Source: Takakia lepidozioides
Taxonomy: Eukaryota > Plantae > Bryophyta
Direction: 5' to 3'
NCBI GenBank assembly: GCA_030704615.1
Contig: CM060734.1
Location: 12,524,001 to 12,588,000, forward strand
Length of the DNA: 64,000 nucleotides
Shown here piece by piece: positions 1 through 64,000 of the stretch (its first letter is position 1; every line of letters begins with the position of its first letter). A program made the translations under genes and the position numbers. The notes under the pieces are model-generated. The model was not told the DNA's origin. It did not search any database and saw only the letters and a program-made list of their open reading frames with translations.

Positions 1-1190
1 TGAATGGGGTCAGACTCTCCTGGCCCAAAGATGACATTGCATCATAGTTCGGCGCCGAACTGCAAACTAAAACATGGCTTAGGTTTGGGTCTTCTGGGCC
101 ACATACGAGTAGCGAGACAGTTCTGCGCTTGCAAAAAACAACATGAATGGAGGCGGACTCTTTGGCCCACACATGACTCAGCTGGATAGTTCAGCGCCGA
201 ACTGTAGACATTAGCATGGAATTGGGTGGACTCTCCTACCCAAAACATAATGTCGCCAGACAGTTTCGCACCGAACTGCAAAGTACAACATGAACTGCAA
301 TGCGGCTGCGGTGTGAATGAAACTCACCGAAGGTATTGCGTTGCCAAGCTGATGATACCTGTATCTCCACCAAGCGAACCAACTCTCCAGCCCTGGAAGG
401 TCGACCAACTGTGCTGCACCGCTACTTGTCCACCATGCTCGGAGAATCGCATATGCAGTATCGGCTGCATCTGGATCTTTTGGATCCTTCCACGCATTGC
501 AGAGGGTCATGTGCTGGACTCGGAAGCTATCTCTAATGTAATCGACTGTATGCTTTCTCAAACTTTGTGCCCAGTGGAATGAGCATGTTCTCTCCCTGTT
601 AGCCAGAGGAACATCCTTTCCCTCCGTGCCGTACACAAGACGAATCGTTGTCCAGTTGGCCCCCGCTCCATCCAACATGAAACCACGGGTGGACATTTCT
701 TTCCTGCCCGGGCCATCTGCTTGTGGATGGACTCCCAAAACAACATTTGCGCCTTCATGTCCCCTCCCTTCATGTCACAAATAACGATTGTTATGAGCTT
801 CTGATAATGCGGTTCATACACATGACAAGCAAGAGTACTCCACCCTTGAACTTGCTTCACATGATCAAACATGACCCATGAAGTCTCCAGTTCACCGCCT
901 ATGTTCATCATATCCACAAGATGCACCCCACTGCCTGATCCGCTGTTGGACATTTTGAAGAGGAAACAATGGTCGTCCTCGCCTCCCTGGCGAGGAAACC
1001 AGCTGGAGTGAATGAAATTGTAGCCGCAACTCTTCTTGAACGTGAGTATGTTGGTAAGCGCATCCGACTTGTGGCCTACCTTGATCTTCTCCCTCCGCAC
1101 CGAGTTCTTGAAATTAGGATTCAACATGGGAGAGGGCTTCCAGAAGTCCGTCCATCTTGTCGTCGTCCATTTTGTGCCTCTCTTCCCCAT
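1..1190 (-). pseudogene. Mutator-like (MULE) DDE transposase core, frameshifted
   Basis: ORFs 558-1190 and 211-738 join by a frameshift near 720: WVMFDHVKQVQGWSTLACHVY...CDM (first D), GFMLDGAGANW (second D), ERTCSFHW (MULE CxxH signature). Runs off the window start. Confidence 0.75.
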
Positions 1191-1418
1191 CTTTCGATAG
1201 CATGCAATCCAGGACGGGGGGTGCTAGTCCGTGAGCGGCTCACGTGAGCGGAAAGATGCGTGAGCGGGAAGATGCCAATCCGTGAGCGGAAAGATGCTCA
1301 CGTAATAGGGTGCATGGGCCTACAATCGCGGATGAGGAAGCCCCGGGAGACCTATTTCCGCGGGAATGAGTGTACATATCATGCGTACTTGGATGAATGT
1401 TGGATGAATAATGGATGA

Positions 1419-1811
1419 ATGATGGAGAATAGGGTCGCCCTCACCATGGCAACCCAGCACGAAGCTCACCACAATTACCTTGTGTCTATCCAAGACTCCA
1501 TCACCAAAAATCTTGGAGCTAATCTGGAAAACTTCTACAACCACACTAAGCTAGTATTGGACAAACTGCCTCCCCCCCTAGGGGTGTCTACACACGTCTC
1601 CCGCGGCACCATGGCGGATGTGCAGGGTAGAGGCCCCAGGCCCCTGGCTCTGATCAAGCTCCCGCTCTCTACTCCCCCAGGCTTCTTATCCGGGCCGACC
1701 ACCGTTGCCAAAGCGTCTCTCCAGCCGCTTCCTGACCCTGCGCCGCCCACGCACACCCACCACGCTCAGTTGACGAGCACTCTCATGCATGCCAACACGG
1801 ATAATGCCTAA
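1419..1811 (+). pseudogene. Possible C-terminal part of a LINE ORF1 (coiled-coil then Pro-rich)
   Basis: Same strand and C-rich bias as the LINE at 4200-7690, from which it is separated only by the TSD-flanked MULE at 1882-4190. No diagnostic motif. Confidence 0.3.
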
Positions 1812-1881
1812 GTCTACGACAAATTGCCACGGCCAAGTTCCTGCCAGTAGAACGCGCCAGCTCACTCTCCCTCTCTTAGTG

Positions 1882-4190
1882 GGGGGATGCTAGAGTGTGA
1901 GCCTACCACGCGAGCCCAGGAGCCTGTGAGCCCAAGAGCCTGAAGTGAGCCCAGTCCACGTGGCACGAGAATGGGAGAAGATGGAGGGTGTATTTCCGCA
2001 CATGAGCACCCATTACCGCGGAAACACGACAAACACGGCAAACACGACAAACCCCTAACCCTTAGCGAACTGCCATGTTCGTGAAGGGAAACAGGCTGGG
2101 AATTAAGGTGACGTCATTACCGCGGAAACACGGCAAACACGGCAAACCGGGGAAACGCTGCAAATCGTAACTCCAAACCCTAACCCTAACCCTTAGCGAA
2201 CTGCCATGTTCGTGGAGGGAAATAGGGTTGGGAATTAAGGGGGCGTCAGGCACATAAGAATTCAAAAATAAATTGAAAAAAAATAAGTTTTTTTCTTTTT
2301 TTTTTCCCCTGCATTTGGATAGACGTCGTCGATGATCATCGTGAAATCATGATCATGAAGCAATTGAGTGCGTTGACGCACTTAGTCCTCCGCGGGGGGG
2401 GGGGGGGAAGGAGAATATATATATATATATTAATTGCCCCCCCCCCCCCGCGCGACAACCGAGTACGTCAACACACTCAATTTCTTCATGATCGATGGTG
2501 TTGTGCAGGTCCGGATTTTCACCTTGGGTACCCGGCGAGTAAAGGGGGGGGGGGGGGGAAACAAAAACAAAAACTTTTTTTTTCTTGTTTTTTTTTTTTT
2601 TTTTCTTCCCCCCCGCACAGAACTGAGTGCGTCAACGCACTCAATTTCTTCATGATCATGATTTCAAGATGATCATCGACGACATCGACGACAGTGTTGT
2701 GTGGGTCCGGATTTTCACCCCGGGTACCCGGCGGGTTGGGGAAGGGGGGGAAGGGCGGGGGGGGGGGGGGGAAATAAATAAAAATAAAAAATAAAAAATC
2801 TTGTTTTTTCTTTTTTCTGTATAGAATTGAGTGCATCAACACACTCAATTTCTTCATGATCATGTTTTCAGGATGATCATCGACGATAGTGTTGTACGGG
2901 TCCGGATTTTCACCTTGGATACCCGGCGGGTTAGGGTCAGCGTTTTTTTATTGGTGATTTTTCGCCATTTGGCCGCCTGAAAATCCCCTTGGCGAATGAA
3001 ACAAATGGAAAAAAAGTCCAAATAAGGCAGTTTTCGCCAAAAACTGGAGGTCTCAAAAATGTCCTCGCCTGTGGATCCATGAATGTAGCCATGGCGGGCC
3101 CCATACAGGATGATCTGATGGGCCAGATGAGGAGTGGGTTGAGGATTGTGGGGCCTCCTCCGTTTCCCATCCCAAGGAGATGCTCGTCGCCAGTCTTGCG
3201 AGAACTATACACCTCATTTGCACCAATTAGCCTATGGTTTTCACATAGAATAGAAAAAGTTCCATTCGTCCTATGGTTTTTAACTATTTCTGTCCTTCAC
3301 CTTCTATTGCTCATCAACATCCATTTGATTCGCAAAATATGGCAAGGGTGGAAATACATGTAACCTACCAATTCGAGGAGAATTACCTAGAATGGGCCAC
3401 TTGCACTAGCCTACACCCAATATATATAGCCACTCCTACTCCTTTTCAAAATCCCTAAAACAAACCCTGGTTAGGGTCCGGGTTACCTATCCGGATCCAG
3501 ACCCGTGCCATCACCAAAAACTCAGACCCTGTCCCGGGTTCATTTTTAAAATGCACCCGAAACCGGACCCGGACCCGCCATCTAGGTCCAGAACCCGTTA
3601 AAGCCGCTACTCGCAGGCCAGAGTTGGTATAGCCATCTTCCCTAGTTCACTAGTTGACTTTCTAGAGAGTTCTACTTTCTAGATAGTTCTACTATTGACG
3701 GTGGGTTGAAAAGCAACTCACTAGTGGGTGTGGCTGCTGCAGGAGTATACTTATAAGAACAGTGACTAGAGAAGGTTGGGGCTTGGTGAGAGTGGGGCCA
3801 GGTGGGATCGCGGCTTAGGGCTCGTCTTCAAGGTGGAGTGCTTGGGGCTGGTGAAGGGTGGGACCAGCTGCGTGAAGTGCTTGGGGGTGGGAGTGTTTGG
3901 GGTTGACGAAGTAGGGCTGGGGGAATTGGGTCGATCGTTGTGCTTCTAAAGTGGACTCAATATTGCCGTGTTTGCCGTATATTACCGTGTTTGCCGTGTT
4001 TGGAAGTTTTGCCGTGTTCACCTCTTCTTCCAAAATATACGTTTCCACGGTAATAGGACCCCCTCTAAACCCTGTCCTCGGTTATAGGACTTGCTTCTCC
4101 CTCCTCTAAACCCTGGGCTCACGCTTAGAGGGCAAAGCGTGAGCCGAGCTCCTGGGCTCACGCGGCTAGGCTCACGCCGTAGCTACGCTC
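1882..4190. mobile_element. Non-autonomous MULE with long imperfect TIRs and 9-bp TSD
   Basis: CTCTTAGTG at 1873-1881 and 4191-4199. Left end GGGGGATGCTAGAGTGTGAGCCTACCACGCGAGCCCAGGAGC aligns with the reverse complement of the right end (GAGCGTAGCTACGGCGTGAGCCTAGCCGCGTGAGCCCAGGAGC). AAACACGGC repeats (~2020-2150) mirror GCCGTGTTT repeats (~3960-4020). Confidence 0.85.
2320..2935. repeat. Internal direct/inverted repeats with a TTGAGTGCGTCAACGCACTCAA palindrome and G/C/A/T homopolymer runs
   Basis: Palindrome variants at ~2362, 2460, 2623, 2825; GGGTCCGGATTTTCACC three times. Confidence 0.75.
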
Positions 4191-4199
4191 CTCTTAGTG

Positions 4200-7100
4200 C
4201 TCACACAACTTCTCTCTCTCACGTTTTGCCACAACCACTTTGTAATTCTCAATTCCCAATATGCAATGTTGTGATCTCTTCTCTACTCCCTTGCTCTTCC
4301 CCACACTTGTTCAAAGCACCCCCCTACTCCACCCCCCCCCCCCCCCTTTTTCCCCTGTCGCGATTCAATGCTGCCATTGCATGCGTGATGAGCATTCTGG
4401 ACCACCTGCAATCCATGACGCAAAGTACCACGACCGGGTCCCTACCAACATACCTTGCACTACCCGCTCTCTCAACCACTACTCCCCACATAACATCCGG
4501 TGCAATGCATGGTTTCCCCACTGTTTGTTCCCCATTAACATACACAACTACACCCCCACGCCCCGCCTCTTCCTGCCACCCTCTCACATCCTTCGCCATC
4601 GCCCCAGAGTGAGCAGCTTTCCACTCCCTGCCCACCCTGCCTTGCCCATCACAGTAACCCATCACCTGCCCTGCTCCTGGCACGTGGCCGATGATCATAC
4701 GCGCCACATAACCCCTATTCAAAAATCCCAATCATTCCGCCTGGATAGTCCGTGGCACCTTAACCGTCATTTCCCCCACTCAAGAATGCCCTCATCAACA
4801 CTCATCCTTACCCCCATTCATCCAACCACGCAACTCATCCCCCCTGACCCTGACCCTACTTCCATCCAGATCCCGGCACCTCATTCCACCCATACCACCC
4901 TACAGCCGCCTACTCTACCCTCTCCCCCTAGCCACCATCCTCCTCTAACACCCCCGCCCTTTCCCATTCAACCGCCCCACCAGCCACCTCCCTACCCCCG
5001 GATCCCAAACCCCAAGTGTGTACCTTGGGCTCTTATACATACCTCCTCCACCCACTCAATCTCTTCCCAACACTCCACCCCCTTTCCAATCCACCACACC
5101 ATTACACTAATTATCCAGCAGCTCTTTAAACCCCCGCCAGCCACTCTTAAACCCCGCCATGGATCCCAAACCCCACCCTCCATGTACTCCCCCCGAGGTC
5201 GATATCCCCTAGATAAGTCAAAACACTTTTATCATCACCCCCCCAAACCAAACAACCTATACACGGACATCTGCCTGACCCTCCTACTTCTCCATTGTGG
5301 GGACATACATCCAAATCCCGGACCTTCTACCCTCGAGGAAATCATCAGCGAATCCCCCATTGATGCACGATACAGATATGCATTATACTTCCAGCCGAAC
5401 ACCGTGTCACTAATGCATAACTATCGACATATCACCAACCGCTTTGCTCCCTTCTTCCCCCGCGACCCATCCACACACCACCCACCAATAGCCCATGTTA
5501 CAACCTTTGGACTCCCCACTAATCCTTGCCCAGCGCTATCTAAAACCCTACAAAACCTCCAAGCATTTCCACAGTCCCACCTTCTATTTGCTCTCATAAT
5601 ACTCATCTCTCCCTTGCCGGATACATGTAACTGTTTTCTTCACTCCCACTCTTCATCCCTCCTCCGTCCCTTCCTTTCACAACTACAAGACCTACCCCCG
5701 CACCCCCATAACTACTTAGCACCGCCGCACCCCCTACACACCATCCACTCCTCCTTAAATCTTCTGCAGTCCCACCCAAGTACAATTCATAAAGCCCTCG
5801 GAGCCCACCTGGCTACCATCACCACCCTAGATCCGGACGCCACCGCAACCACTCAAAAATTCCCATTCCTCTCCAAAGACATCCTCTTAGCCATTCTAAG
5901 AGCCACCACCCCCCCTTCCGAGCTTCTCCCCATCCCAGCCACCTAACCCACCCACCCACCCCCCCCCCCCCCCCCTATCACTACCCACTCCGCCTCACCA
6001 GCCTCTCTGCCCACCACTAGCAGTAGCTCCCTTAATATCACCTCCTGGAATGTAGGCTCCCTAGCTACCAGTATACAGAGCCTCGTCCACCTCATCACTG
6101 ACTCCCGCCCCCACATCATCCTACTACAAGAAACCAAACTGCATACCAGTAACACTAATAGCTCATACATTAACAAACTTCTCCCGGACTAGTACTTGTT
6201 ATACAACAACCCACTCACTGCACCACAATGCCTCCTCAGGCACTTAGCACCTTATAAACCCACAAGAGGTGGGGTGGCATTTGGCATCCTGCGCTCGCAC
6301 CACTCCCCTAGCTCCACCACTAAGATAACCATACCCATCCATCTTCGCTCCCACCTCCAAATCCTACACCTTCACCCCCCGGCCCTCTGCCCTATTCTAC
6401 TCATTCATCTCTACATGCCATCCCACACCAAGGACCTCTCATCCATCCCTGAAATTCTCAGTACCATATCCGCGGCACTTACTCACCCCACACATCAACA
6501 TGACCACGTCATAATGGCCGGGGACTTCAACAGAGATGTTGCACTCCTAGGGCACACTTTCAATGGCACGCACCGACCACCATCCCAAGCTGACCGAGAC
6601 TGGGCCCAATTCACCTCCCATCATCACCTCGCATATATCACCTCAGACCACCATTATTCTAGACAAGGTACCCTCAATTATTCCTCACTAAGCCTCATTG
6701 ATGGATTCTACCTACGTACCAGCGAGGCCATCCCTCCTCACTTGCAAAGCCATGTACATATTGATAGCCTATGTAATTCCAACCACTACCCGATCTCCCT
6801 TACCCTCCCACCATCACTCATCCCCTTTCGACCAGTTCCCATCACGCAGGCACCACCCCTTCAACCACGTCCCCTCTCCCCTTTACCCTATAGTAATATA
6901 GCCGCAATCAAATCCCATTTTCACCCAGCCGCATCCGCCTTAATGCTCACCCTCTTGCACACCCTATCCGACTCGAACCTTTCCCAACACCCGGAAACCA
7001 TGTGGCTTGCAGCTGAACGTACCCTCATATCCATCCTACAACTCATGACCACCAGCGTGCTCGCCACTTGCTCCGCTCCCCCGGAACTCCCTCAAACCCC

Positions 7101-7690
7101 CCGTTCACATCAAAACGGGGGCTACCTTACACGCACTCAAAAGCGCGAGTGGACCTCCTATCTCAACACATACCACACCATATGTCGCGCCCTCACGATT
7201 ATCCCCAGCACACCACCACCCCACTCAACAACTGGTCCACCGATCGCCGTATCTTGTGCTTAAACGCTATCCCCCTCTGCCAACCACTTCTACCCCCATC
7301 GTCCGACCCCACAGCCATACCCAGCTGGATTGCTACCCTAGCCAAAATCGGCAGGGATGCAAAGAAGGCCGCATATAACATCACCAAACAAAAAGCCACT
7401 GCCAATCACAAGAAATTTGTCTCATCCTTCGGGAAACTTTTACGTGATCACCCTAAGTGCGCCCACAAAGCCATCTCCAACCCTGCCCTCAACCCCCTAT
7501 CGACTGCCTCAGACACCGACATGGCCACCTCGTAACCCAACCGGACGATATTAAGAATGAAATCTGGGCGCAAGCCTCAGCCTCCTACACACCCACATCC
7601 AAGCACTGCCTCCACCCCAACAAACATACTAACGGCTGCTTATGTAGTGTCAAACACTACCCTTGGCATGACATCGACGGATTCTCACAT
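4200..7690 (+). mobile_element. LINE 5' ORF2 fragment: 2A-like motif and APE endonuclease, 3'-truncated before RT
   Basis: LLLLHCGDIHPNPGP at 5281-5325. APE motifs LNITSWNVGSL (6031), IILLQETK, RGGVA, IMAGDFN, SLIDGF, SNHYPI. Stops and frameshifts at ~5946, 6190, ~7210. Confidence 0.85.
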
Positions 7691-8249
7691 TGGCAGTATC
7701 ATGTCAAAGTCACTCCAAACTATTTAAGGTTCACTCAACCAGCTAACTTGCAGAATTCAACATTTAGCGGCCGATTTTGATCAGAGGGAAAAACAAGGTG
7801 AAACGTGTTGAAGAAGGTGCCTTCATGAGCAGTGCCTGATTTTATCAATCGTGCCGATGCTGCTGCGGCTTCCAGATGATCATCTACCCATGCAGGTTTC
7901 TTGTAGTTATCCTTCCACAGGGAGTCATAGGTGATCTTAAGCTTCAAATCCGGCCCTTTTGGATGAATCAAAACCCACACTCCATCCCTGCTCCTTCAGC
8001 TATCCATGCCTCTGCTCAAATCATGCATACATCATTGCCTTGTTGTTAGAAACTGACAATGACAGCCTAGAATTCATGCAGCAAACACGACACCACATCT
8101 CATTCAGCCATATCACCCAAACCCAGAATTAGGACAGCATTCTGATTCCATCCACTGTCACCAAAGTCAGTCCAATATCACCCCTTCAGTCAAGTGCAAT
8201 TATGGGCTGTCTTCCCACCTATGCTGAGTAGAACCCACTATCATTTCCC

Positions 8250-10890
8250 GTGGATATGCCAAAACCAATGGCTAGCTTCTCATTGTGGTGGCAAAGATAA
8301 AATTCCCTTTTCCTCCTCCCCCACATCATGCAATACAAAGCGCCTGTCAGGCATATACCCCGCCTCCTTCATCTTCCTAGCCAATCTTCTCAACTCAGCA
8401 TGGATTTCCTTAATTCTGGGATGCAACTTGTCATCTACAACGAAGGTGTGCACCCTGTTGCCAACCTCAATGCAGCAGCGACCTGGCTCGTTTCTAACCC
8501 CTTGGACCTTCATCATTGTTCTCACCTTTGCAGTATCATCCCACCTGCCAGCTGCAGCATAGATGTTTGAGAGCAACACATAAGTCGCGGCATCCTGTTC
8601 AGCCCACATGCTCAGATAGATGTTGTTGCACGTTCAGCCATCTCCACATTGCCATGGATTCTGCAGACACCAAGCAAGACCTTCCACACCACAACACCTG
8701 AATTTATGGGCATTTTATTAATCATGTCCACTGCCTCATCCGGTTGTCCCTCACATCCAAGAAGGTCCATCATGCAGCCAGAGTGCTTTACTGTCGGAGT
8801 GACACCATGATCTTGACTCAGGGAATCAAAGTAGCATCTTCCTTCATTCAGTAGGCTAGCGTGGCTGCATGCAGAGAGAACACATATAAAGGTGATATTG
8901 CTCGGCTTCAAGCCGTTCTCTTGCATTCCTTCAAATAGTTGCACGACCTCCAGGCTATGACAACCATGTTGTGCATATCCTGCGATCATCGCATTCCATG
9001 ACACCACATCTCGTTCAGCCATATTGTCGAACACTCCCTTTGCATCCTCCATGCACCCACATTTGGCATACATGTCCACCAGGGTAGTGTTCACGATCAC
9101 ATCTGGTAAAATTCCATCTCTGACGATGTCGCCATGCACCTCTTCGCCCTTCTACAGGGCTGCCAGGCTTGCACACGTACTGCAAACGCACACAAACATG
9201 ATGTGGTCGGGCTTCACCCCGTCGCACATCATATGCTCATAGGTCTCCAAAGCCTCCATCCCATGTCCCTGCTGTGCATACCCTGCAAGCATCGCACTCC
9301 ATGACACCACATCTCGTTCAGCCATAGTGTTGAACACTCCCTTTGCATCCTCGATGCACCCTCATTTTGCAAACATGTCCACCAGGGTCTTGTTCAGAAT
9401 GACATCTGGTACAATTCCAGCTCTGAAGATGTCGCCATGCACCTCTTTCCCCTTTTCCAGAGCTGCCAGGGCAGTGTTCAGATTGACATTTGGTACAATT
9501 CTAGCTTTGATTATATCCCCGTGCACCTCTTTGCTCTTCTCCAGGGCTGCCAGGCTTGCACAAGCATTGCAAATGCACACAAACATGATGTGCTTCCCCC
9601 ATAGGTCTCCAAAGCCTCCATCCCACGTCCTTGTTATGCATACCCTGCAAGCATCGCACTCCACGACACCACATCTCGTTCAACCATAATGTCGAACACT
9701 CCCTTTGCATCCTAGATGCACCCACATTTTGCAAACATGTCCACCAGGGTATTGTTCAGAATGACATCTGGTACAATTCGCCATGCACCTCTTTTCCTTT
9801 TCCAGAGCTGCCAGGGCAGTGTTTAGAATGACATTTGGTACAATTCCAGCTTTGATGATATCCCCATGCACCTCTTTGCCCTTCTCCAGGGCTGCTAGGC
9901 TTGCACAAACATTGCAAATGCACACAACCATGATGTGCTTCCCCCATCATTTGCTCATAGGTCTCCAAAGCCTCTATCCCACGTCCCTGTTGTGCATACC
10001 CTGCAAGCATCGCACTCCACGACACCACATCTGGTTCAACCATAGTGTCGAGCACTCCCTTTGCATCCTAGATGCACCCACATTTTGCAAACATGTCCAC
10101 CAGGGTATTGTTCAGAATGACATCTGGTACAATTCCAGCTCTGAAGATGTCGCCATGGACCTCTTTCCCCTTTTCCAGAGCTGCCAAGGCAGTGTTTAGA
10201 ATGACATTTGGTACAATTCCAGCTTTGACGATATCCCCATGCACCTCTTTGCCCTTCTCCAGGGCTGCCAGGCTTGCACAAGCATTGCAAATGCACACAA
10301 CCATGATGTGCTTCCCCCATCATTCGCTCATAGGTCTCCAAAGCCTCCATCCCACGCCCCTGCTGTGCATACCCTCCAAGCATCACACTCCACGACACCA
10401 CATCTGGTTCAGCCATAGTGTCGAGCACTCTCTTTGCATCCTAGATGCACCCACATTTTGCAAACATGTCCACCAGGGTATTGTCCAGAATGACATCTGG
10501 TACAATTCCAGCTCTGAAGATGTCGCCATGGACCTCTTTCCCCTTTTCTAGAGCTGCCAGGGTAGTGTTTAGAATGACATTTGGTACAATTCCAACTTTG
10601 ACGATATCCCCATGCACCTCTTTGCCCTTCTCTAGGGCTGCCAGGCTTGCACGACGCCACATCCTGTTCAGCCATAGTGTTGAACACTCCCTTTGCATCC
10701 TAGATGCACCCACATTTTTGCAAACATGTCCACTAGGGTATTGTTCCGAATGACATCTGGTACAATTCCAGCCAGGGCAGTGTTTAGAATGACATTTGGT
10801 ACCATTCCAGCTTTGATGATATCCCCGTGCACCTCTTTGCCCTTCTCCAGGGCTGCCAGGCTTGCACAAGCATTGCAAATGCACACAAAC
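8250..10890 (-). pseudogene. PLS-class PPR RNA-editing factor pseudogene with E/E+ and truncated DYW domain
   Basis: P-L-S motifs (DVVSWNAMIAGYAQHG, TFICVLSACSH, NTLVDMYAKCG), E domain (VVWKVLLGVCRIHGNVEMAE; YVLLSNIYAAAGRWDD), PG box (EPGRCCIEV...HTFVVDD), GYMPD. After a frameshift HHNEKLAIGFG (~8260-8290). The CxxC and DYW terminus are missing; many frameshifts. Confidence 0.92.
9330..10890 (-). repeat. Tandem amplification of a corrupted PLS unit (~260-373 bp, about 5 copies)
   Basis: ATGCACCCACATTTTGCAAACATGTCCAC recurs at ~9354, 9716, 10072, 10445, 10704. Units share the same internal duplication and frameshifts. Confidence 0.85.
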
Positions 10891-13325
10891 TGGAGGGTGA
10901 TACTCAGAATGTTAGTGACAACTTTATGGAGTCCGATGGGGATCCGGATGACGACTACTAGTCCGTTGGTATGGCTTTTGAGACCTTATGAGTTATCCCT
11001 TTCTGTATGATGATCTTTGGTGTGAATGCTATTTAGTCATGATTGAACTCATGATCGATTCTGATTATCTGCATGTTGGAGCATAAGTCAAAGAGATGAG
11101 CAAGACGTAATTTACGGGTTGTTGTAACAACTCCAATTGAATTTTAGGCTCAATGCAATCTTCCCTTCATTTTTCTTAGTCTTTTTCTGGTGAGGCATCT
11201 TCAAGGCATCCTTAAAACTGGGGTCAATTCAATGCTGCCATGTCTATTTTCAAACCCTTACTTGGTTAGTTGGGCAGTAGCAGAGGTCATTTCAGAGACA
11301 TCTACAACTGAATCCAAGCTGTTGATAAAATGGCTGAGCTGGACATACTTGAATAACCTTAAAAGTAAAAAATGTTGCCACTATTTGTCTTCATAAAATG
11401 ATTTTTAAGTGGATCTGGATCTTGAGCTAATCAATTTCAGGGTTCTTTCACTAAGGTTTGGCTGTTGGGGTTCCTTGGTGCTGACCTCTCCCTGGATTCT
11501 CAACCCCAAAGGTGAGGGAAAGTTTGCCCCAATCAGCCCTCCTTTTTCTTTTTTTTTTGGGTGCAGGGTGGGGTGGGGCGCCGGAGAGGTTGGATGAGAG
11601 GAAACCCTGTAATTTTCATTCAGAAGTCATTCTAAAGCTGATTTGCGGCAGGTTACGTGGAAAAGTTAGCCCCACCCTCGGGAGCTGTTCCAACGAGTCA
11701 TATGCACGAATCTCATCAGCTGCCAGGTAACATTGGATAGGCAATATATCCATTCTAGTGGGAAGAAAAGTATGCAGTGTCCAACGCTTCTTTTAGCATG
11801 AGAGAGGGTCATAAAGTACCTTGAAGCATTCATTGGAACCTTCATTGTGGGTGCTTTAGAAGGAAATCTGTAAGTTGGGCATGCGAGCACTGCTCTTTTG
11901 CATCGAGCAGAGATTCCAGGTTTTTCTAAGAATGATATGTATGTTTGAGGCATATTTTCTCGGTGTATTCAATGAAAGACGCCCATGTCCAGATGAATAT
12001 CTGTCACAATGAACCAGAGAATTCACGTACGTTCATAAATGGTTTTTCTTCCCACTGGTTTCACGAGGTAGGCAGCCTAGTTCATCTTTGTTGGGAAATG
12101 TCACCTTTTCATGCATCTCATGACTCAAGGGTTGGTTTTGGCAGCTGAAGCAAGAGCTATGCAATATGACAATAGCCGGTGCTGCAGCTGTGGATGCCTA
12201 TTGTTTCCTTGTCCTTTATCTGGAGGTGTGCCTTCTTTTTGCCTCGTTACTTGAAAATTGTTACTGAAATGAAAATGTTGCTAGAGCTGTCCAAGAAGAA
12301 CATCATCACAGTTTTACAAAATGATTGATACTTGGTGAGGGACTGCAAAATTGGCATACGAAGTAGTGACTTGCAGAAGTTGCTTGAGAAGACATTTCGT
12401 GGCAGCAGCATCTCTCTCTCATCCCCACGCCTATCCATCCCTGCTAGCCTATATGCTCTGTGGGCTTTGTCTTGTCACTTGGCTGGAACATCTGACTAAA
12501 AATACAGTTCCGGCTACTATCACTATCAGGGAACCAAGGGGTTGTGGAAGCCATGTTGAAGACCATTGGAAAGGTATAGTTTCGACGAATACTCATAAGT
12601 GCAATGACTTTTAATGCTTGATCCTCACAAAGTTCAGTTTTTACTTTCCTTCAAGGGGGATCGCCTTTGTTGTTGACCTGGACAAGAAGCATGCAGCTGA
12701 GAATTTGCTGAATAGCCTTACAACTCATCACAGAAACTTGCTTCCTCAGGTCAGCTTTCTGACGTTATCTCAATTCTCATCTTTGACTGTTCTTTTGGTA
12801 GTGACCCCAAATGCAGTCCCTCCCATGTCCACAAAATGCTTAGTTTGCTTCTCCTCTCAATCTTCCATACCTTTTTGACATTATATTTTCTGAAGATTCC
12901 TTGGCCCCCAAGGCTTAGTGGATTTAACAGTATTGTCCATCTTGGATCCTATGTGAGTCAAACGTCATATGTGTGTTGTCTATGTTGTTGCAGATGACAC
13001 GCATGCTGCAACACACTACTGCAACACCACCCTGACACCCAGAAGCGCAGCCTCGGTGTTCGCACATACAAGGTGTTCCAGGATACGTAGAGTAGTACAT
13101 CCGCTGTGTCTGCGATGGACCAGTTCATGTAATTGGATTATCAAACAATGTCACAGATGAGAGGTCTCCCAATTAGAGCTAAAAAATGCAGACCCGTCAT
13201 GTGCCTCCCTACCTTCGGGTTGGCCCACTCTGCTCTTGTAATGTTTCAGTGGCTTAGAACGGGGTTTTGTTTTCCAACCTCAAGGCCCAGTCGCTGCCTG
13301 GGGCTAGTGTTTCCTTGGAAACCTT

Positions 13326-15565
13326 AAATAAATAAAATAATAATTTAAATATTACTTGATCTAACAATGCACGCCATGGCACATCAACAATGTTGTATAG
13401 AGAGAGAAGACTCCGACCAAAGCCGGGTTAACTAAGAGCCACTTTGCCTTGCGGCTACTGCCCCCTTTCGGGGGTGGGCCCTATAAAAGAAAAGGTGTCC
13501 TGCGGGACACCAAGTGACCGATGAAAGTAGGGACTACTATGGTACCCCTGGGTACCTAGGGGTGCCCTAGGGGGCCTAGGGTGCGTTCGAAGAGCCAGAT
13601 TCTAGTTAGCGTTTGTTGGTGATAATAGTTGTGAGGGAGCGGAGTGTCGTGAGGTGAATTGCTTTCAAACATTTATGAATGGGGAGAATGGAAGTTATCA
13701 TGTATGGCATTGATACTGGCGTTATGGATGCCGCCTCCGGTTCCTGCGGTGACGGTTAGTGGGCCGGTATTCTAGCCACGCCGTCTGATAGCAACGATAA
13801 GTGGAGCATATTTTTGTCGTTTTTCCAAGATCAAGTCACTGGGGTACCTATCATGGCAGAATGTAAATTCAATGAAGTGGATGGTTATCTATGGGGATGG
13901 CGAGGTTGGCGGTGGGGCATTAATGGGTAGGCCCTGGACAAGGAGTATGTCCGGGCACAGCCTAGCAAGGCATGAGCATGGTGATTGGGTACATATGCAT
14001 GGCAGCAACCAAGGTGGTACGGTGTGGTCTGGTGGCCTACATTGGAAGGTGCCAGCGTTGATGAGCGAGAACCATCGGGTTTTAGTGCGGTTTAGAAGGA
14101 GTTTATGGAGATGCCAGACTGCGTGGTTATGCCGAGTGATATGAAGGCCATGGATGATCGGATGTGTGCACTGGCTAAGGAGGTGTGGCCAGGTGTCACG
14201 TTCATGGTGAATAATTGAGCATAGTGGGCAGTATGGGGATGGGAATAAATGTGGCCAGAAGATGTGTTTGCGCTGGTATCCCATGTATTGTGCGAATCTG
14301 AATTTGAGTGTTTGTCGGATTTGTGCATCAGTGGTAACTTTGGTTTGCCAGAAGTGATTTGAGAGTTTGTGGTGCAGTACATTAGATTGAATCCATTTTT
14401 GAATGTGGACTTTGGTATGGCTGATGGAGGCTACAACATGTTTGTTTGTCTCTCGGGTAAGAGTGGCTTTTAGGTCCGTATTGGCTTTGGTGAGGAGGGT
14501 CCGGGACTGGGTGTATAAACCAGAAAGGGTGGGTATGGGCGATGTGAATAGGGTCATTTGTAGGGTCAACATGGGGTTTGGAGGCACCGAGTTGAGCGAG
14601 CTGGTCCGCTTCCTCATTACCATGAATGCCAGTGTGCGAGCGTACTTTGAGTAGGTGGATTGGATGGTTTATAGAGGTGGCAGTTTTGACAATGGCAGCG
14701 ATGAGATTACGGTCAGGATGGTGGTGCTGGGAAGAGGGGTTGGAGATGTGCTTCCGGATGAGAAATAGAGAATTAAGGCTGTCTGTGAAGATGTAGTATG
14801 GAGGGGGGAAGGTATCCAGCAGGGAGAGAGCATCGTGGATGGCCATGAGCTCGGCCCGAAGGATGGTGGCAAGGCCAGGGAGCTTGAGGGCTATACCTTG
14901 GCTAGTGCCCGCGTGGTAAATTCCATAGCCTGCGAGGTTTTTGGTTTGGGATCCATCAGTATAGTGGGAGTTAACCGGGGGGTATTTCAAGGGGGTGTTT
15001 TGCCGATATATTGATGGGATAGGGGGTAGGGGTATGGGTGGGGTGTTTTGGGGGGGGGCGCGGCAGCGCCCCACCCCAAGCTTTAGTTGGTTTAATCTTG
15101 GGAAATGTGATGGGTGTGTGATGGCAGGGGGAGGTAGGTGGGTAATGGATAGTAGCCTTCATGTTATGTTTCACGGTTAGCAGTTGTTCTAGCTGATGTA
15201 GGAAAGGTGTCAGTATATCAGTGTGGGGCGAGTGATGGACATGCATAATCAGGGTTAGAGTAGGTTCTTTTTGTCGCATGTATTTGGGAAATGGTGGGGT
15301 ATGGACATATTTGAGCTGGTTTGGTTGAGTATTGTGGAAGCATCCGGGGATGAGTGGGCAGCAAATCTTGCCCATTGAAGAGCCTCGTGGGTAAGGCCTC
15401 TACCCTCCCAGGAGTGCTGGGTTGCATTACTTGTGGCACCAAATATACAGTCCCAGTGATGTGGGCTCGCAAATGTGTTTAGTTCCATGGGGCATGTGAG
15501 TGGGCTAGAGTAGTACGAATGGGTGAGTTGGAATGTCTTGATAAGTAGGGCGGGGATATCCTAGG
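13326..15565 (-). mobile_element. LINE 3' fragment: RNase H, Zn-knuckle, restriction-like endonuclease (RLE), 3'UTR, AT-rich tail
   Basis: RNase H: HYTDGS, RAELMAI, IFTDSLNS, KVRSHTGIHGNEEAD. Then CPLC...DTWPHLLSQC...RHN, RLCPDILLV and, past the stop at 13889, IHFIEFTFCHD...EKRQKYAPL. (TTA/TTTA)-like tail at ~13326-13350 on the minus strand. Confidence 0.85.
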
Positions 15566-15619
15566 GTAGAGTCAACAATGTTGTAACTCTTATAACCTAC
15601 AATATCACATCCGGACTAC

Positions 15620-15930
15620 ATTGTCACCATACCAATTGATATTCAAAACTTGAGTGTCACCATATCAATTTACAGTCAATAGTCCAACAATATTGATTTT
15701 CACAGTATGACAACATCAAATAAATACACCATATGAATTTATACTCAATGGTGGAGTAGTAATGATCTTCAAGGCAAGACAACATCAAAACAATACAGCG
15801 TATGAATTTTTATTGAATGGTCGAGCAGTGTTGATTTTCACGGTAGGACAATATCAAAATAATGCACCATATAATTCATATTCAATGGTTCACCAATATT
15901 GATATTCAAAAGCAAGACAATATCAACATA
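15620..15930. repeat. Degenerate 69-bp tandem repeat (~4.5 copies)
   Basis: GACAAYATCAA at 15709, 15778, 15847, 15916. Confidence 0.7.
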
Positions 15931-16802
15931 ATTCATTGTGCTTAGTCAGTATAAGTTGTTTCAATGTGGCATCATCACTATAATCCGTATTGAATCAGTT
16001 TGCTCGAAGTACCTTGACAATAGATTGATTACGTAATTATTGGATGCAACAACAATACTTATTCAAAAATTAATATATCAAATGTGGTGTGTGGACATAA
16101 GAGGCATTGAACTCCAAAGCAACGGTTTATGCATTGTTAATGTGTTGATTAATCACTGACTCCATTGGGTCCAAACATTTAGATGGTGGTTTATAACAGA
16201 TCACGATGGCGTGATCTGTTGCACAATGTGTTGTTACAACAATCAACGATATGAATATGAATTGAAGATTCGATGTTTTTCTAAGTTCTCCATGTCATCC
16301 TAGGTTACTTTACGGTAATAGGGTCCATATCCACGAGAATAGGCTCTCTTACCATTTGATGACGTGGCGTGAGTGAAAACTTGTCCACGTGGACAAGCAT
16401 GAGCCTATGCTAACGCCACATCATCAAAGCGTGAGCCTACCCTCACAAGCTCATCACGACCTAGCGTCGTTCCAACAGTACATTTGGTATTTTGGTTTTC
16501 CCAATGCTTACATATACCACTGGCATCACATCCTCTAGCACATCCGTTGTCACCAATGAAGTGGTCATTCCTCGTTCTTCTTCCGGGCCTAGTTATCATT
16601 CCTGACGTGACGTGGCGCTGACACGTCGGCCGTCATGTCGAATCCGGACGTTTATCCATGTTTTTTTTTTTACATTTGACTTTTACGATTTACTTCTACC
16701 ATTTGTAATGACATGGCAGCCACTTTGTAAAACAGACATGGCAGCCACGGTGTAAAACAGACGTGGCCAATTATTAATATTTATTAATTCTTTAAAAAAA
16801 AT

Positions 16803-17448
16803 GTGTCCGCCTATATTGGCAGTCGCATATAATTTATTATTTTAAAAATAAAATCGACCGCCCATATTGGCGGCCGCTTGTAATTTAATATTTTGTTAAA
16901 TTAAGCGACCGCCTACATTGGCGGTCGCCGGTAATTTATTTAATTTTAAATGAAGCGACCGTCCATATTGGCGGTCGCTTTTATTGTATTATATTTTAAA
17001 ATAAGCGGCCGCCTATATTGGCGGTCGGTTGAAGTTTATTATGTTTTAAATGAAGCGACCGCCCAGATTGGCGGTCGCTCGTACTTTATTATATTATTAT
17101 TATTATATCTTTGATATATTCTGTAAAAATACAGCGACCGCCATTTAGCAGCGGTCGCTTATTTTTATTTTTATTCTTAAATAAAGCGACCGCCGTTTGG
17201 CGGTCACTTCTTCAGTAAATTTTTGAAAAATGCAGTGACCGCCATTTGGAGGCGGTCGGTCGATTTGATTTGGATTCTTAAATTAAGCGACCACCGTTTG
17301 GCGGTCGCTTACTTAATATATTTTTTTAAATGAAGCGACCGCTATTTAGCGGCGGTTGCTTATTTATATTTTGAAAAAACAGCGACCGCCATGTGGCGGT
17401 CGCTCTTCTTGTTTTTATAAATATAACGACCGCCATGCGGCGGTCGCG
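16803..17448. repeat. Array of 13 GCGACCGCC-N4-7-GGCGGTCGC palindromes with AT-rich spacers, ~50-bp period (probable DNA-transposon subterminal array)
   Basis: Units start at 16803, 16854, 16905, 16955, 17005, 17055, ~17134, 17186, 17235, 17287, 17335, 17382, 17427. Confidence 0.9.
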
Positions 17449-18037
17449 TTTTTTTTTTTTCTTAGAAATCCAGGGACCCGCCGTGTGGCGTTTTTTTTTT
17501 TTAAATTAATCATGAAGCGGAGTCTGGCCAGCCACGTGGCGAGGTATCACGGGTCTGGAAAAACGAAACAAATGGGATGGGGGGAGGTGGTTTTGAACCC
17601 TTGACCTCTCCCATGTGGGTGCGCGTGGCGAGGTGCGATTGGCCAATCGCGCCGCGCTGACACGTGGCGAGGCGTCACTGGCCTGTCGCTCCTTTTCAAG
17701 CATAATGTCATTTTTTTTGGGGGGGGGGGGGGGGGCCTGGTGGGCGCCTATATAAACCATTCCCCCCTCCTTTTCTGATCACTTCTTCCCCTCTCGTGGT
17801 GCGGTTCCTTGGCATCTTGTAGTCATTTCGGACTTCGTTGCTTGGCACTGCCAACGGGAGGTGCAAAGGTGATTATTTGGGGGGGCGGGGGGGGGGGGGA
17901 GGTTTTGTCGGTTTTTTATTGGTCAATCCTACACCCCTGTTCACGGTTCAATCATCGTATCACCATTTTGCCGTTTTCGGATTTCCGGCAGCCTGTTTTT
18001 TTGCAGAAACTACGAAGACATCATCCACACTCGTCCA

Positions 18038-20567
18038 TTGCCGTTTTCTGAGGTTTTGGACCCTGTAGTGGGCAAAGGTTTATACAATGTTGGGGGTTGT
18101 GAATTCAAGTTCTGGGGCGGGGTCGTCTGGGGGTCGGAGGAAGAGAAAACGTGCCACGAGCGGGATAGCCAGGTCAACAAGCCAGTCTATCCGGGACCGG
18201 ATGCCTTGGATAGGGTGAAAGAAGTGGTAGTGGATTATTTCAAGGGTAGGGACATGATGAGGCTGGAAAGTGCTTATGTCAGGCATAAATGGGAGGGGTT
18301 TCAGATTTTCCAGCAAAATATTGAGAGGAAAATGACAAACGCTTTGGCGGGGGCTAAGTGGACGGCGGACAGGGACAAACCGAAGTTCAATCGGTGGATC
18401 CAAAGCAGGGCGAAAGATGCCACGTGGAATTTGAGGCAGCTTGTTCATGCTTTCAATGTGTTGTTGCTCGAAGTCGCGGATATGGCAAAACCAGAAATGG
18501 TCTTCAACTTTGTGGCGAGACTGGCCCCATGGGCCAAGCGGAAGTTGGAGGAGAAGCCACCTAAGACTTTGAACGAGGCAATTGAAAGGGCTGAATGTTT
18601 CTCGGATGTCCCTAGGGGCGAAAGACAAGGTCGTACGGAGCTTAACCACAAGAAGACCCGGCGGGAGGGTGACTCCTTCCGACCGGAAAAGAAGTGGGAT
18701 AGGCCACGCGGCGACAATGGCACATGGAAATCGAATGGAGAGCCTTCACACGTCAAGGCGGCACCCTGTGCTCCGAAAAGAAAATCAGATGAGGCGGCTT
18801 ATGGCGGACAGAAGGCGACCTTCGATGAAGTGTGCTTTAATTGTGGGGAGCCCGGGCACATGGCGAAGAAGTGCGCAAAACCCCAACAATTGAACATGAC
18901 TCGGGCGACCACGGAGCTGTCCGAAGATTCCATCAGCCGCTTGGTGGAAGCGGTGGTTGCCAAGACTTGCAAAGTAGGCAACTACTCTTGTGAGTTGTAT
19001 CAGGAGACTGGCCCCTTGCGTAAAGGGAGTCAGTTAATGTTCGTGAGTGGGATAATTTCCAGAACTAACGTGTCGTTGTTGGTGGACACAGGAGCGTCGC
19101 ACTCCTTCATGACACCGGCAACGACACGGAAGCTGGGGCTCCCGACAAATGATGTGGGGGCCTCTATTGAAGTGCGTTCTGTCAAAGAAGAACCACAATT
19201 GGCGACGAGGTTGGTGTTTGATGTTCCTCTTCAGCTGGGGAGTTGGGAGGGACGTGAGAACTTCACCATTTGCGAGATCGATGGAGTGGATCTCATTTTG
19301 GGGATGACCTTTTTGAGCAAATCCGGAGCGGTCATAGATGGCCGCAAGAGAATAGTCACGCTACCATGTGGGGATGGTGGCGAAGTTTTACGGGTGTCGG
19401 AAATGCCCAACCAAGTGGGAGGGCGAATAAACCTGCTGACAGCAAAGGAGTGGGCAGTGGAGGAGCCACACGAACCCCAGTTTTTGCTTTACGTAAGACA
19501 AGTGGAAGGAGAAGTCGATAGGGAGCCAAGCCCAGATTGGATCAAGGGGATCCTAGAGAAATACCAAGATGTGATGCCGGAGGATTTACCAAGCGGCTTG
19601 CCACCGCGAAGAGGAGTTGACCACAAGATAGAGGTGATACTGGGATCGGAGCCGCCTGCCAAGGCGCCCTACTGGTTGAGCCACAGAGAGTTGGTCGAGC
19701 TGAAGGCCCAGCTCAAGAATCTAATGTAAAAGGGGTACATCCGGCCGAGTAAATCACCTTACGCAGCCCCGGTGTTATTCGCAGACAAGAAGGATGGGGC
19801 GCTGCGGATGTGTGTCGATTACAGGGCTCTGAATAAGGTGACTATCAAAAACCGGTACCCTTTGCCAAGGATCGACGACCTCTTCGATCGGTTGGCAGGA
19901 GCAAAGTATTTCAGCCGAATTGATTTGCGCGCAGGTTACCATCAAATCCGAGTGGCGAAGGAGATGAGGAGAAGACCGCGTGCAGGACAAGATATGGTTC
20001 ATATGAGTTCTTGGTGATGCCTTTTGGGCTCACCAACGCACCCGCGACCTTTAGCACGCTAATGAACAGCCTTTTCCAGGGGTGGTTGGATGACTTTGTG
20101 ATCGTGTACATCGACGATGTCTTGGTGCACTCGAAAACAAAGGAAGAGCACCAGGAGCACCTCAAAAAGGTGTTTCAGAAATTGCGGGAAGAGAAGCTGT
20201 ATGCCAAAGCTTCAAAGTGCAAATTCGGGGTCACAAAAGTGGAGTTCCTAGGGCATGTGATTACACAGGATGGGATCAAAATGGATGACAGAAATGTGAG
20301 GGCGATCTTGGACTAGAGCCTCCGACTTCGGTCCCGAGAGTGCGATCCTTCCTAGGACTCGCCTCCTATTACCAAAAGTATGTGAGAAATTTTGCCAAGA
20401 TCGCGGGGCCGTTGTCAGACCTTCTCTGTAAGTCCAAGGTATGGGTATGGAACACATTTTGTGGCCAAGCTTTTGCCGAGTTGAAGCAGCGGATGGCGGA
20501 AGCTCCAGTCCTGAAAATTCCGGAGTTCGACCGTCCATTTGAGATTCATACAGATGCGTCGGACTTT
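18038..20567 (+). mobile_element. Truncated Ty3/gypsy (chromovirus-like) gag-pro-RT-RNase H start
   Basis: Zn knuckle CFNCGEPGHMAKKC, protease [28 protein letters not shown]...[25 protein letters not shown], RNase H start FEIHTDASDF cut at 20567. No LTR seen; the first ~350 bp of the ORF may be unrelated sequence. Confidence 0.92.
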
Positions 20568-23194
20568 GATGGCTCAACGGATGGTTGGCCATCGAAATGA
20601 TTTTGGTTCGCTTTGAGACTTGGCCACTATGTTCAATGTGCCATGTAAGAGGCCCCAGAGTAATATGAGATCAATCGAAATTCGTTCAATGGGCCAACGG
20701 ATGGTTGCCCATGCAAATGATTTTGGTTCGCTTTGAAACTTGGCCAGTGTGTTCAATGTACCCTCTGATGCGTCCCAGTATAATACGAGATCAATCAAAA
20801 TTTGTTCGATTGTCCAATGAGGCGTTCACTTGTCATCTGGTTTTTGTTCAATGCGAAAAAGAAATCCTGCAATGCGTGCACGGCTATTGCACCCATTGAA
20901 CGGATGTGGTTGAAGCCCCTCTTTTGCCCGCATGTGCTTGAACATGTGTGCAACACATGTGCGGAGACACAACAGACGAGTAGATCATTTGCCTCCCCAT
21001 CGACGCGCTCCCCCCTCAAGCCATTGCACAATTTAATTGAATTTAAATTTATTTTAAGCCAATAAATAGGTTTGCACTGCCTTTCATTGGGGGTTTCTGG
21101 CACGTATCGATTTTGTTCTGCGGCTTCCAGCATCCCGCCGCTACTCCCCCACCAAAATTCGGACCAATCAAAAATGCCCCCCAAGAAAAAGTGTTCTCTT
21201 CGCTCATTATTGCAGAACTCTCTATGAAGAGTGCATGAAGTAGAACCCAAATCAAGTTTGGAGTGCAAAACAGGGAAGAAACTGTGGTTTTGGGTCCAAA
21301 CGAATGTTGATCGCTCCCAAATTTGGCACGCACGTTGCATATGGCTACATTACACGCCCCATTCAAAAACGGAATGAAAAAAAAAAATCGTGAGCACGCG
21401 AAACACAGTCCAACGGGTCCCAAAGCAATAGCAGATCCAACGGAATACATTCAACAGGTGAACGGATCGTTGCCCATCCAAATCATTTTTGTTTGCTTCC
21501 AAACTTTGCCAGTACGTTCGAGACACCCTCTCACAGGTCCCGGACTAATATGAGATCAATCGAAATTCATTCGATGGCTCAACAGATGGTTGGCCATCGA
21601 AATGATTTTGGTTCGCTTTGAGACTTGGCCACTATGTTCAATTTGCCATGTAAGAGGCCCCAGAGTAATATGAGATCAATCGAAATTCGTTCAATGGGCC
21701 AACGGATGGTTGCCCATGCAAATGATTTTGGTTCGCTTTGAAACTTGGCCAGTGTGTTCAATGTACCCTCTGATGCGTCCCAGTATAATACGAGATCAAT
21801 CAAAATTTGTTCGATTGTCCAATGAGGCGTTCACTTGTCATCTGGTTTTTGTTCAATGCGAAAAAGAAATCCTGCAATGCGTGCACGGCTATTGCACCCA
21901 TTGAACGGATGTGGTTGAAGCCCCTCTTTTGCCCGCATGTGCTTGAACATGTGTGCGACACATGTGCGGAGACACAACATGTCGCGGCCCTTTGCCTTGA
22001 GGGCAGGGGGGTCGGGACACAAGAGGGGTTGCCCCTGTGGTGGGGGCAGTAGCAGCGATAGGTACGGGGGCTGAAGCACCCTTGAGTGCCCAAGGCAATC
22101 AAGGAGGCGGAGGCGCTCACTAGGTGGAGCCCCGCACACCGGGTTGCGGTGGGGTGGCTCCACAAGGGGTGGTGGTAGCTTAGCGGGACTTAGTGGGGGT
22201 GGCATAGGACTCACCATGGGGTGGAGACCTCGAGGTGGGAGTCGTGGGGAGTCTTGGGACTCATCACGGTCCATTGGGGCCGCGGTGAGTGGGCCAAGAC
22301 TCACCGCGACTCACCACCGGGAATCGAGGGTCTTCGTGGTGGTTCGCCATAAAATGGCATGGCTGGTTGTGAAACCCCCGCGGACAGCTACAGAAGTATA
22401 TATAGGGAGTAGTAACCCCGAGAACGGTGCAAGCCCGTTGGTGACCAAAAACTAGTGAGTAAGCGAGCGAGCCGGAAAGCAACCAAAGAGTGGGGAGCTG
22501 TTCCGGACTGCCAACTACAAAAGGGAATTCCCGCTGGTTCCAAAGCGGTGGAGGGTTATTTGGGAAAACAAAGGGGGACCATTATGCCCCGGTGAACAGC
22601 CGAAGCTCCAAGTTGGCCCGGCGGCCAGGTTGGGAGTCAGGCGCGCGCATCAAAGCGAGTAACTATGACTTGAGGGGGAGCTTACCGAAGGGAGGTGCGC
22701 GACACAACAGACGAGTAAATCATTTGCCTCCCCATCGACGCGCTCCCCCCTCAAGCCATTGCACAATTTAATTGAATTTAAATTTATTTTAAGCCAATAA
22801 ATAGGTTTGCACTGCCTTTCATTGGGGGTTTCTGGCATTCTGCAGCTTCCAGCATCCCGCCGCTACTCCCCCGCCAAAATTCGGACCAATCAAAAATGCC
22901 CCCCAAAAAAAAGTGTTCTCTTCGCTCACTATTGCAGAACTCTCTATGAAGAGTGCATGAAGTAGAACACAAATCAAGTTTGGAGTGCAAAACAGGGAAG
23001 AAACTGTGGTTTTGGGTCCAAATGAATGTTGATCGCTCCCAAATTTGGCACGCACGTTGCATATGGCTACATTACACGCCCCATTAAAAAACGGAATGAA
23101 AAATAAATAAAATCGTAAGCACGCGAAACACAGTCCAACGGAATACATTCAACGGGTGAACGGATGGTTGCCCATCCAAATCATTTTTGTTTGC
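20568..23194. repeat. 1005-bp tandem duplication containing ~120-bp subrepeats
   Basis: Copy 1 starts GATGGCTCAAC at 20568, copy 2 at 21573 and is interrupted by a solo LTR. Subrepeat AACGGATGGTTG.CCAT...GAGATCAATC about three times per unit. Confidence 0.9.
21980..22704. mobile_element. Solo LTR (725 bp) with 5-bp TSD
   Basis: TGTCGCG...CGCGACA termini; CAACA at 21975-21979 and 22705-22709. The empty site is preserved in the paralogous repeat at ~20965-20980. Confidence 0.9.
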
Positions 23195-23643
23195 AGAAGC
23201 GACACAGGTAGAAGCAGAAGGTGCGACACAGCCCACACAGGTAGCACAGTCCATAAGGGCAGTAACAGGTGGACACGAGTTAATGTTAGTAAGTGGCCGG
23301 TAAGTGTAAAGACAGTTTGGAAGTCAAACTCGGAGAATGCGCCACGCGGACAGCAGGAGACGGGAGAGTGTTTGAATTCAAACACGTGGCCTAAGGGGCA
23401 AAGCACTTCGCATTGCAGGTACTGCAATAACGAGCGCCATCACACTAGAAGACAAATAGGGCCGTCAAAGTACCTACTCGGTACATCAGCCGAAACTTAT
23501 TACGAGCCCATTAATGCATCCAAAGGACAAGTAACGGAACACTTTACGCGTTCGGCAAAGAGGAACCTTTGCCGCATATACAGTCCTAGTGGTCATTCTA
23601 AGATGGAATGTGAACAGATTAGGGTAAAAATAAAAAGTACCTA

Positions 23644-26600
23644 ATGAGGCAACGGCCAATCAACAACGGGAATTTTGTGCAAGAGACTCCATTCAAGAAA
23701 CAAGAACAAGAAATTAAGAAGATTATGAGTGGAAGAATAGGTGTTATTCCGGATAACCAGTGTCTCGACGGGAGGGGCAATCAAAACTATAGCTTTGTAG
23801 CTATGGCGGATATCACGGACTATACACTAGCTCTACTTCTTACGCAGTGGCGCAAGGAAGGACAGGTTGAAAGTACTTTCTCTCTCACTCACTATTTGCA
23901 AGCCCCGCAGGCTTACACCCACTTGCCTGTTCCATTCTGTGCTAATCACACTTTCATGCTATACGCATTACAAGCTTTCCTGCAGTTATTCCAAACAAGG
24001 CCTTCTTGTTTGTCCGGAATGAAGCGAATTAGAGAAATGGAGGATCTACGAGTGAAGAGCACGACGATCTTACAGAGGCAAACAATCATCACACCACAGG
24101 CAGTGCAGCTGCTGAAGGAGCTGCGATTGGAGGGATTGTTGTGCAAAGAGTGGTATTTGCATCATCGGGATTTGATGATCCAGTTCATCAAGAACTTTGA
24201 GCCAAAGACGGGAGTTACCCAGGTGAAGGACATAGATATACAAGTTATTCCGCAGTACTTGCAACAGCTTTTTGAATTACCATCTGGTAATGTGAGCGTG
24301 GATGAACATAGGGCAAGATTGCAAGTAGGGGATCTTTTCCAAGAAACAAGTTTTTTCATGAACCAGGGATTCACTTGCACCAAAGCCGAGTATCCAGGGT
24401 TGAGGGAAATTGGCCAGGTACTAAACATTCTGTTTGCCATGAAACAGAACCAACAGTATCTTAACATATCTTTTACGGAGGAGGTTTTGAAAGCCTTGAG
24501 AGGAGAGGATGTAGCTTGGGCAAAAATGATGCACAATGGTCTGGTGGAGGAGATGAAACGATTACAGACTACTGCTGCCAAGTCCCCAATCATTGTGTCT
24601 GGCCCATTTATTGCACAGATTGTCTTTGATTCTTGCTTGCTTGATGCGCAAGAACGCAAGGTAATGGGGGTGTTTGAGGCAGCCACAACTGCAGTTGAGG
24701 AGCAAGGCTCTTCACAAGGTGAAGGAGGATTAGAGAGACAGCACCAACCCAAGAGACAAAAGAGGGACGCAATTGTAATGGCGGATCCACTTGCCACAAG
24801 GAACCCTCACGACGATGTTTCCATAGCTCCTACACAGGATGGGGTGCAGCAGCACAATGAGCTGCTATTGTTGGAAACCCGAAGGGAGGAAGAAGTTATT
24901 TCAGTACCGCGGCCAGCATAGCAAGCTGACCAAGTGCCCAGTGGTAACTCAGACTCAATTTGCTGTTACACTAGAGCCTCTTACTGTGGAGAGGGAGGGA
25001 TTGGACATCCCCATTACAGAGCAAGTAGTGGCAGAAATTGAGAAGGGCGATCTTCTCTATGAAAACTTTGGTATGGTCGGAGACCCCATGGTACCAAAGG
25101 TACAGAATCAGCCCAGGGAAATCTCTGATGTGCAGGTTATGCCCAAACCTGTGACAGAGGTTGAAGGAGTAAAGGGCAAGGGTACTGCAGCAACTGTGGA
25201 ATCTTGTGGGATCATGGCCCGATTGGTTTGTAAACCATCAAACTGTGGAGAATTAGGAAGAACAGCAGCAGGTTTTCCATGAAGACCCACAACAGGCCAT
25301 GGTTATGAGTTCCATAAGTAGGACTCTCAACCTATTGGGCACCTATTTCAAGACTTATGTTCCTTCCACTCAGTTTCGCACAAACAAGTCCTTCTCCCAA
25401 GCCAGCACCGGACCGCTTGTCGTTTGTTTCACCATCAAACCAGGGCAGCATTGCAGGAGGAGCTCAAGCAAGAGCTTGAGGCAAGAATTGTCATTGAGTG
25501 TGCAAACAAGGTGGATGTAGAGGCCAACTTCAAGTTGCAGCAAGAATTGGAGGTAAGCTGCCCTACAGCTTGCGAAGGAGAATTTAATTGAGGCAGGTCT
25601 TGAGCAGGAGAAGTTGCATGAAGTACATAAGCAACAGTTATACCAGATGCAGGTTCAGCATGAAGGCAAGTTGCATGAAGTGAAGTTGCTTCATACGGAA
25701 TTGGAAGTAGTCAATCAGAGAGTTCTCATACAGTGTGCCACACTAACGACTAATCTGGAGATGGCTGCGATGGAGGTCAAGAAGCAAGCTTAGCGGTGTA
25801 TAACGGCGGAGACAGAGGTAATGGAACATGGGAAATTCATTGCTGACACGAAGGATACTCTCTGTCGCAATGAAGATACAATTCAGCAATTGCACTAGGT
25901 CAATGCCCAGAAGGACATGCACATATTTGAGTTGCAGCAAACAATCACAGTACGGGAGAATGAACTTTCTGTGAGTGAAAGAGCTTGGAAAGAAGTCAAT
26001 AATCTGTCAACTGCCTATGCAGCTCTGGTTGAGCCTCATGCAAAACGCATGGAGACTTTACAACAGCAGTTGGAAACATACAGGCTCAAGGAGGAGCAAG
26101 ATCTCCGTGGTGTTACACAGGACTTGGTGGATAATCATCTTTTGCAAGAATGGTTACAACAAGGGCCAGTGGAGGGGAAAGCACCAAGGAAGCTCACTCA
26201 AGACGAGATGAATGATCTCAGGCTACGGGTGCAGAACATTGCCACAACCACTATAGACAATGTCTATAGTCGGATAGCTGAGTTGCAGGAGGATGTGGGA
26301 GGGCTTCAGACTCAAGTAGATGACTTGAGTTTCAACATTGAGAAACGTGAGGAACAGCTCATGACTACTTACTTACGGGCAAAGACTTTGATTTTTCAAT
26401 CTTCAGCACAGGACGTGCAGGACTTGCCAACATTAGGAGGGCCTGTGGCAACGACATCACAGCAGCCACACCAGGTAGACAATGTTGATACCATGGCGCT
26501 GCAGCAATCACTGTCTGAGGTTTGGGGTGATGCTTCTTTAACCCACCTACTACTCCTGCTGCACTTGAATACAATCGGGCTATGATTCTACCCTTCAACC

Positions 26601-27226
26601 AAATTCCCATTGTTATGGATTTGGCTTGGAAAGAATTCAGTCCTCCAGAGTCTTTGACACACTATTACCAGATTATGCGCATTTGGTTGCCAGTGGCAAC
26701 TCGGACTAAAGTTCTTCTAACTGATCGACCCATTGAAGATCACCATTTTGCATGGTACTGGTCGGAGGCAGGAACCATGCTGAAGGAATTAATTGCCTTC
26801 CAAATAGTTCATGGATTCATCTACACCAAGACCAAGGAGGTACCTAGTTTGGTCATGGGTTGTGGGCTGTATTCTGCTGCTTGTTTTATTTCACGCTACC
26901 ACATTGAGTAGCAGAAAATGCAGATGAGGTTTCAGACTTATTCCAGTAGGGAGCATTGGACGTTACCTCCAGTTCCACCACACACATATCTGTATGATGT
27001 GAGGATCATGCTTCAGAAGGATTCCCAACTCCGTTCTTGGTTTACTTTTGCTCTGGAGAACTTGGCCAAGGAGAACTTGGGCCTTGATCACATCTTTCCC
27101 AAAGGGCATAAAGCCAGAAAGTGGCTACACTTTTCCAAAGTCATTGGCACCCCACTCAGCTATATAGATGATGAGCTGCGGGCATACACTAATCTTGCCC
27201 GAAAAAGGTTGACACAAGTCTTATAG
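23644..27226 (+). pseudogene. Degenerate additional ORF of an LTR retrotransposon ('plant transposon protein'-like N-terminus plus long coiled coil)
   Basis: ORF pieces 23644-24921, 24839-25282, 25917-26585, 26582-26911, 26918-27226. The motif YLHHRDLMIQFIKNF...TQVKDIDIQV...LQQLFELP...GEDVAWA resembles extra ORFs of plant non-chromovirus gypsy elements. Lies just upstream of a PPT and LTR. Confidence 0.55.
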
Positions 27227-27630
27227 TATAAGCTTCCAGATATGGTGGGCATACATTGTATGCCAGTTAAGCTTCCTGAGAAGCCACAGAAGGTCAGGAA
27301 ATAGTACGGCCAACGGGGGGAAGATGATTCGGATACTACTGGTTCTGTGGATGAAAATTTTGACATGGCTGAGGATTATGCGATACAAATGGCGGAGAAG
27401 AAACAACGGGGATCTCCTATGCCTGAGAAGTTGCCTCCATATCAGTCTAAGGCAGGGCAGTCAACTCCATCTAGTCGACAGTCATCCCCACCAGCCAAAG
27501 ACATGGCTCGGGCTCACACACAAAGCCCTCCGAGGGACTCTCACCAGCAAAAGGGTGTTCGTTCCCAAAGGTTTGTTGATCCTAAATAGTAAACCGTGAG
27601 GACACGGCTTTTTGAGAGGGGGAGGGATAA

Positions 27631-28330
27631 TGTTAGAGGGCTGTCTGGGACTTAGACAGTTTTACGGGTTTTGTGGGGTACCCTTAATTTTGCGCAGACC
27701 TATGGGTGGTAGACTCAGATCAACACAGGCCTTAGGGGTGGCAGACAGGCTCACACAGTCTGTCACAGCCCAACACAGCCTGTCACAGTCAGACACAGCC
27801 AGACACAGCCTGACACAGCCTAACACGACGTGACACAGTCAGTCACAGCCCGACACAACGTTCACAGGGAACGGTTATCATTGGCAGGGAATGACTGTGT
27901 GGGAACGACATCTGCAGAGGGAACGTGTGTTCTGTCTTGGATGACAGTTAGTTAGTTAGGCGGTTAGAACAGCTTGCAGGTAGAATAGGCAGAGTAGCGA
28001 CATGGAGAGGATCACTTCTGGAAGATCGCTTTGGGCATCACGGCGGAGAGCACGATCTTGGAGCACAATGATGGAGATTACCCAGAGGGGGAGATATGAC
28101 GAGATGATGCTTGATACATGCAAGCTGTAGAGATGTACTGTAGGGCAAAATAGAGATACCATGGCTTTGGCCTGATACATGATAGATATAAATCTGATTC
28201 CTATTTCATACTCACACGGTGTAGAGAGATATGAGTGAAGCTGTGGAATGAATGCCTGAGTAGATGGAACATGGTAGATTACAGAAGCAATCTGATACTT
28301 AATCATATACAGTAAGATAACTTGCTAACA
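27631..28330 (+). mobile_element. 3' LTR preceded by a polypurine tract
   Basis: CCGTGAGGACACGG hairpin and GAGAGGGGGAGGGA PPT (27614-27628), then TGTTAG...CTAACA. An alternative right end (...CTCGACA at 28496) coincides with the LINE junction. No 5' partner in the window. Confidence 0.7.
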
Positions 28331-28496
28331 TGAATGCGAGAAGGAATACAAATAGGAAAGCACCCCCATGATACACTAGTTGTAGATCATGATTGATTGT
28401 TCTGAGCGGGAGGAGTACTTAGAGATATCCAACTCTTCTATCTTGGAGTTTCCACCTCGGATAGCGAAGGGATGGGTGAGTAAAAGCTGCTCGACA

Positions 28497-29960
28497 GGAT
28501 AGTGGAGGCAAGATTGGGGGTGGAGGGTGGGTAGGGAGTGGAGGCCGTTATATTTGGTAGCCATGAATTGAAGGAGACCTCTATAGATAAGGCCTAGCCG
28601 GCCAGGGTCATTGAGGGCTTCTTGAAGTTGCTTGCCCAGGGTGTGGGGAGCTGGGTAAGAGCATTGGGGGTGCTGGTGGGTAGGCCGCAAATGCATTTAG
28701 TGAGCTAGATGAAGTGTTTGTAATTAATTTGAGATCTGGGAGAGAGAAGGGGGCTGCGTGGAAAGAGAATTGGACTTGTGGCTTGAGTACGGTTTGAATG
28801 AGGGAGAGTTTGGGATGGATGGATACCGGGGATTTGAGGAGGGCCGTACTTCTGTCAGTCAATTTAGCGATTGTAGTGGATTTTTGTAGGTGCCAAGTAA
28901 GGGAGGGGACTAGTTGTATGCCTAGGTAGGTGTAGGGTTCGTCAGGGCCTAAGAAGGGGAAATTTTTGTTTTGGTAGTGGATATACAATTTGCAGTGTGA
29001 GGCTGTCGTGGCTTTGGTGAGTTTGCTATGATGGGTAGTTGCGGTGACAGCACATTTGCGGAGGCTGAGCTCCATGCCAGACCATTGATTAAATCTAAAT
29101 AGTTCGTATGCTTGTCGGTTGATATGTGGATGGGTGTGGGCGAGGATGGCAAGGTCGTCTGCGTAGGCCGCCGCAGAGATGGTATAGTTAGAGGTTTTAT
29201 AGCGGTAGCCTATCTTACCTCGGTCGATCCATCTAAGAAGGGGCTCTAGGAAGATGATGAACATGTAAGGGCTGAGAGTATCTCCTTGGATAGTGCCTCA
29301 CAAAATTTGGGATAGGGGGAGTGGAACCGTAGTATGAGCCAAAATATTCTGTAGAGCTGTCGGTATAGATGTTGTCGATGAGTTGTATAGTGTCAGTGGG
29401 ATAGCCCAGGTCCGTCATAATGGCGAGAAGTCGGGCGTGGTCAAGAGATCCAAAGGCATTTTTAAAGTCAATGTACAGGAGATAGATGTCTTGTTTAGCG
29501 AGTTTGGCGTCTTCGAGTGCGGATAAGACATATTGTATTTGGCGAGTGGTACTACGAGTGGCACGGAAGCCTTCTTGGGGATCACTAAGAATGCGGTGCT
29601 GCTCTCCATAGCAGGAGAGCATTGTGGTTAGCGTACTAGTGAAGAGTTTGTATATGGTGTTGGCTAAAGCTATAGGGCGGTAGTTACCGAGATCTGTGGG
29701 GTCCCCTTCTTTGTAGAGAAGGATAGTACGGCTATGTTTCCAAGATGGAGGAATAAGTCGTAGGTGATAACAGAGGTGGAAAAATTTGAATAAGAGGGAG
29801 TGAACATGAGGATCTAGAGCTTGGAGTATGACATTGGGGATGAGATCGGGACCGGGGGCTTTGGATTTGGATAGGGATTTGAGACATGAGTCATAAATAG
29901 CTATGGTGAAGAATGAGAGGATGGTATCCTCAGGGGCCCCACGTTTATCTAAGGAGAAAA
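28497..29960 (-). mobile_element. LINE reverse transcriptase fragment
   Basis: KAPGPD, NYRPIALANTIYKLF, QEGFR, YIDFKNAFGS, QGDTLSP, YADDL, YTYLG; frameshifts. Confidence 0.92.
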
Positions 29961-30519
29961 TGAAGTTAGGCAGAAAACTTCCCTGAACTTGTTTCCAATC
30001 AGTGACATGGGGGAGGACATCTTGGATGACCTGTCACGTTCTCTTCTTCATGCAATTCATTTGATTTCGTGCATTGATGGCATGGTCTGTATGTTCTGAA
30101 GTCTGAATCACATAGGCAATGACATGATCATCCCCAGTGTGCAGGGATTGTGTTGGTTGCAATGCATCCGTGTTGCTATTCAGAGTAGAAACAATATTGC
30201 ACATGTATGAACTACAAGTCGCAGCCCCCAAGTCAGTGCAACCAGCAGGAGTGCCTGGTTCCCAACCCACAGTCGATGTAGTCACTAGTGAGGTAGTGCA
30301 TTTCAAACCTCCAGTTGCATCTGTCACTTCAACACTCCAGTTGTCGATTCCACTTGCAAGTCGTGAAGGCAACTAGCAGACAACTCACTGCGCCACGTGC
30401 TGTGGCCTCAGGCTTGCATGTGGCAGGACCCGGGAAGCCACGCGTGTCCTTGAAGGTAACCGCCAGTCCGGTCGCTACTACGAGTCCAGCACTCCGAGAC
30501 ATAGTTCACAACTTCGCTG

Positions 30520-30974
30520 TCTGACCGTGTAGTCGTTGAAACGACTTGCTAGTTATTTTTGAACTAGTGGTTAGTGCTCGTGTAGTACGAGATCATAACT
30601 ATTCAGCAGCATGAAGCAACGCGGCTACGGCGCGTGTCCTGCCTCCAAGAGAACATGTGGAGTTTTCACACCGAGCCACGCGGCTGTATTCCCGACGTGC
30701 ACACGGTGGGGAAGTCAGAACCCCCCGGTCAAAAGTCCACTATGGTCAAGGTCCAAGATTCAGTCAACGCCGCGCGACGTGGCCACACCTTAAAAATTAC
30801 CTGCAGTCGACGTCACGACTGACTGGAACGACTCCGACCACGTAATGACCGGAACGACTGGGCTGTCCGATAGGTCTTGTCCTTTCGGACTCATAGTCGC
30901 CCAGTCATTTTTTTACTGAAACGACTGGTTTCCAGTCGGTTTTTGAGTCGTTATTTCGGCGATTCCTTGTAGTG
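30520..30974 (-). mobile_element. CACTA (En/Spm) terminus with ACGACT/AGTCGT subterminal repeats
   Basis: Minus strand begins CACTACAAG at 30974; many ACGAC/GTCGT motifs in both orientations in the adjacent ~450 bp. Confidence 0.7.
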
Positions 30975-31480
30975 TGTGATGTGTTGTGTGTGAGTATGAT
31001 TGGTGAGTGGGTGGTTTGGGAAGAAAGGTGAGAAGTGGTCAAGGATATGGCGGTAGCTATGCGTGAGCGACAGTCTGGCTGGTAGTATAAATCATATCTT
31101 TCTATGAGTCCGTGGAGAGTTCACTGATAATATTGCTAATAGTGAGAGACCCTGGGTTTGGGTGTATATCGCCGCATCATAGTAATATTATGTTTGAGCA
31201 TATGCTTATGTACGAATTGTTCGTAGAGGGGGGGTGATGGTAATAGTGTTTAGACTTACCTGGGTGGAGTTGGTACCGCCCATGCGGGCCATGGGTGATG
31301 AGGTGAGGTTGGCGATATATATGGTGGAGTATCTTGAGGTTGTGAGGGCTGGTGTGGTGTGGTGGGTCTTTATGGGCAGAGAATTGGTGGGTAGGAAACG
31401 AGATGGTGGAGCTTGTAGGGATTGAATAAATGGGGAGAACATAGTGGGTGAAGTTCGGTTGAGAGATTAGCTTGGAGTAC
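30975..31480 (-). mobile_element. LINE ORF2 N-terminal fragment with second 2A-like motif
   Basis: GRYQLHPGKSKHYYHHPP...ICSNIILL*CGDIHPNPGS (motif 31147-31176) is homologous to GRYPLDKSKHFYHHPP...ICLTLLLLHCGDIHPNPGP at ~5195-5325. Confidence 0.85.
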
Positions 31481-31997
31481 ATAATTGGAATGTAGGTTGG
31501 GAGAGGGGGATGAATGGGATATGCAGAGTTGGAGATGGGTGTAAATTAAACAGTTGTTGGGAGTGGATGAGCGCAGTTGGTATGTGGGGGAGGCTGTGAT
31601 AGGAGGTGAATGTTGTGTTAGCCGAGTGAAGCACCTCACGAATACAGTATGACGTATTGTGTCTGTGTATTAAGTAGGTATTGTTTTGTGTGTCGGTGGC
31701 ATATAATGTGTCATGTAAAGGTAGACATGATGGGTAGTGAGCGCGTGATAATATTGTGGTTGTAGATACATTGCAGTTTCGGGTGATTTGCATAGCAGGG
31801 TTGGCATATGTTGGGTAAAGTATATTTCGTGTGGGGGAGGAGTCAATACGCATGTTCCAGGAATCATACGGTGTGAGGAGGGTATGTAAACAGATTTGGG
31901 AAGATATGGCATGTGTCGGATGAATTATATATCGTGGGTAGCACGCTGGTAAGTGGAAGCAAAAACGTGTATCACGGAGGTTATATGATGCAAAGAA

Positions 31998-32428
31998 GTT
32001 CGCTGTGTAAGAAAATCTGGGAGAGAGCCATGAGCGTGAGATTGTGTGTAGTTCGCCGTGTAAAAAAATCTGGGGAAAGAACCATGAGCGTGAAATTGTG
32101 TGTAGTTCGCTGTGTAAAAAAATATGGGGAGAGAACCCTGAGCGTGAATTTGTGTGTAGTTCGCTGTGTAAAAAAGTCTGGGGAAAGAACCATGAGCGTG
32201 AAATTGTGTGTAGTTCGCTGTGTACAAATGTCTGGGGAGAGAACCATGAGTATGAAATTGTGTGTACTTCGTTGTCTAGAAAAAAATGGGGAGAGAACCA
32301 TGAGTGTGAAATTGTGTGTAGTTCGCTGTGTAAAAAAAATTGGGGAGAGAACCATGAGTGTGAAATTGTGTATAGTTCACTGCGTAAAAAGATCTGGGGA
32401 GAGGACCATGAGTGTGAAATTGTGTGTA
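31998..32428. repeat. 54-bp minisatellite, 8 copies
   Basis: GTTCGCTGTGTAAAAAAATCTGGGGAGAGAACCATGAGYGTGAAATTGTGTGTA at 31998, 32051, 32105, 32159, 32213, 32267, 32321, 32375. Confidence 0.95.
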
Positions 32429-35400
32429 GCTCAGGGAGCCAGCAGCATTGAGAGACTTGTGAAAGTAGAGTGTAGTATGAAGAGTGGAGGTGGGAAGATG
32501 GGGGAGCAATGTCCCCGAGTATCAAGTAGTCATGAGTAGCTTGAACGAAAGAGCTGCAATGTTTTGAATTCCGGTCACTTGAGAGATAACGTATACGAGC
32601 ATTCTGGGAAAAAATGCAAGAGTCTTTGTGCATGGAGAGTGCAGCAGAGATTGTCTTGTGATGTAGTACAGTATATGATAAATGGAAGAGCATTGCAGGC
32701 ATGTGGTACATTAGCTGCCGACTGTTTGGATCTTGGTAGCAAATTGAATAGTAATTAAGAGGCACATCAGGGATGTGCACTAATGAGCGGGCACAATTAC
32801 AACGCAAAGAATGCAGGATAAAGAAAGAGAGAAGGGGGTGGTGACGGTGTCTTTGGGGAGAGATGCACCAGATTCGCTGCTGGTTGCTGTGGAGTACATG
32901 AAGGGGAGGGGCAGCATCCCCTGGGACATCCTCATCTGGAGCAAATAACGCCATTTGAATGTAGTAGTCAAGAGTAAGGGCCCATTGATGGCTGCTGCAT
33001 GGTCTGGTAAGGCTGCAGATATTTGAGAGTTTGAAGCAGAGTGAACTATATCTGCAGTAACGAGGAAGAACATTGGATTAGCCGGGCCAATAGTAATTGG
33101 AAGGAGTAGGGGGAGAGAGCAACAAGACAGCACTGTTGTAATATGTAGAGGGGCAGTTAATTTCTACCACGTACCCGGATAGTGGGTGGGTGGTGAACCA
33201 GTAAGTAGTAGAGTACAGGTCATACAGTGGGATAACAATTTTATGGAATTTAACAAGGTACTGTGAGATGATGGCACCTGGGAGGGCAGTAGTTATATGG
33301 CCATTGTGCGTGTAATGACTGTGTGTCATGATGGTAGCTCTCCACATACACGCTGAGATAAAGAGATTGTAGGTCCATGAGTAGCTTGCATGTCCAAGTT
33401 ATCTCACGTTCTTGGGCTGGAGCAGATGTTCTGAGAGCTTACAACATGCAGGGTAGTGGGCATCGTCGTCTGCTTCCTCTACTGTGATCTGCATTGTTCA
33501 TGTTTCAGCTCAGCCAATTCAACCTCCAGAAGATCAACTTTTTCTCCAGCCTCTTCCAGTTGTGATTGGTGCATGGTCAGTAGTCCTTTGAGCTCCAAAA
33601 ATCTGTCATTCAATACATTTGCACTGCCCTTATGATGAGTTGTCCTCTCCCCTGCGGCCTTGGCAGTCTTTCTGAGTTCTTTCATCTCATGTAAGGTTTG
33701 TAGTTCTTGTTCCAGCTCAGCCACTTTGGCTTCCAACGGGCCAATTTTCACTGTACAATCCTTTTGATGTACTGCCAATAGACTCTCGAGCTCCACAGAT
33801 ATGTCACTCATATCATTTGCAGTGGTAGTGGCAGCATGGGCAGCGTTGCCTTTTTCCAGGATTTTCTTGAGAAGCACACCTAAGGGACATACCATAAATA
33901 ACCAGGCCGGTGCAGTCATGAGTGCCACCATCGTGATCTTTAATCACAAAAGAAGCGTTTCCACTGAGAAGCTTCACATCTGCTGTGACTAGTGTGGTAT
34001 AGGTGGATATAACCTGCTGGGGCAGAATAGGTAGAGTGGATCCATTTGTTGTAGAGAGCCACAGCAACGTTGGCAGGAAATAAATGCTGTTGTTGAAATG
34101 ATTGGTCTTGAGGACGAGAGTGGAGATGGAGCAACTAGTAGCATCAAGAAGCATTATAAGGGCGGGAGCATTCTCCAAAATGACCACATCAGTGTAGGAG
34201 TTGCAGCGTCCAGTGTCTTGATGTAGAAAGATCTTCATGGTGTGGGAACCGGGCCTGTGAAAGTTGAACGTAGCACAGATGTGATCGACCAAACAATTTG
34301 GCCATGGGAGTGTCCGTGCCGGGGCCTGGCTGTCCAGTTGAAGGGTCGAGGCTCCCAATGTAGTGTGCAGTAAGCCGAGCGACCACAATAAGAACATCCT
34401 GCAACACCTAGGGGAATAGGAAATGAAAGCAGAGATCTTATAAGATGGGGTGTTGGGGGCGACACTGCACTTGTAGAAGTGGTCGAGCATAAGCCTAGGG
34501 TTGCTTCCTGGTTGAGCTGTGGAGACTGACATCGTGTTTCTAGAGGATACCGACCTTTTCTTGACAATACAGCGCAGTTCGTCAGGCTGGAGCAACGAAA
34601 TGGCCGCAGGGAGGTTGGAAGCTCTCCGTGTGTTCCCACTATCATGTGTCGTGGGGGTGCTTGTACCAGGAAGTGGGATGCACAGCCTGGTCACATCAAG
34701 ATCGGCTTGCGCAGCAGGAATGTCTTTGTTGAGATGCATGTAAGATCTTTGGGGAGAAGCCTTGTACATCTCATAATGCTTGGAGGAGTCGACAACCATG
34801 AGTTGAAAATCATGTTGTCCTTCGCAATGGGGGAGTCTGGACACAATCAACAACAGGTGGCAAGCGCATGTGAACATATATCGGGTCAAGCTGGGGGCTA
34901 ACTAAGGCCAGTTAGAGGAGTCGGGTCCTTTATGCAACATCTCCGCCACAAGCATTGTGGCAAAGCGTTTTAGCGGTGAGCTTGGCCTCGAACTTCTTGA
35001 AAGAGGAGTTGGAACATAAAAACCCCGCTAAAAGCAACAGTAAAAAGCTTAAAAGAAGCACCTTGATATACTTGTAAGTCATGGTGGCAGGCCTTGGGAG
35101 AGAACGAAGAGACCACCTCGCAGCAGCATGCGAGACGGGGGCAGGAGCCATGGCGGCGACCCTGGCTAAACGTAGAGGACCTGGCAAAGTAGCGGAGCCA
35201 CTAAAGAGGAGGCAAGTGCGCATGGGCTTCCAAGCACGCATTTCTGATTCTGCGGAATCCCTCTTGACCCATGTAACTCTATGAGAGCATCTCGCGGTAT
35301 CGTCATCTAGTTCCCGTCCCGCTTCAAGCACTTGCGAAGACCAATTTTCCCGGTCTGCGGGTTCTTTGTCCTGAGCTTGCCCACTTTATGGAAAGCAACA

Positions 35401-35779
35401 TTGAAGCCAGGGCGTCGTTGTACCTATCTGCCTAAAAGTATAGCTTGAGCTTGTTGATGCCGAGTCACTCTGCCATTCGCACTACCGGGAGGGGCTTCAT
35501 CCTGCACAATGGGATTCGTGGAGGAGCCCCATTCCTGAGCAAGTGCGCAATCGAGCTCATAGTGTGGTTCATTGCACTTGTTGTCAATGACAAAAGAGCT
35601 TGGATCCGACCAAGATAGCTGGGGCGGTCAGCATGTGTGCCCATGTAACCCCTCTCGTGTCTTATTTTCCGCATCTGGAAGGCGGGGAGAGATTCGGCTC
35701 TTGTAAGCGGAAATTGAACACCCTTCCTGGTTTGGATGCAGATTCGACGTACAGGGCGGACAGGGACCGGACAACTTCT

Positions 35780-36260
35780 CCATGCACCTCCTTGAACTAT
35801 CCATCTCAATGAGGTTGGCCACGGGTGACTGGATCTTAGAATGGCCGCTACCAGATGATATCTAACCAGTCGGCTCCAGGGACTAGTCAGGTGCGTAAAA
35901 ACCCTAGGTACCCACTTAGCTAAAAATGCCGAGATTTGAGATTGCGGATCCAACACTCCCAGGCCTCCATGTTTCTTCTTATGACAGATTTGGGCCCAAC
36001 TGACCAAGGCCCTTTTGTTTGAGGAGGTAGTCGTGGCTTCCTAGATGAAGTTCCTCACCAAAGAGTTGATGTGCTTGATAATATAAGACCCAGGAGACCA
36101 CACTAAGGCAATGGACCACGTAGAAGCCAGTAGGATTTGATTAACCACCAGTGCTCTACCCACCACAGTAAGGTGCAATGAACTCCACTATGAGAGTTTC
36201 CTTTTCAGCTTGGTGAGGACAGCTGCAAAACAAGTGCCTTCACTGAGATTGTGTCCAATC
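35780..36260 (-). mobile_element. L1/Tx1-type LINE post-RT fragment
   Basis: LVSWAQICHKKKHGGLGVLD...AFLAKW motif typical of plant L1 ORF2. Confidence 0.7.
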
Positions 36261-36519
36261 TCATGTAGGATCTAATTGAAGAAGAAGGATCCATCGTTGG
36301 GGAGTGAGGAACAAGCAGGCCCAAGGAGTCTTGACTTTTATCCATCAGGTGTCCTAGGCCATTGGCCGCAATTAAGAATAGAAAAGGAGCGAGTAGGCAG
36401 CCCTACCTCATTGATTTGAACAGAGGAAAAGATTTGGAAAGGACCCGTTTCCTTCCATCAGAGATCAATCCACTACGGAGGAACCTTCATCACAACGCCA
36501 AACCCCTGCATCTCCCACT

Positions 36520-37871
36520 GTCAATGCAATGGTACTGCGGGAGAAGAACATGCTCCCCAATGTGGTGGGGTCCATGTGCCCTGATGACGTTTGGCACATA
36601 GAACACACCAGTGCTGGGTCTCAAGTGAAATGTTCGGTGCTCCGGGCCACCACATTCGAAAAGTGCACGTCATTCATATCCAGAGCTAGTGCATGGACTC
36701 TGCCTCCGACTTTCTCTGGTTTGTTTCGCCCATACGGGAAAGCAGAGGCAAAGAACCACAAATTATGGTTATGCGTTGACGACTGTGGTAGATGCGTGCG
36801 TGGGACTGTGCGACCATCGGTGGTCGTGAAGCCTTCTCCACCAAGTGTTTGGTTTGTGAAGGTGAGGACAGATCTCACAACTCAGGAGATTGCAATGCTC
36901 GAGGATGTAGGCGTCTCATTTGCATGACAACCCACTGTACATGCAAGTGCTTCAAGTTCTGGCAGTTCTCAAGTGCCTCCTGCAGACGCTCATTTACATC
37001 CAACTAAACGGAATGGAAATCTGGTTCGACGTTTCCCTCCAACCGCAGAACACTTCGGCAAGGTCGAATACGCAAGAATGCTTCAAGCTAGTGTTACGGA
37101 AGTTCCTGATCCGGAGTATGGTCGGGTCTACACAAGATGACATCGAGACAAGACAAATCATACGACATCACTGTTTCGAATTTCCCCAATTGCACCTATC
37201 CGGATTTTGTTGGCATACTTTCAACTAGTTTGGGAAAGAGGGGCAAATTCATACCCTGCAAACAGCTGTATTTCATATTCTTGAAGATGATGGTTTGTGA
37301 TCCCAAGCGCGACATCTTCATTCACCAGGCCACTATGAATTTCAACGAGGTCAACACACTTATGCAGTGGGATATAAGCACATAGCTATCATCATGTTCA
37401 CTTTGGTCCTCTGCAATTTTCGTTACTGGATTTCATATGAAATGAATCTTGAACTTGATGTCCCTTGGTATATTTGGTACTAGTGCAGCCTACAATTATG
37501 TTGTGCAATGTGTGCCATTTCTTATGTGTAACCGTTGTGAAATAAATGGAATGGATGCGAATGCTTTCACAAGTCGTTTCTGGTTTGTCATTTGTGGTGT
37601 TTTGGTTTCCGGTTTTGATGAATGAATGCCACGGCTATAGGCCCCTCGGCTATAGGTGCAATATATTTCTGTTGACATGGCGTCCGCCACGTTGTCCAAA
37701 TGCCACGTCATCTTTTCGACTGCCACGTCAGCAGGCTCTTGCCACGTCAGCTTCATGCTCACGCCACGTCAGCGTGACCCTACGCTCACGCCACATTAGC
37801 TGGTGTGAGCGTACGCTCACGCCACGTCACCATTGTGTGAGCGTACGCTCACACGCTCACGCGGTAGCGTC
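36520..37871 (+). mobile_element. MULE 3' end: transposase C-terminus with degenerate SWIM finger and right TIR
   Basis: WHIEHT...KLWLCVDDCGRCVRG...VWFVKV, then YDITVSNFPNCTYPDF...IPCKQLYFIF (eroded CxC..CxH). GTGAGCGTACGCTCAC-rich terminal repeat at 37761-37871. Confidence 0.7.
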
Positions 37872-38400
37872 GTCCAATGAAGAAGCTCAGCTGGTGGCGT
37901 TGGAATGGTCTTTCCGGAAATAGAGCATAAAACTTTAATCTCATAAAAATGAGAGCTGGCAAGGAGCTGATCTAGCCGAGAGGCAGACAGGGTTCCATCA
38001 TAATGCACTCTGAAGCAAATACAGGAGATGTTATCTTGAGCACTAGAAATAGCAAGTGCAGCCATAAGTTTAGAGCTGCTGGAAAAACCTATCCATCGGC
38101 AGAAGGAAATTAGATTGGGTTGGGAGAGAAGAGTTGTCCAGCATAAGAGGAGACTGCCCATCACCGTGTCCCGCCAGAGGTAACTCTTCTCAAGGAGAAT
38201 CCCACCAAAGCAGCTGCGGGAGATATGAGCTTGTCCACTACCATATCCCAAAAATGCAAGAGATGAGAAAAACCAGCAGACGCCCAGAAGGTCCAGCGTT
38301 TAGTACAGCAGATGAGATCTTCGGAGTCCCTGTTAAAATAACCAAACAACGGCTGTCTAATCACCTCGTCAAAGGAAGTAGGCTTGGTTCGGGATAAGGT
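37872..38400 (-). mobile_element. L1-type APE endonuclease fragment
   Basis: HYDGTLSASRLDQ motif; heavily frameshifted. Confidence 0.4.
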
Positions 38401-39002
38401 AGTGTCTCCCTTCATTCAGTAGGCCGACGTGGCTGCATGCAGAAAGAACACAAATAAAGGTGATACTATCCGGCTTCAAGCCTTCCTTGTGCATTACTTC
38501 AAATAGTTGGACGGCCTCCCTATGACAACCATGCTACAAATATCCTACGATCATTGTGTTCCATGCCACCAGATTTTGGTCAGCCATATGGTCAAACACT
38601 CCTTTTGCATCCTCAATGCTGCCACATTTGGCATACATGTCCACCGGGGCAGAATTCAGAATGACATCTGGCACAATTCCCGCTCTGATGATGTCACCAT
38701 GGACCTCTTTGGCCTATCCCAGGGCTGTCAGGCTTGCGCACGCATTGCAAATGCAAATGAATGTCACCCGGTTGGGCTTCACCCCTTCCCACATCATTTG
38801 GTCATACGTCTCCAAAGCATCCATCCCACACCCATGTTGGGCATCCTGAATAGAGTATGGACCAAATTCGTGGTCACGTGTGCAGTCTTGGTTCCCCTGT
38901 AGTCACATTCCAAGCTTAGTTACTTCCACAGGTTCAGCCAAGAAGAAAATGAGTTAAACAGTGGATGAGGATTGCATTTCACTTACTTGTTGATGTCATG
39001 CA

Positions 39003-39823
39003 TTGCCGTCAGAAGTTGGGTTTTGCGTTGGACATTGCAAGTGCATGAATACTTCTTGCCCTCGCCTGAGAAATAGCTCTAAACCAAACAAAAGTGAGTG
39101 GGAAGGGGTGCCCCTGAATCCTTACACACCAGGGCTTGCCCCTCCCAAGACCAATACTTTTGTGTGCAGGTTCTGCAAACTTGCCCCGTCTTGTGTTTCT
39201 GTGTGTCATACTCATATGTACCAGGTGGCACACCGGTGCAAGACAATGACTCGTGCCTGCATTCATATGGGTACACACGAGCATCATGTGTCAAAGGGAA
39301 GTTGCAGGGATAGCGTAGACATCGCTAGAAATCTTCTGAAGCAAGAGTTCCACAATGCCCCTTGTGCAACACCTTTGACTATAGCCCTTGCAGCTAGCAA
39401 GGCATTCCTGGAAAAACACATACTGGGTGAAGGGGATGCGACACAACCAATGGTGGATGCAGATTCGCTTGATGCAATGATGGACCATTTCTCCGTGTTG
39501 AGCTCTCCCAATATTCGAAACTGAACACTCCTCCAAGGTTGGATGGAGATTCCCATCGCCCGGACAGGGTCAATTTCTCTGTACCAAAGGTGTCTCCGGT
39601 GCAGACTAAGTCATGTGCCCGCCCCTTCCCAGGTGGGTCCTCTTCCAGTGGAACAGGTGCAAATCATGCAAGCACAGCAGCAGGAATCCCATTGGAGGAG
39701 GTGGTGTCCTTGGTGCATGAATCTGATTGCATTGACAGTAAGTGGCATATAGAACGCACCCCACCAGGATCTAGAGTGGCTTGCATGGCAATTCGGACCC
39801 CCTCTTTCAAGAAATGCAAATAA
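39003..39823 (+). pseudogene. MULE transposase fragments: N-terminal GCM-like Zn domain fused to a C-terminal piece (DDE core deleted)
   Basis: CVGHCKCMNTSC...CRFCK..PSCVSVC...RACIHMGTHEH (GCM-like). 39539-39823 (ESDC..SKWHIERTPPGSRVAC) is homologous to ORFs 36529-36927 and 48778-49368. Confidence 0.65.
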
Positions 39824-39829
39824 AAAATA

Positions 39830-40302
39830 TGCAAAGGCGTTGCCTTTCGGATCCAGCACCATTGAGGCCACAACGTAATGCCAGTCCTCTTCTGTGCTGT
39901 GATATTTGGAAATGACGTTCATCCAGGCAAGCAACCTGTGGTTGCCATCCCAGACATGAACGTTTCCCCGAAAAAACCTGGGTCGACAGCCTCTTGCAAA
40001 TGTGAGCCTCAAAAGAGCCCAGCTACTGACAATGGAATCGTCCACCAACACCTATTTTCCACTAGCATCGCTCAAGGACACATAAAACACCCCCGAGCCC
40101 TCTATTTATCCGTGACAAAAATCTTGTTCCAACTTCGTGATATCATTCATGAGGGTTGGCCGAACGACGGATATTGATATCATGCCACAGAGGGGGATCA
40201 TGATCCTTCCTCTTGGTACGCCCATTGACTTGATCACTTGGGCAGAATTTACCTTGGAATACCCCATGAGCTTCGCAGCCCACTCTTCGTAGTAGGGGTC
40301 AT
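39830..40302 (-). pseudogene. ParB/Sulfiredoxin-like N-terminal domain fragment
   Basis: IPLCGMISISVVRP...DITKLEQDF.HG*..G..VFYVS...HVWDGNHRLLAW; DGNHR is the ParB/Srx signature. Two in-frame stops. Confidence 0.65.
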
Positions 40303-40892
40303 CAATCATCGAACTCCAGGACACCACATCTCGCTCGGCCATATCATCAAACACTCCCTTTGCATCCTCGATACTCCTGCCTTTGGCATACATGTCCATC
40401 ATGGCATTGTTCAGAATGACATATGGTACAATTCCAGCTTTAATGATGTCACCATGGACCTTTCTGCCCCTTTCCAGGGTTTCCAGGCTCGCACACGCAT
40501 TGCAAACACAAATGAACGTGACCCGGTTGGGCGTCACCCCTTCCTACATCATTTGCTCATATGTCTCCAAAGCCTCCATTGCACATCCATGTTGGGCATA
40601 TCCTATGATCATTGCATTCCACAACACCACATTTCGTTCAGCCATATCGTTGAACACTCCCTTTGCATCCTCGATGCTTGCACCTTTGGCATACATGTCC
40701 ACCAGGGCAATTTTCAGGATGACATCTGGTGATGATTTCCAGGATGATTTCCAGCTTTGATGATGTCAGGATGGACCTGCTAGGCTCACGCATGCATTGC
40801 AAATGCAAATGAACGTGACCCGGTTGGGCTTCACCCCTTCTCGCATCATTTGCTCATAGGTCTCCAAAGCCTCCATCCTGCACCCCTGCCGT

Positions 40893-43600
40893 CACTACTA
40901 CGTTTAGGTGGGTCGGAGGGGGGGGGGGTATTGGGGGGGTTTAGCGATGCCTCAACGACCTCCAAATGCCACGCTTAGCGACAAAAATACTTTACGGCGC
41001 CCGGGGCAATCTGCGACGTCGGACAAACGTCGGTCCCGGAACGTCGCAAATTTAGCGACCTCGGGGAATCGCTAGTTACCCCGGACCCCCCGGCCACGGC
41101 TTGCAACGCTGGGAAGACGCAACCCCTATAGAGCGTCGCAACGTTGCGACTCCCAGGAATCGCAACGAAGGCCAAGGGAGGGGGTTCCATGCCTGCATTG
41201 AGGGGACGTTGCAACAACGTCGCACATTTATAAAAATGGCAACGCGACGGAATCGCCTCCACATTGCTACCCGGGACAAGAGTGCCCCCGCCCTTGCGAT
41301 GCGGGGGCATCGCAAATGGGGTCTCAGTTGCCTGGGGGACTGGCGACACCCGGGAATCGCAAGGCTATCACCGCCAGCTTGGGGGGTCGCAAGGCTCCCA
41401 TTGGTGGGGCTGTTCGCTTGCGTCGCAAGCTCCAGGGGTGGGTGTTTTTATCTGTGACACCCGGGAGTTGCCGAGACGTCGCAAGCTCCAGGACGGGGTG
41501 GTTTTATTGCGACGCCTGGGAATTGCTAGGGTGTCTTGGACCCCAGGGGGGCGTCGCAAGGGCATCATGGGGGGGGGGGGGGGGGTTGTTTGGTTTGGGG
41601 TTTTTGTTTCTCGGGGGTCAGGGTGTGCTTCGTGCTTGCAAGAATTGCATGTATTCTAATCTATAGGTCGACCCACCAAATCTACATGTCCATTAAGGTT
41701 AGAATGAGGATTGAAATGGCAACTGAAAATATATATACATAAAGCGAGTACTACCTGTACATGTCTCTAACTGGGAACCATCCCTCACTCCTCATCACCT
41801 GAGTCACAGGAGTACTCGTCCAAGGAATGCAAGCTACGCTGGGCCTCCACTTTGGAGGATGATGAGGCCGAGTTCGAGATTACATCATCCTTCGAACCAC
41901 CCCCTACTACTGGCTCTCCCCCATCCGGCTGAGCCACTGAACTACCCATCCCCACCCCTACAGATGCACTATCCTCCGTCAATTGTGGCGCCTTGGCCAT
42001 TGAGGCTACAAGGGCCTTCCACCCTTGCGTCTTGGCAAAGTTGTGCTCGACGGCGGAGGGGGGCCTCTCAAACATTTTTTTTCTGCACATGACATACAAA
42101 TGCAATGACAGGTCAGAATTCATGATGGAAGGAGAAGCTAAAAAAGAAGAATGGGTAGGACAAGGGAAAGAACACTTACAAATCGGGTGACAAAACTCTT
42201 GCTTCCGCCGGGGCCCCACTTGTGTGTTGATTCCGCACACTTCTCGAGGCGGGCTGCAGTTGCCGCACGGCCCTCGCGAAGATCTCTTTGTTCAGCTCTT
42301 CCCTCTCCCCTGCAATGAGAGCCTCCCAAGATTTTTGTCCAGTCCCAACAAAGACACCATAAATGTTAATGAACTCCATACCGCAATGAACATGCCTTCA
42401 AAGACGCCAATGACAAAGTAAAGTGCGTCTTACCTTGGTTATTCCATGTGGCATGGTCATTGGTTGGACCCCCGCCTTGAGTGCCTTGCGAATGGTTTGT
42501 CGCACACGGTACCTCTTGTCCTTGAGGTTCTTTCCCACCAGTTCCAAGAGCTTCCCCTCATTCCACTCACCCGGAGATTGGCCCTCAAGTGCTTGCACAA
42601 ATGCTCGCCTATGGTGATGTGATTGGCGTGGCCAATCAAGATGCCAAGGGAACCACCTCGCCACCAAGTCAAAGGCCTGTTTTTTCATGGCCTCCCAACA
42701 CTCACCAATGGGGTCACCAACCTTATTGGTCTCTAAGGGGGGCACCACGATCTTTGGCAAATAAGGGACGCGGGGACCCGAGGTCCTTACCTCGTCCACG
42801 CTCTTCTCAACTACCTCTCCCCTGTCTTTTGTTGCCCCACTCGTGCCCTCCCCTAGCTGCACCTCTCTCCTTCTACGTCTCTTTTTCTTAGGCTCCCTCT
42901 CGTAGGCCCGTCTTTTCCCCTTCCCCTCCACTACTTCCCTACCCTCCTGGATGACTAGGGGAATCTCGGGGGTACGATGTCTCTTCCTCTTCTTCTTACT
43001 ATCCCCACGGGCATGTATCGCCACTGTCCTTGCTTTGTCGGTGGCAAGCCCATTGCCTGCCACAATCGTTGCCACGAATGTGCCAAGCTCCTGAACACAA
43101 AATCCACAAAATTAGAAACAAACCAGAAACAAATGAAAAGCACCAGAAAGAAAACAAGTTGAAGGGAAGTGGCTCACCTTTGCGTCCATGACGCCAACGT
43201 TGCCTTCGGTCCCCGCTTGTGGTGCAGCCCGCATAAGGCCCTCTCGGAATAAGGGTGGAAGTTTGTCCCATGCACTCAATAGGCTCGCAGGCGGCACCCC
43301 AAAGTCCAGGGTCTTCTTCGTTGACCGTTCAGGCGACGAACTAGTTCACAAGGGGCCCTCCAAAGCTAGTGTCTCCCTCTCCTCTTCCCCCTCCCTTTCC
43401 CGTGCCCCCCTATTTCCCTCTTCCCTCTTCTTGTCTTCCTCCCTCTTCCTTTCCTCCTCTTTCCACCTCATTGCGGCCTCCTTTGAAGCCTCCCTCTTCT
43501 CCCAAGGTGATGAGGAAAACCCCCCCTTATGAGCCCCCCCCCCCCCCTTTATAAGCCCTCTTGGCTGCAGAACAAGGGGAAAAGGCATTGGTGGTGGGGG
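40893..43600. mobile_element. CACTA element end with subterminal repeats and degenerate TnpA-like ORF pieces (minus strand)
   Basis: CACTACTAC at 40893 truncates the PPR pseudogene; dense GCGAC/GTCGC/TTGCGA repeats to ~41560; basic, intron-interrupted ORF pieces 41785-43300. Right boundary uncertain. Confidence 0.6.
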
Positions 43601-44602
43601 TAAGCTCAAGGTGCCCATACTTGGTGCCAGATCTGAGAATGCGCTTCCCCGCGTAAGTGTCAGGGCCCTCCATCAGCCTGTGGGGTGGCGTTCCAGTCTG
43701 AACATTGGGTGCACCACCCTGAAGTGGAGGCTCATCCTCAGCCTCGACCCTCGAGGGCGTGGAGGCCTCGACGACCTTATGGCTCAGTCCTCTCACATAG
43801 CCGCCTATCTAGGGCTGGTGAGTTTGGACCAAGCGGTCCATGTCACACGACCTTCAATGACAAAAAGGTTGTCAGGCTTCTCTACCAACACTGTATTCGT
43901 TAAAAGTGGACAATGGCTTGTCCACTTTTATTGTAGGAGAATTGAAATAGCGTATCTCCAATAAGAGGTCGTAGCCGAATGGTGAAATGATATTTGTTTG
44001 TGTCGACTTTGGCTAAAGGTTTTTTTCATTTGCAATAGAATCGTTGATGATAGTTTTGAGTTTACATCAATACCTTATAAGTAAGGTGCGAAGAGTTTTG
44101 TCATCACGGGCATGAAACATTGTAAATTTTAAATCTTTCAATATTTGAGGGTCTTTTATCCATACATCAGACATTCATTTACATTATTACAATATAATAT
44201 GTACATATATTACAAATATATATTTATGAAAATCATAAGGGAGAAACATCCATAAAAGTAGATCATAATGCATCCAAGGATTCCAACCATCTTTTATTTC
44301 ATATATGGCATGTTTGGTTTCCATCCTTTCTATGGAACAACATTTGGGATATCCTTCATCCACTTATCATACTCTTCATCAGTAAAAGGTCTCCAGTTCA
44401 TTGCAGCCTACGTCCCATATCATTCTAATTCTGAGTCAGTCTATTAAGCTCTAAGTGAAAACGACGTCCATCATGAGTATATGAAAATCCATCAATTGGG
44501 TTGAGCACCACCGGTTCTCCAAAAATGTTGGCCCCTTCAACACCTCCCGGTATATAGCCAGGATCAGACTCAATCAAGTGTTCATGTTGCTCGTGTACCA
44601 AT

Positions 44603-44712
44603 GACGCAACGGCGTGAGCGTGTGAGCGTACGCTCACACAATGCTGACATGGCGTGAACCTACGCTCACACCAGCTGATGTGGCGTGAGCGTACGGTCAC
44701 GCCGACGTGGCG
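44603..44712 (+). repeat. Isolated MULE TIR fragment
   Basis: Reverse complement of 37761-37871 with high identity. Confidence 0.8.
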
Positions 44713-46475
44713 CTAGGACAACCATCGTTACGCTCGCCAGATCACCCTTGAATTCGGTTTTGATAGAGATGGCGTGCGTAGCCAGTTTCTTGTCAATCTC
44801 CGACATTAGGAATTCGTGCCCATGCTTGGAAGTCGATGTTGATTTGATGGTGAGGGAGTTGACAGTGTCGGCCAGTGCTTGGTTGATGTTAGCAACTCTT
44901 AGTCGTTCCAGAATCTCGGCTGCTGGTGGGGTAGCCCCATTGAAACTATTCGTGTGAGGCTCGAATTTGATGAGTCTGTTGATAACTAGGACTAGCGGAC
45001 GGTTGCACCATTGGGCATATACACTAGGGTTCTTGCAGGTGATTAGAGCCATCCCTGTGTGCCGAATTTTCTCCATCCTGTCAATTGAGTTGAAATGAAT
45101 GTGCTCAGCGTTGTCTTTGCCAAAGATGCCATAGAGGGCATCTTCCGTGGCCGATTGTGAATGAAATGGGTTGAGATTTTTTGCCACCGGGGTGAGGGCA
45201 TCACGCTCCGCAATGGCCTCATGTGGTGTTGCAGTGATACCAGTCATACTGGAGCATCGTGTTTGTATTTGTGGTTTGATCAACGTATGCTCAATTCGCA
45301 CCCCTTGTTCTAACATGCATTGTTTGGAGTCTGCTGCAGCAAGATAGATGAAACAGAACTTTGATGCTGGGCCTGTCTTTTGAACCTGTACAATTTTGAA
45401 TTCGTCTCCATGTTGGTGTGTTTCCATGATGAAATGCATGGTTAGCTTGCTGGCTATTTTGCCAAGTAGGATATCACTGGCCAAATAGAGAGAGAGGTGG
45501 TCGGGTGAGGCGGGAAGGTCATATGCCTTTTCAATTTTACCTTGCATCTGCTCCCCGGACGCCATGGTCATGACAAATGTGCGGTTGCCTTGGAGAGGTG
45601 CGATGCCGTCCGTGGCTGGGTGCAGTAGCTCCACCTTGAGAAAGCCGTTCCACATTTTACTCCCGCGCTTGGTGTAGGCTGTGATCGGAGAGTAGAGGAC
45701 CTTGCCAAGTGGGATGTTCATGACTTCAAGGTATTTGTGGGCCCGGTAGAGCGCTTGCTCCTTGGGCATGTCGGTGTCGCTATCAAAGCGAATCAGAATG
45801 TGCGGGGGTGAAGCTGAGAGGCCCGATATGGGGTCAATTTGGGTGCCTTTGGGGAGCTGCGTGAGGGAGAGAAACTGGCCTTCTCGTCCATTGTGCCTCA
45901 CTGAAGGGTAGTGTAGTTGAGGGACGTGCGGGTAAGCCTTGGGGCAGTGGTGCATTTCATGAATTTCTGAGTTGCAGAGGCCGATGCGTTGGAGTTCAAA
46001 CGAGGAGCGGTCCTCAGCAACCAAGGGCAACGCCGAGTCCCTCACATGCTGCTCGAGTGTGGGGTAGCCCATCCAGTATTTGCTGTATGTTGGAGAGAAA
46101 TAGGGAGCCACGATGTGTTGAGGGGCTTGGTGTGCCAGTGCCTTTGGATTTTTTGGAGTCAGCTGGGCTACTGCCAGCCTCGCTGTTGGATTCGCTAGCT
46201 GACCGCTTGGAGTGGGGGGTGGTAGCTGGGAGCTGTACTGACAAGGTGTTTGCAGTTTGAGGTGGGACGCACCGTTTCCCGGGTGTTGTTGCAGACGACG
46301 GGGTGGTGATGGCTTGAATTGCTGGAGTCTGCTCATTGCTGATCTTCGCAGGGCTCTATGTGGAACGGGCCTGATAGGCGTTCTCTGCTGCAAAGAATAA
46401 TTCGTCGGAGGGGTGCATGTCGCTGACATCCATGCCTTCTTTCTGGCGGATGTCCATGTCATAATCCTTATCCAT
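44713..46475 (-). pseudogene. Probable LINE ORF1 (RRM-like alpha/beta repeats then coiled coil), 3'-truncated
   Basis: About 580 open codons with one frameshift near the ATG at ~46475. C-rich upstream region (46500-47190) has the same strand bias as the other LINE pieces; cut by the TIR at 44712. Function inferred from context only. Confidence 0.45.
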
Positions 46476-47224
46476 GTGACTAGCTGTGGACGCGGAGCTG
46501 AGTGCCGCAAGCTGGAGTGAGCTAGCTCGTTTGCTGCGGGTGACTATAGTAGAGAGGGGATGATGGTGCTTTTGGATACTGCCTGTACTCTTCTGGGTAC
46601 TACCAATTTGGAAAGAGACATACGTAGAGAGAAGCCAACAGTTGGGAGTTGTGAAAAAGAGAGAGATGGGCAGTGTGCTGAGAGCAGAGAGGGCGGGTTG
46701 AGACAAAATTGCCAAGGTGGTGGGGGAAGTGGCTGGCTTGGGGTGTGGCTGCAGCCTGTATGTGGGGGCAGTATGGTAGCAGTGTGAGGTAGCCTGGCGG
46801 CAGGGTCGTCTTGGTGTAGTAATTAGAGCCGTTAGCCTTTTATGCCTGGGTGGCGGCTGAGAGGTGCTGGAGTAAGGAGAGGTATTAAGAAATGTAAACG
46901 CATGACAAGGTGGTGGCATGCCTTTGTCAGTAAACAGCTCTTTAATGTGTACTGTGGGTGAGGTTGGGTGTGGTGGTTCGAGGTTGGGAGTCGGCGTTGA
47001 TTTGGCTAGTGTGAGGTAGTGATTACTTGGGGGGGGGGGTAATTAATCCAGCTTGAAGAGTTGTGTATTAAGAGGTTGCAATTTTGGCAGTCTGCAGTTT
47101 GGTATATCATTAAGTGTTGTTTGGTGGTTAATATTGGGTGCAGGAAGGGATAGGGAGCTGTAAATGGAGTTGAGGTGGGCAGGGCCCAGTGCTACAACCA
47201 TATTTGTTGTAATTTTAAAAATAA

Positions 47225-47950
47225 GCGACCGCTCATACTGCGGTCGCTATTTTTATTTTTTATAAAACACACGCGACCGCCAATATTGCGGCGGTCGCTT
47301 TTATTTCCTTTGATTTTAAAAAATATTGCGGTCACTTTTATTTTGTATATTTCTAAATTTCAGCTCGGCCCGTATGGCGGTCGCTATTATTTTATATTTC
47401 CAAATATAATGCGACCGCCAGTATTGCGGTTGCTTATATTCATTATGACGCTTATTTTTTATATTTTTAAAATGACACGACCGCAAATATGGCGGTCGCT
47501 TCATTTTTTTATATATTAAAAATAAAGCGACCGCCAAGATGGTGGTCGCTTTTATTCTTAATATTTTGAAAATACAGCGACAGCCAATACGACGGTCGCT
47601 TTTAATCTTTATATTTTTAAATTTAAGCGACCGCCAGTGTGGCGCTCGATTTTATTTTATATATTTTTAAATTTATGCGACTGCCAAGTTTGGCGGTCGC
47701 CATTATTTTTTATTTTAAAATAAACGACCGTCCGGTGTGGCGGTTGTTTTTTTGGGTCGCTTATATTTTTATTTAAGAAAAATAAAGCGACCGCCATATT
47801 ACTTTTATATTTTTTTAATATTATGCAACCGCCATTACGGAGGTCGCTCAGTCACTGTTTTTTTAAAAACAATTAGCGACCGCCAATATAACGGTCGCTC
47901 ATATTTTTTATATTTCAAAATATAAAGCGACCGCCAGATTTGGCGGTCGA
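47225..47950. repeat. Second GCGACCGCC-N-GGCGGTCGC palindrome array (~13 full plus 2 half units, 50-bp period)
   Basis: Units e.g. at 47225, 47273, 47411, 47477, 47527, 47577, 47627, 47677, 47825, 47876, 47927. Confidence 0.9.
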
Positions 47951-48113
47951 TTTTCCACCGCCACCGTGTCGGCGACATGGCTGCTTAAGTGGCAATAATT
48001 TACCTGGTAACTTTTTTACTAGAATATTCCCGGAACCTGACGTGATGGAAGTCCTGTCAGCGTCAGGTCTGACGTGACCTGACGCTGACTGCGCTTGAAT
48101 TTTCAGTTACGCA

Positions 48114-48602
48114 AATCAACCTTGTGTCATCGCAAGGTTGATTGCGGGTGTGGAATTTCCAAGCGAGCGCCTATTTTCATAGCTGGTTTTGGGTCAGGGT
48201 AGTATTAGATTCTAGTTTCATGGTTTGTTTCAGGTACACTTTTGCTTTGACAGGTGTGTTTGTGAGCTATAATCAACCTTGCGTCAACGCAAGGTTGAAT
48301 CTCGCTGTGAATTGATCGTCTTAGGGTTTTTTCCCGGATTTAAATACATTCATTTGCTACCTCTAATGTACCTTGCGTCAACGCAAGGTTGGTTACCGCT
48401 TGGCTACGTATGTGTTTTTACAGGTTACAATTCACATTTGTGGTTCCGCCAATCAACCTTGGTTGCGGCTTTGGAATTTGTATGCGATGATTGTGGTCAT
48501 GGACTTATGGGTCAGTTGAGTCGTTCATTTCCAGGAGAATTCCCAGCTTTTCTAAGTTTGTTTCTAGGCACGAATCAACCTTGGGTTAACGCAAGGTTGA
48601 AT
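48114..48602. repeat. Dispersed AATCAACCTTGCGTCAACGCAAGGTTGA palindromes (4 plus a half site)
   Basis: At ~48114, 48271, 48371, 48450 (half), 48573. Confidence 0.8.
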
Positions 48603-48777
48603 CAGGCTGAGAATAGAACGTTTCAGGGCTGGGCTGAGTGTGTTTTTGGACAGGTTGGACCTCTCATCTTTTCAACGAGGGAAGCAAAGGCGTGAGCAGA
48701 ACCCGTGAGCAGATTCCTTTATGCGTGAGCAGATTCCCCGAAGCGTGCGCAACATTCACAATTTGGGTAACCCGACA

Positions 48778-49368
48778 CTACAGGGTTCTAGCAGACTCAA
48801 TTTTGCACTGGTTATCTGCACCTGCCTCAACACGACGAACCGGTTTTCCATTCCTTTTCGTTGGCCAGTCGTTCCCATGCGGTGGACGTTGAGGGAATGC
48901 GGATGGCATACCCCGCGATGGAATTGGTGTTACGACTGTTGGGCCCCTTGGAAGTCGAAACCGAACATCCTCCAGCATGTCAATCTTTTGTTTGGAGAGA
49001 GATGTTCTGACCTTGACTGGCCACACGACAGGGATGGTAGGCTTGCTGATGACTGAATCCCGACAAGTCCCCATCACACAACGCTCAATGTCATCGGGGC
49101 AGAACCAAAACTTGTGAGGTCTAGACTCCCGCGCTAAGTAATATTTGAACAAACCTGTGAAAGTCGGGGCTGGAGTCCCGCCAGCACCTCTACAAATCTT
49201 ACTTGTGCACTTCACAAAAGACAAGGCCCTGATAGCAGAACAACCAACTTTTGATCCTTTGGGAGTCCGTTCAATGTGCCACATTGCATCACCACAATCG
49301 GTCTCTTCGACCGGCAGCACCGTCCGTCCTTCTCCCCGCACTGGAGCTGTGGCATCCCACACATCCAC
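48778..49368 (-). pseudogene. MULE transposase C-terminal fragment
   Basis: WHIERTPKGSKVGC...PAPTFTG...KFWFCPDDIERCV...VWPVKV, homologous to 36529-36927, which leads into a SWIM finger and TIR. Confidence 0.7.
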
Positions 49369-49744
49369 CGCGGTAGATCAACGGAGTACACACAGAGCAA
49401 AGAAACGCCCTTACGAAGCACGACTGTGTGTCTCCAAGGTGGTGGGCCCGCACTTCCAGCGTAAAACGGCCAACGCGAGCTTCCTGCGTATGATGGAGTC
49501 AAGAAAGTCCACTTTTGTGGGGGTCAAGTCACCTACATGGGACCATCTATGCTCTTTCCTCACCCTGGTGAGCCCACCGCATCTACCATGTCTCTTGTCA
49601 TTTTCGTTGCATTGTTGGGTGTGCGTAGGTGGTATATTAAGGTGTCGTCAACGTCATCTTAATATGGGAGGTATTTCCATTCATTGTTTCGGGTGTGTGG
49701 ACACCAATTAGTCAATCTGATTCGTTTGCATGTCCTCATTTCAG

Positions 49745-50741
49745 GTGACCAGGATGCCATGCTGGGTGAATGGGGTGCAGCAGGCCTACGCGACTGATCT
49801 TGTCATCCTTGACATCCCAGATGGGCAGCTTGTGCCTGATATCATTCCCACAGATGTGACGCCAAGCTGGAATGCTCATAATCCTCTTTACTGGCAGTGG
49901 GCATTCTCTTTCAGCAACAAGTTCCTCTCTGACGCGGGCTCGCTTTTGATTTTCCAAGGTGAGGACATGGCATCCCGCCGGATCCTTCACAGCTACATAA
50001 AGTCATCGGGGTTCAAAATCTACAAAATATGGACCTGTATAAACACCCCGCCTCTTTCAAATGCGGAAGGCAGAAGGACTCTCTAGGGCTTTGTTGTCTG
50101 TTATCATTTGGTAGTAGTACGCATCACAACATTTCTAACACAACTCTCTTTGTGCTGCTGCAGACCATGTCTTCAAGGCCATTTGTCTTGCTCCAATTCG
50201 GCCTGACACCACTCCTGCTCATGTTGGGCATTTTGACGTTTGGGAAGGAGGGCTTCACATAGACCCGGAATGCGACCCAGTGGAATCTGATGTTATCCAC
50301 AACTATGTGGACTCGTCACAGACATTGAAAAAAACTGGTGGCATTCCATGGAGAGGTGCTCGGGAGAAGTCGCCCACTTTCATGCAGACTTTGATTGAGA
50401 CATGCAGCCGGCATGGTGGGATAGTGGTGGACCTGTCCATGGGCACAGATTGGTGCCCAATCAGTTTTCATTTCTTGGGTGCACTTGTTGGCATTCTGTT
50501 TGGACTTCTGACATGGTTTCGTGGATCCATTTGCACTATTGCAGGGGCTTCGTTCCATGCCTGCAAGTATGCACGAAGGCATTTTTTTGGGATGGAGGGG
50601 GAGGAGAAGCTCTACTCTCAAGTCATCGCACCACTGTCTGAGGGGTCATCGCATTCGACCCAGACTGAGAACATTGTGGTGGAGCAGGATCTGCAAGAGC
50701 CCGATGCTCTGGATGTCGATTCCGATTTCTCATGTGAGTAA
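49745..50741 (+). pseudogene. Beta-class N4C/N6A DNA methyltransferase-like gene, intron-containing, 5'-truncated
   Basis: Motif IV-like TDLVILDIPDG and FLSDAGSLLIF precede EKSPTFMQTLIETCSRHGGIVVDLSMGT/GASFHACKYARRHFFGME (motifs X-I-II). Removing 50449-50544 (96 nt; donor GT>AT, CTGAC branch, TTGCAG acceptor) restores DLSMGTGA. Further acceptors at 49744 and 50163. Confidence 0.75.
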
Positions 50742-51592
50742 GTGCAAGTTCTGTTGTGGCACTTGACTGACACGACGGCGCATCCTTCTATTTTCCTCTT
50801 TCGTGCACAAGTTTGGCCAGCATAATGTATGTGGACTTACATTATTCATATGTGTGTGCAGGAGTCCCAAGACGCCACGGTTTTTGCCTTTCTTTGCCAA
50901 CCCGCAATTTTTCCCAAGTCCAAGAGTAGATTTTGAATTGCCATGTTATGCGGAGGCTGCAGCGTGCGAATTTAGTCTCCTTTCTTGTCCCCCTCCTGTG
51001 CTTTATGACAGAGAGGGTTTTGTGCAGAGCAGGGCTAGTGTCTTCATAGACAGTTCTACCTTTGTTTTTGGACTCCGACTCCAGTAGCAGTGGATATTCT
51101 TTTTCAGAATGAATCGGCTGTTTATAGACGATTTTTATTAAAGCACCAAATGGCCTCTCCACCTTCTTTGCAATTGGGTGTCAGCATCTCTCTCGACGTA
51201 GGATACCTGGTGAAATGACAACCACAACCCTCCTCAGTTGGCAGAGGTTCACTCTGGAGCTCGGAGGATTTGGCAACCAATACTGAAAATTGCTTTTAAT
51301 TTTGCATTCATCCACAAACTACATTCATCCATGTGCCATTCGTGCAACATACATTCATCGCCCATTCATCCATCATTCATCCATCATTCATCCATAACGA
51401 TGAATTGGTATGCATGTTATATTGGACACTACCCGCAGTAACAGGTCCTCTAAGCCGAATTGGTGTCTGCGGTTATAGGTGAGCAGATCCTGAAGCGTAA
51501 GTAGAATTTTGCTCACGGAATTTTCTGCTCACTGATTCTACTCACGCTTTAGCAATCCCCATTTTCAACCCTTCTGCTGAAGAGGGGTTTGT

Positions 51593-52068
51593 ATGTACTT
51601 GTATTGGAATGACCATCTGTGTTTTTGGGGTGTGTGGTTCAGGTACATGTATCATGTCCTCATTCCGGGAAAGTACCTTAGCGATGACCCTGACTTCATC
51701 TACATATGGGCGGACCCCTCCAATGAGAAGACAATGTATACGGCTGGTATTGCCAGAGACTGGAGCAGGGCGCACTTCAGAGACTGCGGGTGGGACCTTG
51801 ATCTGCCCAAACATGACACACCATTCGATGAAGTGGTTTTGAGGAACCTGAACGACAATGCCGCTGCACTAGCCCCGCTTACTGACAAAGACATTCAGGA
51901 GAGAATCATTCAAGCTCTGAACGCAAAAGAGCCTGAGAAATCGTCCACTCCAAAACGGAAGGGGAAGAATGCAGGGGATGGGAAGGGGAAGGGGAAGGGG
52001 AAGAATGCAGCTGCGTAGGAACAGGTCGCGCAACAGCCTGCTGACAGGCAGCATTCTCCGACGAGGAA
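51593..52068 (+). pseudogene. Upstream exon of the second amino-MTase-like gene, interrupted by the gypsy insertion
   Basis: Removing 52069-63507 and one GGAA gives a continuous acidic frame DEEG*ENTEDEGIAF that leads, via a GT intron at ~63697, into the MTase exon at 63787. Confidence 0.5.
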
Positions 52069-52395
52069 TGTCAAGTAATTTTACCACTAGTGTGAAACTA
52101 GCTAGGAAATAGCTAGCTTTTACATATTGACATTTGGGATTGGCCCAAGTGTCAATCCAGGGGTCAAGGCAGATTTAGGCCCTGGAGTGGTTATCTTCAC
52201 GGCAAGCGCAGGAGGCTCATCTTTCTCGAGTTGAGCCTCACCGCGCCTAGCTATGGCGCCGTAGTGTGGATTCCCCATGGCGTGGGGTGCACTTGGCTTG
52301 ACTTGTATTTGAGTGATGAGGTTATATATGCATGAGTTTATGCTTCAGCTTTATGAGCTCGCATGAGCTTGTGCTTGTATTCTTCTTCTTTATCA
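52069..52395 (+). repeat. LTR segment A1 (327 bp)
   Basis: 7 mismatches by eye against A2 (63014-63340), no indels. Confidence 0.95.
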
Positions 52396-52411
52396 CTCGA
52401 GAAAGATGAGC
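52395..52411 (+). promoter_or_regulatory. Self-complementary primer-binding site
   Basis: ACTCGAGAAAGATGAGC is the exact reverse complement of LTR 52215-52231 (GCTCATCTTTCTCGAGT). No TGG-starting tRNA-type PBS is present. Confidence 0.85.
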
Positions 52412-53084
52412 TCGTATCTGTGAGTGCCAGATACGAGTTAGTTGTAGCACTTGTGGTTTTTGCTTGAGAATGAGAGAAACCAAGTTGTTATGCAAAGAGC
52501 ACAGTGGAGCTCTTGGTTGTTAGAAGCGGAGGCGATGTGGGTTACGAGGTGGTAGACCTTGGCATTCGATCTTCAGCTTTAGAGATGAAAGCACCATGCT
52601 GCAGGTAATTCCAGAGCACCTTGATGGTTTCAGATTGTGTACATGCATGAGCAAGCACGATTGGGAAGAGGACCAGTCAAGAGCAGGTTATAGTGGCTTT
52701 GGTGGCAAAGCTGAGAACTGGACTTGGGAATGCGAGCTTTCATTGTGTGAAGGATTGCAAGACCAAGCGAAAAGGCTGATTTGGCTTGGGGCAAATCAGT
52801 GCACTTTGTGGAGTATGGTGAGATTGGGTTTCAATCTCGAGCTTCAGCATTGAGAGGGCTCTTGTCATGGCAAGAGCAGGGCTGGAACAGGAGCTAAGGG
52901 GTGCGGCAAGGCCATGGAATGTGCACCTAGGGTTTCAGAGCTTGGAAGAAGAGCTCTTGCACCACAAGAGAAGTGTCTTGTGGCTGGAAATGTAAGCCTT
53001 AGGGTTTCAGGAGCTTGGCAAAGGCTGTGGAGTGCTTAGTCTTGTCTTAGAGAGCATCAAGGAGCCAAGGAGCCAAGATAGGGG

Positions 53085-54520
53085 GCTGATATCTCTTGTG
53101 TGAAGAGGTTGCATGTGTGGAGCATGTATTCAGCTCATTGAAGCTTTCATCTTCAAGCTTGGAGGGCAAGCAAGGAAGAGGGAAGGGCTGACTTCCCTTA
53201 TGTGAGGGCAATGCATGTGTGGAGCATGCTATCAGCCTGGTGAAGGCTTGCACTTTCAGGTGTGGGAGTGCAAGAAAGGAAGGAAGGGGCTGGTTTCCCT
53301 GTAGGCCATATGGAGCATGCTTTCAGCCTGCTGAAGCTTGTATTTTCAGGTTTGTGGGTGCAAGAAATGAAACAAAGAAGCTGATTCTCTTATGGTGAGA
53401 GTGGGGCATGTGTGGAGCATGCCTTCAGCCCATTGAGGCTCTTGTTTTCAAGCTTTAGAGAGCTAGAACGAAAGGTCTAGGGCTGGTTTCCACTTGGAGT
53501 GAAAGAAAAGCACTTGTAGGGCCTATGTGAGTTGGGGTTTCAACTTCAAGCTTGAAAGGAGCGCAACTCTTGAAGCAGCAGGTGTAGGGGGCTGGAATAG
53601 GCTCTAAGACAGATGCTATGGCCAAAGAGAGTGCTTGAATGAGTGCTCACAAGGGCTGGGAACCAGCAGGGCTTGGTTGTTTGCCATTGAGTTTAGTGGC
53701 GTGTTTGGGGAGGCTAAGTGAGAAAGAAGGCTTGGTTTGTGGCAACCACCTCATGGCTTAGGGCTACTATGGTGGTGTGTGGGAGCCGAAAGAGCAAGAA
53801 TACCTTGCTGATTTCCTCACAACCGCCATAGCTCGGTGGAAAGAAGCCTAGAGTCCAAGAGACACAAACCCTAGCTTGGCGTGGCTAAACCCCTTGGAGA
53901 AATGGCTAAACTGCCAGAGCGGCCATGGATGGGGCTATGACAGGCTGTGAGGGGCTGTGCCGGTGGCCTTCGGGGCTGTGACGGGCTGTGAGGGCCTGTG
54001 AGGGCCTGTGCCGGTGGGTTGTGACGGGCTGTGAGGGCCTGTGACGGGCTGCGCCGGTGGCCTTGGGGGCTGTGATGGGCTGTGAGGGGCTGTGCCGGTG
54101 GCCTTTTGGGGCTGTGACAGGCCGTGCTGAGGCCTTTGGGGTTGTGATGGGCTGTGAGGGGCTGTGTCAGGCCGTGCCTGAGGCCTTCAGGGCTGTGATG
54201 GGCTGTGAGGGACTGTGACGGGCTGCGCCGGTGGCCTTCGGGGCTGTGACGGGCTGTGAGGGCCTGTGAGGGCTTGTGCCGGTGGCCTTCGGGGTTGTGA
54301 CGGGCTGTGAGGGCCTGTGACGGGCTGCGCCCGTGGCCTTTAGGGTTGTGATGGGCTGTGAGGGGCTGTGACAGGCCGTGCCTGAGGCCTTTGGGGCTGT
54401 GAGGGGCTGTGGCGAGCTGTGACGGGCTATGAGGGGCTGTGACAGGCTGTGCCCAGTGGCCTGTGGGGCTGTGACGGGCTGTGACAGGCTGTGCCCAATG
54501 GCCTGTGGGACTGTGACGGT
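53085..54520 (+). repeat. 5'-leader repeats: ~100-bp unit x4 (53085-53500) and GGGCTGTGAC/G minisatellite (53931-54520)
   Basis: GCATGTGTGGAGCATG at 53111, 53213, ~53305, 53406; dozens of 10-12 bp GGGCTGTGA units. Confidence 0.85.
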
Positions 54521-57500
54521 TGTGACCAGTGAGCTAGGTGGGCCTGTGCTGGTCTGTGGTGGCCCGTGTTGACCTGTGGACGGCCTGTGTTGACTCATGG
54601 AGGCACTGGTGGACTGTCTAAGGACTGGCATGTGGTCTTGAAGGCCGAATTTTTGAAGCTCGTGGAGGGCGGTTTGAGGAGTATCTTCATGATATTCCCA
54701 TGGTCATGCAAGTGAGGGAAGAGAGGAGATGAAGAGTGTTGGGATGAGGGCATGCTGGGGTTAGGCATTGCTTTAGCTTCTCTTCCTCGTAGTTTCCACC
54801 CTCTCATTAGGCCAAGACCTTTCCGTAGGTGGAGGCAAGAGTTAGTCCGGGTTTGGGCTGGGGTGTCCTTGCAGGAGCAACACCGTGGAGTTGTTTTTGG
54901 TGTGGGGGAGTCGTCGTTCTGATTTCTTGTGTTTGGATCCCCTCCATACCTGCATGCTTGACTGTGCGCCATGCTAGTTTTGTGTGGGCGCTTGTTTTTA
55001 TAGGTGATTGGTCCGGATTTGATCACCGGCCAGTCCTAGAGCATGCTGTCGATGGTGAGGCTGGGGTGATGACCAGCCAGACCATCATTGTTTATCCTGT
55101 GGTGAGGTTGGAGGTGATGACCAGCCAACCATAGGAGTGCTTGCGGTGGATGCAGGTATAGGTGTAGGCTATGTTAGGAACTTAGTATTCCAAACCATAA
55201 GCCGCAACAGGTTCTCTACCCGGTTACCTTGTGGAGAGGGGGTTAGGGACATGTTCATGACCGGTTGAGTGTCAACATGGAGGTGCCACTAGTTGCTGGG
55301 GACAGTGCCGGTTCGAGCACTAGCGATACTAGTGGGTACACGAGACGAGGTGTGCGGTTTAGGCCACCTTCACCTCCTGTGTCTTCTACGGAAGGTTCTG
55401 ATTCGGATTGTGAATCAGGAGGACTCATACCGGCGGTGCAAGTTGTTTCTTTGCCATTGTTGTGGGACACAATGGAGGAGATGTATGGAGCTACCAAGGG
55501 GCCACGAAGGTACTCTGGGGCGGTGGGCACCATCGAGTTGGATGATTTTATCCAAGAGTTTGATAGTTGGTGTGATTTGCAGCAAATGCGCAATCCACAA
55601 CTATTTACGCCTTTCATGGCATGGAAGGGGCTGTTCCAACACCTTGAGGGGCCGCCTATGGATGATTACCATGAGTTCAGGCGGGGGCATGAGGTTGAGA
55701 TCGAGGAGTGGAGGATGTACTGGTCACCCGACTATGTCTCCATCACTAGGGGCACTGGAGCCACGAGGGCAGTGGCTACACCTGCCGCTGCACCGGCAGC
55801 TTCAGCAAGTAGCAGTGGGACTGGTGGGACTGGTGGTACAGTAGCTACGACGTCCACCCAAGCCACTACCGCACCAGCACTAGCACCCGTGCCTGCCTTC
55901 AACCCTGTTGTGGAATTCTTTGAAGAGTTGAGAGGGAACTACCAAGGGGTGAGGACAGAGAAGTTGCGGAGCTTGCAAGAGTTCCAACGGAAGCCGACCG
56001 AGAGCTTGAGGGAGGCTTTCACTCGCATGAGGCGCTTGATAAATGTAACCCAAGGGGTTACGGAAGCTCAGGCAGTCCAATTCTGGTACGGGATATTGGA
56101 CAAGGAGCTGAGGAGAAGGGTGCGGGATGCAACTCTCCTACAAGCGGCCCAACCCACCTTAGCAAATGTGTTTTTGCTGGCAGAGCGGATAGAGCTCAAC
56201 ATGGTGGAGGAATGAATGGTCATGGTGGGATTTGCTAAGGAGACACCACGGGGTAGTGGTGCTCCTAGCCAACCACTACCTCAACGTGCTCAAGGCAACA
56301 AGGGGGCTCAAGTGAAGCTCAGGGAAGGGCAGAGAGGACCTCAGATGTAGGGGTCTCTCCCTTCATTTGCTGGCCAACAACGGGCGGATGTGGTGTGCTG
56401 GACATGTGGAGGACCCCATGTCAAGAAGGATTGCCCAGAGGGAGGCAAAGGGCCGGCACATGCACAGCTTGCACAGTTGCAGTGTGGGCATTGTGGCAAG
56501 CACGGGCATGGAGAGGCCTACTGTTATGGTTTGCATCCTGAGTTGCGCCCAGGCCAGTTCAAAGGGAACAATGGTGGCCGGGGGCGAGGTGGAGCAGCCC
56601 AGAGAGGACGAGGTGGCCAGCCACGAGGTGCAGGCCAAGGGCAAGCTCAACATGGCCAAGGATGCGGAGGTCAGGGTGTTGACCAAGGCATGGCCAACCG
56701 GCTTCAGCAGCTAGAGCAGAGGCTCGCTGCCATGGCTACAGCCTAGGTGGTACCGGCTCCAAGGCCGGATGGTCCACCTCCTGCTCCTGAGGGAGGAGAT
56801 ATGGGAGGCATGGGATTCATGTGTGGAGCAGCACTACCACTAGTGCAGGTGGAGTCTGCTGCAGCCGTGACTCGAGGAGCAGCACGAGTTCCTGAGCCAC
56901 GAGGTGCAGACGTGGAGTTGGATCCACAACGTGGGGAGGCAAGCCGTCAGGCTAGGCTTCCTTAGTCATTCACATTGGCGGAGACAGTGTCGACGCCATC
57001 CATGGCACCTAGTTCTCGCCCGACTGTTACCGAGGCGGAGGTTACTATGCCATTGGGGAGAGCTACACAGGTAGCACCACTACCTAGTGTTGTCAAGGCT
57101 ACGGCAGCTAGTGTGCTGCTAGGAGCGGCCACATCTGTGTGCCAGGCTCCATTGTTCTCGGCTACCATGATTGCGACGCCGGGGGTAAGACCAGCTGAGG
57201 TGTTCAGGCTGGCAGCTACACTCTGTGAGAGTGGGGAAGTTACTTCATCTTCTGCGGAGATAGTGGGAGGTGTAGTGCCGGAGGGATCCTCGGATTTGAG
57301 GGTCAAGACTGCCACGGCGGCGCCATGGCAAGCTGCAGCTGCCAGGTTGATGGAGCTGCTAGCTAGGCCAGCCATTGAGCGCGCCATGGTGACACCTGGA
57401 GTTGTCATGTTAGACAACCAGGATGACATTTTCTGTTTGAGTGGACCGGCAGGCAAGAGGTACCGGCCACTGCGGGTCTTGTTGGACTCGGGAACTCAGC

Positions 57501-58192
57501 CATTGATGCTGGGCAGAGCTGCTATTGTAGGCTTGGGCCTCACGGAGGCGGATATGGAGCCTTGTCCTTTCCAGATACAGACGTCTCTGGGAGAATCGGA
57601 GTAGGCTCGGGGCATGACACGGCGTGAGTTGGCTATCAGACTACGGCCGGATCACCCTACAGATGGCTTAGTGATGCGAGCCAAGGCCATTGTGACAGAC
57701 GCGGTCTCATACGATGTCCTGGTTGGTGGGGCAGTGTTGTACCCCATGGGCTTCACCCTGGATTTTTGGGAGGAGTCTGCTTCCTATAGGCCTGCATGGC
57801 AGTTAGGGGAGGGCCGGCGTGTGCAGCTCCCTGTGACGTTCATAGAAGGAGTTGCGGTTGCCCAACGAGGCAAGATGCCGACACTAGCAGCATTCACAAC
57901 GGCAGTGAGTTGGCCTAGAGAGTTGCTTGAGGGCAACGCTCATTCAGAGGATGTGCCACCTCCGGGAGAGCAAGATGATATGTATGGTATGGCGGAGTTG
58001 CCTACCATGGTTGCTCAGACTCCATTGTGGGGCACGAGCAAGGATTTGCAGCGGGATGCTGATCGACGGGTGCAACAAGCCTGGGTGGAGGCTTTTGTAC
58101 CGTCAGGAGAGGAGGAGAGTGCGGGGATTACACCAGGACCACCTCAGTTGTCTCCATTGGACACCACACCTATTGTGTGGCAGTATCCGGAT

Positions 58193-59160
58193 TGTGGCAG
58201 TATCCGGATGAAGGCATTTGTCTTCTGGACTTGTTTGGCGGGATCAGCACCCGATTGGCTGCTGTATTACAGGCAGGTGTACGAGTTCGGCGTTACCTGT
58301 ATGTGGAGAGGGATGAGACTACACGACGCGTTTCACTTCGCCATGTTGCTCAGTTGGTGCAGCGGTACCCTGAGTTATTGTCGGTGTCTGCAATTCGTGG
58401 ATATCAGCAGGCCTTGCCAGCAGACATTTCGTTGCTGGGGGCGTAGGATTTGGAACGGGTTGGCTCCATTGATCTGGTAGTGGCAGGTTGGCCCTGCCAA
58501 GGGCATTCATCAGCCGGGCATGGCAATGGATTGCGAGACTCGAGGTCGGGTCTGTTTTGGGAGATGGTGCGGGTTTTGCGCCACTTGCAGCTTCATCAAG
58601 CTGTATCTCCAGCATACATCTTGGACAATGTGCCACTGATGGGCAATTCTCGGGCCAGGGTGATGGCCAGTGTGCATCAAGTCCAGTCGTGGCTTGGGTC
58701 AGCAGTGTTGCTAGATGCAGCTACAGTGGGGTCACAGGCTCATCGTCCACGGCTATGGTGGACTAACTTGATACCACCCGCACTGCTCAAGCGTGCATTT
58801 GATGGGGTGCAGCGGCCAGCACATCTCACAGTGGATAGCATTCTGGACACAGGGAGGCAGTCTCAGCGTGTGAGATACGATGACCGTTCGCCTTTGGCAA
58901 TGGTCAACAAGGTGGGTCAAACACGAGCAGCATTACCTACACTGCTCAGCTTCCCAGGATCGCATGCTTTCCGGGATAGTGGACCTGGCCTCCTGTGGGA
59001 TGCTCAGTTGCAGCAGTTAGTGGAGCCTAATGCTGACGAGCGTGAGCGGGCAATGGGTTTTACCACTGGTACCACGGCGGTGTCGTCTCTTTCTGAGGCA
59101 TCACGTCGTCAAGTGTTGGGGCAAGCAATGGATCTCAATTGCTTGACCTGGATTATCAGC
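58193..59160 (+). pseudogene. C5-cytosine DNA methyltransferase domain (DNMT3/DRM-like motifs, unpermuted order)
   Basis: Motif I LDLFGGIS, II YVERD, IV AGWPCQG, V LFWEM, VI ILDNV (canonical ENV), VIII HRPRLWWTN, IX ERERAMGF, X RRQVLGQAM. One TAG at 58444. Confidence 0.93.
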
Positions 59161-62100
59161 TTGGCGCTGGCTGAGCAACGCAGAGTGCGGAGTACACTTC
59201 CCTCGATGGTCTCTCTGCCTACCGAGACGGTACAGGCAGTGAATAGAGGCGAGTATGTGAGGACCACGGGGTGCATGCATCCATGGCACACGTGGGAGGT
59301 GCTCGAGGTTCAAAGGGAGTTGGCAGCCAAGGCGGCTGTGATGGATGAGGTTGGGGATTCTTCTTGGGTTGAGAAGGTCCTCAAGGATGAGATGATGGGG
59401 CAGGATGAGGCCTTGTCATTGACTGAGCAGGCAGGGAGTACTGCTCAAGAGGTTGCAACATAGCAACCACTGGACGCGTCCTCTACCTCTAAGCCCACTG
59501 GACTTAAGGTTGCAGTTACGGAGGACAATTAGGAGCCTGACATTGGACCCATTGTCACCGGAGGAGAGAGACGACGTATACGGCGGTTCCTGAGGGTTTA
59601 CAAGAATTGCTTTGCCTTCAATTTGAAGGACTTGGGAGCACTGAAGGGTCAAGAGATCCGTATTGAGTTGGCCACTGACACGCCAATCTTTCGGAGACCC
59701 TATAGATACAGTGACATGGACAGGTCTTTGATTCAGATGAGGACTCAAGATCTCTGGGAGGCAAGTTTGGTGGAGCTCTCTGGTGGAGAGTATGCTTCAG
59801 CCACAGTGATGCCAACCAAGAAGGATGTCTATGGCAATTGGACGGAGAGACGTATGTGCCGTGATTACCGGCCTGTAAATCGTCAGACCAAGTCCGATAA
59901 GTATGCCATGCCAACACCAGAGGAGATCTTTGATGCCATCGGGCATGCTAAGGTCTTTAGCACTTTGGATTTACGATCCGGATATCACCAGTTGCCAATC
60001 AAGGAGGTGGACAAGCAGAAGACGACATTCTGGGGGATCAATGAGCACAGAAAGGATTGTCTATATCAGTGGCGGTTCTTACCATTTGGGCTTAAGAATG
60101 CTCCTGCAGAGTTTCAGAGAGTCATGGATAGGATTCTAGCAGGGGTGGACTTTGCTCGGTGCTATATAGATGACATCATCATCTTTAGTGTTACGATGGA
60201 GGAGCATGAGAGACACCTTCAGGTGGTATTGGAGCGCTTGAAAGCGCACGGATTGAAGTTGCATCCGGGGAAGTGCAAGTTTTTCCACAACCAGATTGAG
60301 TATCTTGATCACATGATATATCCTGGAGGATTGGGGGTACAGCAGACTAAGGTAGAGGCCATTGCACAAATTCCACGCCCCACGGATGTGAGCCGAGTTC
60401 GAGCTTTCATGGGGTTGGCAAACTATTATAGACGGTTTGTCAAGGGATTTAGTACCATTGCAAAGGCTCTAATCAAGCTGACCAAGGTGGACCAGGAGTG
60501 GCAGTGGGAAGATGAGTAGGAACGAGCTTTTCAAGAGCTCAAGGCGAGGTTGACCTCGGCGCCTATCCTGAGACGACCTATCAGGGGGCGTCCCTTTCAG
60601 CTGCATACGGATTGGAGCATGCTGGGGCTTGGAGCGGTGCTCACACAGGTGGATGAAGAGGGAAGAGAGTTTGTAGTGGCTTATGTTAGCCGCTCGAACA
60701 ACGCTGCAGAGGCTAAGTACAGCTCATATGAGGGAGAGTGCTTAGCTGCAGTGTGGGCCGTGGCACACTTCAGGTGCTATCTATACGGCAATCTTTTCAC
60801 CCTTGTCACGGATCACCAGCCACTCAAGTGGTTGATGGAGTCAGACAAGCTTACGGGGAAGCTTGCACGGTGGGCACTCATACTCCAGGAGTATGACTTT
60901 CAGGTTGTGCATCGACCAGGTTTGGTCAATCGGGATGCGGATGGATTGAGTCGCAATCCATGCATGAGCCAGCAGGATGACACTGGAGCTCGGTGGCATG
61001 GTGAGACGGACGAGGAGATGGTGCCGGGATGACACGCATCTGTATTTTTGTGTATCTTGGCATCGGGAGGTCAGGTTGGACCTACAACAGGGATGACTGT
61101 AGACGGAGTGTCTGAGGACCCTGAGGCTAGTGATGAGCCAGGTGGTGCCAGAGATATACATGAGGATTTGGCTGTGTTGGACTACCTCTGCACGGGAGAC
61201 ACGACAGCCACTGTGACTGCCAGGGAGAGGGATCAGATCCTGCAAGGAGCCAAGAGGTTCAAGTGGGAGGGGATACACCTACTTCGAGTGTGGGAGGATG
61301 GTCGGGTGAGGATTGTGCCTCACCCCACACAGCGTGCACGGTTAGTGCGGCATGCCTATGAGGAGTTGGGGCATTTTGGAGTGCGACGCACTCACAGTTT
61401 ACTGCAGGGGCAGTATTGGTGGCGTGGTATGCATACAGAGGTGCAACAGTTCGTGGCTAGGTGCATGGTGTGTGACAGGGTGCGTGCTTCATTCAACGCC
61501 CCTACACCACAGTTGCATCCTTTACCAATCATGGGATTGGGCTACAGGTGGAGTCTTGACTTCGCAAGACCGTTGCCACTGACTATGCGCCACCACAGAT
61601 ATGTGTTGGTGATGGTGGAGCACTTCTCCAAGTGGATTGAGTTGGTTCCATTGCCTGACAAGGCTAGTGAGGGGGCTGCGTATGCATTCTTGGATCGTAT
61701 GCTTAGCCGATTTGGTGCTCCAGCTGAGGTACTCACGGACCAAGGGAGAGAGTTCTTGGGGGAGTTTCAGGCTTTGTGTGATAAAGCCTTGATAGACCAC
61801 CGCACCACTTCTCGGGATCATCCTGAGGCCGATGGCTTGGCAGAGAGAGTCGTTCAGACGGTGAAGAGGGGTTTTCGCAAGTATGGCTTGCAGAAGAGAC
61901 ACCTAGGAGATTGAGATCTTTAGGTTCCTTGGTTAGCCATGGGCTACAGGTTCAGCAAACAAGCATCACATGCCTCCTTCTCACCATATTTCCTTCTCTT
62001 TGGCCGAGAGCCGGATTTGCCTGCAGCCATTCGTAGGGACACTGCTCAAGTCCTTAACCTTGACGATCCGGACGTGTGGGTACGTGCATGTGATCAGCGT

Positions 62101-62453
62101 GCAGAGTTGTTCAAGAAAGTCATGCCCATGGCTTTTGAGAACCTTGCCATTGCACAGCACCGTGATACGTTGAGATATGCTACTATACGTGGTGGAGGAT
62201 ATCGTCCTGGGGTGCGGAGGTTTAGCCCTGGTGACTATGTTTATTTGCAACAGACTGCTCCTACGACTTTGGATGTTACTGCAAGGCGTGTTATTCTGAG
62301 GGTTCAAGAGGTGTTGCCCTCAGGATTCCTGATCTTGGAGGGTCAGGATGGCATGACTTGGAAGACCATGTGCGTAATTGTGCGCTATGTCACCTTCCCA
62401 ATGTCGATGGCAGAGTTGACCCAAACTTGGCAGTGGTACCTGCAGGTTTGAGG

Positions 62454-62597
62454 TGCATGCTCTGTGGGTCTGCCAAAGGGGCAGCCACCATGCTGGTGTG
62501 TGATCGATGCTCAAGGGGTTGGCATATGGGATGCTTGACACCACCTCTTGAGAAGGTTCCTGACGGAGATTGGTTGTGTCCACATTGCTTGGGATAG
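62454..62597 (+). other. PHD finger (C4HC3) at the integrase C-terminus
   Basis: CMLC...MLVCDRCSRGWHMGCLTPPLEKVPDGDWLCPHC, followed by the natural stop. Confidence 0.93.
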
Positions 62598-62846
62598 TGG
62601 CAATGGACATGACTAGAGGCAGCTAACAAGACATGGGAGGCCAAGCTCATAGGAGTCAATACATGAGATCCCAAGCTCAAGTTCATAGGTTGCAAGACGG
62701 CGACTAACGATGGGGCAACTCTTGCACCCGGCCTCTTGATCTATCGAGTTTGAGTGTAGTAGGGATAGTGGTGGAGGACTTAGTGAGGCTATGGTCACTA
62801 TCACATCTTGTGGCTACTTGGACTTAGAGGGACCTAAGCACCAGCT

Positions 62847-62856
62847 AGGGGGGCGA
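62847..62856 (+). promoter_or_regulatory. Polypurine tract
   Basis: AGGGGGGCGA immediately before (T)TGTGTGG, the start of B1. Confidence 0.8.
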
Positions 62857-62857
62857 T

Positions 62858-63507
62858 TGTGTGGACTAGTGACTGCCATAGTGGGCAGCCTAATGACTGA
62901 CTAGCTGTAGCCTAGTGGTTGGACTAGTGGTATACTAGTGTGTGGTGTGCACATGTGTTGTGTGGTTTTGGACAGCGATGTAGTTGTGTAGCGATATGTA
63001 TGCGCACGACAGCTGTCAAGTTATTTTACCACTAGTGTGAAACTAGCTAGGAAATAGCTAGCTTTTACATATTGATATTTGGGATTGGCCCAAGTGTCAA
63101 TCCAAGGGTCAAGGCAGATTTAGGCCCTGGAGTGGTTATCTTCATGGCAAGCGCAGGAGGCTCATCTTTCTCGAGTTGAGCCTTGCCGCGCCTAGCTATG
63201 GCGCCGTAGTGTGGATTCCCCATGGGGTGGGGTGCACTTGGCTTGACTTGTATTTGAGTGATGAGGTTATATATGCATGAGTTTATGCTTCAGCTTTATG
63301 AGCTCGCATGAGCTTGTGCTTGTATTCTTCTTCTTTATCATTGTGTGGACTAGTGACTGCCATAGTGGGCAGCCTAGTGACTGACTAGCTGTAGCCTAGT
63401 GGTTGGACTAGTGGTTGGACTAGTGGTATACTAGTGTGTGGTGTGCACATGTGTTGTGTGGTTTTGGACAGCGATGTAGTTGTGTAGCGATATGTATGCG
63501 CACGACA
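62858..63507 (+). repeat. 3' terminal block B1-GC-A2-T-B2
   Basis: B1 (154 bp) and B2 (166 bp) differ by one substitution and one extra CTAGTGGTTGGA. The B1/A2 junction is the palindrome GACAGCTGTC (63008-63017). Confidence 0.95.
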
Positions 63508-63786
63508 GGAAGGATAAGAGAACACTGAAGACGAAGGAATAGCCTTTGAGGCGAGAGAGCATCCATCAAGGGTTTTGGGTCAGTTCCAGCGCAAGGTGGT
63601 GAATGAAAGCTTTTTGGCTATGATGAATCCAGAAAGTCCACATTCAAAGGGGAGAAATCGAAATCATGGGACGTCCTCGTTTCTTTCCTGACTCAGGTAA
63701 CCACACATCTTTTTACTATGACATGAATGATTTGGTTTTAGCAATTCAAGGCTGCTTTTGACACTGTCTTCTGTTTTGTGGCACAT

Positions 63787-64000
63787 GTCACAAAAAGGCC
63801 AGAGTGGGTGAATGGAAGCCAGCAGGCATACGCGACTGACCTTGTGGTTCTGGACATTCCGGACGGTTGGCCTGTCCCTGATGTCTCCCTTCGAATGCAA
63901 CCCCTACTTGGAACAAGTCAGATGCCCGTTACTGGTAGTGGGTTTTCTCATTCAATAACAAATTCTTTTCTGACGCAGGGGCTCTCCTTCTCATGCAGGC
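63787..64000 (+). pseudogene. Second copy of the amino-MTase-like exon (runs off window)
   Basis: VTKRPEWVNGSQQAYATDLVVLDIPDGWPVPDV matches VTRMPCWVNGVQQAYATDLVILDIPDGQLVPDI at 49745; the downstream FSFNNKFFSDAGALL also matches. Confidence 0.8.

What the first reader, a model, noticed from the sequence alone, without database searches (positions are those of the whole stretch)
57470..60519. C5 cytosine methyltransferase embedded in-frame between protease and RT of a land-plant gypsy polyprotein
Seen: a full set of C5-MTase motifs (I, II, IV PCQ, VI, VIII, IX, X) lies between the DSG protease and RT. Deleting one copy of the 17-bp duplication TGTGGCAGTATCCGGAT (58176-58209) and reading through TAG stops makes gag to integrase one frame, so the MTase was part of the polyprotein and not a nested insertion. 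Motif VIII (RPRLWWTN) resembles DNMT3/DRM enzymes. Known: DNMT-carrying retrotransposons have been reported in dinoflagellates and the charophyte alga Klebsormidium; I am not aware of this as a standard feature of embryophyte elements. Inference: the enzyme would be packaged in the particle and could methylate nascent cDNA or the target site (self-marking or camouflage).
Basis: partly seen in the sequence, partly recalled or inferred. Interest (0 to 1): 0.9.

Follow-up and report, generated by a model that had tools for sequence, protein, structure and literature searches.

The report
Plant retrotransposon with Gag-fused DNA methyltransferase
This is a dead copy of an abundant land-plant jumping gene that carries its own DNMT3-type DNA methyltransferase fused to its coat protein gene, ahead of a stop codon kept across distant relatives, so the enzyme is likely made in large amounts while the copying enzymes are likely made only when ribosomes read through that stop.

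Summary
A non-permuted DNMT3-like C5 methyltransferase (58195-59175) lies between protease and RT of a complete but dead 11.4-kb Ty3/gypsy element (52069-63507). The 17-bp duplication and the two other stops checked are private to this copy; the family has ENV. One point is wrong: the TAG at 59461, between methyltransferase and RT, is family-wide. It sits in the CAR-YYA readthrough context, recurs in 40 of 47 related junctions, and is the only stop in an intact relative (L024). So ORF1 is Gag-protease-DNMT, and RT-RNaseH-integrase-PHD is likely made by readthrough. The element also has split repeats (A-internal-B-GC-A-B), a 4-bp target duplication, a self-complementary primer site that covaries in three families, and a conserved palindromic junction. 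Relatives occur in Marchantia, Calypogeia, Riccia and Sphagnum. A sister group carries the domain between RNase H and integrase, and RT and DNMT trees agree. The host may be a lycophyte-like vascular plant (unproven). The kind is known from Klebsormidium (2018). Enzyme activity is untested.

The parts
52065..52068 (+). Left 4-bp target-site duplication (GGAA)
   Evidence: same 4 letters at 63508-63511
52069..52395 (+). Repeat A1 (327 bp, TG...CA), left end of the element
   Evidence: 97.9% identical to A2 (7 differences)
52215..52231 (+). 17-nt stretch inside A1, inferred 5' end of the RNA and self-primer
   Evidence: perfect reverse complement of 52395-52411
52395..52411 (+). Self-complementary primer-binding site (no tRNA-type TGG start)
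   Evidence: pairing kept with different letters in L031/L035 and in L024
53871..54533 (+). Tandem 10/41/51-bp repeat array in the long 5' leader
   Evidence: D2, D7
55277..56900 (+). gag with two zinc-knuckle-like motifs; stops at 56213, 56348, 56744; downstream end approximate
   Evidence: (PF03732 E=9e-4, below cut-off)
57392..57850 (+). Aspartic protease region (DSG at 57485-57493); stop at 57602 private to this copy
   Evidence: no Pfam hit
58176..58209 (+). 17-bp tandem duplication that shifts the frame; private to this copy
   Evidence: contigs show it left out or end loose at 58192
58195..59175 (+). DNMT3-like C5 cytosine methyltransferase domain (catalytic Cys codon at 58495; stop at 58444; DNV at 58624)
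59461..59469 (+). Family-wide TAG followed by CAA CCA (CAR YYA readthrough context); end of ORF1
   Evidence: context described in PMC2754532
59533..61029 (+). Reverse transcriptase (YIDD at 60163-60174) and RNase H; stops at 59530 (private) and 60517
61251..62360 (+). Integrase (H2C2 finger, core, C-terminal part); stops at 61912, 61921
62454..62588 (+). C-terminal PHD finger (frameshifted in this copy, in frame in relatives)
62847..62855 (+). Polypurine tract directly before B1
   Evidence: same tract in L019, L024, L035, L047, L068
62856..63011 (+). Repeat B1, ending in CA
63007..63018 (+). Palindromic junction CA-GC-TG between B1 and A2, inferred integrase site
63014..63340 (+). Repeat A2
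63341..63507 (+). Repeat B2, right end of the element (CA)
63508..63511 (+). Right 4-bp target-site duplication (GGAA)

Best explanation
This is a dead copy of a Ty3/gypsy retrotransposon whose first reading frame is Gag-protease-DNMT3-like methyltransferase and ends at a conserved stop, so RT-RNaseH-integrase-PHD is likely made by readthrough and the methyltransferase is likely packaged at Gag level and would methylate the element's own new DNA. Shown here: the domain, its fold, conserved catalytic residues, purifying selection, descent together with RT, the conserved stop and its context, split repeats, 4-bp target duplication, primer-site pairing and the palindromic junction. Inferred steps: (1) the RNA starts inside A1 and its first 16-17 nt pair with the site just after A1 to prime minus-strand DNA, as in Tf1; (2) the polypurine tract primes plus strand at the start of B, so the working terminal repeat is B-GC-A; (3) the two cDNA ends are joined (the A2|B2 junction is exactly A end plus B start) and integrase opens the internal palindrome CA-GC-TG, giving A-internal-B-GC-A-B; (4) the abundant enzyme methylates cytosines, likely CG, on this cDNA before or at insertion; (5) the PHD finger steers insertion to nucleosomes, likely by reading an unmodified H3 tail (class recalled).
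For: Fold and family: best solved-structure matches are DNMT3A by sequence (78 bits; DRM-type 39 or less, HhaI 33) and by fold (E=1e-16, TM 0.83 on the target). Catalytic Cys in 70 of 70 aligned rows, Glu of ENV in 62 of 70. dN/dS of the domain 0.125, 0.103 and 0.147 in the three unsaturated between-lineage pairs. RT and DNMT trees of 23 rows give the same main split and the same nesting in the 8-row clade holding the window. Leaky stop: no variant listed at 59461-59463; 40 of 47 junctions have a stop 17-24 codons before the RT-start Trp with at most one mismatch to CAR YYA, against 20 of 598 other in-frame stops; the hexamer varies as CAA CCA, CAG TTA, CAA TCA, so nucleotides are kept rather than residues; L024 has one stop in about 2,400 codons, at this place; Marchantia and metagenome proteins end 93-148 aa after motif X. 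Repeats: perfect 4-bp duplication in 5 of 6 elements with both ends; primer pairing 17/17 in the window, 17/17 in L031, L032, L035 and 16/16 in L024 with three different sequences, while 0 of 2000 control 17-mers came within 2 mismatches; the junction palindrome is exact in 3 of 10 sister-group loci examined.
Against: No activity, expression, readthrough or circular DNA was measured. The Klebsormidium domain did not methylate yeast DNA (PMC5890265, inconclusive by the authors). This copy has DNV, an altered motif I, a stop and a frameshift, so it cannot work. 34 of the 40 stops have one mismatch to CAR YYA (33 of them Sphagnum-type), and most of these rows are near-redundant copies of one family; independent lineages number about six. 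7 of 47 junctions lack the signal by my test (Tyr or Glu in L027, L033, L042; a different junction in L068, L069; frameshifted L039, L041). Deeper relatives (P0036, P0037, P0039, P0048) and the sister group carry the domain in one ORF with RT, so Gag-level supply is not needed everywhere. Within the decayed Sphagnum-type copies dN/dS is 0.40-0.63. Primer pairing has 3 or more mismatches in 8 of 14 Sphagnum-type loci. A symmetric circle predicts an A-B-A left end as often as the form seen, yet 0 of 14 left ends (12 distinct insertions) show it.
Confidence: 0.62

Rival explanations
1. Same anatomy and readthrough, but the abundant methyltransferase works outside the particle, on chromosomal copies of the family or on host chromatin, as self-restraint or manipulation of the host.
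For: Gag-level supply exceeds what one cDNA needs (inference). The coding region is CpG-depleted (observed/expected 0.44-0.62) and the junction decays at its CHG bases. PMC5890265 raises self-limitation as a possibility.
Against: Host enzymes alone explain the depletion. In the sister group the domain sits beside integrase in pol (99 of 150 best representatives), which fits a role on cDNA or at insertion.
Confidence: 0.2
2. The domain is kept as a nucleic-acid-binding or structural module, or acts on RNA, and DNA methylation is incidental.
For: No activity of the Klebsormidium domain in yeast. Fusion to Gag suits a packaging role.
Against: Catalytic Cys 70 of 70, motif VI Asn 70 of 70, motif I Gly 66 of 69, motif X Asp 67 of 69. 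Closest structures are DNA enzymes, with DNMT2 far behind.
Confidence: 0.1
3. The stop at 59461 is real but pol is made another way (splicing, re-initiation or a second promoter), or the stop is shared decay and the element was one ORF.
For: CAG-to-TAG decay is common in this DNA. Tyr at the position in L027 and L033. No RNA data.
Against: RT is in the same frame in intact loci, the stop recurs in unalignable linkers of about six lineages with the same hexamer, and it is the only stop in L024.
Confidence: 0.07
4. The methyltransferase is a chance nested insertion or assembly chimera in one copy.
For: A frameshift lies at the start of the domain.
Against: Depth over the domain matches depth over RT (0.70-1.23 million against 0.85-1.18 million in run X1), the same order recurs in dozens of loci, and the trees agree.
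Confidence: 0.01

Closest known systems
KnitGypsy-Dnmt3 of the charophyte Klebsormidium nitens (de Mendoza et al. 2018, PMC5890265; parts 1, 3, 4 of 7, passages and a supplement search read; figures not seen)
   Same: Gypsy element with an intronless, non-permuted DNMT3-like domain under purifying selection; the legend of Fig. 4c gives it DIRS-like repeats, and the review file describes those as A1, A2 and two B repeats flanking A2.
   Different: There the domain shares the ORF with RT and RNase H and copies are few. Here it ends ORF1 before a conserved leaky stop, the host is an embryophyte and the family is very abundant. No labelled Klebsormidium sequence was available for comparison.
Tf1/Tj1 and plant Tcn1 self-priming Ty3/gypsy elements (PMC4600332, PMC6317226; passages)
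   Same: Primer-binding site complementary to a stretch inside the 5' repeat instead of a tRNA.
   Different: Those are chromoviruses with ordinary LTRs; here the repeats are split and the C-terminal domain is a PHD finger. Phylogenetic relation not tested.
TMV-type CAR YYA stop-codon readthrough; candidate readthrough in rice gypsy RIRE2 (PMC2754532; passages)
   Same: UAG followed by CAR YYA, a context that gave up to 32% readthrough in plant reporters.
   Different: Here the stop lies after protease and methyltransferase. The gag/pol placement in other elements is recalled, and readthrough here is untested.
Integrase cleavage of the 2-LTR circle palindrome in HIV-1 (PMC1905944, abstract) and foamy virus (PMC1180852, listing only)
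   Same: Integrase cutting an internal palindromic junction.
   Different: There the palindrome arises from joined ends and is a side route. Here it is a genome-encoded internal site and would be the only route.
SymbioDIRS-Dnmt3, SymbioLINE-Dnmt and EpiLTRs (PMC5890265; bioRxiv 10.64898/2026.05.21.726589, passages)
   Same: Retrotransposon-borne cytosine methyltransferases; SymbioDIRS-Dnmt3 methylates CG in yeast.
   Different: Other element classes or another DNMT clade; independent captures according to those papers.
Chlamydomonas Gypsy-7a_cRei and REM1 (PMC9940879, passages; the REM1 paper was not held)
   Same: Green-lineage gypsy elements with a PHD finger.
   Different: No methyltransferase is listed among the Gypsy-7a_cRei domains.

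Membership tests
Ty3/gypsy LTR retrotransposon | Order gag-PR-RT-RNaseH-DDE integrase | tested here: met
Ty3/gypsy LTR retrotransposon | TG...CA ends and short target-site duplication | tested here: met
   4-bp duplication
Ty3/gypsy LTR retrotransposon | Two complete, equal LTRs with a tRNA primer site | tested here: not met
   split repeats and a self-complementary site
DNMT3 family | C5-MTase motifs in I-to-X order, not permuted as in DRM | tested here: met
DNMT3 family | Closest to DNMT3 by sequence and fold | tested here: met
DNMT3 family | Nested among host DNMT3 in a tree with DNMT1, DRM and bacterial enzymes | not tested
   no host DNMT3 sequences were in hand; the tree has element rows only and no outgroup
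DNMT3 family | De novo DNA cytosine methylation | not testable with these tools
   needs an assay
Gypsy-DNMT3 (KnitGypsy-Dnmt3 kind) | Intronless DNMT3-like domain in a gypsy coding region under purifying selection | tested here: met
Gypsy-DNMT3 (KnitGypsy-Dnmt3 kind) | DIRS-like split repeats A-coding-B-A-B | tested here: met
   window, L035, L047
Gypsy-DNMT3 (KnitGypsy-Dnmt3 kind) | DNMT in the same ORF as RT and RNase H | tested here: not met
   same frame but a conserved stop between them
Gypsy-DNMT3 (KnitGypsy-Dnmt3 kind) | One clade with the Klebsormidium sequences | not testable with these tools
   no labelled Klebsormidium hit
DIRS/Ngaro tyrosine-recombinase elements | Tyrosine recombinase, no DDE integrase | tested here: not met
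   rve integrase present, no recombinase hit among the 11 ORFs scanned
Tcn1 / Tf1-sushi chromoviruses | Self-priming site | tested here: met
Tcn1 / Tf1-sushi chromoviruses | C-terminal chromodomain | tested here: not met
   PHD finger instead
CAR YYA readthrough signals | In-frame stop plus CAR YYA with the frame open downstream, conserved | tested here: met
CAR YYA readthrough signals | Measured readthrough | not testable with these tools
   needs a reporter or ribosome profiling

The most novel reading that the evidence does not exclude
An old green-plant lineage of gypsy elements, now abundant in a vascular plant, runs a life cycle of its own: self-priming, joined cDNA ends and integrase cutting an internal palindrome, with a Gag-level DNMT3 that methylates the cDNA so that new copies arrive pre-marked. 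Because the first-made junction duplex is split by the second strand transfer, the methyl marks could also tell integrase which of the two palindromes to cut, explaining why only one permutation is seen.
Probability: 0.15. Interest if true: 0.9.

Novelty: new variant of a known kind. Interest (0 to 1): 0.68.

Why it matters
Plants silence retrotransposons with cytosine methylation, yet this family carries the silencing enzyme and has spread widely. The 2018 paper left the role of such enzymes open and got no activity from its algal domain. The lineage is present in the model liverwort Marchantia (gene models Mp_4g09160, Mp_8g17980), and intact natural relatives such as L024 exist, so the question becomes testable. 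The conserved stop sets the expected dose of the enzyme (Gag level, not RT level), which no one-ORF model predicts. The repeat anatomy points to an integration route through an internal palindrome that for retroviruses is only a side reaction. These elements will also be missed by LTR finders that need two equal LTRs and will inflate DNMT3 gene counts in bryophyte annotations.

Tried and rejected
No whole genome was held, so copies could not be counted and within-family dN/dS was not computed; contig depth is no copy number. No RNA holder listed. Rfam: no match in 51500-64000. IMG/VR gave 17 loci, all weak matches (E 6e-14 or worse), none used. In one search the PR, IN and PHD queries were cut out of frame; they were redone and only the DNMT and RT rows were used. 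A literal search for CARYYA with retrotransposon found no paper; two papers recalled on retrotransposon recoding and REM1 were not held. The ESM Atlas did not answer for the sister-group domain, so its hosts are unnamed; that they are green algae is a recalled resemblance only. Host lineage from PPR fragments is suggestive only. Four window-versus-relative pairs and L056/L058 were saturated for dS. No complex was predicted. DRM identity, nested insertion and DIRS membership were considered and rejected.
Full report
Observation. The stretch 57470-60519 holds, in order, a protease motif, a C5 methyltransferase and a gypsy RT. Of 11 ORF pieces scanned, Pfam found DNA_methylase (E=1.9e-11), RVT_1, RNase H, integrase zinc finger and core, a PHD finger and a weak gag hit. 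The 17-bp duplication is exact and explains the frame change; the coding frame holds 12 stops from gag to integrase, TAG and TGA. Read with X at its one stop, the domain shows motifs I to X in normal order.

What the domain is. Its best solved relatives are DNMT3A/B/C by single sequence and by profile (78 bits; DRM-type 39 or less; HhaI 33). The model (mean pLDDT 80, high over residues 1-330) matches DNMT3A at E=1e-16. Across loci L001-L074 plus the window, the catalytic Cys is kept in 70 of 70 rows that cover it, Glu of ENV in 62 of 70, and the two motif VIII Arg in 48 and 58 of 71. In public contigs of this family 99.9% of depth has Glu at the ENV position, so DNV is private. dN/dS was 0.125 (L024/L025), 0.103 (L024/L055) and 0.147 (L003/L015); four other pairs were saturated, three pairs of decayed Sphagnum-type copies gave 0.40-0.63, and the near-identical pair L058/L059 returned no value.

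It belongs to the family. One run laid 36,885 contigs on 3.3 kb, with depth over the domain like that over RT and no well-supported joint removing it (depth is no copy number, and only 40 of 359 difference rows were shown). Named relatives are from Marchantia, Calypogeia, Riccia and Sphagnum (48 and 106 hits). A metagenome scan gave 80 loci, of which 74 were analysed and 6 weak matches left out. Two orders occur: gag-PR-DNMT-RT-RH-IN-PHD as here, and RT-RH-DNMT-IN-PHD in 13 loci. Among the 150 best of 542 representatives at E up to 1e-30, 99 show the second order, 10 the first and 41 the domain alone; 24 long ones were checked against Pfam. RT and DNMT trees of 23 rows separate the second order as one group (96/92 and 98/95) and nest the 8 rows around the window alike. 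This fits one old capture followed by a move within pol; the trees have no outgroup, so the direction is unknown.

The stops at 57602 and 59530 are private (about 99% of depth differs). The TAG at 59461 is not: no variant at 3% or more is listed at its three bases in four runs, whereas 59457, 59458 and 59471 vary (all 16 rows shown). It is followed by CAA CCA, which fits the CAR YYA readthrough consensus (PMC2754532, passages); it is the only one of the copy's 12 stops that does. Of 47 junctions where the RT start could be located, 40 have a stop 17-24 codons upstream with at most one mismatch (6 exact, 34 with one); other in-frame stops reach this in 20 of 598 and are exact in 0 of 598. The 7 exceptions are L027, L033, L039, L041, L042, L068, L069. 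Most rows are one Sphagnum-type family; independent lineages are about six (window, L003, L023, L024/L025, L055/L070, L036, Sphagnum type). L024 is open from gag to PHD with this single stop. Many database proteins end 93-148 aa after motif X. I infer that ORF1 is Gag-PR-DNMT and that pol needs readthrough. Deeper relatives lack the stop (P0036, P0037, P0039, P0048), as does the Klebsormidium element by its authors' account.

The ends. The element runs 52069-63507 as A1-internal-B1-GC-A2-B2 with a 4-bp duplication. L035 and L047 have the same layout; 5 of 6 elements with both ends have a perfect 4-bp duplication, one of them (L018) in a shorter A...B form. The 17 nt after A1 are the perfect reverse complement of a stretch inside A1; the Sphagnum-type family and L024 keep the pairing with other letters, and none of 2000 control 17-mers came within two mismatches. 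Among 14 Sphagnum-type loci the pairing is perfect in 3, has one mismatch in 3 and three or more in 8, some through deletions. This is the Tf1-type self-priming arrangement (PMC4600332, PMC6317226, passages). The polypurine tract precedes B1, the A2|B2 joint equals the end of A plus the start of B in both families, and the B|A junction is a palindrome also found exactly in 3 of 10 sister-group loci. I infer a working repeat B-GC-A, joined cDNA ends and integrase cutting the internal palindrome, a reaction shown in vitro for HIV-1 integrase on its circle junction (PMC1905944, abstract). Unexplained: no left end among 14 shows the mirror permutation.

PHD finger. Its best solved relatives are CHD4, PHF12, KDM5, ATXR5, PHF21A, BAZ2 and UHRF1 fingers. 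That most of these read an unmodified H3 tail is recalled, not tested.

Host. PLS-type PPR fragments with an E-like tail mark a land plant. Twelve of 15 fragments match the clubmoss Diphasiastrum best and 3 match Ginkgo, but the 120 targets were 47 Diphasiastrum, 26 Ginkgo, 21 Cryptomeria and held no labelled Sphagnum or hornwort. A lycophyte-like vascular host is my guess, about 0.6. The domain is only 58-69% identical to the Sphagnum-type loci, so this is another family.

What is in print. PMC5890265 describes gypsy-borne DNMT3 in Klebsormidium with DIRS-like repeats and no activity in yeast (parts 1, 3, 4 and passages; supplement search; figures not seen). PMC12344493 and the 2026 preprint speak of 'streptophytes' without naming land plants in the passages seen; their supplementary trees were not seen and may hold such members. 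Searches listed no paper on these elements in embryophytes, on their leaky stop or on their priming; PMC11982613, PMC8616336, PMC6453930 and PMC9940879 (passages) add nothing on them. The library lacks most subscription papers. This scan noted the element seven times in Sphagnum-like DNA and its self-priming once; look-ups showed no note of this sequence, of this stop or of a vascular host.

Verdict. Real, and a new variant of a known kind. The anatomy is well supported; readthrough, priming and the integration route are strong inferences from conservation; the enzyme's activity and purpose are untested. Interest 0.68.

Noticed in passing
window 49721-50741 (+), with a related stretch at 63805-63984: Decayed ORFs beside the insertion resemble an N6/N4-type DNA methyltransferase (PF01555 E=0.043, below cut-off), probably with an intron. 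The gypsy element sits in a related repeat (72% over 182 nt).
   Followed up: partly
window 7900-11000 and 38300-41100 (-): Decayed PLS-type PPR genes with tandem 303-373 bp duplications; best matches in Diphasiastrum and Ginkgo.
   Followed up: partly
window 17873-20560 (+): A second, unrelated gypsy element (gag, zinc knuckle, protease, broken RT) with no methyltransferase hit.
   Followed up: partly
window 16796-17426 and 47224-47954: Two arrays of about 50-bp units built on a short inverted motif, partly inverted to each other 30 kb apart; possibly subterminal repeats of a DNA transposon.
   Followed up: no
window 4246-7535 (+), 13889-15158 (-), 28608-30033 (-), 44666-47042 (-): Several decayed LINE-like fragments, one with an RNase H domain (PF00075 E=7e-16).
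   Followed up: partly
window 31965-32486: 54-bp tandem repeat array.
   Followed up: no
L049, L050, L052-L054, L056-L060, L064, L067, L074: Sister group with the methyltransferase between RNase H and integrase, mostly with open frames; more diverse than the window's type among 50% representatives. Hosts unnamed.
   Followed up: partly
P0048: A long-branched relative with the domain before RT in one ORF and an altered motif IV.
   Followed up: no
L005, L011, L018, L042: Copies that end at a single B repeat; L018 keeps its 4-bp duplication, so these may come from B-B recombination or from one-repeat circles.
   Followed up: partly
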